Notes under the pieces: generated by a model | Database searches by the model: none | Seen by the model: only the letters and a program-made list of their open reading frames with translations | Told to the model about the DNA's origin: nothing | Assembly: GCA_963678315.1 (NCBI GenBank) | Contig: OY782781.1 | Location: 1,920,001-1,984,000 of the forward strand | Source: Candidatus Cloacimonadales bacterium | GTDB taxonomy: Bacteria; Cloacimonadota; Cloacimonadia; Cloacimonadales; JAFGVF01 | DNA length: 64,000 bases | Direction: 5' to 3' | Position numbers and translations under genes: made by a program | Part shown: positions 1-64,000 of the stretch, piece after piece | Position numbering within the stretch: the stretch's first letter is position 1 | Layout of the letters: every line of letters begins with the position of its first letter

Positions 1-1589
1 GGTGTTCCTCTCGATAAATCGAAATTAAACTCAGGTAAGTCTTTTACACCCCACCAGCATTTATAGTAATCTTCTGCAACAAAGTCAGGAGTTAGATCTT
101 TAGGAAGAGGCCACTTAAACCAGTCGAACCAATCCCAATAGAGGGAATCCTTTCCTTTGGAAAGGCAATCCTCAAAAGCAAAGAAAGCTGTTCCACAGTG
201 ATTAAGTGCAATATCAAGGATTACTTTAACTCCATTATCATGTAGGTCATCGACTAGTTGTTTAAACTCATCATTGGTTCCTAGATGGGGGTCTATAAGT
301 TGAAAGTCTATGGTATCATATCTATGATAAGATTTTGCTTGGAAGATAGGATTTAAGTAGATTACATTAACTCCTAAATTAATAAGATAAGCAATCTTTT
401 TACGAATACCAGCAAGATCTCCCCCGTAAAAAGCATGCCAATCAGGATTAGCTTGAGCCGAATAGGGATTCTTCTTGAGTATTGCTGTGTCATTCCACTC
501 TGCCAAATGATAAAAGGCTTGATTCTTGTGTAGTTTATTGTTTAGTGAAGGCTTACAAACATTATCTGAATAATATGACTCTTTAAAAGTAGGATTAATC
601 CTTTCATCACCATTGTGGAACCTATCAGCTAAGATTTGGTACATAACTAAAGCATCTTTAAACTTGGGAATATTGAACTTTGGTAAGTTCTGTACAATAA
701 TATAATGAATACTATCTTTATTATCTAAGTTAAGTATGTTATTGTTAATAAAACATCTAGTCTTGTTAACTTCAAAAGATATTTTTAACTTTAAGATTGC
801 TTTCTTAGATGCTAGATCGATGTTAGAGTAATAGGCTGTGAAGTGTTTATTCTTACCAGAAAAGTAATATTGAACTGCTATGCCGTCAATTACTACTTTA
901 AGCTTATCATAGCTTTTAAAAGGGATTCTGAACTTAATTTCTACTTGCATATCTGAATACTTGTATACATCAATCAACTGACTATTAAATACTAATTTAT
1001 TATTGGAATAACTAGATAGTAAATTAGAATCTATAGAATACATGCTTGAAGAATCTATAACAACTTTACTGTTAGAAAGCTTTTCTTTTTGGACTTTCTT
1101 AGAAGGGTAATGACCAACAGAATCTTGGTTAACCCAAACACCAGCTTCTGCTAAATATTTGTATTCATACTCTCCACTTTCTAAGAATAAGCTTGTTTTA
1201 TATTGTCCTTTTGAGATCTGGGCAAGTCTATTTATGTCTGGAGTCCAGTTGTTGAAATCTCCAACCAATGATAATTTACCTTCATAATCTATGATTACTT
1301 TTTCGAATGTATGAAGAGCAATAAGCTTGCTTTCTTTCTTAACCTCAATGAAGGAAAGTTCAACACCGTTGATAAGCTTAAATGGTGCATTGGGGTCTTT
1401 CATATACTTCCCATCAATCTTAAATCTGTAGTAATACATACCCTCGTTTAGTGATACTCTAGCTAAATATTTACCATTTGTCTCTACTAGTTCAATAACA
1501 TGTTTATCCCAATTATCCGAATTAGCAACTAAGTAGACTTGGTGATTACCAACTATGGGAGGTTCATAAATAAAAGTTACAGTTTTCAT
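1..1589 (-). CDS. GH13 neopullulanase/cyclomaltodextrinase-like alpha-amylase with two N-terminal CBM48/AMPK-like glycogen-binding domains (partial, runs off the window start)
   Basis: Not in the ORF track. Manual translation from ATG at 1589 gives MKTVTFIYEPP...YYYRFKIDG, VGDFNNW, YQILADRFHNGD, YGGDLAGI, IYLNPIF...SYHRYDT and VILDIALNH. Frame checked at the GGDLAG motif. Confidence 0.85.
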   Translation of the reverse strand, partial: MKTVTFIYEPPIVGNHQVYLVANSDNWDKHVIELVETNGKYLARVSLNEGMYYYRFKIDGKYMKDPNAPFKLINGVELSFIEVKKESKLIALHTFEKVIIDYEGKLSLVGDFNNWTPDINRLAQISKGQYKTSLFLESGEYEYKYLAEAGVWVNQDSVGHYPSKKVQKEKLSNSKVVIDSSSMYSIDSNLLSSYSNNKLVFNSQLIDVYKYSDMQVEIKFRIPFKSYDKLKVVIDGIAVQYYFSGKNKHFTAYYSNIDLASKKAILKLKISFEVNKTRCFINNNILNLDNKDSIHYIIVQNLPKFNIPKFKDALVMYQILADRFHNGDERINPTFKESYYSDNVCKPSLNNKLHKNQAFYHLAEWNDTAILKKNPYSAQANPDWHAFYGGDLAGIRKKIAYLINLGVNVIYLNPIFQAKSYHRYDTIDFQLIDPHLGTNDEFKQLVDDLHDNGVKVILDIALNHCGTAFFAFEDCLSKGKDSLYWDWFDWFKWPLPKDLTPDFVAEDYYKCWWGVKDLPEFNFDLSRGT

Positions 1590-1591
1590 AA

Positions 1592-4500
1592 TTAAAAGTT
1601 AAGGCTATGGTATAACATTATTTCGTGGGAATTCTCATCACTCGGACGTAACTTATATTTATAAGAAACTTTAGTACCAAATTTAAAATTATACTTAAAT
1701 TCTAAATCTTGATAGTAGACCATTTTAGATTGATTTTGTAAGTTAGTAGCTTCTTGGAATAGCCCAGTGTAGTTGAAAAATAGTCTTTTGTAGACTTCTC
1801 TACCAAAATTAACAGATAGGTTGTTTAGCAGTATAGAAGAACCAAATTGCTCAAGCTCAGATTCATATACTTTCTCTTCTTGATCTCCTATATCAGAAAC
1901 GATATATTCATTAAACATATTCTTGATAAAACCAGGTCTGATATAGAAGTAATCTAAGTAAATACGTCTTCTTATAAATAGCTCTAAAGGTTTTAAGAAA
2001 TCATTGAATACACTATTATCCATATTAGAACCAAGCATGAGAACTGTTTCATTTTGTAGAAACTCTGTCTTTTGTTCCTGGGTTAAACTTCCATAATCCT
2101 CTCCATAGCGTAATCTATTAAGAGCATCTATTTGAGTCTTGTCTTCTGGATTATCACTCTCTAATGTTAATGAAAGAGCTTCTATACCATTTCTTTCTGT
2201 ATCATCATTAGATATCTTCAATGTGACTAAACTACCATCATTAGCTCTTTTGCTAAAGTTACCAGATATAATGAATTTTATATTGTTTATTACAACTTCA
2301 ACAAATTCTGTATTAAACTGATTACCTAAGAAATCAACATATCCTCCTTCAGCTGAGAAATATGCGTTAGGTATAGACCATTCTTTATCATGAGTAAGAA
2401 CTAAATAAGATCCTGGAGTTACCTCAATGTTGGCTGGGTATGTAACGTAATTAACATTCTCACCAATAATAAGTTTAGAGTCTAGTGTAAATGCTAAAGC
2501 TCTAAAAGATGAAGAAGACGATGATCTTTTACGGCTAAAGGTCTTCTTAGAAATGCTAGTAATAAGTGCTAGTAAATCTTGAGTGTCTGGAGGATAAATG
2601 CAAGAAGCATTAGATACTTTAACTTCAGCTTCAATCTTTAAATCATCAAAAGGACCTTTAATAATAGCTGATTGGGTTGTTCTACCAGATATGTTTACTG
2701 TTCCTGTCTCATCTTCAGGCATATATACAGGAATATTGATAACAACTCCTCGCTCAGAAGTGTTTATCTTGAATTGACCAAGAACCAACTCGCCAATGAA
2801 GAAGTTATCATTCTCATTGGAAGTGTCATTGTTGATGACAAGATATCCAGAACCAATTTGAGCTTGTAATTGCTCAATATTGAGTAAGTTATTCTTTATG
2901 CTTGCAGATAAGGCAAGGTTATTAAATCTTTCTGGTTGCCCTTTAATCTTCAAGAAACCTTTGTTAGATTTGATATAACCTTCTTCATAAATTAAACCAT
3001 TTTCTCCAATGCTGACAATCAACTCTGAGTCAATAGAGAAGTCTCCCTCTGGGAACGTTTCGGGACTGAGTTTGTGTAATATTTGATATGCCTGAGTGTT
3101 TAGATTTAAGTAAAATCTTTTATTTGAAGGAATAAACTCACCTGATAGAAGGTTGTAAGATAAATCTCCGAATGCAGTTAACTCTGCAAATCCATGTGAG
3201 TTAACATATAAATTATCCACTCTAATATTACGTGGATTAATTAAAACATTAAGGTGTGAGTCTTGTATCTCAAAGTCAGCAAAGTTAATATTTGATCCAA
3301 GACCATTAAATCTTAGTCCACTCTGATCCAAGTTGTTTGAGTCATAAATAAAGCTTAAATCACCATTGATATAGCCTTTAATCGGAACAAGATAGTTGTA
3401 ATCAGATAAATCAAGGTTAGACAGGTTACTATCTAAGGTAAGTTTGTAGCCATTGGTTAAACTAGCAATACCATTTGCTTCCAGCAAGACTTGTCTTTCA
3501 TTATAAAACTTTAAACTAGAGATATTTATATTATCTTTTGTTCCTTGAAAATCTACCTTCAATCCCATTCCTACAAAGTTCTTGAATTTTACCCCAGTTA
3601 GATTAATATTACCACTAATCTCAGGAGAAGAGTAACAATAATCCATTTGGGCAGTACAGAATCCTACAGGTAGGGCAGAAGCAATATCTTCTGCTAGTAA
3701 TTGCTTTATTTCTCTGAGATTTACTTTATCTATATTTACGAGCAGTCCTCTAGTATCATGCAGTAAATCATGTCCTTTGAAGCTTATATTATCATTTATG
3801 TTTAAATCAATATTTAATATGTTTCCATTAGCAAAACTTAGTTTTCCCACAGCATTAGTATGAGTATTGAATATTTTTGCTTCAATAACTTCATTCTCAA
3901 TATCAAAGTTCTTGTTTTTAATATCCCAAGAAAAGTTAGTTTTTAGTGGGATGAATAAATCATCGTTATAAGCTGTAGCGATTATATCTAAGTTGCTTGA
4001 AAGCCTATTGTTTTTGTAACTACCAGCTATAGAGCCGTTAATCAAAGGACTTGCATTATTTAGGAATACATTATCTGAATTGAATGTTTGCAGAGGAGAG
4101 AAGTCTTTTAAATCAATCTTGAAGTTATAAGAATTATCAAGTATATTTCCATTGGCTACAAGACTTAAATTATTACTGGCTAAGTTGCTATAAACAGACT
4201 TATCTTTAAGGAGTAAGTATCCATTGATAAGAGGAGTATTGATATCGTTATAGGTTACTATTGCATCATTAATATCTAATCTAAAGAATGGTGATTTGTT
4301 AAGAAGTAAGCCCTGTGCTTCAAGTTTACCATTAATCTTCAAATAAGAATCAGAAGAGTTACCAACTACTAAATCTGCTTTCAATATATCATCTATATAA
4401 GAAGCTTTCCCCTTAAAAATATTCCCGTTGTATTCTGAGTTAAGAAGTTCAACTTGTATAGAATTATCAATATATGAGACATCTGCATCGATATTGTCTA

Positions 4501-5596
4501 TCTTGAAACCATTTGTTGTGAATGTCTTTGTGTTTAGTGTGGCTGATAAATCTGGTTTAGTAACCTTACCTTGAACTGTTAGAGTTGCATTAATATTGCT
4601 AAAGATATTATTGATTCTCTTATTTAAATCATAATCATCAATTTTAGCTTTAGCATCAATATACTGGTCATTAAACATATCAAACAATCTTCCAGAAACT
4701 TGAGCTGGAATATCCATGAATGTAACATTATCACCTTCAATAAACAACTCATTAGAAGATCCAGAAACTTTTAAATCATTAATCTTTGCATCCATCCCGT
4801 AACTAGTGAAACTCAATAGATCAATAGTATTATCAAATGCTAAATAATTTAAGGTGTCGTCCAGTGTCTTTAGTTGTTTGTAGATAGTTTTACCAGAGAT
4901 AGTAGTTACAATGTTATCCAGTTTATAGATATATAGAGAATCAGGAGTGAAAGAATTAGCATTCATTAGAATTTCTTCCATACCTTCACTATTAAGACTT
5001 ACATCAACCTGCAGAGTGTTATCATTAGCATCTTTTATCACTGTTGTTACTTGCTTATTAGCATCTCTATTATAGACTAGGTCTAAATCATGAGCTTTTT
5101 GTGCCAGATAGAAATACTCTTTAAATGATATTTCAACATCTGCTGATGCTCCCTCTATAAACGCTGTTCTTGCATACTTAGTTATGTCAAATTTAGCAGA
5201 CTTTTCTTTTTTGTCATCACTCTGTTTGCCTACGAACTTTTTGGAAAAGTCAATCTTTGGATTTGAGACATAAAGTGAATCCACAATATTTGAAAAACGG
5301 TCTTCTCCAGAAGAGAATAATGAGGAATAGTTAAGAGCTGCATCTAAGTAGTCAACACTTACATCATACAAAGCATTGTTATCTTTTACCTTCAATTTGG
5401 AAATTGTTATATTCTCACTTCCGATATGGATTTCATCAAGAGTAATCTCAGCCTTAGCTAACTTTGATAAGTTATTTTCTAAATATGATTTAGCTATTAC
5501 ATTCCTAAAACTTATGATAGTAACAGGAATTACTAAAAAGATAATGCTAAAAATAGCTAATGAGAATATTAAAATCCTCTTATTTCTTTTTCTCAT
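1592..5596 (-). CDS. TamB/AsmA-like large envelope protein
   Basis: 1334 aa, N-terminal membrane anchor, long beta-rich body, TamB-like C-terminal region, next to lol-like genes. Confidence 0.6.
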   Translation of the reverse strand: MRKRNKRILIFSLAIFSIIFLVIPVTIISFRNVIAKSYLENNLSKLAKAEITLDEIHIGSENITISKLKVKDNNALYDVSVDYLDAALNYSSLFSSGEDRFSNIVDSLYVSNPKIDFSKKFVGKQSDDKKEKSAKFDITKYARTAFIEGASADVEISFKEYFYLAQKAHDLDLVYNRDANKQVTTVIKDANDNTLQVDVSLNSEGMEEILMNANSFTPDSLYIYKLDNIVTTISGKTIYKQLKTLDDTLNYLAFDNTIDLLSFTSYGMDAKINDLKVSGSSNELFIEGDNVTFMDIPAQVSGRLFDMFNDQYIDAKAKIDDYDLNKRINNIFSNINATLTVQGKVTKPDLSATLNTKTFTTNGFKIDNIDADVSYIDNSIQVELLNSEYNGNIFKGKASYIDDILKADLVVGNSSDSYLKINGKLEAQGLLLNKSPFFRLDINDAIVTYNDINTPLINGYLLLKDKSVYSNLASNNLSLVANGNILDNSYNFKIDLKDFSPLQTFNSDNVFLNNASPLINGSIAGSYKNNRLSSNLDIIATAYNDDLFIPLKTNFSWDIKNKNFDIENEVIEAKIFNTHTNAVGKLSFANGNILNIDLNINDNISFKGHDLLHDTRGLLVNIDKVNLREIKQLLAEDIASALPVGFCTAQMDYCYSSPEISGNINLTGVKFKNFVGMGLKVDFQGTKDNINISSLKFYNERQVLLEANGIASLTNGYKLTLDSNLSNLDLSDYNYLVPIKGYINGDLSFIYDSNNLDQSGLRFNGLGSNINFADFEIQDSHLNVLINPRNIRVDNLYVNSHGFAELTAFGDLSYNLLSGEFIPSNKRFYLNLNTQAYQILHKLSPETFPEGDFSIDSELIVSIGENGLIYEEGYIKSNKGFLKIKGQPERFNNLALSASIKNNLLNIEQLQAQIGSGYLVINNDTSNENDNFFIGELVLGQFKINTSERGVVINIPVYMPEDETGTVNISGRTTQSAIIKGPFDDLKIEAEVKVSNASCIYPPDTQDLLALITSISKKTFSRKRSSSSSSFRALAFTLDSKLIIGENVNYVTYPANIEVTPGSYLVLTHDKEWSIPNAYFSAEGGYVDFLGNQFNTEFVEVVINNIKFIISGNFSKRANDGSLVTLKISNDDTERNGIEALSLTLESDNPEDKTQIDALNRLRYGEDYGSLTQEQKTEFLQNETVLMLGSNMDNSVFNDFLKPLELFIRRRIYLDYFYIRPGFIKNMFNEYIVSDIGDQEEKVYESELEQFGSSILLNNLSVNFGREVYKRLFFNYTGLFQEATNLQNQSKMVYYQDLEFKYNFKFGTKVSYKYKLRPSDENSHEIMLYHSLNF

Positions 5597-6251
5597 ATTT
5601 ATTTAATTTACCATCAATGAGGGTATAGTGGCTGTCAACTTCTCTTGGTAGTGATAAATCATGAGTTACTAGCACTACTGTTAATCCTTCACTGTTGAGT
5701 TTTCTTATCAAGTCCATCACCAAAAGAGAATTCTCTTGATCTAGATTACCTGTAGGTTCATCAGCAATCAGTATTTTTGGGTTCGTAACAATTGCTCTTG
5801 CTATTGCTATTCTTTGCTCTTCACCTCCACTTAGCTTTCGTGGTAAATGATTCTTTCTATCTTCCAAACCGATAATTTTAAGCATATTTAATGCTCTTTC
5901 CTTAGCTTCTTTCTTGCTAACATTTTGAATTAAGAGAGGAATCATTATGTTTTCTAAAGCAGTGAAGTCTTCAAGTAAGAAATGAGATTGAAATACAAAG
6001 CCCATATTGATATTTCTAAAACGTTCAACACTTTTGATGCTTGAAACACCTTTGTTCAGAATAGATAGTGATCCTGATGATGGTTTATCAAGCAAACCTA
6101 TTAAATGAAGCAAGGTACTTTTGCCACATCCTGATGCCCCTGTAATATATACAAATTCTCCTTGATGAATGTCTAAGTTAACATCTTTTAACACTTCTAA
6201 CTTCTTATTTGCATCTATAAAACTTTTCTTTATATTTTGTAATTTTACCAT
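5580..6251 (-). CDS. lolD: Lipoprotein-releasing ABC transporter ATPase (LolD-like)
   Basis: [26 protein letters not shown]; adjacent to a LolC/E-like permease. Confidence 0.8.
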
Positions 6252-6253
6252 AA

Positions 6254-7480
6254 TTAGCTTCTTATTATTTCTATAACATTTAATTTGTTTATTGTTTTCA
6301 ACGACCAGAATATTGTTGTTGAAACTATTACTAGTGCAGTCAGGTAGATTGTTAGATAAACATCAAGTGAAGGACTAACAATTATTTTATCTATAAAATA
6401 TACATCTGCTTTAAGTAACTGATCGGAGTATTTAGATAACTGATAAGCACCAATAGTACCTAGTATCAAGCCTAGGATGATACTTATATTAGTTAAGAAG
6501 AGTGAAAAATAATAATACAGTTTTTTTACTTGTCTTTTGGTTAGTCCTAAGGTGAGCAAAATGCCAATTTCCACATTTCTTTCTAATATTATTGAACTAA
6601 GAGTACTAACTACGTTGAATGACGCAACTAAAACAATAATATTTAATATTAGGAAAATCATAATCCTTTGTAGTTCAAGTGTTGAAAACAAAGATTCGTT
6701 ATTCTGTAGTTGATTAAATCCATATAGATTTCTATTATTAAAAGAGTTTTTAGCATGGAATCTATTAAGAGTATTGGATATATTTGTTGAACTATTATCT
6801 TCTAGTAATACGGGAATAAAACTAAAGCTATCTTTACTCTCTATCAAGCCTTGTACTTTAGTTAATTCTAATAAGGATATACGCTTATCAATTTCATATA
6901 AACCAGTACTGTAATTTTCTTTAACTATGAAGTCTGAACTCTTCTTGATTAATCCAAAAATAGATAATCTAATTGATTTAGGCAATATTACCTGAACAGT
7001 ATCTCCCTGTGATACATTTAAATCTTTTGCTAGATATTTCCCAAGAATAATCTCGTTGTCTCTTAAGTGAAAGTCTTCGTTTTTAGAAAAAGGATAATTA
7101 ATAGAATTGAAATCAATATTGTCGTTGTCAAAAGACCCAAGTGTTGATGGCTTTGTAACATTGCCCTTGGAAAGTAAGACAGGTATCTCAATTTTCTTGT
7201 CCCAAGCTTTAATCTTAGTAATGTCAGAAATAGAATTTTCAATATAATTTACTTCCTTGTTAGAAAGATTATTAGTGGTAGAATTTACTATTATATCTGA
7301 GAATGATCTCTTAAAGACACTTTTAAGAGTATCCTGGTATCCTTGAAATAGGAGCATAGCCATTGTTAATGCTGATATTGATAGGGTTATACTAATCAGC
7401 ATAAATAAAGAGTTTTTACCCCAACTGGATTTTCTAACCTTCAGGATTTTGCTAATATAAAGTTTTATAAGTAGATTCAA
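6254..7480 (-). CDS. LolC/E-family (FtsX-like) ABC permease
   Basis: One TM, periplasmic domain and three C-terminal TMs; EIGILLTLG motif. Confidence 0.8.
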   Translation of the reverse strand: MNLLIKLYISKILKVRKSSWGKNSLFMLISITLSISALTMAMLLFQGYQDTLKSVFKRSFSDIIVNSTTNNLSNKEVNYIENSISDITKIKAWDKKIEIPVLLSKGNVTKPSTLGSFDNDNIDFNSINYPFSKNEDFHLRDNEIILGKYLAKDLNVSQGDTVQVILPKSIRLSIFGLIKKSSDFIVKENYSTGLYEIDKRISLLELTKVQGLIESKDSFSFIPVLLEDNSSTNISNTLNRFHAKNSFNNRNLYGFNQLQNNESLFSTLELQRIMIFLILNIIVLVASFNVVSTLSSIILERNVEIGILLTLGLTKRQVKKLYYYFSLFLTNISIILGLILGTIGAYQLSKYSDQLLKADVYFIDKIIVSPSLDVYLTIYLTALVIVSTTIFWSLKTINKLNVIEIIRS

Positions 7481-7482
7481 GA

Positions 7483-7986
7483 TTAATCTCTTAAGCTTGG
7501 ATGTGGCAACTCAATGATAATTTTTTCTTCTGGTTGTTCTTTTTCTTCAACAATCTCCTGTCTTGCTTTAAAGAAATTAAAACCACTTTCTTTGTATGTT
7601 TTATAGGAAAAATAGCTTAGAAATATAACAACAGCAATGATTAAAATTACATAAAGCCAATTCATGGAAATTAAAAACTTTCTTTCATTCTTGAATTCAA
7701 TATTTTGATAGACATTTGTTTTATATTGTGGGTAAAGTGAATCGAGTAAATTGTTAAGTTTTACACTACTTCCATTCAATTTACGCACAATCGTATTAGC
7801 ATAGCTCTTTACAACACCAAATCCACCAAGTTCTTCAACCTTGTTGGCTTCTAACATAATCAATGTATCTCTTTTTATAAGTGTAAGCTCTGAAAGCTCT
7901 TCTATTGTCATTCCATTTTCTTCTCTAAGCTTTTTAACAAATTTACCTATGCTATCCATTTCTTCTCCAATAATATTTACCTTCAC
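7483..7986 (-). CDS. RodZ-like HTH membrane protein (short; start probably ATG near 7959)
   Basis: IGKFVKKLREENGMTIEELS XRE-type HTH followed by one TM segment. Confidence 0.65.
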   Translation of the reverse strand: MKVNIIGEEMDSIGKFVKKLREENGMTIEELSELTLIKRDTLIMLEANKVEELGGFGVVKSYANTIVRKLNGSSVKLNNLLDSLYPQYKTNVYQNIEFKNERKFLISMNWLYVILIIAVVIFLSYFSYKTYKESGFNFFKARQEIVEEKEQPEEKIIIELPHPSLRD

Positions 7987-8737
7987 AGATTAAGTCAACA
8001 CTTCCCATCATATAAACTCCTTTAGTATATCTAAAGTTCAAAGCTCCTCCTTGGAGTTTAACTTGAGCTGACTCGCTAATTAACTTGTTTTTTAGGCAGT
8101 AATAATAAACTGCTGTAGCCCCACTTCCGCATGCCAGTGTAACACCAGAGCCTCTTTCATAGACAAAACACCTTACAGTTTGGTTATCAATTATGTCAAT
8201 CTTTTCTACGTTTATTCCATCTGGAAAAAGAATGTTATTTTGGACTCTTTTAGCTAATTCTACAAACTTATCATTATTTAGGTCACAATTGGGGAAAATT
8301 AAATGTTCATTGCCAACATTCACTAAACTGCATTTATAGCCCTCGATAGTGTATTCTGAAACAATTTTAGGTTCACCCATAAATACTTCAATGTTACTAT
8401 CTTCTTTTACTAGAGATTTTCTCACTCCACTAAGTGTGTTAATAGTAATCTCTTGTTTATTAGTCTTTTGGTTCATCAAGTAAGCTACACAACGAAGGGC
8501 ATTGCCACACATACTAGCTTCGGAACCATCAGCATTGAATATTCTCATGTAGCAGTCTGCATTACTGTCTTCAGATATAACTACTAGACCATCAGAACCA
8601 ACTCCAAAATGTCGGTTTGAAACACTAATACTGAGTGAAGAAAAATCAATATCCTCAAATTCTTTATCTAGGTTATCTAGGTAGATATAATCATTACCTA
8701 GACCTGTCATTTTAATAAAATTTATTTCGGTCTTCAT
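7952..8737 (-). CDS. dapF: Diaminopimelate epimerase
   Basis: KMTGLGNDY, NADGSEASMCGNALRC, ERGSGVTLACGSGA. Confidence 0.95.
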   Translation of the reverse strand: MKTEINFIKMTGLGNDYIYLDNLDKEFEDIDFSSLSISVSNRHFGVGSDGLVVISEDSNADCYMRIFNADGSEASMCGNALRCVAYLMNQKTNKQEITINTLSGVRKSLVKEDSNIEVFMGEPKIVSEYTIEGYKCSLVNVGNEHLIFPNCDLNNDKFVELAKRVQNNILFPDGINVEKIDIIDNQTVRCFVYERGSGVTLACGSGATAVYYYCLKNKLISESAQVKLQGGALNFRYTKGVYMMGSVDLICEGKYYWRRNG

Positions 8738-9442
8738 TTATTTAAAAATCTCACTAAAGTAATCGCTAAAGTTATAAAAGCCTTTTTTGGAGTTAATCCA
8801 CTCAGCAGATTTAACAACTCCACCCACAAATGCAGATCTTTCTCTTGCTAAATGTTTTATCTCAAGAAACTCATGTGTTCCATCTATTCCTAGAACATGA
8901 GTACCTGGTTTCTTGCCAGCTCTAACTGCTTCAAATTCAAAATCTTCTCTTATATTTTTATTTAATTCTTTTATAGTTTTGCTTATGTATTTCGCTGTTC
9001 CAGAAGGTTTATCTTTTTTCATGTTATGGTGTTCTTCATAACCGTAATAATCAAACTCTCTTATATTCTTAGTGAGTTTTGCTAGATACTCAGCCATTTG
9101 AAAAAAGATGTTCATCCCAATTGAAAAGTTTGCTCCATAGATTATTCCAACTTGATGGACTTCAGCTAATTCTTTTACTCTATCTATTTCATCATACCAA
9201 CCTGAAGTTCCAACTACAATGTTAGTACCGCTTTTAGCGATTTTTTCAAGTCTTTCCAATATACCTGTAGGCTCAGTAAACTCTAATGCTACATCAGCAT
9301 TGTTTAGGCTTTCTATGCATATATCTGATTTATATTTTTCTATATTATTATCAATTATACTAACTACTTCATGATTACTGTCAAGACATAACTGATGCAG
9401 TAATTTTCCCATTTTTCCATAACCAATAATTGCTATTTTCAT
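8738..9442 (-). CDS. dapB: 4-hydroxy-tetrahydrodipicolinate reductase
   Basis: IIGYGKMG, ANFSIG, EEHHNMKKDKPSGTA. Confidence 0.95.
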   Translation of the reverse strand: MKIAIIGYGKMGKLLHQLCLDSNHEVVSIIDNNIEKYKSDICIESLNNADVALEFTEPTGILERLEKIAKSGTNIVVGTSGWYDEIDRVKELAEVHQVGIIYGANFSIGMNIFFQMAEYLAKLTKNIREFDYYGYEEHHNMKKDKPSGTAKYISKTIKELNKNIREDFEFEAVRAGKKPGTHVLGIDGTHEFLEIKHLARERSAFVGGVVKSAEWINSKKGFYNFSDYFSEIFK

Positions 9443-9460
9443 ATTATATCCTTTTTTTTC

Positions 9461-9489
9461 ATTTTATAATGATTATAGCATTTTGTCAA
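9461..9489 (-). promoter_or_regulatory. Sigma70-type promoter of the dapB operon
   Basis: TTGACA-N17-TAAAAT on the minus strand just upstream of the dapB start. Confidence 0.65.
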
Positions 9490-9523
9490 ACTTATTTTGC
9501 GTTGATTTTATTGGGTCTTATCT

Positions 9524-9825
9524 TTTAATTTAGTAAATACTTTTTGAAAGAGTAAATTGTCTGTTTTTTTTAACCTATTTAATGCTGTAGGCTTCTCGTG
9601 AAGAGTGCAGATTCCGTCTAAGCCGGACACGGTATTTCAGCAAAATAAGTTACAGAATCGAAGTTTGAATAATATATATTCTAGCTGAGATTATGTAAGT
9701 TATCCTTGCCATGAGTCTTCGCTGAGGCTACGCCCTCACAGGAATAATATAGTACTATTCTAGAAGTTCTACTGTATTAGATGGGTTTAATTTAGTAAAT
9801 ACTTTTTGAAAGAGCAACTTGTCTG
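9524..9825. repeat. 40-bp direct repeats (9524-9563 and 9786-9825) bracketing an element with terminal inverted repeats (9572-9788)
   Basis: TTTAATTTAGTAAATACTTTTTGAAAGAG[T/C]AA[A/C]TTGTCTG occurs twice. Inner ends are AACCTATTTAATGCTGTAGGCTTCT and AGAAGTTCTACTGTATTAGATGGGTT. Confidence 0.75.
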
Positions 9826-9976
9826 AATTTTCTCAATTCTACCTTACAATTATTTTGTACTTTTCTTCTGTCAAAAGTATCTTTTTACCATAATGTTTCT
9901 AACAAATATGCTGATATAAGTCATTAGCTAAAAATTAAACATTTTGCTAGACTTTTCTGAAAGGTCTCTGCTCATA

Positions 9977-10238
9977 TACTAGTCCCTTTGAAAAAAAGTC
10001 GATTTTTCAAGGAGACCCTTAAGGAAGGAGTTAGAAGTGAGGAGTTACTGGGAACGCTTTGCCTTTAGTCCGGCTGCTGCCGGATAGCTGGCTAATACTG
10101 GGATCGCCAGCCTCTGTGCTGGCTTCACTTAGAACGTAGTGATAAGTGAATTTGTAGAGACGTTTGAAAAAAAACGTCTCAGAAACAAGCTAGAAGCTTG
10201 TGCACCTAGATGGTGATGGAGAGTAAGCATTCACCGAT
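9977..10238. repeat. Mosaic REP-like hairpin cluster, copy 1 (homologous to 46531-46864 and 19101-19150)
   Basis: Shared blocks CTTTGAAAAAAAG[T/C]CGATTTTTCAA.GAGACCCTTAA and TACTGGGATCGCCAGCCTCTG.GCTGGCTTCACTTAGAACGTAGT.ATAAGTGAATTTGTAGAGACG...ACGTCTC. Confidence 0.8.
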
Positions 10239-10270
10239 TATATGTGGAAAATGTGCTAATTCTATGTAAT

Positions 10271-10528
10271 TTAAAGCTTGTCAATATACCACCAGAAGTG
10301 TGACTCTGGGATGTTCTCTGCTTCTCTAACATCTGTTATAAGTCCAATCACATAATCTGGATCCTCTTTGTCTATAAGAAGGTGTTTTTTAGAGAGAATA
10401 GCCTCTTTTAGCTCCTGATTGTTCGCAAGAGTATCTGCATGTTCTGACATTCTATAGCACCATGTCATATATCCACAAGGATGCTCGGGTTTGCTAATCT
10501 CTCGGAATAGCTTTACAAAGTCGGTCAA
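10271..10528 (-). CDS. Small hypothetical protein
   Basis: 85-aa ORF, TTG start preceded by AAGGAG, directly downstream of tRNA-Ser. Confidence 0.6.
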   Translation of the reverse strand: MTDFVKLFREISKPEHPCGYMTWCYRMSEHADTLANNQELKEAILSKKHLLIDKEDPDYVIGLITDVREAENIPESHFWWYIDKL

Positions 10529-10623
10529 TTTAAACTCCTTTTAATGACTTCATAATGAAAATGCTTAGATGTACAGAAAATCCTCTTTCAAGAGTTAAGA
10601 TTTATTATAGACATTAATAAAAA

Positions 10624-10711
10624 TGGCGGAGACGTAGAGATTCGAACTCTAGATAGGTTGCCCTATACACGGTTTCCAACCGTGCTCCTTAAACCGCTCG
10701 GACACGTCTCC
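10624..10711 (-). tRNA. tRNA-Ser (GGA)
   Basis: GGAGACGTGTCCGAGCGG...CACGGTTGGAAACCGTG, long variable arm, GTTCGAATC, CGTCTCCGCCA. Confidence 0.95.
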
Positions 10712-10980
10712 TAGGTTTCGTAATAAAATTAATCCCCTTTTATATGTCAATGAATATTTATCAGAAATTCATAGAATTCGTTATTTGTGTATGCTTTCTG
10801 GTGATTTAACCCAACTAATACTTGGCTTATTGTAAATAGTGTAGATTCTTTAGTATAGTTGTAAAGTAAACAAATATTCAGTATAAGAAATGAGACAGGG
10901 ACTACTAGTTTGTAAGAAAAAATATTGACATTGAGTTAAGTAAAGATGAAATGGAAAAAACAAATCAAATAGGAGTTCTC

Positions 10981-12414
10981 ATGAACAATAATGTAAGAGT
11001 TAGACTTGCTCCAAGTCCAACAGGATATCTCCATTTAGGTACCTTAAGAGTAGCATTATATAATTATGCTTTTGCAAAGAGAAATGGTGGTAAATTTATA
11101 TTAAGAATAGAAGATACAGATCAAAATAGATTAGTTGATGATGCAGTAGAAAATATTATAACAACTTTAAAAACTATTGGGGTTGAATTTGACGAAGGTC
11201 CTGGAAAAGGCGGAGAATTTGGTCCTTATGTTCAATCAGAAAGACTTGGTATATACAGAAAATATATTGATAAACTAATTGCTGATGGTAATGCCTACTA
11301 TTGTTTCTGTGATAAAGAAACTTTAGACACAATGAGAGCAGAGCAAATGGCAAAAAAAGAAGACCCTCGTTATGATAGAAGATGTTTAAAATTATCAACA
11401 GAAGAGGTTGAGGCAAGAATAGCTAACGGCGACCCTTATGTAGTTCGATTGAGAATGCCTGATGATAAAGTATTCAAATTCAATGATGCAATTAGGGGAG
11501 ATGTAGAAATACACTCTTCAACTGTAGATGACCAAGTTATCTTGAAATCTGACGGTTTTCCTACCTATCATTTAGCTGCTTGCGTGGATGATCATCTTAT
11601 GGAAATATCACATGTATTCCGTGGAGAAGAATGGATATCAAGTACACCTAAGCATTTATGGCTCTATGAATGTCTTGGTTGGGATGCTCCTAAGTTTGTA
11701 CATTTACCATTAATTATGAATACAGATCACTCTAAACTTAGTAAGAGAAAAAATGATGTATCAGTTGAAAACTATCTTAAGAAAGGATATCCAGTTGCAG
11801 CAATTATCAATTACATAGCAATAATTGGCTGGCACACTTCAGATGATAGAGAATTCTTCTCATTGGATGATTTATGCAAAGAATTCTCTTTAGATAGAGT
11901 TAATAAAGCTAATGGTGTTTTCGATATCGTGAAATTAAATTGGATGGCAGGAATGTATATTCGAGAAATGTCTAATGAAGATCTTCTTGAAAAATGCCAA
12001 CCATTCTTTATTAAAGCTGGATTAGACACTTCTGATAGGACTAAAATGCTGGCTGTAATGGAAAATGCTAAAGATAGAATAAGTTATTATGAACAATCTG
12101 TGGAACAATCAGAAATGTTCTTTAAAGATTTAGAGATTTCTGAAGAAGATATAGAAGTATTGAAATCAGAATCTTCTCAAACAGTTATAAAATATTTCTT
12201 AGATAATTTAGATAATCTTAATTGGGATGATATGGATGAAGTGGGAACTTTTATTAAAAAGGGTTCTAAAGAGATTGGTGTGAAAGGTAAAAACTACTAT
12301 TTCCCATTAAGAATTTCATTATTTGGTAGCTCCCACGGTCCTGATATACCAAAATTGTTTGCAATTTTAGGTAAAGATGGAGTTAGGAACAGATTTAGCA
12401 AAGCATTAGTATAA
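10981..12414 (+). CDS. gltX: Glutamate--tRNA ligase
   Basis: APSPTGYLHLG (HIGH), RIEDTD, KLSKR. ATG at 10981 has an AGGAG RBS (ORF track starts at 10951). Confidence 0.97.
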   Translation: MNNNVRVRLAPSPTGYLHLGTLRVALYNYAFAKRNGGKFILRIEDTDQNRLVDDAVENIITTLKTIGVEFDEGPGKGGEFGPYVQSERLGIYRKYIDKLIADGNAYYCFCDKETLDTMRAEQMAKKEDPRYDRRCLKLSTEEVEARIANGDPYVVRLRMPDDKVFKFNDAIRGDVEIHSSTVDDQVILKSDGFPTYHLAACVDDHLMEISHVFRGEEWISSTPKHLWLYECLGWDAPKFVHLPLIMNTDHSKLSKRKNDVSVENYLKKGYPVAAIINYIAIIGWHTSDDREFFSLDDLCKEFSLDRVNKANGVFDIVKLNWMAGMYIREMSNEDLLEKCQPFFIKAGLDTSDRTKMLAVMENAKDRISYYEQSVEQSEMFFKDLEISEEDIEVLKSESSQTVIKYFLDNLDNLNWDDMDEVGTFIKKGSKEIGVKGKNYYFPLRISLFGSSHGPDIPKLFAILGKDGVRNRFSKALV

Positions 12415-12424
12415 TAATTAACTG

Positions 12425-12468
12425 TTAGCATCTATATTGATAATGGAAAACTATTTGTATAGATGCTA
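12425..12468 (+). terminator. Stem-loop after gltX
   Basis: TAGCATCTATA...TATAGATGCTA inverted repeat. Confidence 0.45.
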
Positions 12469-12498
12469 GTTTAAAATATTTATCAGGAGTCAGTAATA

Positions 12499-13110
12499 AT
12501 GGAATATGTTAGAAAGTTAGAAGGTAGTAAAATATTTTTAGCTCCAATAGAAGTAGATGAAGCAAGAAAATACATTTCTTGGTACAATGATTTTGAGATA
12601 GGCTTCTTTTTAGGAACACAAGATAGAATAGTTACAGAAGGACAAGAAAAGAATATTCTTGAAAGATTATCTAATTCAAATAAGGATTATCAATTTACAA
12701 TCGTTGACTTAGAAACAAAAACAGCTATTGGACACTGCGGATTACACAACATAGATTGGGTTAATCGTACAGCAGAATTTGGTATCAATATAGGTAATAA
12801 AAGCTATTGGAATAAGGGCTACGGTACAGATGCCACTGAACTCTTAGTCGCTTTTGCTTTTGATATTCTAAACTTAAATAATGTTATGCTTAGAGTTCTT
12901 GAGTGCAACCCAAGAGCAATTCATATATATGAAAAAGTCGGCTTCAAAGAGATAGGTAAACGCCGTGAAGTTGTGACAGTAGCTGGTGAGAACTTTGCTA
13001 TGGTTTATTATGATATTATCTCTTCTGAATTTAAATCTGATTTGATTAGAAATAACATAGATAAGTACAAGAAAGCAGATAAGAATCTAAATAAAATATC
13101 TTTACTATAA
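12499..13110 (+). CDS. GNAT N-acetyltransferase, RimJ/RimL family
   Basis: AEFGINIG..YWNKGYGT and N.RAIHIYEKVGF motifs. Confidence 0.9.
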   Translation: MEYVRKLEGSKIFLAPIEVDEARKYISWYNDFEIGFFLGTQDRIVTEGQEKNILERLSNSNKDYQFTIVDLETKTAIGHCGLHNIDWVNRTAEFGINIGNKSYWNKGYGTDATELLVAFAFDILNLNNVMLRVLECNPRAIHIYEKVGFKEIGKRREVVTVAGENFAMVYYDIISSEFKSDLIRNNIDKYKKADKNLNKISLL

Positions 13111-13125
13111 TTTAAGGAAATATGC

Positions 13126-14232
13126 TTGTTAAATAAAATTAAAGGACAAAGCAAAGTTATTTCTTCTTTGCTTAATGCAATTGAAGTTAATAGGGTGGGG
13201 CAAAGTTATCTTTTCTATGGACCTGAAGGCATAGGAAAGTTAACTACTGCTCTATATTTTGTGATGGCGATTAATTGCTTAAATGAAGAAGAAGGATGTC
13301 CGTGTGGAGTCTGTGACTCCTGTAGAAAGTTCTTAAATCTATCACATCCAGACTTAATCTATATTTTTCCAACTCCTAATTTAAAGCTTTCTAGTGATGG
13401 GGAAATTAAAGATTCAAAGTATCAAGTAGAGTATGCTGAATATATCAATAATAAGATTAATTCTCCTTGGAAGTCTTATAAATTCTCAGCAGCTAGTGAG
13501 ATTAGAATTGATTCTATCAGGATGTTACAACAACGCTTGAATTTAACTAAGAATGAAGCGAAAACACGGGTCTGTATTATTGAAGATGCAGATTTGATGA
13601 ATAATAACACAGCAAATGCTTTTCTTAAAACTTTAGAGGAACCACCTGAAAATACTATAATCATTCTTACTACATCAAAAGAAAACAAATTGCTTCCTAC
13701 TATATTATCAAGATGTCAGAAAGTAGCTTTTAAAAACCTAAGTAAGGATACTATCAGTTCTATTCTAGTTGAGGAATTCCAGGTCGATTCAAGAAAAGCC
13801 AATATCTTAGCAAGAATCTCTTATGGTAATGCTGAGAAAGCCATTCAGCTTATTGATGAAGATCTAGATAGTGGCAGAAAGATTGCTCAAATGATAATTC
13901 AATATAGCCTCAAGAAAGATGATTTATCATTTATAGCTTATCTTGAAGAAATCAAATCATTAAAGCAAAAGAAATACCTCAAGAACATCTGGTTCAATAT
14001 AGTCATAATTCTGATGGACCTAATCTATCTCTCAGAAAGTCCAGATAATGTAATTAATATTGACTCAAAAGATTTGCTTGAAGAACTGTTGAATAAAAAA
14101 AGCACCTTCACAGAAGATGTCTATAAATTAGTAGATTATACAAATTCTATAAATGAAATGATTGACTTAAACACCGTCCCAGCCCTTATTCTAACTACTA
14201 TTTATCATAAATTAAAAAAAATATTTAATTAA
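13126..14232 (+). CDS. holB: DNA polymerase III delta' subunit
   Basis: GPEGIGK, Cys4 zinc module, ANAFLKTLEEP, TILSRC. Confidence 0.9.
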   Translation: MLNKIKGQSKVISSLLNAIEVNRVGQSYLFYGPEGIGKLTTALYFVMAINCLNEEEGCPCGVCDSCRKFLNLSHPDLIYIFPTPNLKLSSDGEIKDSKYQVEYAEYINNKINSPWKSYKFSAASEIRIDSIRMLQQRLNLTKNEAKTRVCIIEDADLMNNNTANAFLKTLEEPPENTIIILTTSKENKLLPTILSRCQKVAFKNLSKDTISSILVEEFQVDSRKANILARISYGNAEKAIQLIDEDLDSGRKIAQMIIQYSLKKDDLSFIAYLEEIKSLKQKKYLKNIWFNIVIILMDLIYLSESPDNVINIDSKDLLEELLNKKSTFTEDVYKLVDYTNSINEMIDLNTVPALILTTIYHKLKKIFN

Positions 14233-14445
14233 TTTTTAAAAGTATTCATAAAAGTCTAGAGAATAGGATGAAATGTTTAAGTTGCTGATAAACAATGCTT
14301 TAACTTTTTGAAGGACTGCCATAGGGATGTCATTATATTGTGTAAGTTATTATTAGGTAAATAAATATAGAAAAAAATATTTGACAATAATTAATATGAG
14401 CTTTAAATAAGCAATGACTCGCAAAACTAAATCATTGGAGGAAAT

Positions 14446-14718
14446 ATGACAAAAGATGAACTTGTTAGCAAAATTGCTGATAAATCTAATCTATCAAAGA
14501 AAGTTGTTAATGAATTTGTAGCAGCATTTATCGAAGAAATTACTGAGGCAATGAAGAATGGCAAAAGAGTATCTTTCGTAGGTTTTGGAACATTTGAACC
14601 AAAATTAAGAAAAGAACGCCAAGGTATTAATCCACAAACTAAAGAAAAAATTACTATTCCTGCTAGAAGAGTTCCAGTATTTAAAGCTGGTAAGAAATTG
14701 AGAGAAGCAGTTAAGTAA
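14446..14718 (+). CDS. hup: HU DNA-binding protein
   Basis: GFGTF, GINPQT, VPVFKAGKKLR. Confidence 0.95.
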   Translation: MTKDELVSKIADKSNLSKKVVNEFVAAFIEEITEAMKNGKRVSFVGFGTFEPKLRKERQGINPQTKEKITIPARRVPVFKAGKKLREAVK

Positions 14719-14762
14719 ATATAATTTTAATTTTAATTATTAAGCTGTAATTGTTCAGCCTG

Positions 14763-14790
14763 AGAGCCTTGTTTATTCAAGGCTCTTTTT
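14763..14790 (+). terminator. Rho-independent terminator after hup
   Basis: AGAGCCTTG-loop-CAAGGCTCT followed by a T run. Confidence 0.8.
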
Positions 14791-14897
14791 CTATTTAAGG
14801 TTCTACATTTTTTCAATACACAAATAACTAATTAGAATTCTGTTATGGCTCAAAAACACCTACGCTCATTCTGAATGTTATAGATTTATAGTTTTTG

Positions 14898-14925
14898 TTG
14901 ACATTATAGCTGTTCATTTTATAAT
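14898..14925 (+). promoter_or_regulatory. Consensus sigma70 promoter
   Basis: TTGACA-N16-TATAAT upstream of the ORF at 14952. Confidence 0.75.
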
Positions 14926-14951
14926 AGCTAAAAAATAATGTTTGGTGAAAT

Positions 14952-15863
14952 ATGAATAAAATTATTAGTTTATCTTGTCTGTTGTTTTGCATTATAAGCA
15001 TAAAAGCTCAATCAGTAAATTCACATATGATTGCTAAGGTTGAAAACATGATTGATAGGAATGATACTTTCTTTATAAATGAGTTTATTGATCAAAGCAT
15101 GCAACCTAAAAAAATGGGTTCTTTCTATTTAGAACTTGCAGATAGCCTTATAGCTCATGATATTGATATTGAGTATCTATCAATATTTTCTAAGTCTGGA
15201 GCTTATAATATAATTAGAAAAGCTGGCGATATGCAGTATTCCAACCGACGAGTATCTTCAAGATTAAAGAAAGATGCTTGTAGCTTATTAAGGGTTTCAA
15301 TTGATAGAGTTTTTGAACAATGGCTAGCTAATAAGAATGATGGTTCTTTATTATTGAAAGATAGTATTGATATGATGATGCTCTACAATAGAATCCAATC
15401 ACAAATTGATTATGACCCAGTTAGTAATTTTAAGAACTATATACTTTTTGGAGAACTTTATTTAGCAGTTGAGGACTATAAATCAGCTCAAGAATATTTC
15501 ATGGCTGCAAAAGAATTCACTAAGCAAATTGAAACACAAGAATATTCCGATATCTCTGAAATATATTGTATACTTGCTGAAGCGAACAGTAATTTAGAGT
15601 CAGAAGGAACCATTCTTGATATGCAATCATTTTTGACTAATTACTACAAGCTAGATGGTCTTTTTGATAAATATGAAGATCTTGTTGATAGTAAAAGAAA
15701 GAAGTCAGAAGATGACTCTAAAGAAGATGATTCTACTAATAATATTTCCAAAGATCTTGTTGATGTTTCCTTAGAAGAATCATCAAACTGGTTAAGTAGA
15801 CTAAATAAGATTAAACAAAGAGTATTTACTGACTTCTATATAGTTGCAGAAGAGGATGAATAA
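14952..15863 (+). CDS. Exported hypothetical protein, possibly TPR-like helical
   Basis: Signal-peptide-like N-terminus; GELYLAVEDYKSAQEYF resembles a TPR helix pair. Confidence 0.6.
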   Translation: MNKIISLSCLLFCIISIKAQSVNSHMIAKVENMIDRNDTFFINEFIDQSMQPKKMGSFYLELADSLIAHDIDIEYLSIFSKSGAYNIIRKAGDMQYSNRRVSSRLKKDACSLLRVSIDRVFEQWLANKNDGSLLLKDSIDMMMLYNRIQSQIDYDPVSNFKNYILFGELYLAVEDYKSAQEYFMAAKEFTKQIETQEYSDISEIYCILAEANSNLESEGTILDMQSFLTNYYKLDGLFDKYEDLVDSKRKKSEDDSKEDDSTNNISKDLVDVSLEESSNWLSRLNKIKQRVFTDFYIVAEEDE

Positions 15864-15865
15864 TT

Positions 15866-16876
15866 GTGATAAAGTCCATTTCAATAAGCAAAGACAAAGC
15901 TATTATTATAGACCAAACTTTATTACCTTCTGAAGAGAAGTATATTGAAATCAATAATTCAGACCAGATGATAGAAGCTATAAAGAAGTTACGAATTAGA
16001 GGTGCACCAGCTATAGGTATTGCTGGAATGTATGCTTGCTGGCTAGCATTTTGTGAAGAGAAGATGAACGCATGTAATCAAAAAGCTCTTCTTACAAAGA
16101 TTAATGCAATTGAAATAGCTAGGCCTACCGCTGTAAACTTGTCTTATGCAACTGATAAGGCAAGAAGCTATGTAAATAGTCATAGCTTTAACTGGGATAA
16201 TGACCAACTATATCAAATGACTGATTTTCTTATGGATGTGGAACTAAACAATTCTCAGAAGATGGGTCAACATGGAGCTAACCTTATTTATAGTGGTCAA
16301 AGAGAGTTAAGAATACTCACTCATTGCAATACCGGATCTTTAGCAACTTATGGAGATGGAACAGCTTTAAGTGTGATAAGAGCTTTAGCTAAGAAAACTA
16401 AGGTTAAGGTATGGGCTGATGAAACAAGACCTCTAATGCAAGGCTCTAGATTAACTATGTGGGAACTAATGAAAGATGGTATTGACTGTACATTAATTAG
16501 TGATTCTATGGCTGCTCATACAATTAAAACACAAGGGATTGATTTAATAATTACTGGAGCAGATAGGATTGCTCTGAATGGCGATTCTGCTAACAAGATT
16601 GGCACTTATAATTTATCTATTTTAGCAAAACATTTCAATATTCCTTTCTATATAGTTGCTCCTACAACGACTATCGATTATGCTATTGAGAGTGGATCTA
16701 GCATCGTTATTGAAGAAAGAGATTCCAAGGAGTTAATTTTTGTTGGTACTAAACAGACAGCTCCAGCAAATGCAAAAGTGTTTAATCCAGCTTTTGATGT
16801 TGTAGATAGTTCTTATATAGAATCGATTATAACTGAAGAAGGAGCATTCAAGTATCCTTATGATTTCAGAAAATAA
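15866..16876 (+). CDS. mtnA: S-methyl-5-thioribose-1-phosphate isomerase
   Basis: IRGAPAIG, RPTAVNL, LTHCNTGSLAT, ETRP, GADRIA.NGD.ANKIGTY, NPAFDV. Confidence 0.95.
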   Translation: MIKSISISKDKAIIIDQTLLPSEEKYIEINNSDQMIEAIKKLRIRGAPAIGIAGMYACWLAFCEEKMNACNQKALLTKINAIEIARPTAVNLSYATDKARSYVNSHSFNWDNDQLYQMTDFLMDVELNNSQKMGQHGANLIYSGQRELRILTHCNTGSLATYGDGTALSVIRALAKKTKVKVWADETRPLMQGSRLTMWELMKDGIDCTLISDSMAAHTIKTQGIDLIITGADRIALNGDSANKIGTYNLSILAKHFNIPFYIVAPTTTIDYAIESGSSIVIEERDSKELIFVGTKQTAPANAKVFNPAFDVVDSSYIESIITEEGAFKYPYDFRK

Positions 16877-17621
16877 TAAAGCAATAATAGAGAAAGTATC
16901 AGAGCTTTTTGATAAGGCTAAGAATGTAGTCTTTTTTACAGGGGCAGGTATCTCAGTTGAAAGTGGAATAGCTCCTTTTAGAGGTAACAATGGAGTATGG
17001 ACTAAGTATGATGCAAAGGTTTTGGAACTCAACTATTATCTTAAAAACCCTAGTAAATGTTGGCCAGTTATAAAAGAACTTTTTTACAGTAAGAAAGTGA
17101 TTGATGCTACTCCAAATTCAGCACATTATGCTATAGCTGAGTATGAAAGACAAGGTAAATCACTGGCTGTAATAACCCAGAATATTGATAATTTACATCA
17201 AAAAGCAGGAAGCAAGAAAGTGGTTGAACTGCATGGGAATATTTCAAGGTTTTATTGCCAGAAATGTAGTAAGCAGTGGTTTTCTAATGATGTAGTTCTA
17301 GATGATGATAAGCCAATTTGCAAGGATTGTGGTGGATTGCTTAAACCTGATTTTGTTTTTTTTAGTGAGCCTCTATCTAGTAAATCTTTAGAAGATGCTT
17401 ATGAGTTTTCCATGAAGGCTGATTTGTTTGTTATTATTGGTTCTTCTGGTGAAGTTCAACCAGCAAATCAATTTCCATTGCTAGCAAAGCAGTCAAAGGC
17501 TACAATCATTGAATTCAATACAGATGAGTCAAATTATACAAAATATATTACTGATTATTTTATAAAGGGTAAAGTAGGTAGAACTTTACCAATGTTGTTA
17601 AAATATAAAGGAGAGTTATAA
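16860..17621 (+). CDS. cobB: NAD-dependent protein deacylase (sirtuin)
   Basis: TGAGISVESGI.PFRG, TQNIDNLH, ELHG, Cys4 zinc site. Confidence 0.92.
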   Translation: MISENNKAIIEKVSELFDKAKNVVFFTGAGISVESGIAPFRGNNGVWTKYDAKVLELNYYLKNPSKCWPVIKELFYSKKVIDATPNSAHYAIAEYERQGKSLAVITQNIDNLHQKAGSKKVVELHGNISRFYCQKCSKQWFSNDVVLDDDKPICKDCGGLLKPDFVFFSEPLSSKSLEDAYEFSMKADLFVIIGSSGEVQPANQFPLLAKQSKATIIEFNTDESNYTKYITDYFIKGKVGRTLPMLLKYKGEL

Positions 17622-18688
17622 TGAAAAAGATTATTATAGTTATGTTAATGACATTAATTTCAACTACCACGATTCTTGGTGTAACAGTAGAAGAACTAAT
17701 GGGCAATGTTAAATCAATTAAGGCAAATATAAAAGATGATAAAGCTATTGTAAATTGGCAGTTTAAAAGTGGGATTGAGTGTGATTCTGTAGTGGTTTAT
17801 AGAAGTTATTCACCGATGGAGATTCCTCTTGATAGATATTTATATCCAATAAGAAAGAATACAGTTACTGGTAAAAGTGTTTTCTCTGATGAATACTTAG
17901 CTTCTAATGTAGATTACTATTATAAAGTTGTTGGTTATCTTAATGGGGAACTGGCTGGCATTTCTGATAATTGCAAAATCTCCGTAAGTGGAGATTCTTT
18001 AAGAACTGTAGATATAGATTTCAAAAATGTGCATATAGAAATTGATAAAGTTAATTATTTGCTCTCTATTAAGAATAATGATACTACTCTAAAATCATAT
18101 CCAATAGCCATGGGGGGTAACCCTTTTAGCAGAAAGATTATTAGGGATAATGAGTCAAGTCCAGAAGGTATATATAATGTTGTTTATATCCAAAGAAATG
18201 CTACATATTACAAAGCACTAGATATTAACTATCCAAACACAATTGATAGAGTTAGGTTTGATGTAGCAAAACAGACCGGTATGATATCACAAAGTGATGT
18301 TATTGGTGGTGAAATTCAAATTCATGGTAAAGGTATTTACAATAACTGGACATTTGGTTGTTTTGCATTAAGAAATGATGATATCGATGAAATCCTTGAT
18401 TCTAAACTAATCAGACGTGGAACTAATATTGTTATCTTTGGTTATGAGATTGAAAGAGAAGATTTAGGGTATATTTTTAGGTATTGGCCAAAGAGTGAAG
18501 TCAAAGTTATCCAAAGAAAATTAAGAGATCAAGGCTATAAGGTCGGTAGTGATGGAGTTCTTGGTCCAAACTCTAGACGTCAACTTGGTAAGTTCCAAAA
18601 AGACAATGGTTTGGCTGTTACCTGTGATTTAGATAAAGACACGTGCAAAAAACTGGGTTATATCCCTAGTAGCATTAAAAATAAATAA
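17621..18688 (+). CDS. L,D-transpeptidase (YkuD) family protein with C-terminal peptidoglycan-binding domain
   Basis: SPEGIY, IQIHG...WTFGCFALRN, and IQRKL...DGVLG...FQK in the C-terminal domain. Confidence 0.85.
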   Translation: MKKIIIVMLMTLISTTTILGVTVEELMGNVKSIKANIKDDKAIVNWQFKSGIECDSVVVYRSYSPMEIPLDRYLYPIRKNTVTGKSVFSDEYLASNVDYYYKVVGYLNGELAGISDNCKISVSGDSLRTVDIDFKNVHIEIDKVNYLLSIKNNDTTLKSYPIAMGGNPFSRKIIRDNESSPEGIYNVVYIQRNATYYKALDINYPNTIDRVRFDVAKQTGMISQSDVIGGEIQIHGKGIYNNWTFGCFALRNDDIDEILDSKLIRRGTNIVIFGYEIEREDLGYIFRYWPKSEVKVIQRKLRDQGYKVGSDGVLGPNSRRQLGKFQKDNGLAVTCDLDKDTCKKLGYIPSSIKNK

Positions 18689-18717
18689 CTTGCTTAAAAA
18701 ACAATTAGGCATATTTT

Positions 18718-19077
18718 GTGGCTATGAGTTATAAAGATAAACAGATTTTTTTTAGGACACATATGAAAGGATTTATCCAAGGATTTTTATTCATACTTGT
18801 CATTATTTTAATTATTGGATTTTTCCAATTGATAGGCTACATTGACGTTCAGATTAATGGTGAAGTACCTACACCAAATTCGGAAGCTAGTTCTTGGAAT
18901 GAATCAGATGAACAACCCGATGGTGTTTATAATCGTATCGAGCCTAAAGAAATGAACAGTTCTGCTAAAAAGAACTTTGATTCAGACTTTGGCTCTAAAC
19001 CATTAAACCAAAAGGATAGAGATAAGTCTGAAGAAAATAAGCAAGATAGAATGAAAAAGTCTTTCAAAGGCTTTTAG
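18718..19077 (+). CDS. Hypothetical membrane-anchored protein
   Basis: One TM followed by a hydrophilic tail. Confidence 0.6.
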   Translation: MAMSYKDKQIFFRTHMKGFIQGFLFILVIILIIGFFQLIGYIDVQINGEVPTPNSEASSWNESDEQPDGVYNRIEPKEMNSSAKKNFDSDFGSKPLNQKDRDKSEENKQDRMKKSFKGF

Positions 19078-19100
19078 TTTTAACTGAATTATAGGGCTTC

Positions 19101-19190
19101 ATTAAGGGTCTCCTTGAAAAAACGACTTTTTTTCAAAGAGGCAAGTAAGGATGAAGAGTTAATGAGCTGTTAGGAGTTAGTAGTTAGGAT
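19101..19190. repeat. Inverted copy of the dispersed hairpin block plus a GAGTTAG tract at the left edge of the R-M island
   Basis: 19101-19150 is the reverse complement of 46531-46580 with few mismatches; it is followed by GTTAGGAGTTAGTAGTTAGG. Confidence 0.8.
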
Positions 19191-19303
19191 AGGGTTGACT
19201 GGAAATGCCCAGCTGGGGAAAAGAATAAAAAAACTTAAATAATATCAAAAATTAAATAGGTATAGGAAACATATATCTAATAATTGAATGAAGTAGGAAA
19301 AAT

Positions 19304-21835
19304 ATGGCTAAAGAAGCAAAAGCAAGGATTAAAATTAATAGGTTATTAGAAGAAGCTGGTTGGCGATTCTTTGATAGTGAAGAGGGTAAAGCTAATATTG
19401 AGCTTGAGAAGGGTGTAAAAATAACAAAGCAGTATTATGACCAGATGGGAAACAATTTTGAGGGATACAAGAACGGTTTTACTGATTACACACTATTAAA
19501 TAAAAAAGGTTTTCCTTTAGTTGTTCTGGAAGCAAAACGTGAAGAAAAAGATCCTATGGATGGCAAAGAACAAGCTAGACGCTATGCTAAGAGCTTGAAT
19601 GTAAATTTTGTAATTCTTTCCAATGGTAATTTACACTATTTCTGGGACTTAAGAAAAGGTAATCCTGTTGTAATTACCTCGTTTCCTACTGAAGATTCAT
19701 TAAACTATTATTCTCGTTCAAATCCCAACCCAAAGAACCTTGTAGAAGAAATTATAACAAAAGAATATATACTAGAAACACAATATCCATTATATAAAAC
19801 AGATCCAGACTATCTTGATAAAACTAAACACAAGGATTTCTTTGAAAAACATTCAGAGTTTAGATTGCTGAGAGACTATCAAATAAATGCTTTAAAATCT
19901 GTTCAAGAAGCAGTTAAAAATGGCTCTGATAGATTCCTTTTTGAAATGGCGACAGGTACGGGGAAAACTTTAACATCAGCTGCTCTAATAAAGTTATTTT
20001 TAAAGACTGGAAATTCTTCTAGAGTTCTATTTTTGGTTGATAGGTTAGAATTAGAAAAACAAGCAGCTACTAATTTTAACAACTATCTAAAAAATGATTA
20101 TACTAGTGTAGTATATAAAGAAAATAAAGATGAATGGAATAGTGCTAGGATTGTTGTGACAACTGTTCAAAGTTTATTGCATAACGATAAGTATCAAAGA
20201 CTATTCTCTCCTACTGATTTTGATTTAATTATTTCAGATGAAGCACATAGAAGTATTAACGGAAATGCCAGAGCACTCTTTGAATACTTCTGTGGTTATA
20301 AATTGGGGTTAACAGCAACACCTAAAGATTATTTAAAGAATATTAATGCAGAAGAGCTCAGGACAAACGATTCAAGAGCTTTAGAAAAAAGATTATTATT
20401 AGATACTTATAAAACTTTTGGTTGTGAGACAGGTAATCCAACCTTTAGATATAGTCTACTTGATGGAGTGAAAGATGGCTATTTAATTAATCCTATAGTT
20501 GTTGATGCTAGAACAGATATTACTACACAACTTCTTTCAGATCAAGGCTATTCTGTAATGGTTAAAGATGAAAATGGTGAGTTGCAAGAAAAAGCTTATA
20601 CTCAAAAATCTTATGCAAAGAAATTTTTCTCTCAGGAGACAGATATAGCTTTTTGTCTAAGCTTTATAGAAAATGCTCTTAGAGACCCTATAACTAATGA
20701 AATAGGTAAATCAATAGTGTTTTGTGTTAGTCAAGACCATGCTAATAATATATCTATGATTCTAAATGAGATAATAGAAAAGAAATACCCAGGTAAATAC
20801 AATTCTGATTTCGCTGTACAAGTGACTTCTAGAATTACAGATGCTCAAACTATGACTGTAAACTTCTCAAATAAAAATCTGAATGGTAGAACAACATTCC
20901 TTGATGGTTATAAGTCTGACAAGACAAGGGTTTGTGTTACAGTGGGTATGATGACAACAGGTTATGATTGTCCAGACTTATTGAATGTTGCTTTAATGCG
21001 ACCAATCTTTTCACCTTCTGACTTTGTACAAATAAAAGGAAGAGGAACTAGGACAAATACCTTTAAGTATGAGACAAGAAGAAATGGTATAACTGAAACT
21101 ATAAAACAGAATAAGACTAATTTCAAATTGTTTGATTATTTTGCTAATTGTGAGTATTTTGAGACAAAGTTTGATTATGATCAAGTAATAAAACTACCTA
21201 AATATTCATCAACAATTAAAGTAGATAATAATGACAATAATGATGATAAGATAAGTATAGATAGTTATAATTCTATAATAGCTGACCCTATAACTGAGCT
21301 TACAGAAGAACAGATAGGTTTAGATGGAATGAAGATTGATAGAAAGCTATATGAGAAGTTTGAAGAAGAGGTAACTAACGATAAAGAGCTTATTGAGCTT
21401 CTTGAAAATGAAGACTTTTCTGCTATGGAAGATTATATCAATGAAAACATCTTCAATAAACCATCTGAGTTTTATAACTTAATTAAACTTAGAAATGCAA
21501 TCAAAGTTGATAGAAGAGTCTCACTTAGAGAAATGATACTAAAAGCCTTTGGTCTTATCGATAGGTTTAAAGGAAAACATGAAATGTTAGATAGTGAGTT
21601 TGCTAAATTTGTAAGCATATACCATCCAGATAATGAGCATGTCCATGTAGCTAGGAAATTCTTTAAAGCTTATGTTACAGATGAAGAGATAAGAACAATT
21701 ATTAAAAAGAAAGAGTTTGGTAGGTTTGCTACTAACTCAAAGATAACTATAAATGATATAAGAGAATTAAACGGTTTCAGAGAGATAATCCCTGAATATG
21801 TTAAAGATTATGTTAATATAAATCAGTTTATGTAA
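19304..21835 (+). CDS. hsdR: Type I restriction enzyme R subunit
   Basis: TDY...VLEAK nuclease, EQARRY, MATGTGKT, DEAH, GLTATP, TTGYDCP, QIKGRGTR. Confidence 0.92.
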   Translation: MAKEAKARIKINRLLEEAGWRFFDSEEGKANIELEKGVKITKQYYDQMGNNFEGYKNGFTDYTLLNKKGFPLVVLEAKREEKDPMDGKEQARRYAKSLNVNFVILSNGNLHYFWDLRKGNPVVITSFPTEDSLNYYSRSNPNPKNLVEEIITKEYILETQYPLYKTDPDYLDKTKHKDFFEKHSEFRLLRDYQINALKSVQEAVKNGSDRFLFEMATGTGKTLTSAALIKLFLKTGNSSRVLFLVDRLELEKQAATNFNNYLKNDYTSVVYKENKDEWNSARIVVTTVQSLLHNDKYQRLFSPTDFDLIISDEAHRSINGNARALFEYFCGYKLGLTATPKDYLKNINAEELRTNDSRALEKRLLLDTYKTFGCETGNPTFRYSLLDGVKDGYLINPIVVDARTDITTQLLSDQGYSVMVKDENGELQEKAYTQKSYAKKFFSQETDIAFCLSFIENALRDPITNEIGKSIVFCVSQDHANNISMILNEIIEKKYPGKYNSDFAVQVTSRITDAQTMTVNFSNKNLNGRTTFLDGYKSDKTRVCVTVGMMTTGYDCPDLLNVALMRPIFSPSDFVQIKGRGTRTNTFKYETRRNGITETIKQNKTNFKLFDYFANCEYFETKFDYDQVIKLPKYSSTIKVDNNDNNDDKISIDSYNSIIADPITELTEEQIGLDGMKIDRKLYEKFEEEVTNDKELIELLENEDFSAMEDYINENIFNKPSEFYNLIKLRNAIKVDRRVSLREMILKAFGLIDRFKGKHEMLDSEFAKFVSIYHPDNEHVHVARKFFKAYVTDEEIRTIIKKKEFGRFATNSKITINDIRELNGFREIIPEYVKDYVNINQFM

Positions 21836-21844
21836 AATAATTAA

Positions 21845-22434
21845 GCCACAGATTAACACGGATGCACACAGATAATAAAAAAAAGAATTAATCAGTGTCT
21901 ATCAGCGTGAATCAGTGGCAAGAAAAGTAAGTAATTATTAAGCCACGGATTAACACAGATAAACTCGGATAAAAAAAGAATTAATCAGTGGTAATAAAAA
22001 GAAAGTAATATATTAGCCTCGGATTAACACGGATGCACACAGATAATAATAAAAAGAACTAATCCGTGTCTATCAGTGAAAATCTGAGGCAAGAAAAGTA
22101 AGTAATTATTAAGCCACGGATTAACACAGATAAACTCGGATAAAAAAAGAATTAATTCAGTGGTAATAAAAAGAAAGTAATATATTAGCCTCGGATTAAC
22201 ACGGATGCACACAGATAATAATAAAAAGAACTAATCCGTGTCTATCAGTGAAAATCTGAGGCAAGAAAAGTAAGTAATTATTAAGCCACGGATTAACACA
22301 GATAAACTCGGATAAAAAAAGAATTAATTCAGTGGTAATAAAAAGAAAGTAATATATTAGCCTCGGATTAACACGGATGCACACAGATAATAATAAAAAG
22401 AACTAATCCGTGTCTATCAGCGTAAATCAGTGGC
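21845..22434. repeat. Palindromic repeat array 1 (7 units; 171-172-bp dimeric higher-order repeat x3)
   Basis: Units start at 21845, 21942, 22016, 22113, 22188, 22285 and 22360. Left arm is GCC[A/T]C[A/G]GATTAACAC[A/G]GAT..AC.C.GAT; right arm is ATC.GTGT.TATCAG.G..AATC.G.GGC. Confidence 0.95.
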
Positions 22435-22466
22435 AAAGAAAGATAGGTTATTGAGGAGGATGATTA

Positions 22467-22847
22467 ATGTTATATGAAGGTTTATCTGATAAGATAATAA
22501 AATGTTTTTATGATACATATAACGAACTAGGTAGGGGGTTCTTAGAAAATATTTATGAAAATGCACTAAGTATAGTATTTCAAGAGAATGGTTTAATCCA
22601 TCAAAAGCAAAAAGATATTGATGTTTTTTTTCATAAAAAGAAAATAGGTTATTATAGAGCAGACATAATCGTTGAAGATAAAATTATATTGGAATTAAAG
22701 GCTGTTGCAAAGATAAAACCTGAGCATCAAGCTCAGTTAATAAATTATCTTAAAGCTACTGGAATAAAAATAGGATATATACTAAATTTTGGAGATAAAC
22801 CAGAGTTTAGAAGATTTATATTTGATAGTTCGAATGTAAATAAATAA
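22467..22847 (+). CDS. GxxExxY protein (PD-(D/E)XK nuclease-like)
   Basis: GFLENIY signature, RADIIVEDKIILELKA, QLINYLKAT..G..LNFG; GAGGAGG RBS. Confidence 0.92.
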   Translation: MLYEGLSDKIIKCFYDTYNELGRGFLENIYENALSIVFQENGLIHQKQKDIDVFFHKKKIGYYRADIIVEDKIILELKAVAKIKPEHQAQLINYLKATGIKIGYILNFGDKPEFRRFIFDSSNVNK

Positions 22848-22863
22848 ATTAAAGAGATGTTTA

Positions 22864-24144
22864 GCCACGGATAAACACGGATGAACTCAGATAAAAAAGA
22901 ATTAATCAGTGTGTATCAGCGTGAATCTGAGGCAAGAAAAGAAATTAATATTTAAGCTACGGATTAACACGGATGCACACAGATAATAAAAAAAAGAATT
23001 AATCATTGTGTATCAGCGTGAATCAGTGGCAAGAAAAGAAAGTAATAAATAAGCCACGGATTAACACAGATGAACTCGGATGAAAGGGAATTAATCAGTG
23101 TTTATCGGCGTGAATCTGAGGCAAGAATTTAAAGTAATAAATAAGCCACAGATTAACACAGATAAACTCGGATGAAAGGGAATTAATCAGTGTTTATCGG
23201 CGTGAATCTGAGGCAAGAATTTAAAGTAATAAATAAGCTACGGATTAACACGGATGAACTCAGATAAAAAGAGAATTAAATCAGTGTGTATCAGCGTGAA
23301 TCAGTGGCAGAAAATAAAGAAATTATTAAGCCACGGATTAACACGGATGTACTCGGATGAAAGGGAATTAATCAGTGTTTATCAGCGTGAATCTGAGGCA
23401 AGAATTTAAAGTAATAAATAAGCCACAGATTAACACAGATGAACTCGGATGAAAGGGAATTAATCAGTGTTTATCAGCGTGAATCTGAGGCAAGAATTTA
23501 AAGTAATAAATAAGCCACAGATTAACACGGATGAACTCAGATAAAAAGAGAATTAAATCAGTGTGTATCAGCGTGAATCTGAGGTAAGAATCTAAAGTAA
23601 TAAATAAGCTACGGAAAAACACAGATGAACTCGGATAAAAAAGAATTAATCAGTGTCTATCAGCGTGAATCTGAGGCAAGAATTTAAAGTAATAAATAAG
23701 CCACAGATTAACACAGATAAACTCGGATAAAAAGAGAATTAAATCAGTGTGTATCAGCGTGAATCTGAGGCAAGAATTTAAAGTAATAAATAAGCCACAG
23801 ATTAACACGGATGAACTCAGATAAAAAAGAATTAATCATTGTGTATCAGCGTGAATCTGAGGCAAGAATCTAAAGTAATAAATAAGCTACGGAAAAACAC
23901 AGATGAACTCGGATAAAAAAGAATTAATCAGTGTCTATCAGCGTGAATCAGTGGCAAGAAAAGAAAGTAATAAATAAGCTACGGAAAAACACAGATGAAC
24001 TCGGATAAAAAAGAATTAATCAGTGTGTATCAGCGTGAATCTGAGGCAAGAATTTAAAGTAATAAATAAGCCACAGATTAACACGGATGCACACAGATAA
24101 TAATAAAAAGAACTAATCCGTGTCTATCAGTGAAAATCAGTGGC
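22864..24144. repeat. Palindromic repeat array 2 (14 units, 92-97-bp period)
   Basis: Units start at 22864, 22956, 23053, 23145, 23237, 23330, 23422, 23514, 23608, 23700, 23794, 23886, 23978 and 24070, with the same consensus as array 1. Confidence 0.95.
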
Positions 24145-24170
24145 AAATAAATAAGTTATTAGGATGAAAA

Positions 24171-26672
24171 ATGTTAGATAAAACAACGAAAAGAAAAATA
24201 GATAATGCTAGAGATATATTGGTAGGCAAAGTACCAATACCTAAGTCACAAATAGACTTAATAACCATAACACTAATATATAAGTTTATGGATGATATGG
24301 ACAGACAAGCAGAAGAGATTGGTGGCAACGCCAGCTTTTTTGTGCAAGATTTTGAAAAGTATGCTTGGGCTAAAGTAATGGACCAATCACTTGGTGGTTA
24401 TGAAAGATTACAGCTTTTTGATGAAGGTCTTATCAAAATGAATCAAAACCCTCATATTCCTGCTTTATTCAGAGAAATATTTAAGAATGCCTTCTTACCT
24501 TTTAGAGATCCTGAAACTCTCAACATGTTTTTAGAAGAAATAAATGATTTTGATTATGGTCATTCAGAAAAGCTTGGTGATGCTTTTGAATACTTACTTT
24601 CCATTATGAGCTCACAGGGAGATGCAGGACAATTCCGAACTCCTAGGCACATTATCGAGTTTATAGTTGATGTTGTAAATCCAACTAAAACAGATAAAAT
24701 ATTAGATCCAGCTTGTGGAACAGCAGGTTTCTTAATCTCTGCCTATAAACACATAATGGAAGAGAATACCGAAGATTACTATGGAGATATGCTTAATAGT
24801 GATGAAAGAGATACACTAGCTAATAATATAGTTGGCTATGATATATCACCAGATATGGTAAGGCTTAGTTTAGTTAATATGTTTTTACATAAGTTCCCAA
24901 ACCCACAAATATTTGAATATGATACGTTAACTAATACTGAAAGATGGGAAGATAGCTTTTCTTGTATATTAGCTAACCCTCCTTTTATGTCTCCTAAAGG
25001 TGGAATAAAACCACATTCAAGGTATGCTATAAAATCTAAGCGTTCAGAAGTACTTTTTGTTGATTATATGATGGAACACCTAACCGAAGATGGTAAAGCT
25101 GGAATAATTGTTCCCGAAGGTATCATCTTCCAAAGTCAAAAAGCTCATAAAGAACTACGTAAGAAGATGGTTGAACAAAACTACCTTTGGGCTGTTGTCT
25201 CCTTACCAAGTGGGATATTCCAACCCTACTCAGGTGTAAAAACCTCAATCCTACTATTTGATAAAGCAAGAGCAAAAGCAAGTGATAAAATAGTTTTTGC
25301 TAAAGTTCAAAATGATGGCTATTCATTAGGATCACAACGAACACCTATCAATAAAAATGATCTACCAAAATTAATTGATGCTCTTAATTATTACAAAAAT
25401 AAAAATGAAATCTGTGAAAATCAGTGTGAATCTGTGGCAAAAGAAGATTGTATTAGCCACGGATTAACTCAGATTGAAACGGATAAAGAGAATATATTTA
25501 AAAATATTTCAATCGTAGAAAAATCAAAACTTGCAGAAAATGATTATAATTTGAGTGGAGATAGGTATATTGTAGAGAGTATAATGAATCATTCAAACTG
25601 GGAAATGGTGTACTTAGGTGATGTATGTGAATTGGTGAGAGGTGTTACATACACTAAAAGTGATGAAGTAGATGAAAATGGGCATATGATATTGAGAGCA
25701 AATAATATATCACTAGAAAGTAATACACTTAACCTTGATGACATTAAAATGGTTAAACTGGACAAGCAACCTAAACTTCATAAGAAACTTAGTAAAGATG
25801 ATATCCTAATATGCTTAGCAAGTGGTAGTAAAAAACATATTGGTAAGGTTGCCTATAGCGATTCTGAAACTGAATATTATTTTGGTGGATTTATGGGAGT
25901 TGTTAGGTGTACTACTTTCAAGAACATTCCTAAATTTATATATCATTTACTTAAACACAGTAAGTTTAATGAATTCATCAATTCACAAATATCAGGTGCA
26001 AACATTCATAATTTGAATAGTAAAATATTATATAAGTACCTAGTTCCTCTCCCACCCCTCGAAGTCCAAGAAGAGATTGTCGCAGAAATCGAAGGATATC
26101 AAAAGATAATTGATGGAGCAAAACAAGTTGTAGACAACTACAAACCTCATATTGATATTGATCCTGAGTGGGATGTTGTGGAATTCGAGGATGTATGCAC
26201 ACTTGAATATGGAAAAAGTTTACCGAAAAGCAAAAGAATTGAAGGTGAATTTCCTGTAGTAGGCTCTAATGGTATTACTGGATATCATAATGAGTTCCTA
26301 CTTGAAGCTCCTTCTATTATTGTTGGTAGAAAAGGATCTGCTGGTGAAGTCGTATTTATTAGCAAGCCATGCTATCCGATTGATACAACCTACTATGTAG
26401 AATTAAAATCAGAAGATACAAAATTGAAGTATGTTTACTACATTTTAAAATCTATGAATCTTGTAAAACTAAAAGGTGGAGCTGGTATACCAGGATTGAA
26501 TCGTAATGATGTATATAGAACAATAAAAATACCAAAACCTTCATTAGAAATTCAGCAGCGTATAGTTTCAAAAATCGACGAAGAGCAAAAGTATGTAGAT
26601 GGTTGTAAAAAACTAATTGAAATTTATGAGCAAAAGATAAAAGAAAGAATAGACAAGGTTTGGGAGGGGTAA
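24171..26672 (+). CDS. Fused type I R-M methyltransferase-specificity subunit (HsdM-HsdS), N6-adenine MTase
   Basis: GQFRTP, DPACGTAGF, ANPPF; then two TRDs with PLPPLEVQEEIV and PSLEIQQRIV conserved helices. Confidence 0.9.
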   Translation: MLDKTTKRKIDNARDILVGKVPIPKSQIDLITITLIYKFMDDMDRQAEEIGGNASFFVQDFEKYAWAKVMDQSLGGYERLQLFDEGLIKMNQNPHIPALFREIFKNAFLPFRDPETLNMFLEEINDFDYGHSEKLGDAFEYLLSIMSSQGDAGQFRTPRHIIEFIVDVVNPTKTDKILDPACGTAGFLISAYKHIMEENTEDYYGDMLNSDERDTLANNIVGYDISPDMVRLSLVNMFLHKFPNPQIFEYDTLTNTERWEDSFSCILANPPFMSPKGGIKPHSRYAIKSKRSEVLFVDYMMEHLTEDGKAGIIVPEGIIFQSQKAHKELRKKMVEQNYLWAVVSLPSGIFQPYSGVKTSILLFDKARAKASDKIVFAKVQNDGYSLGSQRTPINKNDLPKLIDALNYYKNKNEICENQCESVAKEDCISHGLTQIETDKENIFKNISIVEKSKLAENDYNLSGDRYIVESIMNHSNWEMVYLGDVCELVRGVTYTKSDEVDENGHMILRANNISLESNTLNLDDIKMVKLDKQPKLHKKLSKDDILICLASGSKKHIGKVAYSDSETEYYFGGFMGVVRCTTFKNIPKFIYHLLKHSKFNEFINSQISGANIHNLNSKILYKYLVPLPPLEVQEEIVAEIEGYQKIIDGAKQVVDNYKPHIDIDPEWDVVEFEDVCTLEYGKSLPKSKRIEGEFPVVGSNGITGYHNEFLLEAPSIIVGRKGSAGEVVFISKPCYPIDTTYYVELKSEDTKLKYVYYILKSMNLVKLKGGAGIPGLNRNDVYRTIKIPKPSLEIQQRIVSKIDEEQKYVDGCKKLIEIYEQKIKERIDKVWEG
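25410..25484. repeat. In-frame permuted copy (right arm then left arm) of the array repeat inside hsdM-S
   Basis: ATCTGTGAAAATCAGTGTGAATCTGTGGC...GCCACGGATTAACTCAGATTGAAACGGAT encodes ICENQCESVAKEDCISHGLTQIETD. Confidence 0.85.
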
Positions 26673-26674
26673 GT

Positions 26675-27475
26675 ATGGAAGAATATATATATAATTTATC
26701 TCGTTTTTATCCAATTACTATTAGAGATCAAAGTCATATTGATTACATAGAAGGATTAAAAACGTCTTTTTTAGATAATATAGAAACAAGTAATTATCAG
26801 TTTGCTTTTTTTTCTTATCATTTGTTATTTATGGGATTTATATATTATTCTATAGCAACTTATAGAGAATTATATCAAGAGCATTTTGAACAAAGTTTAT
26901 ATTTATTAACAGGCAACAAAGATAGATTGAAACTATTTAATCAAACAGGTAAAATTTTTGATTTTTCTCATGAAAATGAGAGCACTATTATTAGATTATT
27001 ATCAGTATTTAACTGTGATAAAATGGTAATTAACGATTTGAAGAGACTTATAAAAAAGAGAAATGATATAGGACACTGTAATGCAAAAAATGAGTTCGTA
27101 GACCTTAAAAATCTTGAAAAAGAGTTAGACAAATATCTTGTAATAGCAGATCATATACATAAGTCTTTGGTGGATATTAAAAGCTGCAAATTCATTGATT
27201 ATATTAAAGATACTTTTGTAGACAAATTTTATTTGGATTATGAACTAGACGATTTTGAAGAGGATGATTATTTAAGTGAAAATGATGTTATTACTGAACT
27301 AAATGAGAATTATATTCCTGATAATTACATTTCTGAAAATGATATAGAAGAATTGAAGAGAATTAATTTATCAGATTTTGAAAAAATTGAAGAACATAAA
27401 AATTTAACTAAAATATATAGCTTTATGATTGAGAAATGGCAAGAAGAATACAATTTGGAGGAAAGAGAAAATTAA
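26675..27475 (+). CDS. Hypothetical protein with putative HEPN RNxxxH motif
   Basis: ATG at 26675 with GGAGG RBS, just after the hsdM-S stop; helical; KRLIKKRNDIGH; acidic C-terminus. Confidence 0.6.
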   Translation: MEEYIYNLSRFYPITIRDQSHIDYIEGLKTSFLDNIETSNYQFAFFSYHLLFMGFIYYSIATYRELYQEHFEQSLYLLTGNKDRLKLFNQTGKIFDFSHENESTIIRLLSVFNCDKMVINDLKRLIKKRNDIGHCNAKNEFVDLKNLEKELDKYLVIADHIHKSLVDIKSCKFIDYIKDTFVDKFYLDYELDDFEEDDYLSENDVITELNENYIPDNYISENDIEELKRINLSDFEKIEEHKNLTKIYSFMIEKWQEEYNLEEREN

Positions 27476-27664
27476 CAATTTGATTGTAGAAAGCAGTTTT
27501 CCTAGTATATCATTAGAGGAATTTTTTTTCAGACAATAGTTGATTTAACAGAAGCTTTTGCTTCTAATACAGGTATTGAAACTTCTTTGATCGATTTTGG
27601 TGTTCTTGAATATTTTAAAATTAATAGTTTGAAATAACATTCATGGATTTAAAGACATTAATTT

Positions 27665-28675
27665 TTATTTTGTAACAATATTAACAAGCATTTTTGACAA
27701 GAGAAGCTTAGGATCCAAATCAGTTGACTTAAGTTTTAAATCTGTTTCAAGCAAGTAATCAAAAATCTCCTGCATCCTTTTATCTTTATAATTCCAGGCA
27801 AAATTAATATAATCTTTTCTGAATTTAATATATACATCTGCTAAATAGTTTGAGGCAATTTCTTGTTGCGATACGCCCTTGGACAGTAGATATTTTACCT
27901 TCCAAATCTTTTGAAAAAAACGAGTAAGCATAACAACAACAAAAGGTGAATTTTTGCTTTCTTCTGATTCAAGTAATTTAATCAGTACTTGCAAGCTGAC
28001 TTTAATATTTCGAGCACCAAGAGCATTCTGCAACTCAAAAATAGTATTTGCTCTATTATCTTTCATGCAGGTTTGGATATCTTCTACTTTGATTGTACTG
28101 CTCTTACCAATGTAAATAAGTATCTTTTGAAGCTCATTGTAGGCTGTATAATAATCTGCTTCAATTTTAGAAGCAAAGAGTGAAATAGCGTCTCTATTGG
28201 CTCGTATATTCAATTTCCTAAGTTCAGATTGTAGCCACTTTTCTATTTCCCAATATCCAGCTGGAGGATTAGTCTCGATAACTGTAAACTTACTGAATTT
28301 ACGGGCAGTACTTGATCTTCCATCTTGTTTTTCACAATGAATAATTAAGATTGAAGTTTCAGGAATATTACTAATATAATCAGCTACCTTTAATTTTTCA
28401 GGCTCTCTCAATAGCTCAAAGCTTCTAACCAAAATAACACGATATTCGGCTAGGAACGGAAACATTTCTAATTGTTCTATAATATCAGCACTTTTACAAT
28501 TGCTAGCGGATAAGTTGATGAAATCAAATTCTGAACTATCCTTAGAAGTGAATCTTCTGAGAAGTAACTGTATAATCCTATCAGCAAGAAAATGATCTTC
28601 TCCAATAAGGTAATATACATTACTTGGGTCATGCATTTTGAAAGAGTTTATAAATTCAGGAGCTTTATATTTCAT
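27665..28675 (-). CDS. holA: DNA polymerase III delta subunit
   Basis: YYLIGEDHFL, PFLAEYRVILV, NELQKILIY, IFELQNAL, DLKLKS. Confidence 0.88.
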   Translation of the reverse strand: MKYKAPEFINSFKMHDPSNVYYLIGEDHFLADRIIQLLLRRFTSKDSSEFDFINLSASNCKSADIIEQLEMFPFLAEYRVILVRSFELLREPEKLKVADYISNIPETSILIIHCEKQDGRSSTARKFSKFTVIETNPPAGYWEIEKWLQSELRKLNIRANRDAISLFASKIEADYYTAYNELQKILIYIGKSSTIKVEDIQTCMKDNRANTIFELQNALGARNIKVSLQVLIKLLESEESKNSPFVVVMLTRFFQKIWKVKYLLSKGVSQQEIASNYLADVYIKFRKDYINFAWNYKDKRMQEIFDYLLETDLKLKSTDLDPKLLLSKMLVNIVTK

Positions 28676-29488
28676 CTACCTGACCGTTAAAAAATATATA
28701 ATGTAAATTATTGAGAATATCCAGCAATAAATTGAGAAATACATGAGTTTCTTCTTCTTAATTAGTTGTAACAAGAGTGTTATGACTAAAAGTCCAGAAA
28801 TAAAAGAACTTACCGCACCAGCTAGATAAATCTTTAAAACATCTGGGCTGATAGCTTGTATTTCATCAAGTTTAAGAACTGCTGCTCCAAGGATAGCTGG
28901 AATGCTAAGAAGAAAAGAGAATCTAGCAGCATCAGAACGCTTCATTCCTGAGAATAGAGAGAATGAAATAGTTGTTCCTGATCGAGAAATCCCTGGCATC
29001 ACAGCAAGTGCTTGACCTAATCCAATAAACATTGATTTAACAAAACCAATATTATTATCAGGTAATTTACCGCTAGGCATTCTATCAGAAGCAAATATAA
29101 TAAATCCATTAATAAATAAGAGTATAGCAACGATTAGTGGTAGCTGATATAATGATTCAAAATAATCTTTAAAAAAGAGGGTTATAACAGCAGTTACAGC
29201 CGTAGCAATTATGATGTAAGTGGCAACTCTGATGTTGTTATCATCTTGACTTGTTTTATTCTTTGAAAATAACTTGAAACAAGACATAACTATTGAAAAG
29301 ATGTCTTTAGAAAAATATATTAGAACTGCTAACAATGATCCTACATGAACAACTATCTCGAAAACCACTCCTGGTTCAGAAACATTTACTAAATCTTGTA
29401 CTATAACTAAATGCCCTGAACTTGAAACAGGTAAAAACTCTGTTAAACCTTGGATGATTCCTAATATTATTGAATTAATTAATGTCAT
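28676..29488 (-). CDS. uppP: Undecaprenyl-diphosphatase
   Basis: GIIQGLTEFLPVSSSGH, PGISRSGTT, RFSFLLSIP. Confidence 0.95.
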   Translation of the reverse strand: MTLINSIILGIIQGLTEFLPVSSSGHLVIVQDLVNVSEPGVVFEIVVHVGSLLAVLIYFSKDIFSIVMSCFKLFSKNKTSQDDNNIRVATYIIIATAVTAVITLFFKDYFESLYQLPLIVAILLFINGFIIFASDRMPSGKLPDNNIGFVKSMFIGLGQALAVMPGISRSGTTISFSLFSGMKRSDAARFSFLLSIPAILGAAVLKLDEIQAISPDVLKIYLAGAVSSFISGLLVITLLLQLIKKKKLMYFSIYCWIFSIIYIIYFLTVR

Positions 29489-29498
29489 TACTCACTCT

Positions 29499-30686
29499 CT
29501 ATTTAATTTTTGGTAGGTCAGATTTAAGTAGATCTGAAACGCTAACTAGCTTACATTTCTGTCTTTTTAACAGCTTTAAAATACTTTTTAGATTGTCAAT
29601 ATCTAATTTATTCCTAGCAGAGAGAAGAATCAGAGGTGTATTACTAATCTCAAGCAGGTCAATTACTTTAGAATTACTGACTTTCTTGTATGATAAAGCC
29701 CATGTTGAAGATACTTGATTTCTTTGGGCTAGTTTGTACGCAACCGATTTACTAGCTGTCATAGAATCAACATAATATAAATTATTCTTTTTACAGTAAT
29801 CTATAATTACTTTCATAAATTCTGCTTCTGTAGATGCAAACTGTCCAAAAGAATGTGTTATACCTTTTGCATTCTTTACATTAGTTCTCAGATTGTTTAA
29901 TTTTCGTTCTACAAGATATTCATTAACTGGATAAGTAACTGGTATCTCTCTTTTAGTAGATTCGTAATATCCATGTTTGTATGACTCTAAGGGGATAGTT
30001 AGCATTGTTTCTAAATCATTATCATTAGCTAAAGCAGATAATTCTGCTGAATAATCATAATCACCACAAAATGATAGAGTTATGTTATTATCCTTGAAAA
30101 GACTAATATTCTCGGTAACAATTTCTTTATTTTCACCCAGCTCTGAAATAACAACTGCAATCTTTTGCTCTTTAGTTAGGTGCTTATAAGGAGCTTTATC
30201 ATAGACTAATCTCAATAAATACTCATAGCTCTTATCCTTGCTGAGATAGGTTAGTTCATGACCAACAGAATAGTTCTTCCAATGAACAATTTTATTACCT
30301 GAAACAACATGCCCGTCAACACTTTCAACAGCTTGTTTTAATAGCATATTTACATAGTAAAAGTCAACTTCTCTTCTATCAAGTTTAAATCTTAAATAAA
30401 CTTTTCTAGGATTGCTTGTTGATTTATCTTCAAACCTTAAAATACTAGAATATATATTGTTTATACTGTCTTTTTGATGTTCATTATATGGAATTTTTAA
30501 TTTATAGGCAACATCATAAAGAGCTTTTTCTAAGGGAGTAATCGATGCCTGATGCCAAGGCATGCCAGACAAATCAATAATCTCTTCTTCCACTTCAACT
30601 TGAGGGATAACAGTTTCCTCTTCAGAACAGGAAGTAAGCAGGAAATTTGCTGTAAAGAACACTAATAAAGATAAAATAAATCTCAT
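29499..30686 (-). CDS. Lipoprotein with divergent polysaccharide deacetylase (YibQ-like) domain
   Basis: Lipobox LTSC; IAVVISELG, YYVDSMT.SKSVA; several canonical His/Asp residues appear substituted. Confidence 0.7.
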   Translation of the reverse strand: MRFILSLLVFFTANFLLTSCSEEETVIPQVEVEEEIIDLSGMPWHQASITPLEKALYDVAYKLKIPYNEHQKDSINNIYSSILRFEDKSTSNPRKVYLRFKLDRREVDFYYVNMLLKQAVESVDGHVVSGNKIVHWKNYSVGHELTYLSKDKSYEYLLRLVYDKAPYKHLTKEQKIAVVISELGENKEIVTENISLFKDNNITLSFCGDYDYSAELSALANDNDLETMLTIPLESYKHGYYESTKREIPVTYPVNEYLVERKLNNLRTNVKNAKGITHSFGQFASTEAEFMKVIIDYCKKNNLYYVDSMTASKSVAYKLAQRNQVSSTWALSYKKVSNSKVIDLLEISNTPLILLSARNKLDIDNLKSILKLLKRQKCKLVSVSDLLKSDLPKIK

Positions 30687-30687
30687 T

Positions 30688-31359
30688 CTAGAAATTGATG
30701 TTTAAGTTAACCATTGGAGTGTAATCACTTTTTAGTGATGTATTCAAAGAGACTTTAGGGGTCTTATTTCTATTCTTATATCTAATCATCATGTCTATTG
30801 TAGAAATTAAATGATTAGCGATTATCACACCTACAAGTGTCTTGCTATAGTCTTCATAATCATGGTAATCTCTTCGAAGGGAGTTATATTTATATCGATT
30901 ACTAGAACTATCCCATCTCCAGTTCATGTTTTCAGCTATTTGATTTTCATTAATATATTCTTGTTGTGCTACATTATCTCCAGGGAATAATTCTGCAGCT
31001 TGTTCAAGAACTTCTTGATTATAACCATTAGGTTCAAAATATGAAGAATCATATCTACCTATAGTTTTATAATAGTCGTTGCTGTAGCTTTCAGAACCAA
31101 TATGAGCATATTTTATAGCATAATTGATGCTATGCTCTTTGTTTATATCAGCTTCATTATCACAATAAAGTTTGGATGAAATCAAGACTACTTCTGTTGC
31201 TAAATTAATATAACCAGTATTATTACCTGAAGCTAATTGTCCCCAGCCAGGGATGATCATGGATTTGATGATTGAGTAACTATAATTCTGGGCAAATAAT
31301 CCTGCAACTGATAATGCTAAAAGACAGATTAGAGCAAATTTTTTAGAACTTAAAACCAT
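30688..31359 (-). CDS. DUF5683-like envelope protein, paralog 3
   Basis: Signal peptide, SMIIPGWGQ, WRWDS, NHLISTID, terminal Phe. Confidence 0.65.
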   Translation of the reverse strand: MVLSSKKFALICLLALSVAGLFAQNYSYSIIKSMIIPGWGQLASGNNTGYINLATEVVLISSKLYCDNEADINKEHSINYAIKYAHIGSESYSNDYYKTIGRYDSSYFEPNGYNQEVLEQAAELFPGDNVAQQEYINENQIAENMNWRWDSSSNRYKYNSLRRDYHDYEDYSKTLVGVIIANHLISTIDMMIRYKNRNKTPKVSLNTSLKSDYTPMVNLNINF

Positions 31360-32008
31360 AATTAACCATTACCCCCTCATTTTCAAAATCTGGAATTACA
31401 TTAAAAGAATGTTTTTCATTAAATTGTTTATTATGTTTACTTGATCTTACAGCACTTATAATGGCACTATAAACATGATTTACGATGATTGTTCCTACAA
31501 CAATGTTTCCACGTTGTAAGTACTTCTGTTTTCTAGCTCTGATATCTTTATATTTACTGTAATTCTCTTTTGATTCCCAGTCCCAAGACTCTTCTTCTGA
31601 AATAGAGTTATTGTTAACAAAAGTATAATAATCTTGTGTACCATAGCCATAATAATTCTGAGCATTGAGTCTAACATTTTCATTATAAACATCACTAGAA
31701 ATCTGGCTGTTGACTAAGTCATAATAACTTGATTCTACACTGCTATCAAAACCAAGAGTATTTTGAGCATAAGTTCTGTATGAGCTAAGTGCTCTATCTT
31801 CTTCACTGTTATAGTGCAAAAGAGTAGCAATTAAGGCTATTTCAGTAGCTAAAGAAATTGAACCTTTTACATAATCTCTTCTATAGAAATCTCCTGCACC
31901 TGGAATGGCTGCAGATAGGGCAAATGATAATTTAGTTGAATATGTTCTCTCTGCAACTAAGGTAAGAGTTGAACAAAGTATTAGAATATATATTATTATT
32001 TTTTTCAA
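31343..32008 (-). CDS. DUF5683-like envelope protein, paralog 2
   Basis: Signal peptide, LSAAIPGAG, WDWES, NHVYSA, terminal Phe. Confidence 0.65.
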   Translation of the reverse strand: MKKIIIYILILCSTLTLVAERTYSTKLSFALSAAIPGAGDFYRRDYVKGSISLATEIALIATLLHYNSEEDRALSSYRTYAQNTLGFDSSVESSYYDLVNSQISSDVYNENVRLNAQNYYGYGTQDYYTFVNNNSISEEESWDWESKENYSKYKDIRARKQKYLQRGNIVVGTIIVNHVYSAIISAVRSSKHNKQFNEKHSFNVIPDFENEGVMVNYGFKF

Positions 32009-32974
32009 TTAAAACCTCTGTGTGAAAAATAACATTGGTGTTAGTTTGTTATTTTGCATAGTAGCATAGTAGTTAACATCAAAAGACTTTTGGCTAAGAT
32101 AGTTTTTATTATGTTTCTTTACTGCAAAATAAGCATCTACTGCGGATACTGCTCTATTTAATAACATTCCAAAAACAAAGTTTTCAGCTGTATCGAATTG
32201 TTTTTGTGCGTCTTTTCTCATGCTAATGTATCTTTCTCTATATGCTGAATAAGGAGCATCGTAAGAATTATCATCAGATCCATTCTCAATGAAGTCTTCA
32301 TTAACAATTGAGAAACCTAGAAGTCTATGATTATTGTCATCTGAAGACCAAGTAATATCAGGATTAGAAAAATTATCAAGCATGAAATTACCTGTATCTT
32401 CATTCTCAGGATTAAAATTATGAGCGTATAACTCATACCAGTCAACCCAACCATAAACATACTTGTCGTATTTACCAACATCTTCGTAGAAGTGCTGAGT
32501 ATTACCTTCATCAAGCCTGTATAGTCCTTGACCTGTTGCATAATCATAATCGTATATATCGTTTTCATTCACATCAGAAATATATTCTTGAACAATCTTC
32601 TGGAAGTCTCTGTTATATCTAGGTCCATCATAAATAACGTTGCCAGTCTGGTCTAATAGAGTAATATTCTCACCATTAACGTATTTTTCATAATCTTTTT
32701 CTTGGTCATGACCTTTATTATCATAATAGTAATATCCATAAACTAGAGCTGCATCAATGATAGGGAACAGATAGCTATGCCATCTTGTATGGTCAGCATA
32801 AACAGAACCAGCACCTGGTACAATTAATGACATGAGAATAGCAAGTTTAGCACTCTTTTTATCATAATTAACTTCAATAATATCATTCTCTAATTCTAGA
32901 TTATCGATGCTTGGTGTACTATTCAGAATCATCATTGATATTAATATAATGATTAATAATGTAGCTTTTTTCAT
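32009..32974 (-). CDS. DUF5683-like envelope protein, paralog 1
   Basis: Signal peptide, KKSAKLAILMSLIVPGAG, NRAVSAVDA, terminal Phe. Confidence 0.65.
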   Translation of the reverse strand: MKKATLLIIILISMMILNSTPSIDNLELENDIIEVNYDKKSAKLAILMSLIVPGAGSVYADHTRWHSYLFPIIDAALVYGYYYYDNKGHDQEKDYEKYVNGENITLLDQTGNVIYDGPRYNRDFQKIVQEYISDVNENDIYDYDYATGQGLYRLDEGNTQHFYEDVGKYDKYVYGWVDWYELYAHNFNPENEDTGNFMLDNFSNPDITWSSDDNNHRLLGFSIVNEDFIENGSDDNSYDAPYSAYRERYISMRKDAQKQFDTAENFVFGMLLNRAVSAVDAYFAVKKHNKNYLSQKSFDVNYYATMQNNKLTPMLFFTQRF

Positions 32975-32982
32975 ATAACCTC

Positions 32983-35900
32983 CTACTTAATTACAGCGAA
33001 TTTAAACTTCTTAGTTTTAGTAGCACTTACTAGTCCCCAATATACTCCTGAAGAATATTTACTAGTATCAATAATTCTGTCTACATGGTCAAAATTATTG
33101 TTCTCTACAATAAATTCATCTAATTTCTTACCAGAAATACTGTATATTCTTACCTGGCAATTATGAGAGTCCATACCTTTTATTCTAAGAGTAGCATGAT
33201 AATCTTTCACTGGATTAGGAAAGACATAGGCATCAAACTCGATTGAATTATCGATAGGAACATCTTCTTGCTCAAAAGTATAACATCTATTGAGATTATT
33301 ATTATCTGGATCCCATAATATTGATTCAATAGGCATTATAGAGTTAGTCCAATTTATTGTAATTGAATTTTCAAATCTATTTAACTGATATAGTTTATCT
33401 GAAATAACATCATAAGAGAACTTTTTATCTAAAGAATTATTCTTAATAGAATATCTATCAACTATTTTGTTGGTATTTATGTTATAAGCCATCAAATTAG
33501 TCTCATCTACAGGTAGATAGATTATGTTACTTAAGTCATCTTTATTCATGTAAGATAAATCATAGACTTTGATATCTCTTTCTTGAGTAAATGTATTATC
33601 AAAGAAATTTCTTGGGAAATTGTACAAGAATGTGCCATCAAGATAAAGAGCATATAAGATGTTTTGATTTGCAACTAGTATAACAGGAATATCATCTTTT
33701 TCCATTAATGCAATGTTTGCGGATTTACCACTGAATAATTCTGAGAAATCATAAACAAGGTCAATAAGGTTATCATGATATATGTATAGCTGATTATTGT
33801 CTGTTAGGAATAATATGCTGTTAATCTCTTGGTCATCACCTTTAAACTGGAATGCTATTGGGTGATTATGGCTAACTGAAGAAGGTAGCTCTACTTCAAT
33901 AATGTCTGTAATGAAGTCTGAACCAATCTCCTTGATAAAGAACTTTGTGTTATCAAACAATACTAAAGAATTGTTGTTACCTAATATATAGTTTGATACA
34001 AGCGGGATAACATCATAGTTGAATGTATTATCTGAAATTCTATAATCAAACACTAAGGTGCTTTCATTTGTTGGGATAACAATTCTATTGTTCACTATGA
34101 TTGGTTGAGCAATTATATCTGCAGGAAGATCAAAACTATTAACTGAATTATTTGCATAAACATAAAACTTGTTCTTAGAGAAAAGTATTATTTCATCATT
34201 TTCATCAGCATTTAAATCAATAATTATATTGTTATATTTCAAATTATCAAAATTAAAAGGTATAGTGTTTGAGTAATCAAAACTACCAGTTTCCTCTGGA
34301 AGATAATAAATATCGATACCACGCTCTCTTATGGCAGCTATTTCTGGTTGTTTGGTTAGTCCATTAATAAAGCCTGAATATCCTAGAAACTCTCCATTGT
34401 CAGAATCATTGAAAATGATATTTGATGAATGTTGGTAAACTTCTGACCCGAAAGAGAAAGACATTGTTGCCCCAGAATTAGATATGTTGAAGATACCTAA
34501 GGACGAAATATTCCCAAAAGAATCTTCTAAAGGAGGATTTGATATTCCATTTAATGCATCATTATGAATATCGGTTGATGACCATTCTGTAAAGTAGGTT
34601 GCACCAAGAGTATCAATTAATACAGGCATATTCTTGAAATAGTATTCGGAAGCAGTACCGGTCCACCATCTTGCATAAATATTTCCGATATCAGGAATAT
34701 CATCTGCTTCGATAATTTCAACACCTCTATTGTAATATGATGTATTGATATAGTTATTCTGGAAATTAGAAACAAAGTTACCTTCTGAATCAGTTGTACC
34801 TTGATTATAAAGTATGTCCTCATTGACTTTCCAAACTAAAAGACCTCCACCTACAGCATCTCCGTATTCTGAAATATAGGAAGGTAGTAAATAGTCATAT
34901 TCAAGAGTAGGGGAGTTGTTATCATCATAGATACCAGTAGGATAGAGTGAGATTCTACCATCTAATGATGAATGAATAGCTGCACCACCGTCACCATCAG
35001 GGTCAACAGATTTGTTCTCAATAAGAATATATTCATTATTATTTAACTGATATTTATATATATAAGGGTTAGAATCATGATTATGTTTCTGTTCAGCACA
35101 ATCAATGAGTATATTATCTATATCAGACAAAGATTCTAAATCTTTAAGAATGTTATTATCTCTAAATTGCTGTTCAAACATAAGCTCTTTTGAAAAAGCA
35201 CCTGGTAAAGCAGGCAATGCCCCTTCAATAGCAACAATTTTACCTGTTTCACTATCTTGGTAATTTGCTTCAGTACCACCACCTGAATCCATTATGTCAA
35301 AGGCTCCTACTTCAGGTTGGAAACTATTTACAGCATATAAATCCACTAATCCCATAGAATGACCAAACTCGTGGAACATAACCCCATTTAGTGCCCCGTA
35401 ACCTGTAACAATAGTATATTCACCACTCTGATATTCTTGTATATCCTGAGTAATTGTTTCTGGAATATTACAAGCATGATCAATTTTAAAGTCTCCATCA
35501 ACTACAGCCTCTTTTCCAGTTCCTACTCTAATGAAAAAAGAAGGAATATCAACAGGGGAATCATATAATACATCGTGTTGCCAATCAGAACCAGCGTGGA
35601 TAATCATATAATGATCATATTCTGAAAAAACTATTTCAGGATCTTCACTATCTGCAAGCTCAAGTGATTCTTTAAAATACTCTTCCATTTTAGATACAAA
35701 AACATCACCAGAAGCCCCTACTGGGTTATAATATGACATTTGTTGAGATAAAGTGTAACAGCTTTTATCTTTAGGCCATATATCCCATTCTAAATCAAAC
35801 GTTCCGAGACTTGCAGCGCTATAATAATACTTCATTGCAAGAGCCATCTCATTATAGTATTCTTGATTATGAGGTGGTTTAGAAATATTTGGAATATAGT

Positions 35901-36183
35901 TTGCTGGTACTTCCATTTGGAATTGGCCATTACCTGTAGAATTAGGGTCATCCACAACTTCTTCTTGGAAGCCAATGAGTAATATTAAAAGTCTATTATT
36001 ATCACTGCTTATTTTATCTCTTCTTTGCCCATCTTTTTTAATTGAACTCAAAGCTTGTTCCATTGGATGAATCTTTTTATTGTTTATTGAATTATCATGC
36101 TGTATTGGAACTATCTTTGTAGAAAAGGCAAATTGGGGAATAATCCCCAATATTACCATTAATAAAATTGTATATCTTTTCAT
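32983..36183 (-). CDS. M6/immune-inhibitor-A-like zinc metalloprotease with T9SS-type C-terminal domain
   Basis: IIHAG, HEFGHSMGLVDLY, DIMDSG; CTD VFPNP...IYSISGK...SSGVY...KFAVIK. Confidence 0.8.
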   Translation of the reverse strand: MKRYTILLMVILGIIPQFAFSTKIVPIQHDNSINNKKIHPMEQALSSIKKDGQRRDKISSDNNRLLILLIGFQEEVVDDPNSTGNGQFQMEVPANYIPNISKPPHNQEYYNEMALAMKYYYSAASLGTFDLEWDIWPKDKSCYTLSQQMSYYNPVGASGDVFVSKMEEYFKESLELADSEDPEIVFSEYDHYMIIHAGSDWQHDVLYDSPVDIPSFFIRVGTGKEAVVDGDFKIDHACNIPETITQDIQEYQSGEYTIVTGYGALNGVMFHEFGHSMGLVDLYAVNSFQPEVGAFDIMDSGGGTEANYQDSETGKIVAIEGALPALPGAFSKELMFEQQFRDNNILKDLESLSDIDNILIDCAEQKHNHDSNPYIYKYQLNNNEYILIENKSVDPDGDGGAAIHSSLDGRISLYPTGIYDDNNSPTLEYDYLLPSYISEYGDAVGGGLLVWKVNEDILYNQGTTDSEGNFVSNFQNNYINTSYYNRGVEIIEADDIPDIGNIYARWWTGTASEYYFKNMPVLIDTLGATYFTEWSSTDIHNDALNGISNPPLEDSFGNISSLGIFNISNSGATMSFSFGSEVYQHSSNIIFNDSDNGEFLGYSGFINGLTKQPEIAAIRERGIDIYYLPEETGSFDYSNTIPFNFDNLKYNNIIIDLNADENDEIILFSKNKFYVYANNSVNSFDLPADIIAQPIIVNNRIVIPTNESTLVFDYRISDNTFNYDVIPLVSNYILGNNNSLVLFDNTKFFIKEIGSDFITDIIEVELPSSVSHNHPIAFQFKGDDQEINSILFLTDNNQLYIYHDNLIDLVYDFSELFSGKSANIALMEKDDIPVILVANQNILYALYLDGTFLYNFPRNFFDNTFTQERDIKVYDLSYMNKDDLSNIIYLPVDETNLMAYNINTNKIVDRYSIKNNSLDKKFSYDVISDKLYQLNRFENSITINWTNSIMPIESILWDPDNNNLNRCYTFEQEDVPIDNSIEFDAYVFPNPVKDYHATLRIKGMDSHNCQVRIYSISGKKLDEFIVENNNFDHVDRIIDTSKYSSGVYWGLVSATKTKKFKFAVIK

Positions 36184-36206
36184 AGATTAATCGAATACTT
36201 ATTTAT

Positions 36207-37259
36207 TTAGAATTCAAGACTTAATGAGAAAGTCTTGTTGTAATCAGTTAACTCACCACCTTGTTGCATAGCAAAGTCAGCAGAAAGTTTGTATTTATTT
36301 TGGAAAGTATAGTGAATACCTGCACCGAATGATGGTCCAACAATTTCACCAGCTTTATCGTTAACATATCCACCACGTAGTGATAGCAATTGTAAATAGG
36401 TATATTCAACACCAGCATTGTAGATATAGTTATCATCGTCCCAGTCAGAGATTAATCGTGTTAAAACACCATCTTCATTAGCAAGTACTTTGTTAACATC
36501 GGCGTTGATTCTAACATCAGAAAACTCATCATTCCAAGCATTGTATGATAGACCTGTTCTAAAGTTCATAGGTAGAGGGTCATCTTGAGCATCATCTACA
36601 TAAGTGATATCTGGACCAACGTTTTGTAGGTTAAGTCCCCAAGATAATTCGCCAATCATAGGATTATCTAAAGCAAGGTATTCTAGAATATCTCTGCATT
36701 TAACTGCAAAGTCGAAAGCGAAAGTCATTCCTTCACCTTTACTATCTGTGTTACCTGTACCAGGGCCTAAATCAGATCTGATGAATTTAAAGTTAGAACC
36801 TAATCCCCAGTTTTCATCAACTTGGTAGCCGTATGAAAAAGCTGCTGCAAAGGCATAAGAATCGAAAGTTCCAAGATCTTCATTGTTTTCACCTGTTTGT
36901 TGTTGTGAGCCTAGATTCATGAATTGTACAAAGAAACCAATGTTTCCAATTTCGGGATAGTAGTTGTTCCAGCTTAAGAATTCATAATATATGTCATCAA
37001 TACCAGAATCTTGTAACCAGTTAGTATGCATTCCTGCAATTTGATTTTTTCTGTTAAATGCCATACTTCCCGGATTCCAATATGTTGCATAACCGTCATC
37101 GGCTTGGGCTACGAAAGCTTCGCCCATACCACCAGGTCTTGAACCTGGAACAATCAGCATCCAAACTAAAGCTTCTTCTGAAACAGCACTAAGAATTGTA
37201 GGTAGAGTAACTAAAAGAGCTAATATACCAATTACAATCTTATTTCTTGATCTTAACAT
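36207..37259 (-). CDS. porV: PorV/PorQ-family outer-membrane beta-barrel
   Basis: PGSRPGGMGEAFVAQADD..ATYWNP, NVGP.ITY, DPLPMNFR, LRGGY, terminal Phe. Confidence 0.8.
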   Translation of the reverse strand: MLRSRNKIVIGILALLVTLPTILSAVSEEALVWMLIVPGSRPGGMGEAFVAQADDGYATYWNPGSMAFNRKNQIAGMHTNWLQDSGIDDIYYEFLSWNNYYPEIGNIGFFVQFMNLGSQQQTGENNEDLGTFDSYAFAAAFSYGYQVDENWGLGSNFKFIRSDLGPGTGNTDSKGEGMTFAFDFAVKCRDILEYLALDNPMIGELSWGLNLQNVGPDITYVDDAQDDPLPMNFRTGLSYNAWNDEFSDVRINADVNKVLANEDGVLTRLISDWDDDNYIYNAGVEYTYLQLLSLRGGYVNDKAGEIVGPSFGAGIHYTFQNKYKLSADFAMQQGGELTDYNKTFSLSLEF

Positions 37260-37403
37260 CTATTTCCTCCAACATTATTATCTGTGATAATTAATATAGT
37301 GTAGTTTATCTAATAAACCACATTTCTTCAAAAATGTCTAAAATAAAAAATAGTCAAGAAAATTAGCAATTATTTCTTCTCTTACTCCTAAGTTATAAGT
37401 TTA

Positions 37404-37490
37404 TGGTGCCGAAGGCCGGACTCGAACCGGCACGAGCATATACTCGGAGGATTTTGAATCCACTGCGTCTACCAATTTCACCACTCCGGC
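37404..37490 (-). tRNA. tRNA-Leu (CAA)
   Basis: GCCGGAGTGGTGAAATTGGTAGACGC.GTGGATTCAAAATCCTC, variable arm, GGTTCGAGTCC, CTTCGGCACCA. Confidence 0.93.
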
Positions 37491-37598
37491 ACTTAATCCC
37501 TTTTATTCCTCAACAATAATGTGTCAAGAAAAAATAAGCTAGAATACACTATTTAGCTCCGAAATGCAATTGTTGTTTTGCAATTAAGTTTTAGCTAA

Positions 37599-40500
37599 TT
37601 AAGATTTTAATATATCCAAATAATCTTTTAAAATCTCAAGTGCAATCTCAATAATTGTTCTTTTCTTTAAAGTCTTAACATTGAATATTATTGAAAATTT
37701 ATCTGTAGTTTCGAATTTTACAGGATAAGATACAGTGCTAATAAGCTTCATAACCTGACTTCGAGGAGGTGTTTTCTCACTAGGGTATTCTAAAACAACA
37801 GTTCTGTTTTTTATGTTACATGAAGAAAGTCCAAGCTTATTGGCAAGTAATCTTAGTTCAAAATAGTTGATAGCATGCTTAGCTTCAACAGGCAACTTTC
37901 CGAATCTATCAATCAATTCTTCTTGTAACTCATTGAATTCTTCGGTTGTTTCAAGTTCCTTCATTCTTCTGTAAAGATTAATTCTTTCTTTCTCATCAGA
38001 TATATAAGATTCAGGGAAATAGAAATCTACTTTAATTTTTAATGCTTCTAGGTTTTCACGTTTTTCATTCTCTTCAAAAATCTTGTTTTTGTTATTATCA
38101 ATATTCTCCATGGCTTCTCTAAGGAGTCTATTATAATAATTGAAGCCTACTGATTTGATAGTTCCCGATTGCTTTGTACCAAGCAAAGAACCTGCTCCTC
38201 GAATCTCTAAATCTCTGAGAGCTATTTGATATCCCGCACCTAAGTAGTCATATTCAGTTAAAGCATTAAGCCTTTCCCTTGCATCAAAAGATATATTCTC
38301 AGGAATTAGGAAATAGGCATAAGCACGTCTATTAGATCTTCCTACTCGACCTCTAATTTGATATAATTGAGCAAGACCGAATGTATCTGCTCGATTAACA
38401 ATCATGGTATTGGCATTAGGGATATCAATACCGTTTTCAATGATAGTGGTCGATACTAGAACATCAAATTTGTGTTGATAGAAATCAATAATCAATTGTT
38501 CAAGTTGCTTGCCAGACATTTGACCGTGACCTATTCTGAAATTGACATCTGGCAGTAGTGCTTCTAGGTTAGATGTTATAGTTCTAATAGTTGAAACTCT
38601 ATTATGTAGAAAGAATACTTGCCCTCCTCTATCAACTTCTCGTCGAATAGCATCTTTAATAACCTCATCATCAAAAGGAGAAACTATAGTCCTGACAGGT
38701 AATCTCTCTTTTGGAGATGTTTTTATCAATGATATATCTTTTAGCTTTGAAAGCGCCATTGATAGTGTTCTAGGTATAGGCGTTGCTGACATGTATAGTG
38801 TGTCAACATTGGATTTAAGCTGTCTAATCTTTTCTTTTTGTCTAACTCCAAATCTATGTTCTTCATCTACTATTAGCAAACCTAAACGCTTAAAAGCAAC
38901 GTCTTTGGAAAGAAGTCTGTGTGTTCCGATAGCAATATCAACTGAACCTTCTGAGATATCGATAATTTCTTGTTTCAATCTTCTAGGAGATCTAAATCTT
39001 GAAAGCATAGCAATTTTAACAGGGTACTGAGCTAATCTTTCTCTAAATACAATATAATGCTGTTCCGCTAAAAGTGTTGTAGGAACCAGAACTGCAACTT
39101 GATAACCACTCATTACAGCCTTAAAAGCTGCACGTATTGCTACTTCAGTTTTACCAAAACCAACATCACCACACAGTAGTCTTTCCATACTGATAGGTGA
39201 TTCCATATCTTCTTTAATCTCTTTAGTAGCTTGCAATTGATCGTGGGTCTCTTCATATAGAAAAGCATCTTCCATTTCAATTTGCCAATTGTTATCTGGT
39301 TCATGAGCAAGACCTATTCTCATTTTACGTTCAGCATATAAATCTAAGATATCTTGGGCTATCAGCTCAATTTGCGATTTAGCTTTTTTCTTTTGGTTAT
39401 TCCATTTCTTAGAACCTATTTTATGAACTGCAGGTTCTGAACCTTCATCAGCGATGTATTTACTAATTAACTGTATTTGAAAAGTAGGAACATAAATTCT
39501 ATCTCCACCAGCATAATTTAGCACCAAGCAGTCTATATTATTACCATCAATTAGCATTCTTTTGAGAGATTCAAAAATACCTATTCCATGGTCTATATGA
39601 ACAACATAATCTCCTGGATTTAGTGAGTCGTAATCTACTAATGATTCTTTCTTGGAGAACTTAGATTTGTAATGTTTGGCTTCATACCTATTATAAATAT
39701 CATGATCAGTGTATAGAATTAACTTCTGTTCTGGAAGCTCAAATCCATCTTTTAGTACACCAGTAATAAAAGAAATTTTATCAGCAACATTTGAAAGAAG
39801 TTCTTGCATTCTCTTTGATTGACTACTATTATCTGATTGAATGAAAATATTATATCTATACTCTATGTATTTATTAAGATTATCTTCAAACTTAACAAAA
39901 TCTGCATTGAATTTTTCGATTGAGTTGAAGTTTAGGGTCATGCTATTGGATTTAATCTCAAGTTTTTGAGAAGATCTTTCTAAGAAAATAGAATGTTTAG
40001 TTTTGATTACAGAATGTATATAATTGTAGTCTTGAAATAGCTTGTTTGGTTCAGCAACAATTGCATCTTTATCTTTAGCCTTAACTCTTTGGTATAGCTG
40101 GTTTGTTTCGTTAAATATTTCTATTGAATCCCCTTTAACATATTGGAACTCATCCCAGAATATGCTTGTGTTGGCACTAAAGTAATCTATGAGTGTTTGA
40201 CAATTGTTGTAGAATAAAGTTACATCTTGCTCTATACCTTCATAGAATCCATCTTCAGTAATTTTTTCTTGTAAGGGGGATTTACCATCAATATCATGTA
40301 GTGAAATCTCTCTTACAGGCAGAAGTTCTACACTCGAAACTTCTAACTTCTGAGATTTTTGTGATTGAGGGGAGAAGAATCTTATAGTTTCAATCTCATC
40401 ACCAAAGAAGTCTATTCTTAAGGGTAGTGAATGATTTGGAGAATAGACATCTATAATACCACCTCTTTTTGAAGCTTGTCCTACTTTACCTACTTGAAAG

Positions 40501-41003
40501 TCTATTTCATATCCCAAGCCAGAAAGTTCAGATAATAGTACTTCAGGGTCATATTCTTGTCCTACCTTGATATGTTTGACACTATTTAAAAGCAAATCAG
40601 AGTTGATTATATTGCGAAGAGCTGTCCTTAAGGAGCAGATGTAAATATTTTTACTATTCTTATCAATTATTTTTGCTAAAGCACTTAATCTTAATGCCCT
40701 GATATTTGAATGTGGGGAACGCTTTTCATAGGGGAGAGTCTCATAATCAGGAATAAAGTAAATATGTTCAGATGATACAAGTACTTCAAGAGAATTTTGA
40801 AAGTCTTCAGCAAGCTTATCATCAGAAACAACCACAAGAATATTATTATCATTTTTGTAGAAAGAATCAGCTATGGCCAAAGTCTTTAGAGATTTATTTA
40901 AGTTGGCTAGTTCAATATTTGATTTTGAAGTAAAACTTTTATTTAGTTCTTTGAAGAATTTATTATTTGTTACATAAGGTTCAATTTTCTGGTAAAACAT
41001 CAT
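37599..41003 (-). CDS. mfd: Transcription-repair coupling factor
   Basis: CarD-like VVHIDHGIG, GDVGFGKTEVA, DEEHRFGV, SATPIPRTL, QIRGRVGRS, RDLEIRGAG, TRCF C-terminus. Confidence 0.97.
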   Translation of the reverse strand: MMFYQKIEPYVTNNKFFKELNKSFTSKSNIELANLNKSLKTLAIADSFYKNDNNILVVVSDDKLAEDFQNSLEVLVSSEHIYFIPDYETLPYEKRSPHSNIRALRLSALAKIIDKNSKNIYICSLRTALRNIINSDLLLNSVKHIKVGQEYDPEVLLSELSGLGYEIDFQVGKVGQASKRGGIIDVYSPNHSLPLRIDFFGDEIETIRFFSPQSQKSQKLEVSSVELLPVREISLHDIDGKSPLQEKITEDGFYEGIEQDVTLFYNNCQTLIDYFSANTSIFWDEFQYVKGDSIEIFNETNQLYQRVKAKDKDAIVAEPNKLFQDYNYIHSVIKTKHSIFLERSSQKLEIKSNSMTLNFNSIEKFNADFVKFEDNLNKYIEYRYNIFIQSDNSSQSKRMQELLSNVADKISFITGVLKDGFELPEQKLILYTDHDIYNRYEAKHYKSKFSKKESLVDYDSLNPGDYVVHIDHGIGIFESLKRMLIDGNNIDCLVLNYAGGDRIYVPTFQIQLISKYIADEGSEPAVHKIGSKKWNNQKKKAKSQIELIAQDILDLYAERKMRIGLAHEPDNNWQIEMEDAFLYEETHDQLQATKEIKEDMESPISMERLLCGDVGFGKTEVAIRAAFKAVMSGYQVAVLVPTTLLAEQHYIVFRERLAQYPVKIAMLSRFRSPRRLKQEIIDISEGSVDIAIGTHRLLSKDVAFKRLGLLIVDEEHRFGVRQKEKIRQLKSNVDTLYMSATPIPRTLSMALSKLKDISLIKTSPKERLPVRTIVSPFDDEVIKDAIRREVDRGGQVFFLHNRVSTIRTITSNLEALLPDVNFRIGHGQMSGKQLEQLIIDFYQHKFDVLVSTTIIENGIDIPNANTMIVNRADTFGLAQLYQIRGRVGRSNRRAYAYFLIPENISFDARERLNALTEYDYLGAGYQIALRDLEIRGAGSLLGTKQSGTIKSVGFNYYNRLLREAMENIDNNKNKIFEENEKRENLEALKIKVDFYFPESYISDEKERINLYRRMKELETTEEFNELQEELIDRFGKLPVEAKHAINYFELRLLANKLGLSSCNIKNRTVVLEYPSEKTPPRSQVMKLISTVSYPVKFETTDKFSIIFNVKTLKKRTIIEIALEILKDYLDILKS

Positions 41004-41032
41004 TCCCCCGAATCTACTTGTTATTTAATCTT

Positions 41033-42496
41033 TTATTTTATCAATAGAATTTTGTGGCTTAGGCTGAATCTATCATTCTTAAGAACAGTAAAATATAAGC
41101 CTGATGAAACTGGTTTATCATTATTATCACGACCATCCCAAGTAAAAGTCTTATCATTGATTTGATTCTGAGTTAGCTTAATTGACTTGACAGATTGGCC
41201 TTTAAGGTTGTAAATATTAACTTGCTTAATATTATCTATTCTAGAGTAATTAATATTTATAGTATTTTTAAAAGGATTAGGATAAGATATTATAGTATCA
41301 TCCTCCAAAACAGCTTCTGTATCACTAATTGAAGTTAATTCTATTGAAATATTTTCCGTGAACTCATTAGCATCAGCTATAAATCTATTCAAAACCCAAG
41401 CAATTTCATTTATATCTGTTTCTTCCTCTGTCCAGTCTTCATAGTAGTCATAAAAATCTTCAAATAAATCTTCTTCATGATTCTCAATTGATTCAAGTAA
41501 AGAGAAACCGTTATTTTGAACAAAGTAGGATGTGTTTAGATATCCATTATTTGCTTGATTCCAAAAGAGACTTACTAGATTACTTGAAGCTGAAGATATT
41601 TCATTTGCAAGAGTGAAGTCATAATTCATGAATGGGAATACTGGAAAGAGAACCGAGGTTAAAGGGTTTCCCATAGCTATCCATAGTGTTGTGAACTTAG
41701 GGTTTACTCCAGGTGGGACCCCTTCGATAATAATTGCAGATATTGACCTATCCCTACAAATACTGTTACTCGTGTTGACTATAGGAGTTAAATCACCAAA
41801 ACTATAGGGTAACTCAACTTCTGTTCCATTAATATCTGCAATGTCTCTTAACATCTCATTGATAATATTTTGACTTGTTAAATCATCTTCTAAAATTAGA
41901 TTGTTAACTATTGTGTTAGCTCTAAAATATCTTTCCATACCAGAAGTTCCTCCACCATTGATGGAAAAGTTTGTTCTGATAATTGTATTATTTTCTACGT
42001 CATCAGTGTCATAAACCCAGAAGTTTGAATTACTAATTTCAAACATTTTACTAGTACCTTGAGCATCAAAAACAGCAAAATTTCCTCTCAGTTCTAAATC
42101 AGAAAAAATATCATGAACTAGGCTTATGTATTGCTCAAATTCATCTACACTACTAACAGCAGCTAAGGCGTTTCTTATCAAATTCCCATTATTGAAGTTG
42201 CCGTTACCTTCTGTTAAATCTGCTGAAAAAGAATTAACTATTGCAAATCCAGCTTCGTTAGCTCCCATCCAAATTCTATCATCGCCAGGATTTGTTACCC
42301 CAATATAAGAATACCTTCCTCCCTCAAAAAAACTTATATTGTTAGTGCTATATGACGTAACATCCCTAATCTTCCAGACCATTGGGACTTCTCTTTCAGT
42401 AACATCAGCTGATGATACTCCAATAGTGCAGGTATAAGCAAAACTAGCACTTATAATCAATAATAGCGTTAAAACAGTTTTGAGTTTATTGAGCAT
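41033..42496 (-). CDS. Secreted Ntn-hydrolase (C45/C69-like) with FlgD-Ig/T9SS-type CTD
   Basis: Signal peptide then CTIGV..WKIRD, MGANEAG, RTNFS; CTD SYPNPF...IYNLKGQ...WDGRD...SSGLYF. Confidence 0.75.
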   Translation of the reverse strand: MLNKLKTVLTLLLIISASFAYTCTIGVSSADVTEREVPMVWKIRDVTSYSTNNISFFEGGRYSYIGVTNPGDDRIWMGANEAGFAIVNSFSADLTEGNGNFNNGNLIRNALAAVSSVDEFEQYISLVHDIFSDLELRGNFAVFDAQGTSKMFEISNSNFWVYDTDDVENNTIIRTNFSINGGGTSGMERYFRANTIVNNLILEDDLTSQNIINEMLRDIADINGTEVELPYSFGDLTPIVNTSNSICRDRSISAIIIEGVPPGVNPKFTTLWIAMGNPLTSVLFPVFPFMNYDFTLANEISSASSNLVSLFWNQANNGYLNTSYFVQNNGFSLLESIENHEEDLFEDFYDYYEDWTEEETDINEIAWVLNRFIADANEFTENISIELTSISDTEAVLEDDTIISYPNPFKNTININYSRIDNIKQVNIYNLKGQSVKSIKLTQNQINDKTFTWDGRDNNDKPVSSGLYFTVLKNDRFSLSHKILLIK

Positions 42497-42520
42497 AAAT
42501 ATCCTTTATTCAATATCATA

Positions 42521-42599
42521 AACCTATTTGATGCAGTAGGCTTCTTGTTAATAATGCAGATTCTTACCATTCTAGAAGTTCTACTGTATTAGATGGGTT
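42521..42599. repeat. Short copy of the terminal-inverted-repeat element at 9572-9788
   Basis: AACCTATTTGATGCAGTAGGCTTCT...ATTCTAGAAGTTCTACTGTATTAGATGGGTT matches both ends of the long copy. Confidence 0.8.
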
Positions 42600-42673
42600 A
42601 AATACTAATTTAATAATATTATGATATATGACAAGATATAAATTGGGAAACATACATTGCTTATTCAAGCTAC

Positions 42674-42714
42674 TAACTTGCAAACAGCGTTCAGCTAGAA
42701 CGCTGTCACAAGTA
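42674..42714. terminator. Hairpin downstream of the ABC exporter pair (terminator or REP-like)
   Basis: ACAGCGTTC-AGCTA-GAACGCTGT stem. Confidence 0.55.
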
Positions 42715-42722
42715 GTTTTTAT

Positions 42723-44489
42723 TTACGCAATATCTTCTTTGTTTAGTATTTGAGTCTGAATAAAATCTCTATATTGAATATTGTTCTTGAACAATTCATC
42801 ATGACGTCCATCAACTATTTCATGCCTATCATTAATGAAAACAATTCTGTCTGCATAAGAAACAGTAGAGATGCGGTGAGATACCATTAGAGCTCCAGTT
42901 CTTGGAAAATACTTCTCCATATCTAGCCAGAGTTGTTTCTCATTTTCTGCATCTAAACTTGAAGTTATATCATCAAGAATTAGATATTCAGGATTTCTCA
43001 TTAATGCTCTAGCTATTGCAATTCTCTGTTTTTGTCCACCAGAAACAGCAGAACCTCTTTCTCCTAGAACTGTATTCTCTTTGAGAGGAAATGATTCAAT
43101 TTCTCTTTCTAGTTGTGATACTTTTACAACAGACTTAAATAGTTCTTTTGAGGCATTGTCTGTACCGAAGTAAATGTTATCAGCTATTGTTCCACTGAAT
43201 AACAATGGATCTTGAGGTACATATCCAATTCTAGAAAGAAGATGGCTTCTATCTAGATCATTGATAGAAGAAGAATTGATTGAAACACTGCCCAGGTCTG
43301 GTTTAACAGAACCAGTCAAGATTGATATGAGAGTACTCTTACCACAACCAACAGGTCCCATTAAAAGAGTTTTTTCTTTGGGATCAATCTCAAGATTAAT
43401 GTTAGTAAATAGGGCATCTGTATCATAATCAAATTTTACGTCTTTAAGGGAAATAGACTTTATCTTGTTAACAGGAACTGAATTAGTAAATCTTTCATTT
43501 TCATTCGGAAAGTTCTTCATCTCTTCAAGTCTATCTATATTTACGAATGCTTGCTTTCCTGATACAAAAAGTTGAGGTAGATCAAGCATAGGATAAATCA
43601 TCATCATTAGATATGTATAGAAAGCTAGGAAAGTACCAATTGTTATATCTCCTTTAACAGCCATATATCCACCAAAGAATAGAATAGATATCTGTCCAAA
43701 ATAGCCTATATACTCATAAATTAAGTTTAAACCTGATTGAAGTTTTATTAGTGTAAATTCTGTTTCAAATCTATGAGTTAGTGCTTTCTGGAAAAAGCGA
43801 TTGTATTTATCTTCACAATCAAAAGCTTTAATGATTTTAATACCACTAAAACTCATTTCTAGTTGATTATTTATCTTACTAATAGCTTCTTGATTTCTAG
43901 TATATCTTTTTTCTAATGAGGTGCTAACAAAATAGAAAACTACAATCATTATAGGAAGGGGTATGAGTGAATATAGGGTTAATCTCCAGTTTAATGAGAA
44001 CATCATTACTAATATAAAAGTAATACTAACTAACGAATTAAATGCTCTAAAAATACCTGAACATAAAAACCAGGCTATTTTAGGAAAGTCTGTTAAATCG
44101 TTAGTAAGTCTAGTAACAATATCTCCAGTCCTAAATTTATTAAAGAATTTATAATCTTTCTCTGAAATATCTGTGAAATAACGAACTCTAAGACTATGTT
44201 CAAACTTCATATTAATCCATGCTCTAAAAGCTGGATAGATTCCTGCAATTAATCGCACCATACCTATCCCAAGTATTACCCAGATAAACTTGTACATCTC
44301 AGTCATTGGTTCATCAAACTCAGATTTATTCTTAACTATATAATCTATTTTATCAATTAGCATTTTAAACAAGTAAGGATAAACAGAAGAGATGAAAGCA
44401 CTTAAAATAGTTAAAATGACCATTACAAAAACTAACTTTTTGTATCTTTTCCATTCGTTAAAAATCCATTTAACATGCTTATTCATCAT
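42723..44489 (-). CDS. ABC exporter, fused permease/ATPase (degenerate Walker B subunit)
   Basis: 6 TM; GPVGCGKST, VSGGQKQR, LDDITSSLD. Confidence 0.9.
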   Translation of the reverse strand: MMNKHVKWIFNEWKRYKKLVFVMVILTILSAFISSVYPYLFKMLIDKIDYIVKNKSEFDEPMTEMYKFIWVILGIGMVRLIAGIYPAFRAWINMKFEHSLRVRYFTDISEKDYKFFNKFRTGDIVTRLTNDLTDFPKIAWFLCSGIFRAFNSLVSITFILVMMFSLNWRLTLYSLIPLPIMIVVFYFVSTSLEKRYTRNQEAISKINNQLEMSFSGIKIIKAFDCEDKYNRFFQKALTHRFETEFTLIKLQSGLNLIYEYIGYFGQISILFFGGYMAVKGDITIGTFLAFYTYLMMMIYPMLDLPQLFVSGKQAFVNIDRLEEMKNFPNENERFTNSVPVNKIKSISLKDVKFDYDTDALFTNINLEIDPKEKTLLMGPVGCGKSTLISILTGSVKPDLGSVSINSSSINDLDRSHLLSRIGYVPQDPLLFSGTIADNIYFGTDNASKELFKSVVKVSQLEREIESFPLKENTVLGERGSAVSGGQKQRIAIARALMRNPEYLILDDITSSLDAENEKQLWLDMEKYFPRTGALMVSHRISTVSYADRIVFINDRHEIVDGRHDELFKNNIQYRDFIQTQILNKEDIA

Positions 44490-46230
44490 TATCTCCTAAA
44501 AATTGAAGGTTCACTAAATTCTTATATTCTTCAGATTTCTTCATTAATTCTCCATGTTTACCATGATGCTTAATAATTCCATTTTCAAAGTAGATAATAT
44601 TATCAGCATCAATAATAGATGATAACCTATGGGCAACTATCAGAGCTGTCTTATTTTGAAGTAATTTATTCATAGAATCTTGTATCTTTGCTTCAGTAAC
44701 TGTATCAATAGATGATGTCGCTTCGTCCATAATAACAATTTCAGGATTGAATGCTAAGGCTCTAGCAAAACTCAAAAGCTGTTTCTCTCCATGAGAGATG
44801 TTTTGTCCACGTTCTGACAGAACTTTTGTGAGAGCATCTTTTTGCAAGAATTTATCAGCATGTACCATCTTAATAGAATCAATGACTTGATCTCTACTGA
44901 CATTATCATTATAAATTCTTACATTTTCAACAATATCTCCTGGAAATAGGAATACGTCTTGAAGAATTAATCCAAGCTGTTTTCTCCAACTTTTTATGTT
45001 TAACTCTTTTAGATTAACACCATCAATTAATATCTCTCCCTTTTGAAACTCATAGAATCCACAAAGAAGACTAACTGTTGTTGTTTTACCAGAACCTGAT
45101 GGACCAACAAGTGCTACCTTATCACCTTTGTTTATCTTAAATGAAACATCTTTCAAAATCCATTTATCTTCCTCATAAGCAAACCAAACGTTCTTAAACT
45201 CTATAGAGTGCTTGAATTCTGAAATCATTTTAGTTTTATTATAATAGGGCTCTACAGGAAGTTCATTTAACTCTTGAATTCTATTGAGTGAAACAAAAGA
45301 TTTTTGAATCTGCATAACATTTTCAAGTAACTGAATCAAAGGCCAAACTATGCGATTTATATATTGTGAAAAGATAATTAATGTTCCAATAGTTTCAGTT
45401 CCTTTGAATATTTTTGGAACAACTAAAAGAATAATTAAAATCAAGAAGAAATATTCAATAATAAACATGAATAAACCTTCTACAGAATATTCGATAAAAG
45501 CTGCCTTTGTTTCGAGCTTCTTCTTATCGGCTGAGGATTCTTTTATGATTTCTACCACATCTCTTTGTTTATGAAATGTTTGTATAACACTCATTCCTTG
45601 CACATATTCTGTAAGTTTTGCTGTTACTTCAGAATATTTTTCTCTTACTTTTTTAAATAATTTACTGATATATCGCATGAAGTAGTTGTAAGCAATTACA
45701 ATTGCAGTTAGGGCAAGTAGTAACCAAACTGAAACATCTGGACTCTTATACACTATGACAGCAATTACTCCAAGGAAGAATAGTAAATTACCAATAATTC
45801 TGACAGAGAGCTCAGAAAATAAAAACCTAACTTTTTCACTATCATTTTCTACCCTTGCAATGAAATCTCCTACAGGTCTATTATCAAAGAATGATACTGG
45901 TACCTTCATTAGATGGCTAAACAATTTCATTTTCACATCTGTAATAACTTTTAATCCAAGCTTTGATAAGATAATTATCTGACTAAATGAAGCAATACCA
46001 GACAGCAAGATTAAGCCTATAAAGAAGAAAGCATAATTATACATGTCTGCTACATCTTTATTAGGTACACTAACATCAATTATATGCGCTAGAATTAAAG
46101 GGTCTATCAAATGGGTAGCTGAAACAAACAACATCAGGATAAATCCTAATATAAATAGCTTCTTCTCTTTCCATAAGTATGGCGATAAAAATTTAAAATT
46201 CTTTTTTATATTATTATTTTTTTTGGACAT
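44479..46230 (-). CDS. ABC exporter, fused permease/ATPase (partner subunit)
   Basis: 6 TM; GPSGSGKTT, ISHGEKQ, MDEATSSID. Confidence 0.9.
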   Translation of the reverse strand: MSKKNNNIKKNFKFLSPYLWKEKKLFILGFILMLFVSATHLIDPLILAHIIDVSVPNKDVADMYNYAFFFIGLILLSGIASFSQIIILSKLGLKVITDVKMKLFSHLMKVPVSFFDNRPVGDFIARVENDSEKVRFLFSELSVRIIGNLLFFLGVIAVIVYKSPDVSVWLLLALTAIVIAYNYFMRYISKLFKKVREKYSEVTAKLTEYVQGMSVIQTFHKQRDVVEIIKESSADKKKLETKAAFIEYSVEGLFMFIIEYFFLILIILLVVPKIFKGTETIGTLIIFSQYINRIVWPLIQLLENVMQIQKSFVSLNRIQELNELPVEPYYNKTKMISEFKHSIEFKNVWFAYEEDKWILKDVSFKINKGDKVALVGPSGSGKTTTVSLLCGFYEFQKGEILIDGVNLKELNIKSWRKQLGLILQDVFLFPGDIVENVRIYNDNVSRDQVIDSIKMVHADKFLQKDALTKVLSERGQNISHGEKQLLSFARALAFNPEIVIMDEATSSIDTVTEAKIQDSMNKLLQNKTALIVAHRLSSIIDADNIIYFENGIIKHHGKHGELMKKSEEYKNLVNLQFLGDNDE

Positions 46231-46530
46231 AGAAACTCCGTTTATTATATTTCGTTAATTTGGAAATATGATCTTCTTAAATGGTTTTATGAGATTATTA
46301 CCTCAATTCCTAGTTTAATATTTAGCGTTAAAATTATTTTATAAATCAATCTACAAGGCAATAAAAAACTTACATAAGGATTTGTCAATATTAAATTTTA
46401 TCTTTTTATACTCACGGTATTATAAATATCCTAAGAGTTAGTTTTGACTTATGTGTATAGATATATAAGTCTTTTATTTTATATTCAGTAATTAAATAAT
46501 TATTGATTTGTTTAAGGCTGATATGGTCAC

Positions 46531-46930
46531 CCTTACTTGCCTCTTTGAAAAAAAGCCGATTTTTCAATGAGACCCTTAATGCAGGAGTTAGGAGGGAGGA
46601 ATTAGTGATGAGTTAGGAGGAGGAATTAGTGATGAGTTAGGAGGAGGAATTAGTGATGAGTTAGGAGGAGGAATTAGTGATGAGTTAGGAGGAGGAGTTA
46701 GTTATGAGTTAGGAGTTAGGAGTTAGTGCTAGCTGGCAAAGGGGAGTTTGGAGTTACTGGGATCGCCAGCCTCTGCGCTGGCTTCACTTAGAACGTAGTT
46801 ATAAGTGAATTTGTAGAGACGCTTGGAAAAACGTCTCAAAAAGGGAGTGTAAGCATCCACCGATAGGTTGAACGGAGTTCATGCTTACGCAAAATAGATT
46901 CGTAAGCTGGGAAGCTTTCAGTCCCGGTTT
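46531..46930. repeat. Mosaic REP-like hairpin cluster, copy 2
   Basis: Same blocks as 9977-10238, plus GTAAGCAT...ATGCTTAC and AAGCTGGGA...TCCCGGTTT hairpins. Confidence 0.8.
46596..46715 (+). repeat. 24-bp tandem repeat x5 (GAGGAATTAGTGATGAGTTAGGAG)
   Basis: ATTAGTGATG at 46601, 46625, 46649 and 46673, with a variant at 46697. Confidence 0.92.
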
Positions 46931-46942
46931 GTGTTTTATCTC

Positions 46943-48457
46943 CTACTTAACTTTCAACACCTTCTTATAAATTGTTTGCTTATTGCTAGAAAATTTAATA
47001 ATATATATGCCAGTTGAAACTTCTTTACCCTTATTATCTTTTCCATCCCAAAAAATATCTTGCTCTTTACTACTGTTTGATAGATTTCTAACAAGTTGAC
47101 CCTTGATATTAAATATTTTTACACTTGCATTTGTAGGTAAAAAAGCTAAAATCTTTGCTTTTGTTTCAAATGGGTTAGGATATATGTCAGAGACTTCTAA
47201 AAGCTGCTCTTCTGGGCTATCAGGGATATAATTATTTCTAGCTTCAACAAAAGGTGAGATGTAGCTATGTCCATCAACAAATTTAGTTCTTATCCAATAA
47301 TAGTAACTTTGGGATGGGGCATTGTTATCAACAAGTGAAAAATAATCCTGGTTAGGATAATCCTCAATTAGCAAGCTATCTCCTATTTGCATAGAATTTT
47401 GAAAATCTTTATTTGTAGATCTAAAAATATGGAAACTTTCAATCATATCATTATGTTCAATATTCCAAGAAAGATTAACTTTATTAAGTGATATAAAGTT
47501 AGCTGAAAAATTATTGATAGTAATTTCAGCAATCTGGTTTATGGATAGATTATTAACAAAGCCAGACTGAGTAAACTGCAATAGTTGATTTTTGGCAACA
47601 GTGTTATGGAGGGAAGTTCCTGTCTTGATAGCAATAAATTGATTGTTAAATGTTTCATAACTCAGATTATAACTTGTACCAATAAGTTTTGTTGAACGGT
47701 ATACATAGCTATCTTCTCCATTGGAAAGGACAAAATTTACTTTAGCAGAATCGTTGTATTTTAGTAAATATTCTAAATCAGAATTTCCAACATTCTTATT
47801 ATTGAAGGCTTTTTTCAAAGCAAGAGGTATATTATCAGGGGTTTGTATAATATAATACATTAGGTAATGGAAGAGTAATTCACTATCAATGAATGAATTA
47901 ACATCATAATATTCGCCTTCCCATTGAGAAGGATGTTGATGGAACCATACAGATCCAAGAAATTCAATAATGTCTTGTTTCACTTGGGAACTGTAGAAAC
48001 CGTTATGCATAAAAGAATATGTAACACCATCATGCTCAAATAAGAGAGGATGATTACCATTACCACCTGTACCATTTCTTGCATGTCCCATGATAATAGA
48101 AACAGAATCATCTGGCATTAGTGTCATCAAGGCATTATTTAAGGGTTCATCAGGATTAGAATTATCATACCAAGTTTGGTAGCCAGTTTTGTACCAACGA
48201 TAGTGTGGTAATATAGTTTGACTGCCTACATTGTAGGCTACAATTCCATATCCATCATTATTTAGCGGGATATCTCCTGAATTACTTTGAAGAAATGCAA
48301 AGTAATCTAATGGATCATCAAGTCGCCCTGGAGAAACATCTATTGTCATTAGGTCGTTATCATTAATTCCCAATAAGACAAACATATCACAGCTTGTTAA
48401 TATAGAGACTTTTATGATAAGTACTATTAAAAATACCCTAAAATTTTTATTATTCAT
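46943..48457 (-). CDS. Secreted class II glutamine amidotransferase-like (Ntn) protein with FlgD-Ig/T9SS-type CTD
   Basis: Signal peptide then CDMF; NNDGYGI, MGHARNGT, HPL, FMHNG, DSE; CTD IYPNPF...IFNIKGQLVR...WDGKD...STGIY. Confidence 0.8.
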   Translation of the reverse strand: MNNKNFRVFLIVLIIKVSILTSCDMFVLLGINDNDLMTIDVSPGRLDDPLDYFAFLQSNSGDIPLNNDGYGIVAYNVGSQTILPHYRWYKTGYQTWYDNSNPDEPLNNALMTLMPDDSVSIIMGHARNGTGGNGNHPLLFEHDGVTYSFMHNGFYSSQVKQDIIEFLGSVWFHQHPSQWEGEYYDVNSFIDSELLFHYLMYYIIQTPDNIPLALKKAFNNKNVGNSDLEYLLKYNDSAKVNFVLSNGEDSYVYRSTKLIGTSYNLSYETFNNQFIAIKTGTSLHNTVAKNQLLQFTQSGFVNNLSINQIAEITINNFSANFISLNKVNLSWNIEHNDMIESFHIFRSTNKDFQNSMQIGDSLLIEDYPNQDYFSLVDNNAPSQSYYYWIRTKFVDGHSYISPFVEARNNYIPDSPEEQLLEVSDIYPNPFETKAKILAFLPTNASVKIFNIKGQLVRNLSNSSKEQDIFWDGKDNKGKEVSTGIYIIKFSSNKQTIYKKVLKVK

Positions 48458-48647
48458 ATATGTGTAATTTAATCAGACTACTTATATTGTCAAACAAGAA
48501 TTTAAAAATATTATTGACAACTATTGTAATTACTAGTGAAATTGGTATTGTTATTGGAAGTAAGAATCGTATATTATGGTTTCTAGTTTATATTAATGTC
48601 AAAATGAAAAGATGTTTGTTAATGGAAAGTTTTTACAAGGATTTTAT

Positions 48648-48728
48648 ATGAAAAAAGTTATAATTACACTAATTCTAGTTACTTTATCAATATTTATTGT
48701 AAAGAAATTGAAATCTAAAAAAGCTTAG
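48648..48728 (+). CDS. 26-aa hydrophobic, cationic small protein
   Basis: MKKVIITLILVTLSIFIVKKLKSKKA*; AAGGA RBS upstream; terminator downstream. Below the ORF-track cut-off. Confidence 0.55.
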   Translation: MKKVIITLILVTLSIFIVKKLKSKKA

Positions 48729-48788
48729 ATTACTATTATTTAGATTTCCTAATATAATTAGGGTCTAATAAATGTTGTGAAAATAGTT

Positions 48789-48821
48789 AGGGTTACCTAT
48801 ATAAAAATAGGTAGCCCTTTT
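48789..48821 (+). terminator. Rho-independent terminator
   Basis: AGGGTTACCTAT-loop-ATAGGTAGCCCT followed by TTT. Confidence 0.75.
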
Positions 48822-48911
48822 GTACTATATAGCATCAATTACAGAAATTACTTTACAAACTAAATCATATTTTATAATGAAGAAAAAATATTAAATTCCA
48901 GTGGAGGATAA

Positions 48912-50129
48912 ATGAAACTAGAAGGAAAGGTTGTTGTTGCTCAGGGCGGAGGACCAACTGCTGTAATTAATCAATCCTTAGTAGGGGTAGTACTTGAATC
49001 ACGAAAATTTCAACAAGTTACACGAGTTTATGGAGCTCAACATGGTGTGGACGGTATTTTGAATGAGAACTTCTTTGATTTAACTCAAGAAACAACTCAT
49101 AACCTTGAGCAGATTGCTCAAACACCATCTTCTGCGCTTCTTTCAACAAGAGTTAAACCTGACGTGAAATATTGCAAAGAAATGTTCAAAGTTCTTAAGG
49201 CTCACGATGTAAGATACTTCTTCTATATCGGAGGTAATGATTCTTCTGATACTGTTAGAATAGTTAATCAAGAAGCTGAAAATGCATCTTACGAATTCAG
49301 AGCTATTCATATTCCTAAAACAATTGATAACGACTTAGTCTTAAATGACCATACTCCAGGTTTCGGTTCAGCAGCTAGGTTTGTAGCTCAATCATTTATT
49401 GGGGCTAATCTAGATAATAGAGCATTACCAGGTGTTTATATAGGTATTGTTATGGGACGTCATGCAGGCTTCTTAACAGCAGCTTCTGCTTTAGCTAAGA
49501 AATATCCAGATGATGGTCCTCATTTAATATATATGCCTGAAAGAAAATTCAACCTTGATAAATTTATTCAGGATGTTAAAACAACTTATGATAAGTATGG
49601 TAGATGTGTTATTGCTGTTTCAGAAGGTATTTCAGATGAAAACGGAATTCCAATTGTTACTAAGCTAGCAAAGACTGTTGAAAAAGATGCACATGGTAAC
49701 GTTCAGCTTTCTGGAACTGGTGCTTTAGGTGATTTATTAGCTGACGAAATTAGAAACAAACTCAAGATTAAGAGAGTACGATCAGATACATTTGGTTATC
49801 TTCAACGTTCATTTATGGGTTGTGTATCAGATGTAGACCAAAATGAAGCACGAGAAGTTGGTGAAAAAGCAGCCCATTATGCAATCTGGCATAATTTAGA
49901 TGGATCTATCAGGATAATTAGAACTGGTTACTATTCAGTTGATTATGCTTTAGCTAAATTAGAAGATATCGCTGGTAAAACTAGACACATGCCTGATAAC
50001 TTTATTAATGCTGAAGGAAACAATGTAACTAATGATTTCTTATATTATTGCAGACCATTAGTAGGATCAGGCTTCCAACAAGCTCATAGATTGAGAGTAC
50101 CTAAAGCGGTAAAACTTCTTGAGAGATAA
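48912..50129 (+). CDS. pfp: Phosphofructokinase, probably PPi-dependent
   Basis: QGGGPTAVIN, GGNDS (Asp diagnostic for PPi use), PKTIDND, MGRHAG. Confidence 0.85.
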   Translation: MKLEGKVVVAQGGGPTAVINQSLVGVVLESRKFQQVTRVYGAQHGVDGILNENFFDLTQETTHNLEQIAQTPSSALLSTRVKPDVKYCKEMFKVLKAHDVRYFFYIGGNDSSDTVRIVNQEAENASYEFRAIHIPKTIDNDLVLNDHTPGFGSAARFVAQSFIGANLDNRALPGVYIGIVMGRHAGFLTAASALAKKYPDDGPHLIYMPERKFNLDKFIQDVKTTYDKYGRCVIAVSEGISDENGIPIVTKLAKTVEKDAHGNVQLSGTGALGDLLADEIRNKLKIKRVRSDTFGYLQRSFMGCVSDVDQNEAREVGEKAAHYAIWHNLDGSIRIIRTGYYSVDYALAKLEDIAGKTRHMPDNFINAEGNNVTNDFLYYCRPLVGSGFQQAHRLRVPKAVKLLER

Positions 50130-50148
50130 ATGATATTCTAAAATATAC

Positions 50149-50178
50149 GTGAACAAAGCTTAAGCTTTGTTCACTTTT
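50149..50178 (+). terminator. Terminator after the PFK gene
   Basis: Perfect palindrome GTGAACAAAGCTTAAGCTTTGTTCAC followed by TTTT. Confidence 0.75.
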
Positions 50179-50272
50179 CTCCTTAACTTCAAAGTCAGTT
50201 ATAAAATTCTATTCTCGTAAGTAAAATTATTCTATATAAAGATAACTAAGAAAAACTAATGCAAGAGGAAAG

Positions 50273-50833
50273 ATGTATATTTCAAATGAAGCTAAAGAAG
50301 TTCTATTAAATAATGCTTATAATTGCATTTTGGGAAAAATTAATAATATTGAAGTAAGCCTAGAGCAAATTGACGATGAATTTGTTAAAGAAATTCATGG
50401 AGTTTTTATTCAACTAATAGTAGACGGTGTTTCTAAGGGCATTATGGGAGAATATGAGCCTAATACAAACTTGATTGATACAATTAACAAACTAGCTAGC
50501 AATCTAATTGATACATCAAATAATGAAATTAAGCTTGAAAAACATGAACTTAGTTATATGGAAATTAAAATATCGATATTATCTAAGTTAACAAGAATTT
50601 ATAAAGAAGAGGATATCATTATAGGTAAGCATGGAATAATCATCAAACATCTTGAAGGTAATGGAATAATGCTTCCAATAGATGCTCAAGAAAATTGCTG
50701 TGAAGGTAGAACAATATTCTTGAATGAAGCATGCCATAATGCAGGATTACCATCTTATCAATGGCAAGAGGATGACTGTGAAGTTTATAGATTCGAAACA
50801 GAAGTGTTCAAAAAGGATTATTCAAAAATATAG
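50273..50833 (+). CDS. AMMECR1 / AmmeMemoRadiSam protein A-like (divergent)
   Basis: GVFIQL, ISILS, IGKHGIII, MLP, FL..AC..AGL....W, YRFETEVF. Confidence 0.75.
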   Translation: MYISNEAKEVLLNNAYNCILGKINNIEVSLEQIDDEFVKEIHGVFIQLIVDGVSKGIMGEYEPNTNLIDTINKLASNLIDTSNNEIKLEKHELSYMEIKISILSKLTRIYKEEDIIIGKHGIIIKHLEGNGIMLPIDAQENCCEGRTIFLNEACHNAGLPSYQWQEDDCEVYRFETEVFKKDYSKI

Positions 50834-50904
50834 AGACTTTGATATTTTATTGACAGAATAATACATTCTAATAGTTTGTTAAAAAATTTAAACTATAGGT
50901 AAAT

Positions 50905-52791
50905 ATGAATAAAAACGTCAAAATTGTAACGAATAAGTTACTGAAATATAAAGTTAATTTAATCATGGGACTCATAGCAATGGTCCTATATGCTGTTTTC
51001 AGTGGGGCAACGATAACACTATTAGCTCCACTTTTCGACTATGTCTTTACTAATTTAGATAGAGCAGTTGAGTATAATACAATTAGCGAAATATCTAATG
51101 TGTTATGGGATTCTACAGTTAACAAATTTACTAATTCAGACTTTAACTTCTTTGATAGGTCAAGTTATGATGGAATAATTGAGGGATACAAAGAAATTCT
51201 AGAACTTTCTAATCCTATTCAGCTACTTTATTTCGTTATAATTGTGATTGTAGTAGCCTTGCTATTAAAAAACGTCTTCTATGTTGCTAATAGATTCTTC
51301 TTTTCAGTATTAAAAGCTAAATCTGTTAGAGACATCCGTAATGAAGTATTTACAAGTTATTTATCACAATCAATAGCCTTCTTTAACAAGAATAAAGTTG
51401 GCGATTCTATAGTTAGAATGGTCGATGATGTAAATATTATAAGTAATCTATATATTTCATCAATATTTAATGTCTTAAGAGATGTTATATCCATTGTAAT
51501 TTTCATCTTCATAGCTCTTTTTATAAATGCTAAGTTGTTCCTATTGAGCTTGATGATTGTTCCAATTTTTACTTTTGGGGTTAATTTCTTAGGTAAGAAA
51601 ATCAAGAAATATGCTAAGAGGATTCAAAGACAAGCCTCAACTTTATTCTCCAATATTGAAGAAGTTCTAAGTTCTATGAAAATCGTAAAAGCCTTCTCTA
51701 AAGAAGACTTCGAAAGAAAAAGGATGAACCAAATCAATAGTAGCTATATGCGCTTGAGAATTAAATCTCAGATATATGCTTCACTTAATGTTCCTTTATC
51801 TGAACTTACATCTATGGCAACAGGAATCATTGTCATTGTTCTTGGTGCACAGATGATTAATAGTGATAGTTCAAACTTCTCGCTAGGTTCATTTACTGCC
51901 TTCTTAGGTGCTATATTCTCTATCCTACATCCTTTGAAAGTAGTAACCAAAGCTTATACTGATATAAAAAAAGCAGGAGTTTCACTAGGACGTATAAATG
52001 AAGTAGTTGGACTTTCTCCTGAAATTAATGAAATTGATAATCCTAAAGAAATAAAATCATTTGAGGATTCTATCGAGATTAAAAATGTTTCTTTCGGATA
52101 TCATAAAGATAAAGAAGTCATTAAAAATCTATCACTAACTATCAAGAAAGGACAATCAATCGGTATTGTAGGTTCTTCAGGTTCAGGTAAATCAACTCTG
52201 ATTAATCTAATCAATCGTATGTATGATTTCAATAGTGGTCAAATCCTTATCGATGGCGAGAACATAAAGAACTTTAAAATATATGATTTACGTTCTTTGT
52301 TTGGCCTAGTGACTCAAGAATCAATTCTATTTAGTGAAACTATAGAAAACAATATCAAGTATGGTACCAATAAAGAAGTAAGCCATGATGATGTTGTCAA
52401 TGCCGCAGAAATAGCTTATGCCAAAGAGTTTATTGAAGAGCTTCAAGATTCATACAAACACAGACTAGAGACTAAAGGCTCTGATTTATCTGGAGGCCAA
52501 AAGCAAAGAATATGTATTGCTAGATCGATTGTAGGAAATCCACCAATTCTAATATTTGATGAGGCTACTTCTGCTCTTGACACAGATTCAGAAAAGAATG
52601 TTCAAATTGCTATAGAAAAAGCAACTAAAAATAGAACCGTAATTATGATTGCTCACAGACTTTCAACTATAATTAATTGTGATAAAATTGTAGTTATGGA
52701 TAAGGGTGAAATTGTAGGTGTTGGCACACATGAAGAGTTATTAAAAAATAACACTAGATATGCTGAATTAAGCGGAAGCCAAAATTTATAA
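50905..52791 (+). CDS. MsbA-like lipid exporter ABC transporter
   Basis: 6 TM; GSSGSGKST, LSGGQKQR, DEATSALD; first gene of the LPS-type cluster. Confidence 0.8.
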   Translation: MNKNVKIVTNKLLKYKVNLIMGLIAMVLYAVFSGATITLLAPLFDYVFTNLDRAVEYNTISEISNVLWDSTVNKFTNSDFNFFDRSSYDGIIEGYKEILELSNPIQLLYFVIIVIVVALLLKNVFYVANRFFFSVLKAKSVRDIRNEVFTSYLSQSIAFFNKNKVGDSIVRMVDDVNIISNLYISSIFNVLRDVISIVIFIFIALFINAKLFLLSLMIVPIFTFGVNFLGKKIKKYAKRIQRQASTLFSNIEEVLSSMKIVKAFSKEDFERKRMNQINSSYMRLRIKSQIYASLNVPLSELTSMATGIIVIVLGAQMINSDSSNFSLGSFTAFLGAIFSILHPLKVVTKAYTDIKKAGVSLGRINEVVGLSPEINEIDNPKEIKSFEDSIEIKNVSFGYHKDKEVIKNLSLTIKKGQSIGIVGSSGSGKSTLINLINRMYDFNSGQILIDGENIKNFKIYDLRSLFGLVTQESILFSETIENNIKYGTNKEVSHDDVVNAAEIAYAKEFIEELQDSYKHRLETKGSDLSGGQKQRICIARSIVGNPPILIFDEATSALDTDSEKNVQIAIEKATKNRTVIMIAHRLSTIINCDKIVVMDKGEIVGVGTHEELLKNNTRYAELSGSQNL

Positions 52792-52805
52792 GAATAGGAG
52801 AAATA

Positions 52806-53189
52806 ATGTTAGTAGAAGTTTCTATCGGAGAAGTAGTTGATAAAGTTACTATCCTTTCAATAAAATTAGAAAAGTTTAAAGATGCACAAAAGAAGATGAA
52901 TGTTCAAAAAGAATACGATACTTTAATTAAAGATATTAATAAGCTCGGAATAGACGAAAATTCTCCAGAGTTTCAAGAACTAAGAGCAGTTAATGTGAAA
53001 TTATGGAATATTGAAGATTCTATCCGTGTAAAAGAATTTAACAAAGAGTTTGATGAAGAATTTATCCAAATAGCTAGATCTGTCTACTTTGAAAACGATA
53101 CTAGAGCTGAAATTAAAAAGAAGATTAATCTTAAGTTTGGTTCTTCTTTAATCGAAGAAAAAGAGTATGTAGAATATAAAGGACAATAA
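52806..53189 (+). CDS. DUF6165-like protein
   Basis: VEVSIGEVVDKVTILSIK, LWNIEDSIR, ARSVY.END.RA.IKK.IN, EEKEY. Confidence 0.8.
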   Translation: MLVEVSIGEVVDKVTILSIKLEKFKDAQKKMNVQKEYDTLIKDINKLGIDENSPEFQELRAVNVKLWNIEDSIRVKEFNKEFDEEFIQIARSVYFENDTRAEIKKKINLKFGSSLIEEKEYVEYKGQ

Positions 53190-53585
53190 ATGACTAGAGT
53201 ACTTACTTATGGCACATTTGATTTGTTTCATTATGGGCATCTTAGAATTCTACAAAGGGCAAAATCACTTGGTGATTATTTAATTGTTGCGGTTTCAACT
53301 GATGAATTTAATGCTATTAAGAATAAAAAGAGCACTTATCCTTATGAAGAAAGAGCTCAGATTGTTGAAGCTATAAAGTATGTAGACCAAGTTATCCCAG
53401 AAAATAACTGGGAACAAAAGATTCAAGATATCAAAGAACATAATGTTGACATAATGGTCATGGGTAGTGATTGGTATGGTAAGTTTGATTTCCTTAAAGA
53501 ATACTGCCAAGTGGTTTATCTAGATAGAACCCCCAATATCTCTTCTACTGAAATAAAAGAGGGGATTAGAGGAGATGTGAATTGA
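53190..53585 (+). CDS. tagD: Glycerol-3-phosphate cytidylyltransferase
   Basis: TYGTFDLFHYGH, STDEFN, MGSDW.GKFD, RTPNISST. Confidence 0.92.
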   Translation: MTRVLTYGTFDLFHYGHLRILQRAKSLGDYLIVAVSTDEFNAIKNKKSTYPYEERAQIVEAIKYVDQVIPENNWEQKIQDIKEHNVDIMVMGSDWYGKFDFLKEYCQVVYLDRTPNISSTEIKEGIRGDVN

Positions 53586-54625
53586 ATATCTCTAGATATA
53601 TTAACTTTGTTCCTTATTTATTTGCTTGGCATACTAAAAAGCTACTAAACAATCAAAAACAAGCAGATTTCTATTGTGGTAATATTGTAGATTACTTCTG
53701 TTTTAAAAAAGTTCTTCAACATTATCCAAAAATGAGAGTCGTTGCTAAGAATAAGAAAGTCAGAGATAAGTTAAAAGAACATGGTGTTAAGTCAATCTTG
53801 TATCCAACTTTCCCTGATACAGTTGTAATGTGTAGACATTCTGCTAGAAAATATCCATTGAAACAAATAAAGAAGATTGGTCTTAGGCACGGTCCTTATC
53901 ACTTTAAGAATTTTATTAATCCAAGATACTATAATGAGTTTGATAGCTATCTATTTACTTCTGAATTTGAAGCAAAAGAGGCTAAAGAGATAGGAATAAC
54001 TAATGGACAAGGACCCGGGTATCCAAAGATTGATGATGCCTTTGATGGATCTATATCCGAAAGTATATTAAATAAGTTGAAGAAAGACTTAGGAATAGAT
54101 AGTAATTTACCAACAATTATATTCTCAGCAACCTGGAATAAAACTAACTATTCAGCTATCAATAAATGGTATGATAAGATAAACACTTTAGTTGGAAAGT
54201 ATAATATACTTGTAACAGTGCATGATTGGACTACTCAAGATATCAAAGACAAACTAAAGCATACTAAAGGAATCCATTATATTGAAGATAAAGAAATCTT
54301 AAAGTACTTAATGATTTCAGATTTAATGATTGGCGATATTAGTTCTATTATTGCAGAATTCTCAGCTTTGGATAAAGCAATAATTACTTTTAGAATAGAG
54401 GTTGGTAAAAGAACAACAAAGCAGATTATTGAAATGCTCGATAACATGACCTACAGAGTAGATTCTTTCGAGGAACTCGAAGCTTTAATTGATATAGCCT
54501 TGGCTGATAATGGAGAAAAGCATAGACTTCAAAGACAAAAATATAATGAAATTATGTTTGGTCAACTGGATGGAAAAGCTAACCTAAGGGTTAAAACAAT
54601 TATAGATAATTTTATAGAGGGTTAA
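53582..54625 (+). CDS. CDP-glycerol glycerophosphotransferase family protein (TagB/F-like)
   Basis: RHG, GYPKID, IFSATW, DLMIGDISS. Confidence 0.75.
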   Translation: MNISRYINFVPYLFAWHTKKLLNNQKQADFYCGNIVDYFCFKKVLQHYPKMRVVAKNKKVRDKLKEHGVKSILYPTFPDTVVMCRHSARKYPLKQIKKIGLRHGPYHFKNFINPRYYNEFDSYLFTSEFEAKEAKEIGITNGQGPGYPKIDDAFDGSISESILNKLKKDLGIDSNLPTIIFSATWNKTNYSAINKWYDKINTLVGKYNILVTVHDWTTQDIKDKLKHTKGIHYIEDKEILKYLMISDLMIGDISSIIAEFSALDKAIITFRIEVGKRTTKQIIEMLDNMTYRVDSFEELEALIDIALADNGEKHRLQRQKYNEIMFGQLDGKANLRVKTIIDNFIEG

Positions 54626-54626
54626 A

Positions 54627-55625
54627 ATGAAATTAGGTATCTTAACAGCTTTTAGAGATCAACATAAGTATTATGTTAGAGCTTGCCAAGAATTAAATAT
54701 TGAATATGAAATCATTGATATAATTAGCTATAAATGGCTTGAAAAGCTAATGGCAAGTGATTGCGATGGTTACTTGTGCAGACCTCCATCAAAGTTTCAA
54801 GAAAGAAAAACTATGTTTGATGAGAGACTTAGATTCATTACTGAATACTTGAAGAAGCCTATTTATCCTGGTTATGAAGAACTTTATATCTATGAAAACA
54901 AGAAGATGATGGATACTTGGTTAACTTATAATAATATTAGTCATGCAAAAACCTATGTATTCTATGATAAACAAGAATATGTTAATTTTGTAAAAAATGC
55001 TAAATTTCCTTTAGTATTCAAGACAAATATTGGTTCAACATCAAAGGGTGTCAAAATTGTTAAGTCTAAGAGTTCAGCCTTAAAAATAGGCAATAAAATA
55101 TTTGGATTAACTAATTCAAAGTTATCTAAAGGGTATACACCTCAAACTACTGGAAAGGTAATTAAATTTACAGCTGTTGGAGCTAGTCAAAAGCATTATA
55201 TAATTCTTCAAGAGTTTATCGATGTCGTTTGGGAATGGAGAATGGTTAAAATTGGTGAATCATATTTTGGACACAAGAAGCTTATGAAGAAAGGCTTTGC
55301 AAGTGGTTCAAAGCTCAAGGGGTGGGATAACCCTTCTCAAGAGATTCTCCATTTTACTAAATCTATCTGTGATAAAGGTAATTTTAATTCCATGAATATT
55401 GATATATTTGAAACCCCTAATGGAGACTTATATGTTAATGAACTTCAAGCCATCTTTGGTCAATCAACAGAACATCTTATGCTAATTGATGGTAAAGCTG
55501 GACGTTACATATATAAAAATAATCAATTTGTATTCGAAGAAGGGAACTTTAATCAAAATGCATCATGCAATCTAAGAGTAAAAAACTTTATTGATATTTT
55601 AGAAGGTGACTGTGATGCAAAGTAA
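54627..55625 (+). CDS. ATP-grasp ligase (polysaccharide-associated)
   Basis: FPLVFKT..GS.SKGV, ILQEFID, YVNELQ. Confidence 0.75.
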   Translation: MKLGILTAFRDQHKYYVRACQELNIEYEIIDIISYKWLEKLMASDCDGYLCRPPSKFQERKTMFDERLRFITEYLKKPIYPGYEELYIYENKKMMDTWLTYNNISHAKTYVFYDKQEYVNFVKNAKFPLVFKTNIGSTSKGVKIVKSKSSALKIGNKIFGLTNSKLSKGYTPQTTGKVIKFTAVGASQKHYIILQEFIDVVWEWRMVKIGESYFGHKKLMKKGFASGSKLKGWDNPSQEILHFTKSICDKGNFNSMNIDIFETPNGDLYVNELQAIFGQSTEHLMLIDGKAGRYIYKNNQFVFEEGNFNQNASCNLRVKNFIDILEGDCDAK

Positions 55626-56625
55626 TTTCTCTGATGTAAAAAAGATATTAATAATCCAGTATAAGCCTTTCGGAGATATACTCTTAAATACAGCTTATTT
55701 ACCTGGTTTAAGAAAGAAATTCCCAAATGCTCAGATAGATTTTTTAATTCAAAGGCCATATAGAATTGTCTTAGAGGATAACCCTCATATCGATAATTTA
55801 GTGATAATGGAAAAGACTAAGAATGAATTTAAGAAGATTGGAATCAGAATTAAAACTATCCTTAAGGTTAGAAAAGAAAAGTATGATCTTGTCATTGACC
55901 AGCTCAGAGGAGTAGGATCTGCCCAAATTACTCTATTTAGTGGAGCAAGATATAGACTAGGCTGGAAACTAAAGAAGTATAATTGGGTTTATAATTATTT
56001 AACTCCTAGAGATAATCTTAGATATTATGCTCTGCTCAAGAGTGATGTGTTAAAACCTCTAAATATAAAGTTTGACAGCTTGGAAACCTTCTATCACATT
56101 AAAGAAAAGTCTCTGACTTATATTGATAAATGGCTAAAAGAAGTTGGACTTGAAGGTAAACCCTTCTTGATTGTTTCTCCAACATCTCCGGTTCTTTATA
56201 AACAATGGGATTTAGCTTCTTATGCTAAAACTCTTGATATGGTTAAAGAAGGGCTTGGATTGGATATTGTTTTCCTTTGGGGACCAAACGAATTGGCTAA
56301 TGTTGAAACTATTGTTGCTCAAATGAAAACAAAGGCTATTATTGCTTGCAAGACTAACTTCAATGAGGCAGGAGCTCTGCTTAAACGAGGAAGTATATTC
56401 TTTGGGAATGATGGTGGTGTTAATCACCTTGCAATAGCTGTTAAGACTCCATCCGTTGCTATTTTTGGACCTCATACCAATCCTATTAAGTGGCAGGCAA
56501 ACCATATTAAAACCCACACTTTCCTAAGAAATTGGGACTGCAAAGATAAAACAGATAGAAGGCTTGGTATTAGCCCTGAAATGGCATTTAAAGAACTAAA
56601 GAAAATGTATGAGATGATTAAATGA
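55606..56625 (+). CDS. Glycosyltransferase family 9 (heptosyltransferase-like); start possibly 55615
   Basis: FGDILL, FPNAQID, KQW, GNDGG.NHLA.A...P.VAIFGP. Confidence 0.88.
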   Translation: MTVMQSNFSDVKKILIIQYKPFGDILLNTAYLPGLRKKFPNAQIDFLIQRPYRIVLEDNPHIDNLVIMEKTKNEFKKIGIRIKTILKVRKEKYDLVIDQLRGVGSAQITLFSGARYRLGWKLKKYNWVYNYLTPRDNLRYYALLKSDVLKPLNIKFDSLETFYHIKEKSLTYIDKWLKEVGLEGKPFLIVSPTSPVLYKQWDLASYAKTLDMVKEGLGLDIVFLWGPNELANVETIVAQMKTKAIIACKTNFNEAGALLKRGSIFFGNDGGVNHLAIAVKTPSVAIFGPHTNPIKWQANHIKTHTFLRNWDCKDKTDRRLGISPEMAFKELKKMYEMIK

Positions 56626-57671
56626 AATATGTTCTCTATATAGCTAAACTGTATTCACTTTCAATTTTTCAACCTATTGTAAAAGCTCTCAAAGAGACCA
56701 ACAATGATTATCGATTTTATGTTTCGGACAATGTAAGAAATAATTGGAATAATGATTGGGATAAGAATCTCATTCTTGAAGATATCCCTGCTGCTAAAAA
56801 GTATAATTCTGACGCAGTACTCTGTCCTGGTAACTTTGTAGATTGGAGAATTCCAGGAATCAAAGTGCAAATATTCCATGGCTTAGGGGTTGAAAAAGCT
56901 GCACATTTTAAGATAAGGCATTTCTTTGATGTTTATGCTACTTCTGGACCTTATGTAACAGAAAGATTTAAGAAACTTCAAAGTGATAACAATAACTATT
57001 TTGATATTATTGAAACTGGTTGGCCTAAGGTTGATCAAATCATTAATTATGACATGAATGGTTTAAGGGAAAAATACAATATCCCAGAAAATAAAAAAGT
57101 GATCCTTTATGCGCCTACATTTAGTCATAAAATGGAATCTGCTACAAAAACTTTAAGTTCAATGGCTGACTTAGCAAATGATGATGAAGTTTGGCTTTTG
57201 AAGTTTCATGCATTGATGAATAAAGATATCATAAACGATTTCCGTAAGTTGGGAAATGATAATATCAGAGTTATGAATGAAAAGGATATTACTCCATTGC
57301 TACATATTTCTGATATTATGATTTCTGATACTTCTTCTGTTATATATGAATTCATGATTTTGAATAAGCCTGTCATTACTATTGATACAATCGACCTCAA
57401 AGATAAAGGACTAAATATCAATGATGTTCATGAATTAAGATCTGCAATCAATAAGTTGAAGGAAAATCCAATTTTATTGCAGGATAAGATTGATAAATAT
57501 GTGAATCTTATTAATCCATACACTGATGGTAAAGTGTGCTATAATTTGATAAAAGAAGTTAACAAGTTAGTTGATAGTGGTCATCTACCAAAGTCTAATA
57601 AGCCGCTAAATCTGTTTAGGAAGTGGCAAATTATCTATCACTCAATTTTCAGGAAAGGGTATTTAAGATAA
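56622..57671 (+). CDS. CDP-glycerol glycerophosphotransferase family protein
   Basis: QIFHG, ETGWPKVD, LYAPTF, KFH, SDTSSVIYEF...KPVI. Confidence 0.85.
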   Translation: MKYVLYIAKLYSLSIFQPIVKALKETNNDYRFYVSDNVRNNWNNDWDKNLILEDIPAAKKYNSDAVLCPGNFVDWRIPGIKVQIFHGLGVEKAAHFKIRHFFDVYATSGPYVTERFKKLQSDNNNYFDIIETGWPKVDQIINYDMNGLREKYNIPENKKVILYAPTFSHKMESATKTLSSMADLANDDEVWLLKFHALMNKDIINDFRKLGNDNIRVMNEKDITPLLHISDIMISDTSSVIYEFMILNKPVITIDTIDLKDKGLNINDVHELRSAINKLKENPILLQDKIDKYVNLINPYTDGKVCYNLIKEVNKLVDSGHLPKSNKPLNLFRKWQIIYHSIFRKGYLR

Positions 57672-58264
57672 TGGCTGGAAATCTAAAGTTAGTTGGAAAA
57701 ATAGCAGATGTTGCTCTTGATATGCTTAAAAAGACCTGTCAAGCATTAGAAAATAATACAATAGATTATATTCTTGAAGGAGGAACCCTTCTTGGTATAA
57801 TTAGAGAGGAAAGGCTTCTTCCTTGGGATAATGATCTTGATATTACGGTTAAATATGAGGATCTAGATAAAATACTTAAAGCACGAAAAGATATCTGGAA
57901 AGCTGGTTATAGAACTAGAGTTAGACACTATAAAGAAGATATAGGTCCTTTCAAAAAAGGTCAAGTTAAGATTATAAAGGTTCAAACTAGGAAGTTATTT
58001 TTCTTTAAAGGTTTTACTTTACTTGATATTTTCGTAAAGAAGAGAGTAGATGGTAAATACTATTGGACTGTTGGTGGAAAAAATATTGTTCTGAAGTCTG
58101 CTCCAGAAAAGTTCTATAAAGAGCTGAGTAAAGTTAATTTTAAAGGTCACGATTATTCTATTCCTAAAGATTATAAAGAATATTTGACTTATAGGTATGG
58201 CCAATGGAATATTGTAAAGAAAGATTATAATTATAAAAAAGACGATAATGCTATTGTAAAATAA
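57671..58264 (+). CDS. LicD-family phosphotransferase
   Basis: GGTLLGIIRE..LLPWDNDLD, LDIF, YLTYRYG; ATG at 57671 overlaps the upstream TAA. Confidence 0.88.
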   Translation: MAGNLKLVGKIADVALDMLKKTCQALENNTIDYILEGGTLLGIIREERLLPWDNDLDITVKYEDLDKILKARKDIWKAGYRTRVRHYKEDIGPFKKGQVKIIKVQTRKLFFFKGFTLLDIFVKKRVDGKYYWTVGGKNIVLKSAPEKFYKELSKVNFKGHDYSIPKDYKEYLTYRYGQWNIVKKDYNYKKDDNAIVK

Positions 58265-58276
58265 AGGTAAGGTATA

Positions 58277-59032
58277 ATGAGAGCTATTATAATTGCTGCT
58301 GGTAAAGGAACGAGATTGTATCCATTAACTAAGAATACTCCAAAAAGTTTATTAGAAATTGGTGATGGTTTAACATTACTTGAATCACAGTTACATTCTT
58401 TGAAAGAAAATAATATAAAAGATGTTACCATAATTGTAGGCTATCTTGCAAAGCAAATTGAAGCTAAAATTGATAAATATAGAGATGACTTTAATATAGA
58501 TATAGTGTATAATCCTTTTTATGATGTTTCTAACAATCTAATTTCAGTTTGGATGGCTAGATACTATATGAATGAAGATTTTATTACTATAAATGGTGAT
58601 GATATCTTCAATCCTGTCATCATAGAAGATCTTTTAAAAAGCTCTGAACAGATAACCATGGTAGTTGACTATAAAGATTCTTATGATGAAGATGATATGA
58701 AGATTATCCATGAAAGAGGACTTGTCAAACAAGTCAACAAGAAAATTGCCCCTAAAGATGCTAATGGAGAATCGGTCGGCATTATTAAATTTTCAGGACA
58801 AGGACGCAACATATACATTCGAACTCTTGAAGAGATGGTTAGAGATAATGCTAATATGAACTCTTTTTATCTTAGTGCAATACAAAGAATTATTGATAAA
58901 GGCTATTCTGTTAATATGTCTGTTTGCGATCCTAAGAATTGGGGTGAATTAGATTTTCACCCAGATTTATTATTTATTAGAGAATATGTAAGGAAAGAGA
59001 ACTTATCTCAAGTTATTCTTGGGAAAAGTTAA
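58277..59032 (+). CDS. Phosphocholine cytidylyltransferase-like NTP transferase (LicC family)
   Basis: IIAAGKGTRL, PKSL, YNPFY..NN..S, NGD, GESVGI, ELDF..DL. Confidence 0.85.
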   Translation: MRAIIIAAGKGTRLYPLTKNTPKSLLEIGDGLTLLESQLHSLKENNIKDVTIIVGYLAKQIEAKIDKYRDDFNIDIVYNPFYDVSNNLISVWMARYYMNEDFITINGDDIFNPVIIEDLLKSSEQITMVVDYKDSYDEDDMKIIHERGLVKQVNKKIAPKDANGESVGIIKFSGQGRNIYIRTLEEMVRDNANMNSFYLSAIQRIIDKGYSVNMSVCDPKNWGELDFHPDLLFIREYVRKENLSQVILGKS

Positions 59033-59038
59033 ATAAAC

Positions 59039-59779
59039 TTGAATAATAGATTAGAAATGTGTAAATCGTTAGATATACATACTCATTTATCTCAACTAAA
59101 GGATAAAATATCTAGCTATTATGCTGATTTTCCAGATACTATTCATGTCTCTACAGCATTAAATAAGCAAGAAGTAGATTTTCATCTAGATAACAATATC
59201 CCATATTGGTTTGCTGGTTGTCATCCTATGGATATAAACAATTATACATTGTTTGAACCAATTTTAATTAAGCTTCTTGAATCAAAGAAAATCTTAGGGA
59301 TTGGTGAAATAGGCCTTGATAAAAGATTCCCAAATAATCAACTACAAATAGAAGTTTTTCTTAAGCAATTGAAACTAGCTGAGAAATACCAAATGCCTAT
59401 CTTACTTCATGCTTATGGGTCTCCTTATAAAATCGTTGATTTTTTAAAGAGGCTAGTAAGGATAAAGAAAGGAGTAATTATGCATGGATTTAAAGGATCA
59501 ATGGAGGTTTTCAAGGAATTAGACAAGTTAGAAGTTTATATCTCTTTGAGTAATCGGATTCTTAAACCATTGAAACATAGAGAAGTAGTTAAAGCAATTC
59601 TTGCTACTGGAAGATATTTTATTGAGAGTGATTATCCATATAATGGAGATCTGAAGGAAACAACATTAATAGCACAAAAAATCGAAGAAGATTATAGAAT
59701 AAGTGGTGTTATGGATAGATGTATAGAAAATTTTGAGCTTATTTTTGGGAGGCATTGTGGAACAATATCAGAGATCTAG
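59039..59779 (+). CDS. TatD-family nuclease
   Basis: DIHTH, GCHP, GEIGLD, LLH, MHGF, ESD.P. Confidence 0.85.
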   Translation: MNNRLEMCKSLDIHTHLSQLKDKISSYYADFPDTIHVSTALNKQEVDFHLDNNIPYWFAGCHPMDINNYTLFEPILIKLLESKKILGIGEIGLDKRFPNNQLQIEVFLKQLKLAEKYQMPILLHAYGSPYKIVDFLKRLVRIKKGVIMHGFKGSMEVFKELDKLEVYISLSNRILKPLKHREVVKAILATGRYFIESDYPYNGDLKETTLIAQKIEEDYRISGVMDRCIENFELIFGRHCGTISEI

Positions 59780-60497
59780 TTTGATTGTAGGAGATGAGTC
59801 AATAAGCAAATTCAGAGATATAAATATCTTAATTGTGGGTCTAGGTGGAGTAGGGGGATATGCATTAGAAGGTCTAGCAAGAGCTGGTTTTAGTAAATTT
59901 ACTATAGTTGATTTTGACCATGTAAGTGAATCAAATATAAACCGTCAGATAATTGCTTTGCATAGCACGATAGGCAAGCTAAAGAGTGAATTGTTTAAAG
60001 AAAGATTGTTAGATATTAATCCTGAATGCCAAGTTAAGGTTATATCTCAATTCTTAGATGATGAAAATCGTAAAGAGTTGATAATGAAAGCTGATTTTGT
60101 GGTCGATGCAATTGATAGTTTAGGTCCGAAGGTTGGTCTGCTTGAAGATTGTTTTCGTAATAATATCAAGGTTGTTTCTTCGATGGGAGCAGGGAATAGA
60201 CTTGACCCTTCTAAGATTAAAATAGCAGATTTATCTAAAAGTAGAAACTGTTCTTTAGCAAAACGGGTAAGGAAATTTTTAAGAAGAAGAGGCATAAATA
60301 AGGGGATTCCAGTTGTTTATTCTGAAGAATTACCGATTACTGATTATCTGAAAGAGGGAAGAGGTAAATCAGAGGAACTTAGTGATAGGGGAAGAGAGAG
60401 AACCTTAGTCGGTTCAATTTCTTATTATCCCGCAATAATGGGTATGATGTTGGCATCTTATATAATTAGGTACTATATCGATGACGAAAAAGCTTAA
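59757..60497 (+). CDS. tcdA: tRNA threonylcarbamoyladenosine dehydratase (ThiF family)
   Basis: GLGGVGG, SNINRQ, DAID, SSMGAG..LDP, VVYSEE; GTG at 59757 with a GGGAGG RBS. Confidence 0.88.
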   Translation: MEQYQRSSLIVGDESISKFRDINILIVGLGGVGGYALEGLARAGFSKFTIVDFDHVSESNINRQIIALHSTIGKLKSELFKERLLDINPECQVKVISQFLDDENRKELIMKADFVVDAIDSLGPKVGLLEDCFRNNIKVVSSMGAGNRLDPSKIKIADLSKSRNCSLAKRVRKFLRRRGINKGIPVVYSEELPITDYLKEGRGKSEELSDRGRERTLVGSISYYPAIMGMMLASYIIRYYIDDEKA

Positions 60498-61662
60498 TGA
60501 ATCCCATATCTATGCAATTTGGGAAAAGCAAGCACTTAATCATGATTTATATACCAAAGATGGCAAGCAGTTAAGAATTATCTATCCAGGATATAGAAAT
60601 TCTGATAAAGGACCAGATTTTATAAGTGCTAAAATTCTAATTGATGGATCTGAAATACAGGGGGATGTAGAAATACATACAAAAACTTCTGACTGGTCAA
60701 AGCATGGACATTCTAACAACTCAGATTATGATAATGTAGTTTTGCATGCTGTCTGGAAACATGATGATAGCATAATTGTGAATAGTAAGGGTAAAGAACT
60801 AGATACCCTAGTAATGTCTGAATTCATATCAAAAGCAGAACTTAGAGAAGGGAAAAGTGGTCAAGTGTGTGTCTTGTTTGCAGGCTTAAGTTCTTTACAA
60901 GTAAATCATATACTTCTTAATTTTGGTAATCTACGGATGAAATCAAAAGGCTATTTATATGATTCGGTACAATCAAATCTACATTATGTGATTTTCTTCA
61001 GACAATTAGCAAAGATTCTTGGTGCACCTAACAATAAAAATAGCATGAGAACATTCTTAGGACTGATAAACTCAAATATCTACTATGAAAAAAAGAAAAC
61101 ATTTGAAGATTTAGCCAAAACTTGCGGTTTAAATGATCCAGAAAGTACCATGTGGAAAAGGTTTAGAGTTAGACCTTCAGCGTCAATTGCAAGAAAAGCA
61201 GAATTCCTATATTATTTAGTAGATAGACATTATAATGCTGCTTATCTAGATAAACTTCTTATGGTATTTCAAAATACTTCTTCTTACCATGAATTCGAAA
61301 AGAGTATAGTTTCTTCTTTATTAAAAGTGGACTCTAAGATTGATATAGGACTAAGTCTAAAGAAAATATTGATATTTAATTGTTACCTACCCTACTTATT
61401 ATTTTACTACAAGAGCTTGGATGATAAAAAACACCTTGCCAAAATTAAAACTTATATTAATAATTTCCCGAAATTGAGTATGAATAGAATTACTAAGCTT
61501 ATGTTAGCTAATTTTAGTGATTACCAGCTAGCGAGAATACCAGAAAATGAAGTTTATTATCAAGGAATGCACTACCTATTTAACGAACACTGTAACACTC
61601 GAAATTGCACAGATTGTTATTCTCATAGAGATTTATTGAAGGTTGAAATAAATGAAGAATAA
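60481..61662 (+). CDS. DUF2851 family protein
   Basis: YPG..N...GPDF, GDVEIH...SDW..HGH.....Y.NVVLH, C-terminal C....C..C. Confidence 0.8.
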   Translation: MTKKLNESHIYAIWEKQALNHDLYTKDGKQLRIIYPGYRNSDKGPDFISAKILIDGSEIQGDVEIHTKTSDWSKHGHSNNSDYDNVVLHAVWKHDDSIIVNSKGKELDTLVMSEFISKAELREGKSGQVCVLFAGLSSLQVNHILLNFGNLRMKSKGYLYDSVQSNLHYVIFFRQLAKILGAPNNKNSMRTFLGLINSNIYYEKKKTFEDLAKTCGLNDPESTMWKRFRVRPSASIARKAEFLYYLVDRHYNAAYLDKLLMVFQNTSSYHEFEKSIVSSLLKVDSKIDIGLSLKKILIFNCYLPYLLFYYKSLDDKKHLAKIKTYINNFPKLSMNRITKLMLANFSDYQLARIPENEVYYQGMHYLFNEHCNTRNCTDCYSHRDLLKVEINEE

Positions 61663-64000
61663 ATTGAATTCTAGTAAGAAAAATGAATTAGTTGATGTAT
61701 TAACGCGATTCTATGTACATATTATTAGGTCTGATACGGAAATCAAGAAGAATGAAATAGATATTTTATATCCATTACTACTTAATCTTTTTAAAGATCT
61801 TTCTATCTCATGGGAAGTCTATATTAAAGAGATAATGAATGAAGATTATGACATAAAAAATGTAGTTTCTATGCTAAATCATAATCTTAATACTTTTGAT
61901 AAGGTTAGGGTTATAATTACAATGATAATTATGGCTTTTTCAGATGATGATTTTGAAATATATGAAATATCTTCTATTCAGGCGATTGTCAAAGAGTTCA
62001 AACTAGAAATTTCTGGTTTTATGGACCTTATGAGAAACTTGGAAATGAATATAACAAATCCAGTTAGAGTAAGTAAGGTCTCTTCAGTATTTCAGATAGA
62101 AAATTCATTATTTACTGATTTTTTAGCTGTTGGTAAATCTGATAAGTGCAATCTGAGGTTTAAAGATCCATCACTGTCAAACATAGAATATGTCCAGTTT
62201 GTAATTAATGACAACTTGTTTATCATTACAGGCTCAAAGCCTACTTTTAAGCTTAACGGTAATGAAGTTAGAGCAAACTATATTTATTTCCTTCCTAACA
62301 ATAGTATTATCGATATCAAGAAGAGTAGATTTTCATACAGTTTCATGAAGAAGCTTCAAGAAAACATTGATAAAAAAGATACAATCAAGTTTTCTAAGAA
62401 CGATTATGAATTCAATTTAAAAAGCAAAGGTAATGATTACTCAATTGTAGTAAAAAGGGGCTATGTATACAAGAATGGCAAATCCCTATCTCCGAATAAA
62501 GAAGTGCCTATATTCTGGGATGATAAGTTAAGAATAAAGGGTTATGCTGCTTTCCAGTTAACAGATGTAGTGGAAGAAAAGGAAAGAATCGGTATTGACG
62601 ATATTGTTCCCGATATAATCTATTTACAAGCTGAGAATAGTTTTTATCACATCTCTAAATATGAAACCAAACATACCATTGCCCAAGTAGAGAATCGCAA
62701 CAATGAACATTTCTTTATTCCGAAGAACAAAAGTTTTGATTTCTTAGTTAATAACAAGCTGTTAGAGAATGAAACTAAAATAGTTCTTAACGATGATATA
62801 TTATCAATCATAAGTAGAAAAGGTAAGAAGTTACCAGGTAACTTAACAGACGAGAAGAAAGCTAATCAAATAAAAGCTAGGGTCAAGAATCAGTTTAGAG
62901 GTTCCAAGAAATTCAATTTTAGGATAAACAACTTTTTTGAGCTTGTTGAAGTACCATTTGAAATCAACAATATCGAAGTAACTGCAGTTAAGCACTTCCA
63001 CGATGATAATAACATAGGGCTAGATAATATTTCCTTTACTGCAAAGAAGGGTGAACTAATAGGAATTTTAGGACCTTCAGGTTGTGGTAAATCAACATTG
63101 CTAAAATCTATAGTTGCTGAATTTAGGCCAACACATGGAACTATTGATGTTGATGGGAAGTCTCTTTTTGATAATAGGTCTGAGCTAATGCAGTATTTCG
63201 GATATGTCCCACAAGAAGATATGATTTTCCCAAATCTAACTGTGTTTGAAAACATGTTTTTCTATGGACGTTTAAGGCTTCCTAATGTTCCTCATAACCA
63301 GCTTGTTTTAAAAATAGATAACATTCTAGGACAAGTAACTCTTTCACATAAAAGAAATAGCAAAGTTGGAGATGATTCCAACAAGATTCTTAGTGGTGGC
63401 CAAAGAAAACGTCTTAATATTGCATTAGAATTATTATTCGAGCCTATAGTACTTGTCTGTGATGAGCCTACTTCTGGTCTTTCATCTTTTGATGCTGAAC
63501 AGATTATCGAACTTCTTCATGAGCAAAGGAAACAAAATAGGATTGTTATCATCACTGTACATCAACCTAATTCTCTAATCTTTAGGAAGTTCTCAAAAGT
63601 TCTGCTTATGGATAATGGGGGAAAAGAGGTTTTTTTTGGAACTCCATCTGAATCATTCGCTTATTTCAAGGATGAACTAGATACATTAAAATATAGAAAA
63701 TCTATCATCGAACAGAAGTATAAAGAGATGAATCCAGATTTCTTCTATGATATGATTTTGTTCCCTGAATATGACAAATCTGGAAAGCTTAAGTTTGAAC
63801 AAGTGAACCAACAGGTTGTTACAAAACGTAAATTTACTCCTGAATATTGGCGAGATAAATACAAGAGAAAAGTTCTATTCCAGTTGATAAAGAAAGACGA
63901 AGAATATAACACTAATACCCATACTAATAGCAAGTACAAGAAGAAGATGACTTTTTATAACCGATCTGTTCAATTCTTTACTTATCTACACAGAAATCTT
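61652..64000 (+). CDS. Large ABCG/White-type ABC transporter with N-terminal TerB-like and FHA-like domains (partial, runs off the window end)
   Basis: Not in the ORF track. ATG at 61652 is in frame with GILGPSGCGKST, GYVPQED, LSGGQRKRLNIALEL, CDEPTSGLS and TVHQP. Confidence 0.8.
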   Translation, partial: MKNKLNSSKKNELVDVLTRFYVHIIRSDTEIKKNEIDILYPLLLNLFKDLSISWEVYIKEIMNEDYDIKNVVSMLNHNLNTFDKVRVIITMIIMAFSDDDFEIYEISSIQAIVKEFKLEISGFMDLMRNLEMNITNPVRVSKVSSVFQIENSLFTDFLAVGKSDKCNLRFKDPSLSNIEYVQFVINDNLFIITGSKPTFKLNGNEVRANYIYFLPNNSIIDIKKSRFSYSFMKKLQENIDKKDTIKFSKNDYEFNLKSKGNDYSIVVKRGYVYKNGKSLSPNKEVPIFWDDKLRIKGYAAFQLTDVVEEKERIGIDDIVPDIIYLQAENSFYHISKYETKHTIAQVENRNNEHFFIPKNKSFDFLVNNKLLENETKIVLNDDILSIISRKGKKLPGNLTDEKKANQIKARVKNQFRGSKKFNFRINNFFELVEVPFEINNIEVTAVKHFHDDNNIGLDNISFTAKKGELIGILGPSGCGKSTLLKSIVAEFRPTHGTIDVDGKSLFDNRSELMQYFGYVPQEDMIFPNLTVFENMFFYGRLRLPNVPHNQLVLKIDNILGQVTLSHKRNSKVGDDSNKILSGGQRKRLNIALELLFEPIVLVCDEPTSGLSSFDAEQIIELLHEQRKQNRIVIITVHQPNSLIFRKFSKVLLMDNGGKEVFFGTPSESFAYFKDELDTLKYRKSIIEQKYKEMNPDFFYDMILFPEYDKSGKLKFEQVNQQVVTKRKFTPEYWRDKYKRKVLFQLIKKDEEYNTNTHTNSKYKKKMTFYNRSVQFFTYLHRNL

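Follow-up and report, generated by a model that had tools for sequence, protein, structure and literature searches.

The window analysed here is a stretch of 64,000 nucleotides from a Candidatus Cloacimonadales bacterium. It includes a type I restriction-modification operon, recognised by profile search from its helicase-nuclease HsdR, its N6-adenine methylase HsdM and an HsdS with two target-recognition domains. HsdM and HsdS are fused, as they are in all eight aligned relatives. The neighbours scanned with profiles (16860-28675) are Sir2, YkuD, hsdR, hsdMS and DNA polymerase III delta. The gap between hsdR and hsdM-S is spanned by a block (21836-24162) with a small GxxExxY gene and a repeat array on either side (Table 1).

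Table 1. Features of the hsdR-hsdMS region (window coordinates)
Feature	Position	Strand	Basis
hsdR, type I restriction subunit	19304-21835	+	ResIII (1.9e-41), HSDR_N and Helicase_C profiles
Upstream array, 7 box-repeat units	21844-22445	+	Tandem-repeat search and anchoring on unit start
Ribosome-binding site GAGGAGG of the GxxExxY gene	22453-22459	+	Read from the sequence; 7 nt upstream of ATG at 22467
GxxExxY / PDDEXK_3 gene, 126 aa	22467-22847	+	PF13366 (8.2e-40); TIGR04256 (2.2e-37)
Downstream array, 14 units of 92-97 nt, the last of 76 nt; higher-order periods of 186 and 278 nt	22863-24144	+	Tandem-repeat search and unit anchoring
Fused hsdM-hsdS, 833 aa	24171-26672	+	N6_Mtase (2.1e-57); Methylase_S (3.1e-38, two stretches)
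Gene-less arm DNA (right arm, 15-nt spacer, left arm; three boxes each) inside hsdM-S	25410-25484	+	Box-chain scan

The GxxExxY protein is a minimal member of the PD-(D/E)XK superfamily as judged from profiles and a structural model, and is a predicted nuclease. PF13366 covers residues 6-117 with 136.2 bits (cut-off 22) and is the only Pfam family found at E-values up to 0.001, while TIGR04256 scores 128 bits (cut-off 35). The motif set is that of a PD-(D/E)XK nuclease (D66, E76 and K78 together with Q90xxxY94); D66, K78, Q90 and Y94 are invariant in 82 relatives and E76 nearly so (at least 90%). The invariant catalytic residues and the GAGGAGG sequence bear out the original prediction, which had described an apparently intact core and a strong ribosome-binding site. 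The AlphaFold2 model (pLDDT 94.4) shows helices at 4-21 and 27-40, followed by three strands, a helix and two further strands. A PDB search with the sequence gives nothing below E 0.06; the nearest folds given by Foldseek are Cas4 SSO0001, lambda-type exonucleases and Hjc, with 4ic1 (SSO0001) as the top PDB structural neighbour (E 1.1e-4, TM 0.59).

Anchoring on the unit start gives a total of exactly 21 repeat units, 7 upstream and 14 downstream, flanking the gene and filling the gap in the operon as had been claimed. The claim of a single unit of about 92 bp fits the downstream array (Tandem Repeats Finder: 22863-24100, period 92, 13.3 copies, 87% matches) but not the upstream array (21836-22441, period 172, 3.5 copies, 95% matches), where four units of 87-97 nt are interleaved with three of 74-75 nt in which the right arm is reduced to its outer box. 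Each unit is made up of three heptamer boxes (C.C.GAT) with 10-nt spacing, a loop, and three boxes in inverted orientation. The spacers between units are constant (about 20 nt) and are duplicated together with each hairpin. Each unit is most likely an arm pair without a gene, running left arm, loop, right arm and spacer.

Both arrays grew by recent tandem duplication. In the upstream array, positions 22015-22186 and 22187-22358 form two copies of a 172-nt block that are 100% identical, so this duplication is recent; in the downstream array, adjacent units are 97-98% identical. The 21 units would have been amplified in situ by recent unequal recombination or slippage rather than by 21 independent insertions. 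Neither array includes a terminator-like site, and a reading of the arrays as terminators was rejected on their anatomy. An integron cassette also seems unlikely on anatomy, the two-sided arms and box arrays being unlike attC, and a CRISPR array was rejected because the spacers are constant and no cas gene occurs among the neighbours between 16860 and 28675.

The block is an insertion. In one relative (G007), nucleotide homology (91.9%) stops exactly at the end of hsdR (21835) and restarts at 24163 (to 25387, 90.6%), 8 nt ahead of the hsdM-S start codon. The empty alleles for which the original prediction suggested a search are present: hsdR and hsdMS lie within about 30 nt of each other in four of nine relative genomes, and 55 of 75 metagenome operons have no more than 47 nt between the two genes. 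The metagenome scan revealed no near-identical strain (top match 70%). A GxxExxY gene occupies the same junction in two of the 75 metagenome operons (L197 and L209), and orphan arms occur there in L198 and L018. The junction also takes unrelated inserts, which fits a permissive site: a weak GIY-YIG-like ORF, Fic, Abi_2 and an IVS-protein gene. In one relative (L022) the insert is a gene for a four-helix-bundle protein (23S_rRNA_IVP, PF05635) flanked by arrays of other short words.

The position within a restriction-modification operon, together with the recurrence of GxxExxY genes (2/75) and orphan arms at the same junction, might suggest a defence accessory, in which the type I system would be modulated or helped by the cassette with its arrays (hsdR expression could be uncoupled from that of hsdMS, for example, or array length could drive phase variation). 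We consider this very unlikely, and the suggestion of such a role in the original prediction has found no support. At 54 other cassette loci, no neighbour reaches the cut-off of a restriction-modification family (100 of 143 neighbour ORFs scanned); 13 of these loci belong to sugar or polysaccharide clusters, the others to housekeeping operons. The other four GxxExxY paralogs of this genome also lie in a polysaccharide cluster, and the unrelated inserts found at the junction argue against the idea as well.

These four paralogs (three intact copies and one split gene) carry boxes different from those described above, and none of the five GxxExxY genes in the genome lacks box arms. Paralogs 747465 and 759744 each lie between a left and a right arm. 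The arms are, however, also dispersed genome-wide, so that the original description of the repeats as part of the cassette holds for the gene loci but not for every copy. The genome contains 82 chains of at least three boxes compared with 0.6 in shuffled sequences. Orphan arms away from the five gene loci number 46 in the GAT class, at 20 places (0.6 in shuffles), and 24 in the AAT class, at 20 places (0 in shuffles). Every orphan arm class is matched by a gene-bearing copy in the same genome; the RAG class has no orphan arms. These arms were identified by box-chain scan, and a looser box pattern gave many chance matches within ORFs. With three units as queries, blastn-short matches this locus alone (42 matches), the dispersed arms being too short and diverged for the method. 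Counts of 9-mer termini are uninformative, with 27-54 matches in shuffles. Other hairpin-word repeats are plentiful in the genome.

One gene-less copy lies within the operon itself, inside hsdM-S (Table 1). It is in frame, lengthens the linker before the first target-recognition domain by about 20 residues and is missing from all eight aligned relatives. It starts 23 nt past the end of the G007 homology (25387).

The association of gene and arms holds across phyla. We fetched 80 GxxExxY loci, which come from many phyla and include an archaeal genome bin, and scored 75 by local alignment of their inverted flanks, using 42 neighbour ORFs as controls. The flanks score above the control 95th percentile in 58 of the 75 loci and above the control maximum in 41, while 17 stay within the 95th percentile. 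With arms at 5/5 paralogs in this genome, this supplies the enrichment that had been proposed as a check on the pairing of gene and repeats. Relatives of one paralog are present in 154 of 232 genomes of the phylum. At most of the surveyed loci the gene lies between a left and a right arm, and the neighbours on both sides are co-oriented with it in 51 of 65 loci and opposed in 3. Box spacing differs among clades (8 to 10 nt), so binding on one face of the helix is not general. A search for target-site duplications was negative: at 54 loci the terminal direct repeats are no longer than in shuffled pairings, with ends that were set by alignment and may be in error by a few bases. Genomes of one genus (g2) provided no clean empty site, their polysaccharide loci being about 80% identical and differing in content.

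The repeats had been described as palindromic. This is correct in that the box arms are inverted, but the palindromes are imperfect: only 75.9% of 493 cells pair, three columns are unpaired throughout, and pairing is as high in 471 of 500 shuffles. What is conserved is the box. Positions 1, 3, 5, 6 and 7 are invariant across 18 units, and positions 2 and 4 seldom or never pair. No compensatory changes (covariation) were found in the units. Transversions dominate the mismatches in arms and units, and G:T mismatches do not exceed A:C mismatches to a degree that would indicate G:U pairs (53 versus 46 in 41 loci; 18 versus 17 in the units). Conservation of the box rather than of pairing points to recognition at the level of DNA and not of an RNA stem. 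The presence of the identical box on opposite strands of the two arms also fits recognition of duplex DNA.

These data bear directly on an RNA-level element, in which the arms would base-pair once transcribed with the operon, as the stems of 23S rRNA intervening sequences do. Cleavage by RNase III or the nuclease of the cassette would follow, freeing the cassette mRNA, insulating the operon or yielding unit-length small RNAs. Such an element would account for the co-orientation with the host operon (51 to 3) and for the lack of a terminator or own promoter signal; the units do fold (predicted at -9 to -28 kcal/mol), and similar cassettes carry IVS-protein genes. On the other hand, pairing is broken at nearly every second box base, is no better than in shuffles and shows no compensatory changes, the sense strand has no G:U excess, and the two strands fold about equally well. 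Rfam provides no family for the arrays (in the region, only chance miRNA matches at E-values of at least 0.095), the sole match at gathering score in the whole window being one tRNA. In addition, the two arms are complementary in RNA, so that a reader of single strands would recognise one but not the other. We therefore regard an RNA-level element as improbable, and the small RNAs envisaged in the original prediction are left without support.

The boxes are clade-specific, and box type segregates with protein clade, the outcome of a comparison of repeats and protein phylogeny that had been suggested at the outset. Among proteins like that of the window, 53 of 77 have GAT-class boxes and none RAG (24/77 have no clear class); among those like paralog 747465, 19 of 24 have RAG and none GAT (5/24 have no clear class). 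On a tree of 90 proteins, box position 7 changes 12 times, position 5 four times and the free position 4, 31 times. Residues 18 and 19 are Y and N where the box has a final T, and H and K/R where it has a final G. There are, however, only 4 to 6 independent contrasts; residue 19 shifts together with the box in two of them and stays the same in about two (sign test p = 0.5, an underpowered test). The protein-box link follows clade structure and the contrasts are few, so the pattern is accounted for just as well if gene and arms are inherited together.

Since association and shared descent are inseparable here, the gene could be a passenger of unrelated function, co-inherited passively with boxes that are read by another factor (a host protein or the enzyme of another mobile element) or are merely prone to recombination. 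The arrays of other words flanking an unrelated 23S_rRNA_IVP gene in L022, and the abundance of other hairpin-word repeats in this genome, are in keeping with such a passenger. We nevertheless think it doubtful: the association spans many phyla and the archaeal bin, each orphan class matches a resident gene while the RAG class has no orphans, and the catalytic residues have been retained.

Our preferred explanation, to which we give about an even chance, is that the block is a selfish cassette without a promoter, the box arrays of which are recognised by the nuclease that it encodes. The cassette would comprise a small PD-(D/E)XK nuclease gene and arms of short boxes, here three C.C.GAT boxes 10 nt apart, mirrored. 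The nuclease would bind the boxes as double-stranded DNA, with several protomers per arm, in the manner of a transposase on subterminal repeats. Cleavage followed by host repair or recombination might then copy the arms to new sites, with or without the gene. Riding on host operons is suggested by the co-oriented neighbours, the ribosome-binding site of the gene itself and the lack of terminator-like sites in the arrays, and expression of the gene would be by read-through from the host operon. Strand transfer is not known for a lone PD-(D/E)XK hydrolase, so a transposase-like role would need host functions. In addition, the gene in the window lies between complete hairpins and not within one, so the arm-gene-arm topology is not constant. 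We infer the binding of the protein to the boxes, the cutting and the mode of spread. Of the original prediction that the nuclease recognises, processes or propagates the repeats, the part that stands is that gene and repeats belong together; what the protein does to them we keep conditional.

The frequent position of the gene between left and right arms (747465, 759744 and most surveyed loci) can also be read as a palindrome that has been split in the way homing-endonuclease genes split their sites. The nuclease would then cut empty arm pairs, a long pseudo-palindromic site, and repair from a gene-bearing copy would install the gene inside or beside them. The arms would be the homing site rather than transposon ends, and the empty units would be targets or cleavage-resistant remnants. 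A hydrolytic nuclease would suffice for this, no target-site duplication was found at the 54 loci, and the orphan arm classes correspond to resident genes. Homing does not, however, explain the gene-less arms at about 40 new places and in a coding region. Here, moreover, the gene occupies a spacer rather than a loop, and 21 intact empty units sit beside an intact gene and must have been left uncut or been faithfully repaired. We judge this alternative unlikely.

Returning to the self-recognising selfish cassette, it can be extended to the family as a whole, although we offer this only tentatively and think it somewhat more likely to be wrong than right. GxxExxY proteins would be the enzymes of very widespread, hitherto unrecognised prokaryotic mobile elements. 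A minimal Cas4-like nuclease would use one or two first-helix residues (18 and 19) to read arrays of 7-nt boxes, and would mobilise gene-less arm pairs as well as its own promoter-less cassette, leaving no target-site duplication. The element would colonise operon junctions and sometimes, in frame, coding sequences, and would grow arrays.

In the literature covered, which does not include subscription journals, we found no description of this type of cassette. GxxExxY/PDDEXK_3 is a large orphan family. A table in PMC3424549 gives the function of PF13366/PDDEXK_3 as 'Unknown', and the GxxExxY papers listed, including passages of PMC8934634, hold nothing about repeats. TIGR04256/IPR026350 is not mentioned in the literature searched. 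Among the matches listed, searches with the box strings gave unrelated primers only, and a search combining PDDEXK, terminal inverted repeats and selfish gave nothing relevant.

If the protein does both read and move its own boxes, the family would gain a function and a class of dispersed bacterial repeats an origin. This would be a new pairing of enzyme and repeat in mobile-element biology, perhaps governed by a simple, reprogrammable relation between box and residue. There are also consequences for annotation: arms cause spurious ORFs, add residues to real proteins (for example, hsdM-S) and break short-read assemblies. The locus is a good test bed, having an intact gene and 21 cognate units, with paralogs that have different boxes as specificity controls.

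The cassette seems to be a further case, strongly amplified, of a widespread type of selfish DNA, and shares some properties with several known systems. With nucleases of the Cas4/RecB family it has in common the fold and the D...E.K and QxxxY motifs, but the protein has only 126 residues and, in its model, no domain for an Fe-S cluster; a CRISPR context is lacking and the array spacers are constant. Free-standing homing endonuclease genes (for example, seg and mob of T4-like phages) are also small nuclease genes placed between host genes and transcribed with them, and they spread by cleavage and repair, as is proposed for the cassette. They differ in targeting one specific allele and are not known to have cognate dispersed repeats, whereas the cassette occupies many unrelated junctions.

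Intervening sequences of 23S rRNA with an ORF (for example, that of Coxiella burnetii with S23p; PMC4990558) resemble the cassette in having a small ORF between inverted repeats within a host transcript, and the word-array cassette of L022 carries PF05635. The cassette is nevertheless outside rRNA, its stem is not maintained by pairing and its ORF is a predicted nuclease with conserved catalytic residues. Its site between protein genes and the 75.9% pairing with no covariation rule out such an intervening sequence.

Insertion sequences and MITEs (Correia/NEMIS) likewise have terminal inverted repeats with internal repeated binding sites (putative in the cassette), occur as autonomous and gene-less copies, and occasionally insert in frame within genes. 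In contrast, the cassette has no DDE, serine or tyrosine recombinase and no promoter of its own, and the position of the gene relative to the arms varies. That no target-site duplication was detected at 54 loci also sets it apart.

REP/REPIN-RAYT systems, the precedent cited in the original prediction, are a reasonable analogy, as an analogy. In both cases each repeat class has a single small gene of nuclease type with its own palindromic repeats on either side. Both also have many dispersed intergenic copies lacking the gene (here 46 and 24 orphan arms at about 40 places) and local clusters (BIME-like arrays), and in neither is a target-site duplication seen. It is not a REPIN-RAYT system proper: RAYT (TnpA-REP) is a Y1 HUH tyrosine transposase, whereas the sole Pfam family in the present protein is PF13366, of the PD-(D/E)XK type. 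Similarly, the arms consist of at least three 7-nt boxes with 8-10-nt spacing, in contrast to the G+C-rich stem and conserved tetranucleotide of REP, and the cassettes are located inside operons, co-oriented with them.

The original prediction, a GxxExxY nuclease gene between 7 upstream and 14 downstream repeat units in a type I restriction-modification (R-M) operon, describes the locus correctly, since the ORF map, profile searches and anchored unit count agree (exactly 21 units when anchored on the unit start). Alignment of the 18 full units gives a constant order: three direct C.C.GAT heptamers ('boxes') forming the left arm, an A-rich loop, three inverted boxes (ATC.G.G) forming the right arm and an A/T spacer. 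Boxes are spaced at 10 nt and the spacer is constant at about 20 nt. In the upstream array, long units alternate with short units whose right arm is a single box. Spacer and hairpin have been duplicated as one, there are higher-order periods of 172, 186 and 278 nt, one 172-nt block is duplicated with 100% identity, and adjacent downstream units are 97-98% identical. The pattern therefore fits recent unequal recombination or slippage rather than 21 separate insertions.

Features of the locus (window positions), box types of the GxxExxY genes in the same genome (paralogs named by genome coordinate) and inserts at the hsdR-hsdMS junction of other loci (L-numbers)
Feature	Location	Description	Basis
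hsdR	19304-21835		ORF map and profile search
Upstream array	21836-22441	Period 172, 3.5 copies	Tandem Repeats Finder
GAGGAGG	7 nt 5' of the GxxExxY gene ATG		Sequence
GxxExxY gene	22467-22847	126 aa; box C.C.GAT, outer end AGCCAC	PF13366/PDDEXK_3 8.2e-40; TIGR04256 'GxxExxY protein' 2.2e-37
Downstream array	22863-24100	Period 92, 13.3 copies	Tandem Repeats Finder
hsdM-hsdS fusion	24171-26672	833 aa	ORF map and profile search
Swapped segment in hsdM-S	25388-26043	First target-recognition domain; not homologous to relative G007	
Arm pair in hsdM-S, in frame	25410-25484	Right arm, 15-nt spacer, left arm; about 20 extra residues	
Paralog 745256		Box GAT, outer end GAACAC	
Paralog 759744		Box AAT	
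Paralogs 747465, 765848		Box RAG	
Junction insert	L023	Fic	
Junction insert	L022 (relative G040), 4590-6610	23S_rRNA_IVP (PF05635) four-helix-bundle gene and Abi_2 gene	
Junction insert	L018, L198	Orphan (gene-less) box arms	
Junction insert	L197, metagenome operon	GxxExxY cassette, box CACAAAA	
Junction insert	L209, metagenome operon	GxxExxY cassette, box CACGGAR	

Another family of hairpin-word repeats, of the GAGTTAGG type, occurs in the window at 9977-10172, 19100-19190 and 46534-46831, and includes a 24-nt tandem repeat of 5.9 copies (46585-46728). One copy lies just 5' of hsdR, so that repeat clusters border the R-M operon there too.

Comparison with the operon of the closest relative (G007) indicates that the cassette and its arrays are an insertion. 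Identity is 91.9% across hsdR, ends at the hsdR stop codon (21835) and restarts at 24163, 8 nt ahead of the hsdMS start. At the same spot G007 (L017:6371-6832) lacks the repeats and carries another small nuclease-like gene, a 154-aa ORF that matches GIY-YIG weakly, just under the cut-off (20.4 bits, E 4.6e-4). The empty allele, for which a search had been proposed, exists and is the commonest state, since in 4 of 9 relatives no more than about 30 nt separate hsdR from hsdMS, and the gap is at most 47 nt in 55 of 75 scorable metagenome operons of the same type (80 found; more than 60 nt in 20 of the 75). GxxExxY cassettes occupy the junction in two of these 75, with box types other than that of the window gene. 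The various inserts have colonised this one junction independently, which fits a permissive site within accessory DNA; a true preference for the junction is possible. No target-site duplication was found at 54 cassettes. In the G040 locus, arrays of GGATGAA-type words surround the 23S_rRNA_IVP gene and are followed by Abi_2, an array of CGACTAA-type words and hsdMS; a second small-gene family thus seems to be packaged in word arrays in the same way.

All five GxxExxY genes of the genome have box-built flanks. Genes 747465 and 759744 are enclosed by nested left and right arms, while gene 745256 and the window gene are placed between complete hairpins. The fifth (G000:C1:765848-766197, locus L005) is split into two frames of 108 and 46 codons. 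We also surveyed 80 loci spread over many phyla, one archaeal genome bin among them, comparing the 150-nt upstream flank with the reverse-complemented 150-nt downstream flank and using 42 neighbour ORFs as controls. The inverted-flank score lay above the control 95th percentile in 58 of 75 scorable loci (above the control maximum in 41) and at or below it in 17. The gene and its box arms thus belong together.

The cassettes also ride on operons. At 65 loci an ORF was called on each side of the gene: both neighbours share its strand in 51, both are opposed in 3 and 11 are mixed. A family scan took in 100 of the 143 neighbour ORFs, from 54 loci, and placed 13 of these loci in sugar or polysaccharide clusters; transporter, tRNA synthetase and biosynthetic genes are among the neighbours at the remainder. 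No R-M family reached the cut-off among these 100 ORFs (one locus had two matches just below it). With such ordinary neighbours, the suggested role as a defence accessory is therefore not supported. At L034, L038, L146, L166 and G000:C1:759726-760100 the cassette lies immediately 5' of the same NAD-dependent epimerase-type gene (protein start MK.G.TGQ.GFIG), in polysaccharide clusters of distant taxa; either a preferred junction or whole-cluster transfer may lie behind this. Across phyla, the arm outer ends of 54 cassette loci share a short consensus (ATAGAAC...GTTCTAT, TTAGCCAC...GTGGCTAA or TAACCAC...GTGGTTA), and the left end therefore has a TAG or TAA triplet straight after the upstream gene.

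Arms are also dispersed without a gene. Outside the five gene loci, chains of at least three boxes of the GAT class (classes are named by box ending) number 46 in 20 places, compared with 0.6 when the genome is shuffled; 30 of the 46 have AGCCAC-like outer ends and 11 have GAACAC. There are 24 AAT-class chains in 20 places (0 in shuffles) and no RAG-class chains in the genome outside gene loci. The arm pair within hsdM-S is missing from all eight aligned relatives and starts 23 nt past the end of G007 homology, at the left edge of the swapped segment. These arms may either mark domain swaps in the specificity part or promote them. Another kind of dispersed repeat, about 145-260 nt long with three G+C-rich hairpins, is found outside the window at G000:C1:2076016-2077477 and about 55 other sites, including a five-copy tandem array; a GAT-class right arm ends each copy.

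Box type follows protein clade. Loci with window-like proteins (n = 77) are GAT class in 53 cases, unclear in 24 and never RAG, and those with 747465-like proteins (n = 24) are RAG in 19, unclear in 5 and never GAT; relatives of the 759744 protein add the box types CGAA, CGAG, TGAG and AAT. A tree of the 90 proteins whose boxes are clear gives 12 changes at box position 7, 4 at position 5 and 31 at the unconstrained position 4, and 17 switches of spacing (8, 9 or 10 nt). Position 7 is tracked by residues 18 and 19, which lie where helix 1 ends, immediately before the GxxExxY motif: if the box has T there, they are Y (52/53) and N (51/53), and if it has G, they are H (26/26) and K or R (24/26). 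Phylogenetically independent contrasts number only 4 to 6 (sign test p = 0.5). The proposed covariation of repeat and protein thus holds at clade level and, with the present data, is not separable from the gene and its arms being inherited together, which would explain the pattern equally well.

The units were described as palindromic. The arms are indeed inverted, but the palindromes are imperfect: over 29 possible pairs (493 cells), 75.9% of cells pair, a value reached by 471 of 500 shuffles, and double-sided changes occur in only 2 cells. Box positions 1, 3, 5, 6 and 7 are invariant in the 18 full units. At positions 2 and 4, and in one column between boxes, pairing is rare or absent. Folding is similar on both strands (-9 to -28 versus -6.5 to -30 kcal/mol). 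G:T mismatches (18) are about as frequent as A:C (17) in the window units, where transversions dominate (97); 41 cassettes of other genomes give 53, 46 and 155, respectively. Because pairing is no better than in shuffles, box positions are fixed and G:T matches A:C, the conserved feature is a sequence box on opposite strands of the two arms and not a stem. This speaks for duplex DNA as the form that is recognised and against selection on an RNA hairpin. Processing of an RNA hairpin, one option originally considered, is accordingly disfavoured; an Rfam search returned no family matching the repeat region. Terminator-like sites are absent from both arrays, where promoter-like sites do not rise above background.

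An AlphaFold2 model of the protein (82 sequences) has a pLDDT of 94.4. Its nearest Foldseek match is Cas4 SSO0001 (E 1.1e-4, TM 0.59), followed by lambda-type exonucleases and Hjc; a sequence search of solved structures gave no match. D66, K78, Q90 and Y94 show no variation, and E76 almost none. These residues make up the nuclease triad together with the QxxxY motif of the RecB/Cas4 clade.

The best fit to the block is a selfish cassette that lacks a promoter and encodes a nuclease recognising the cassette's own box arrays as DNA. The arm pairs that carry no gene would be non-autonomous derivatives, amplified in tandem here. For copies to spread, a hydrolytic nuclease would have to rely on repair or recombination by the host. 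A serious variant is a homing-type scheme, with empty arm pairs as the targets. We found no description of the GxxExxY gene-repeat pairing in the literature searched (subscription journals not covered). Each orphan class is matched by a gene-bearing copy within this genome, as is the case in REPIN-RAYT systems.
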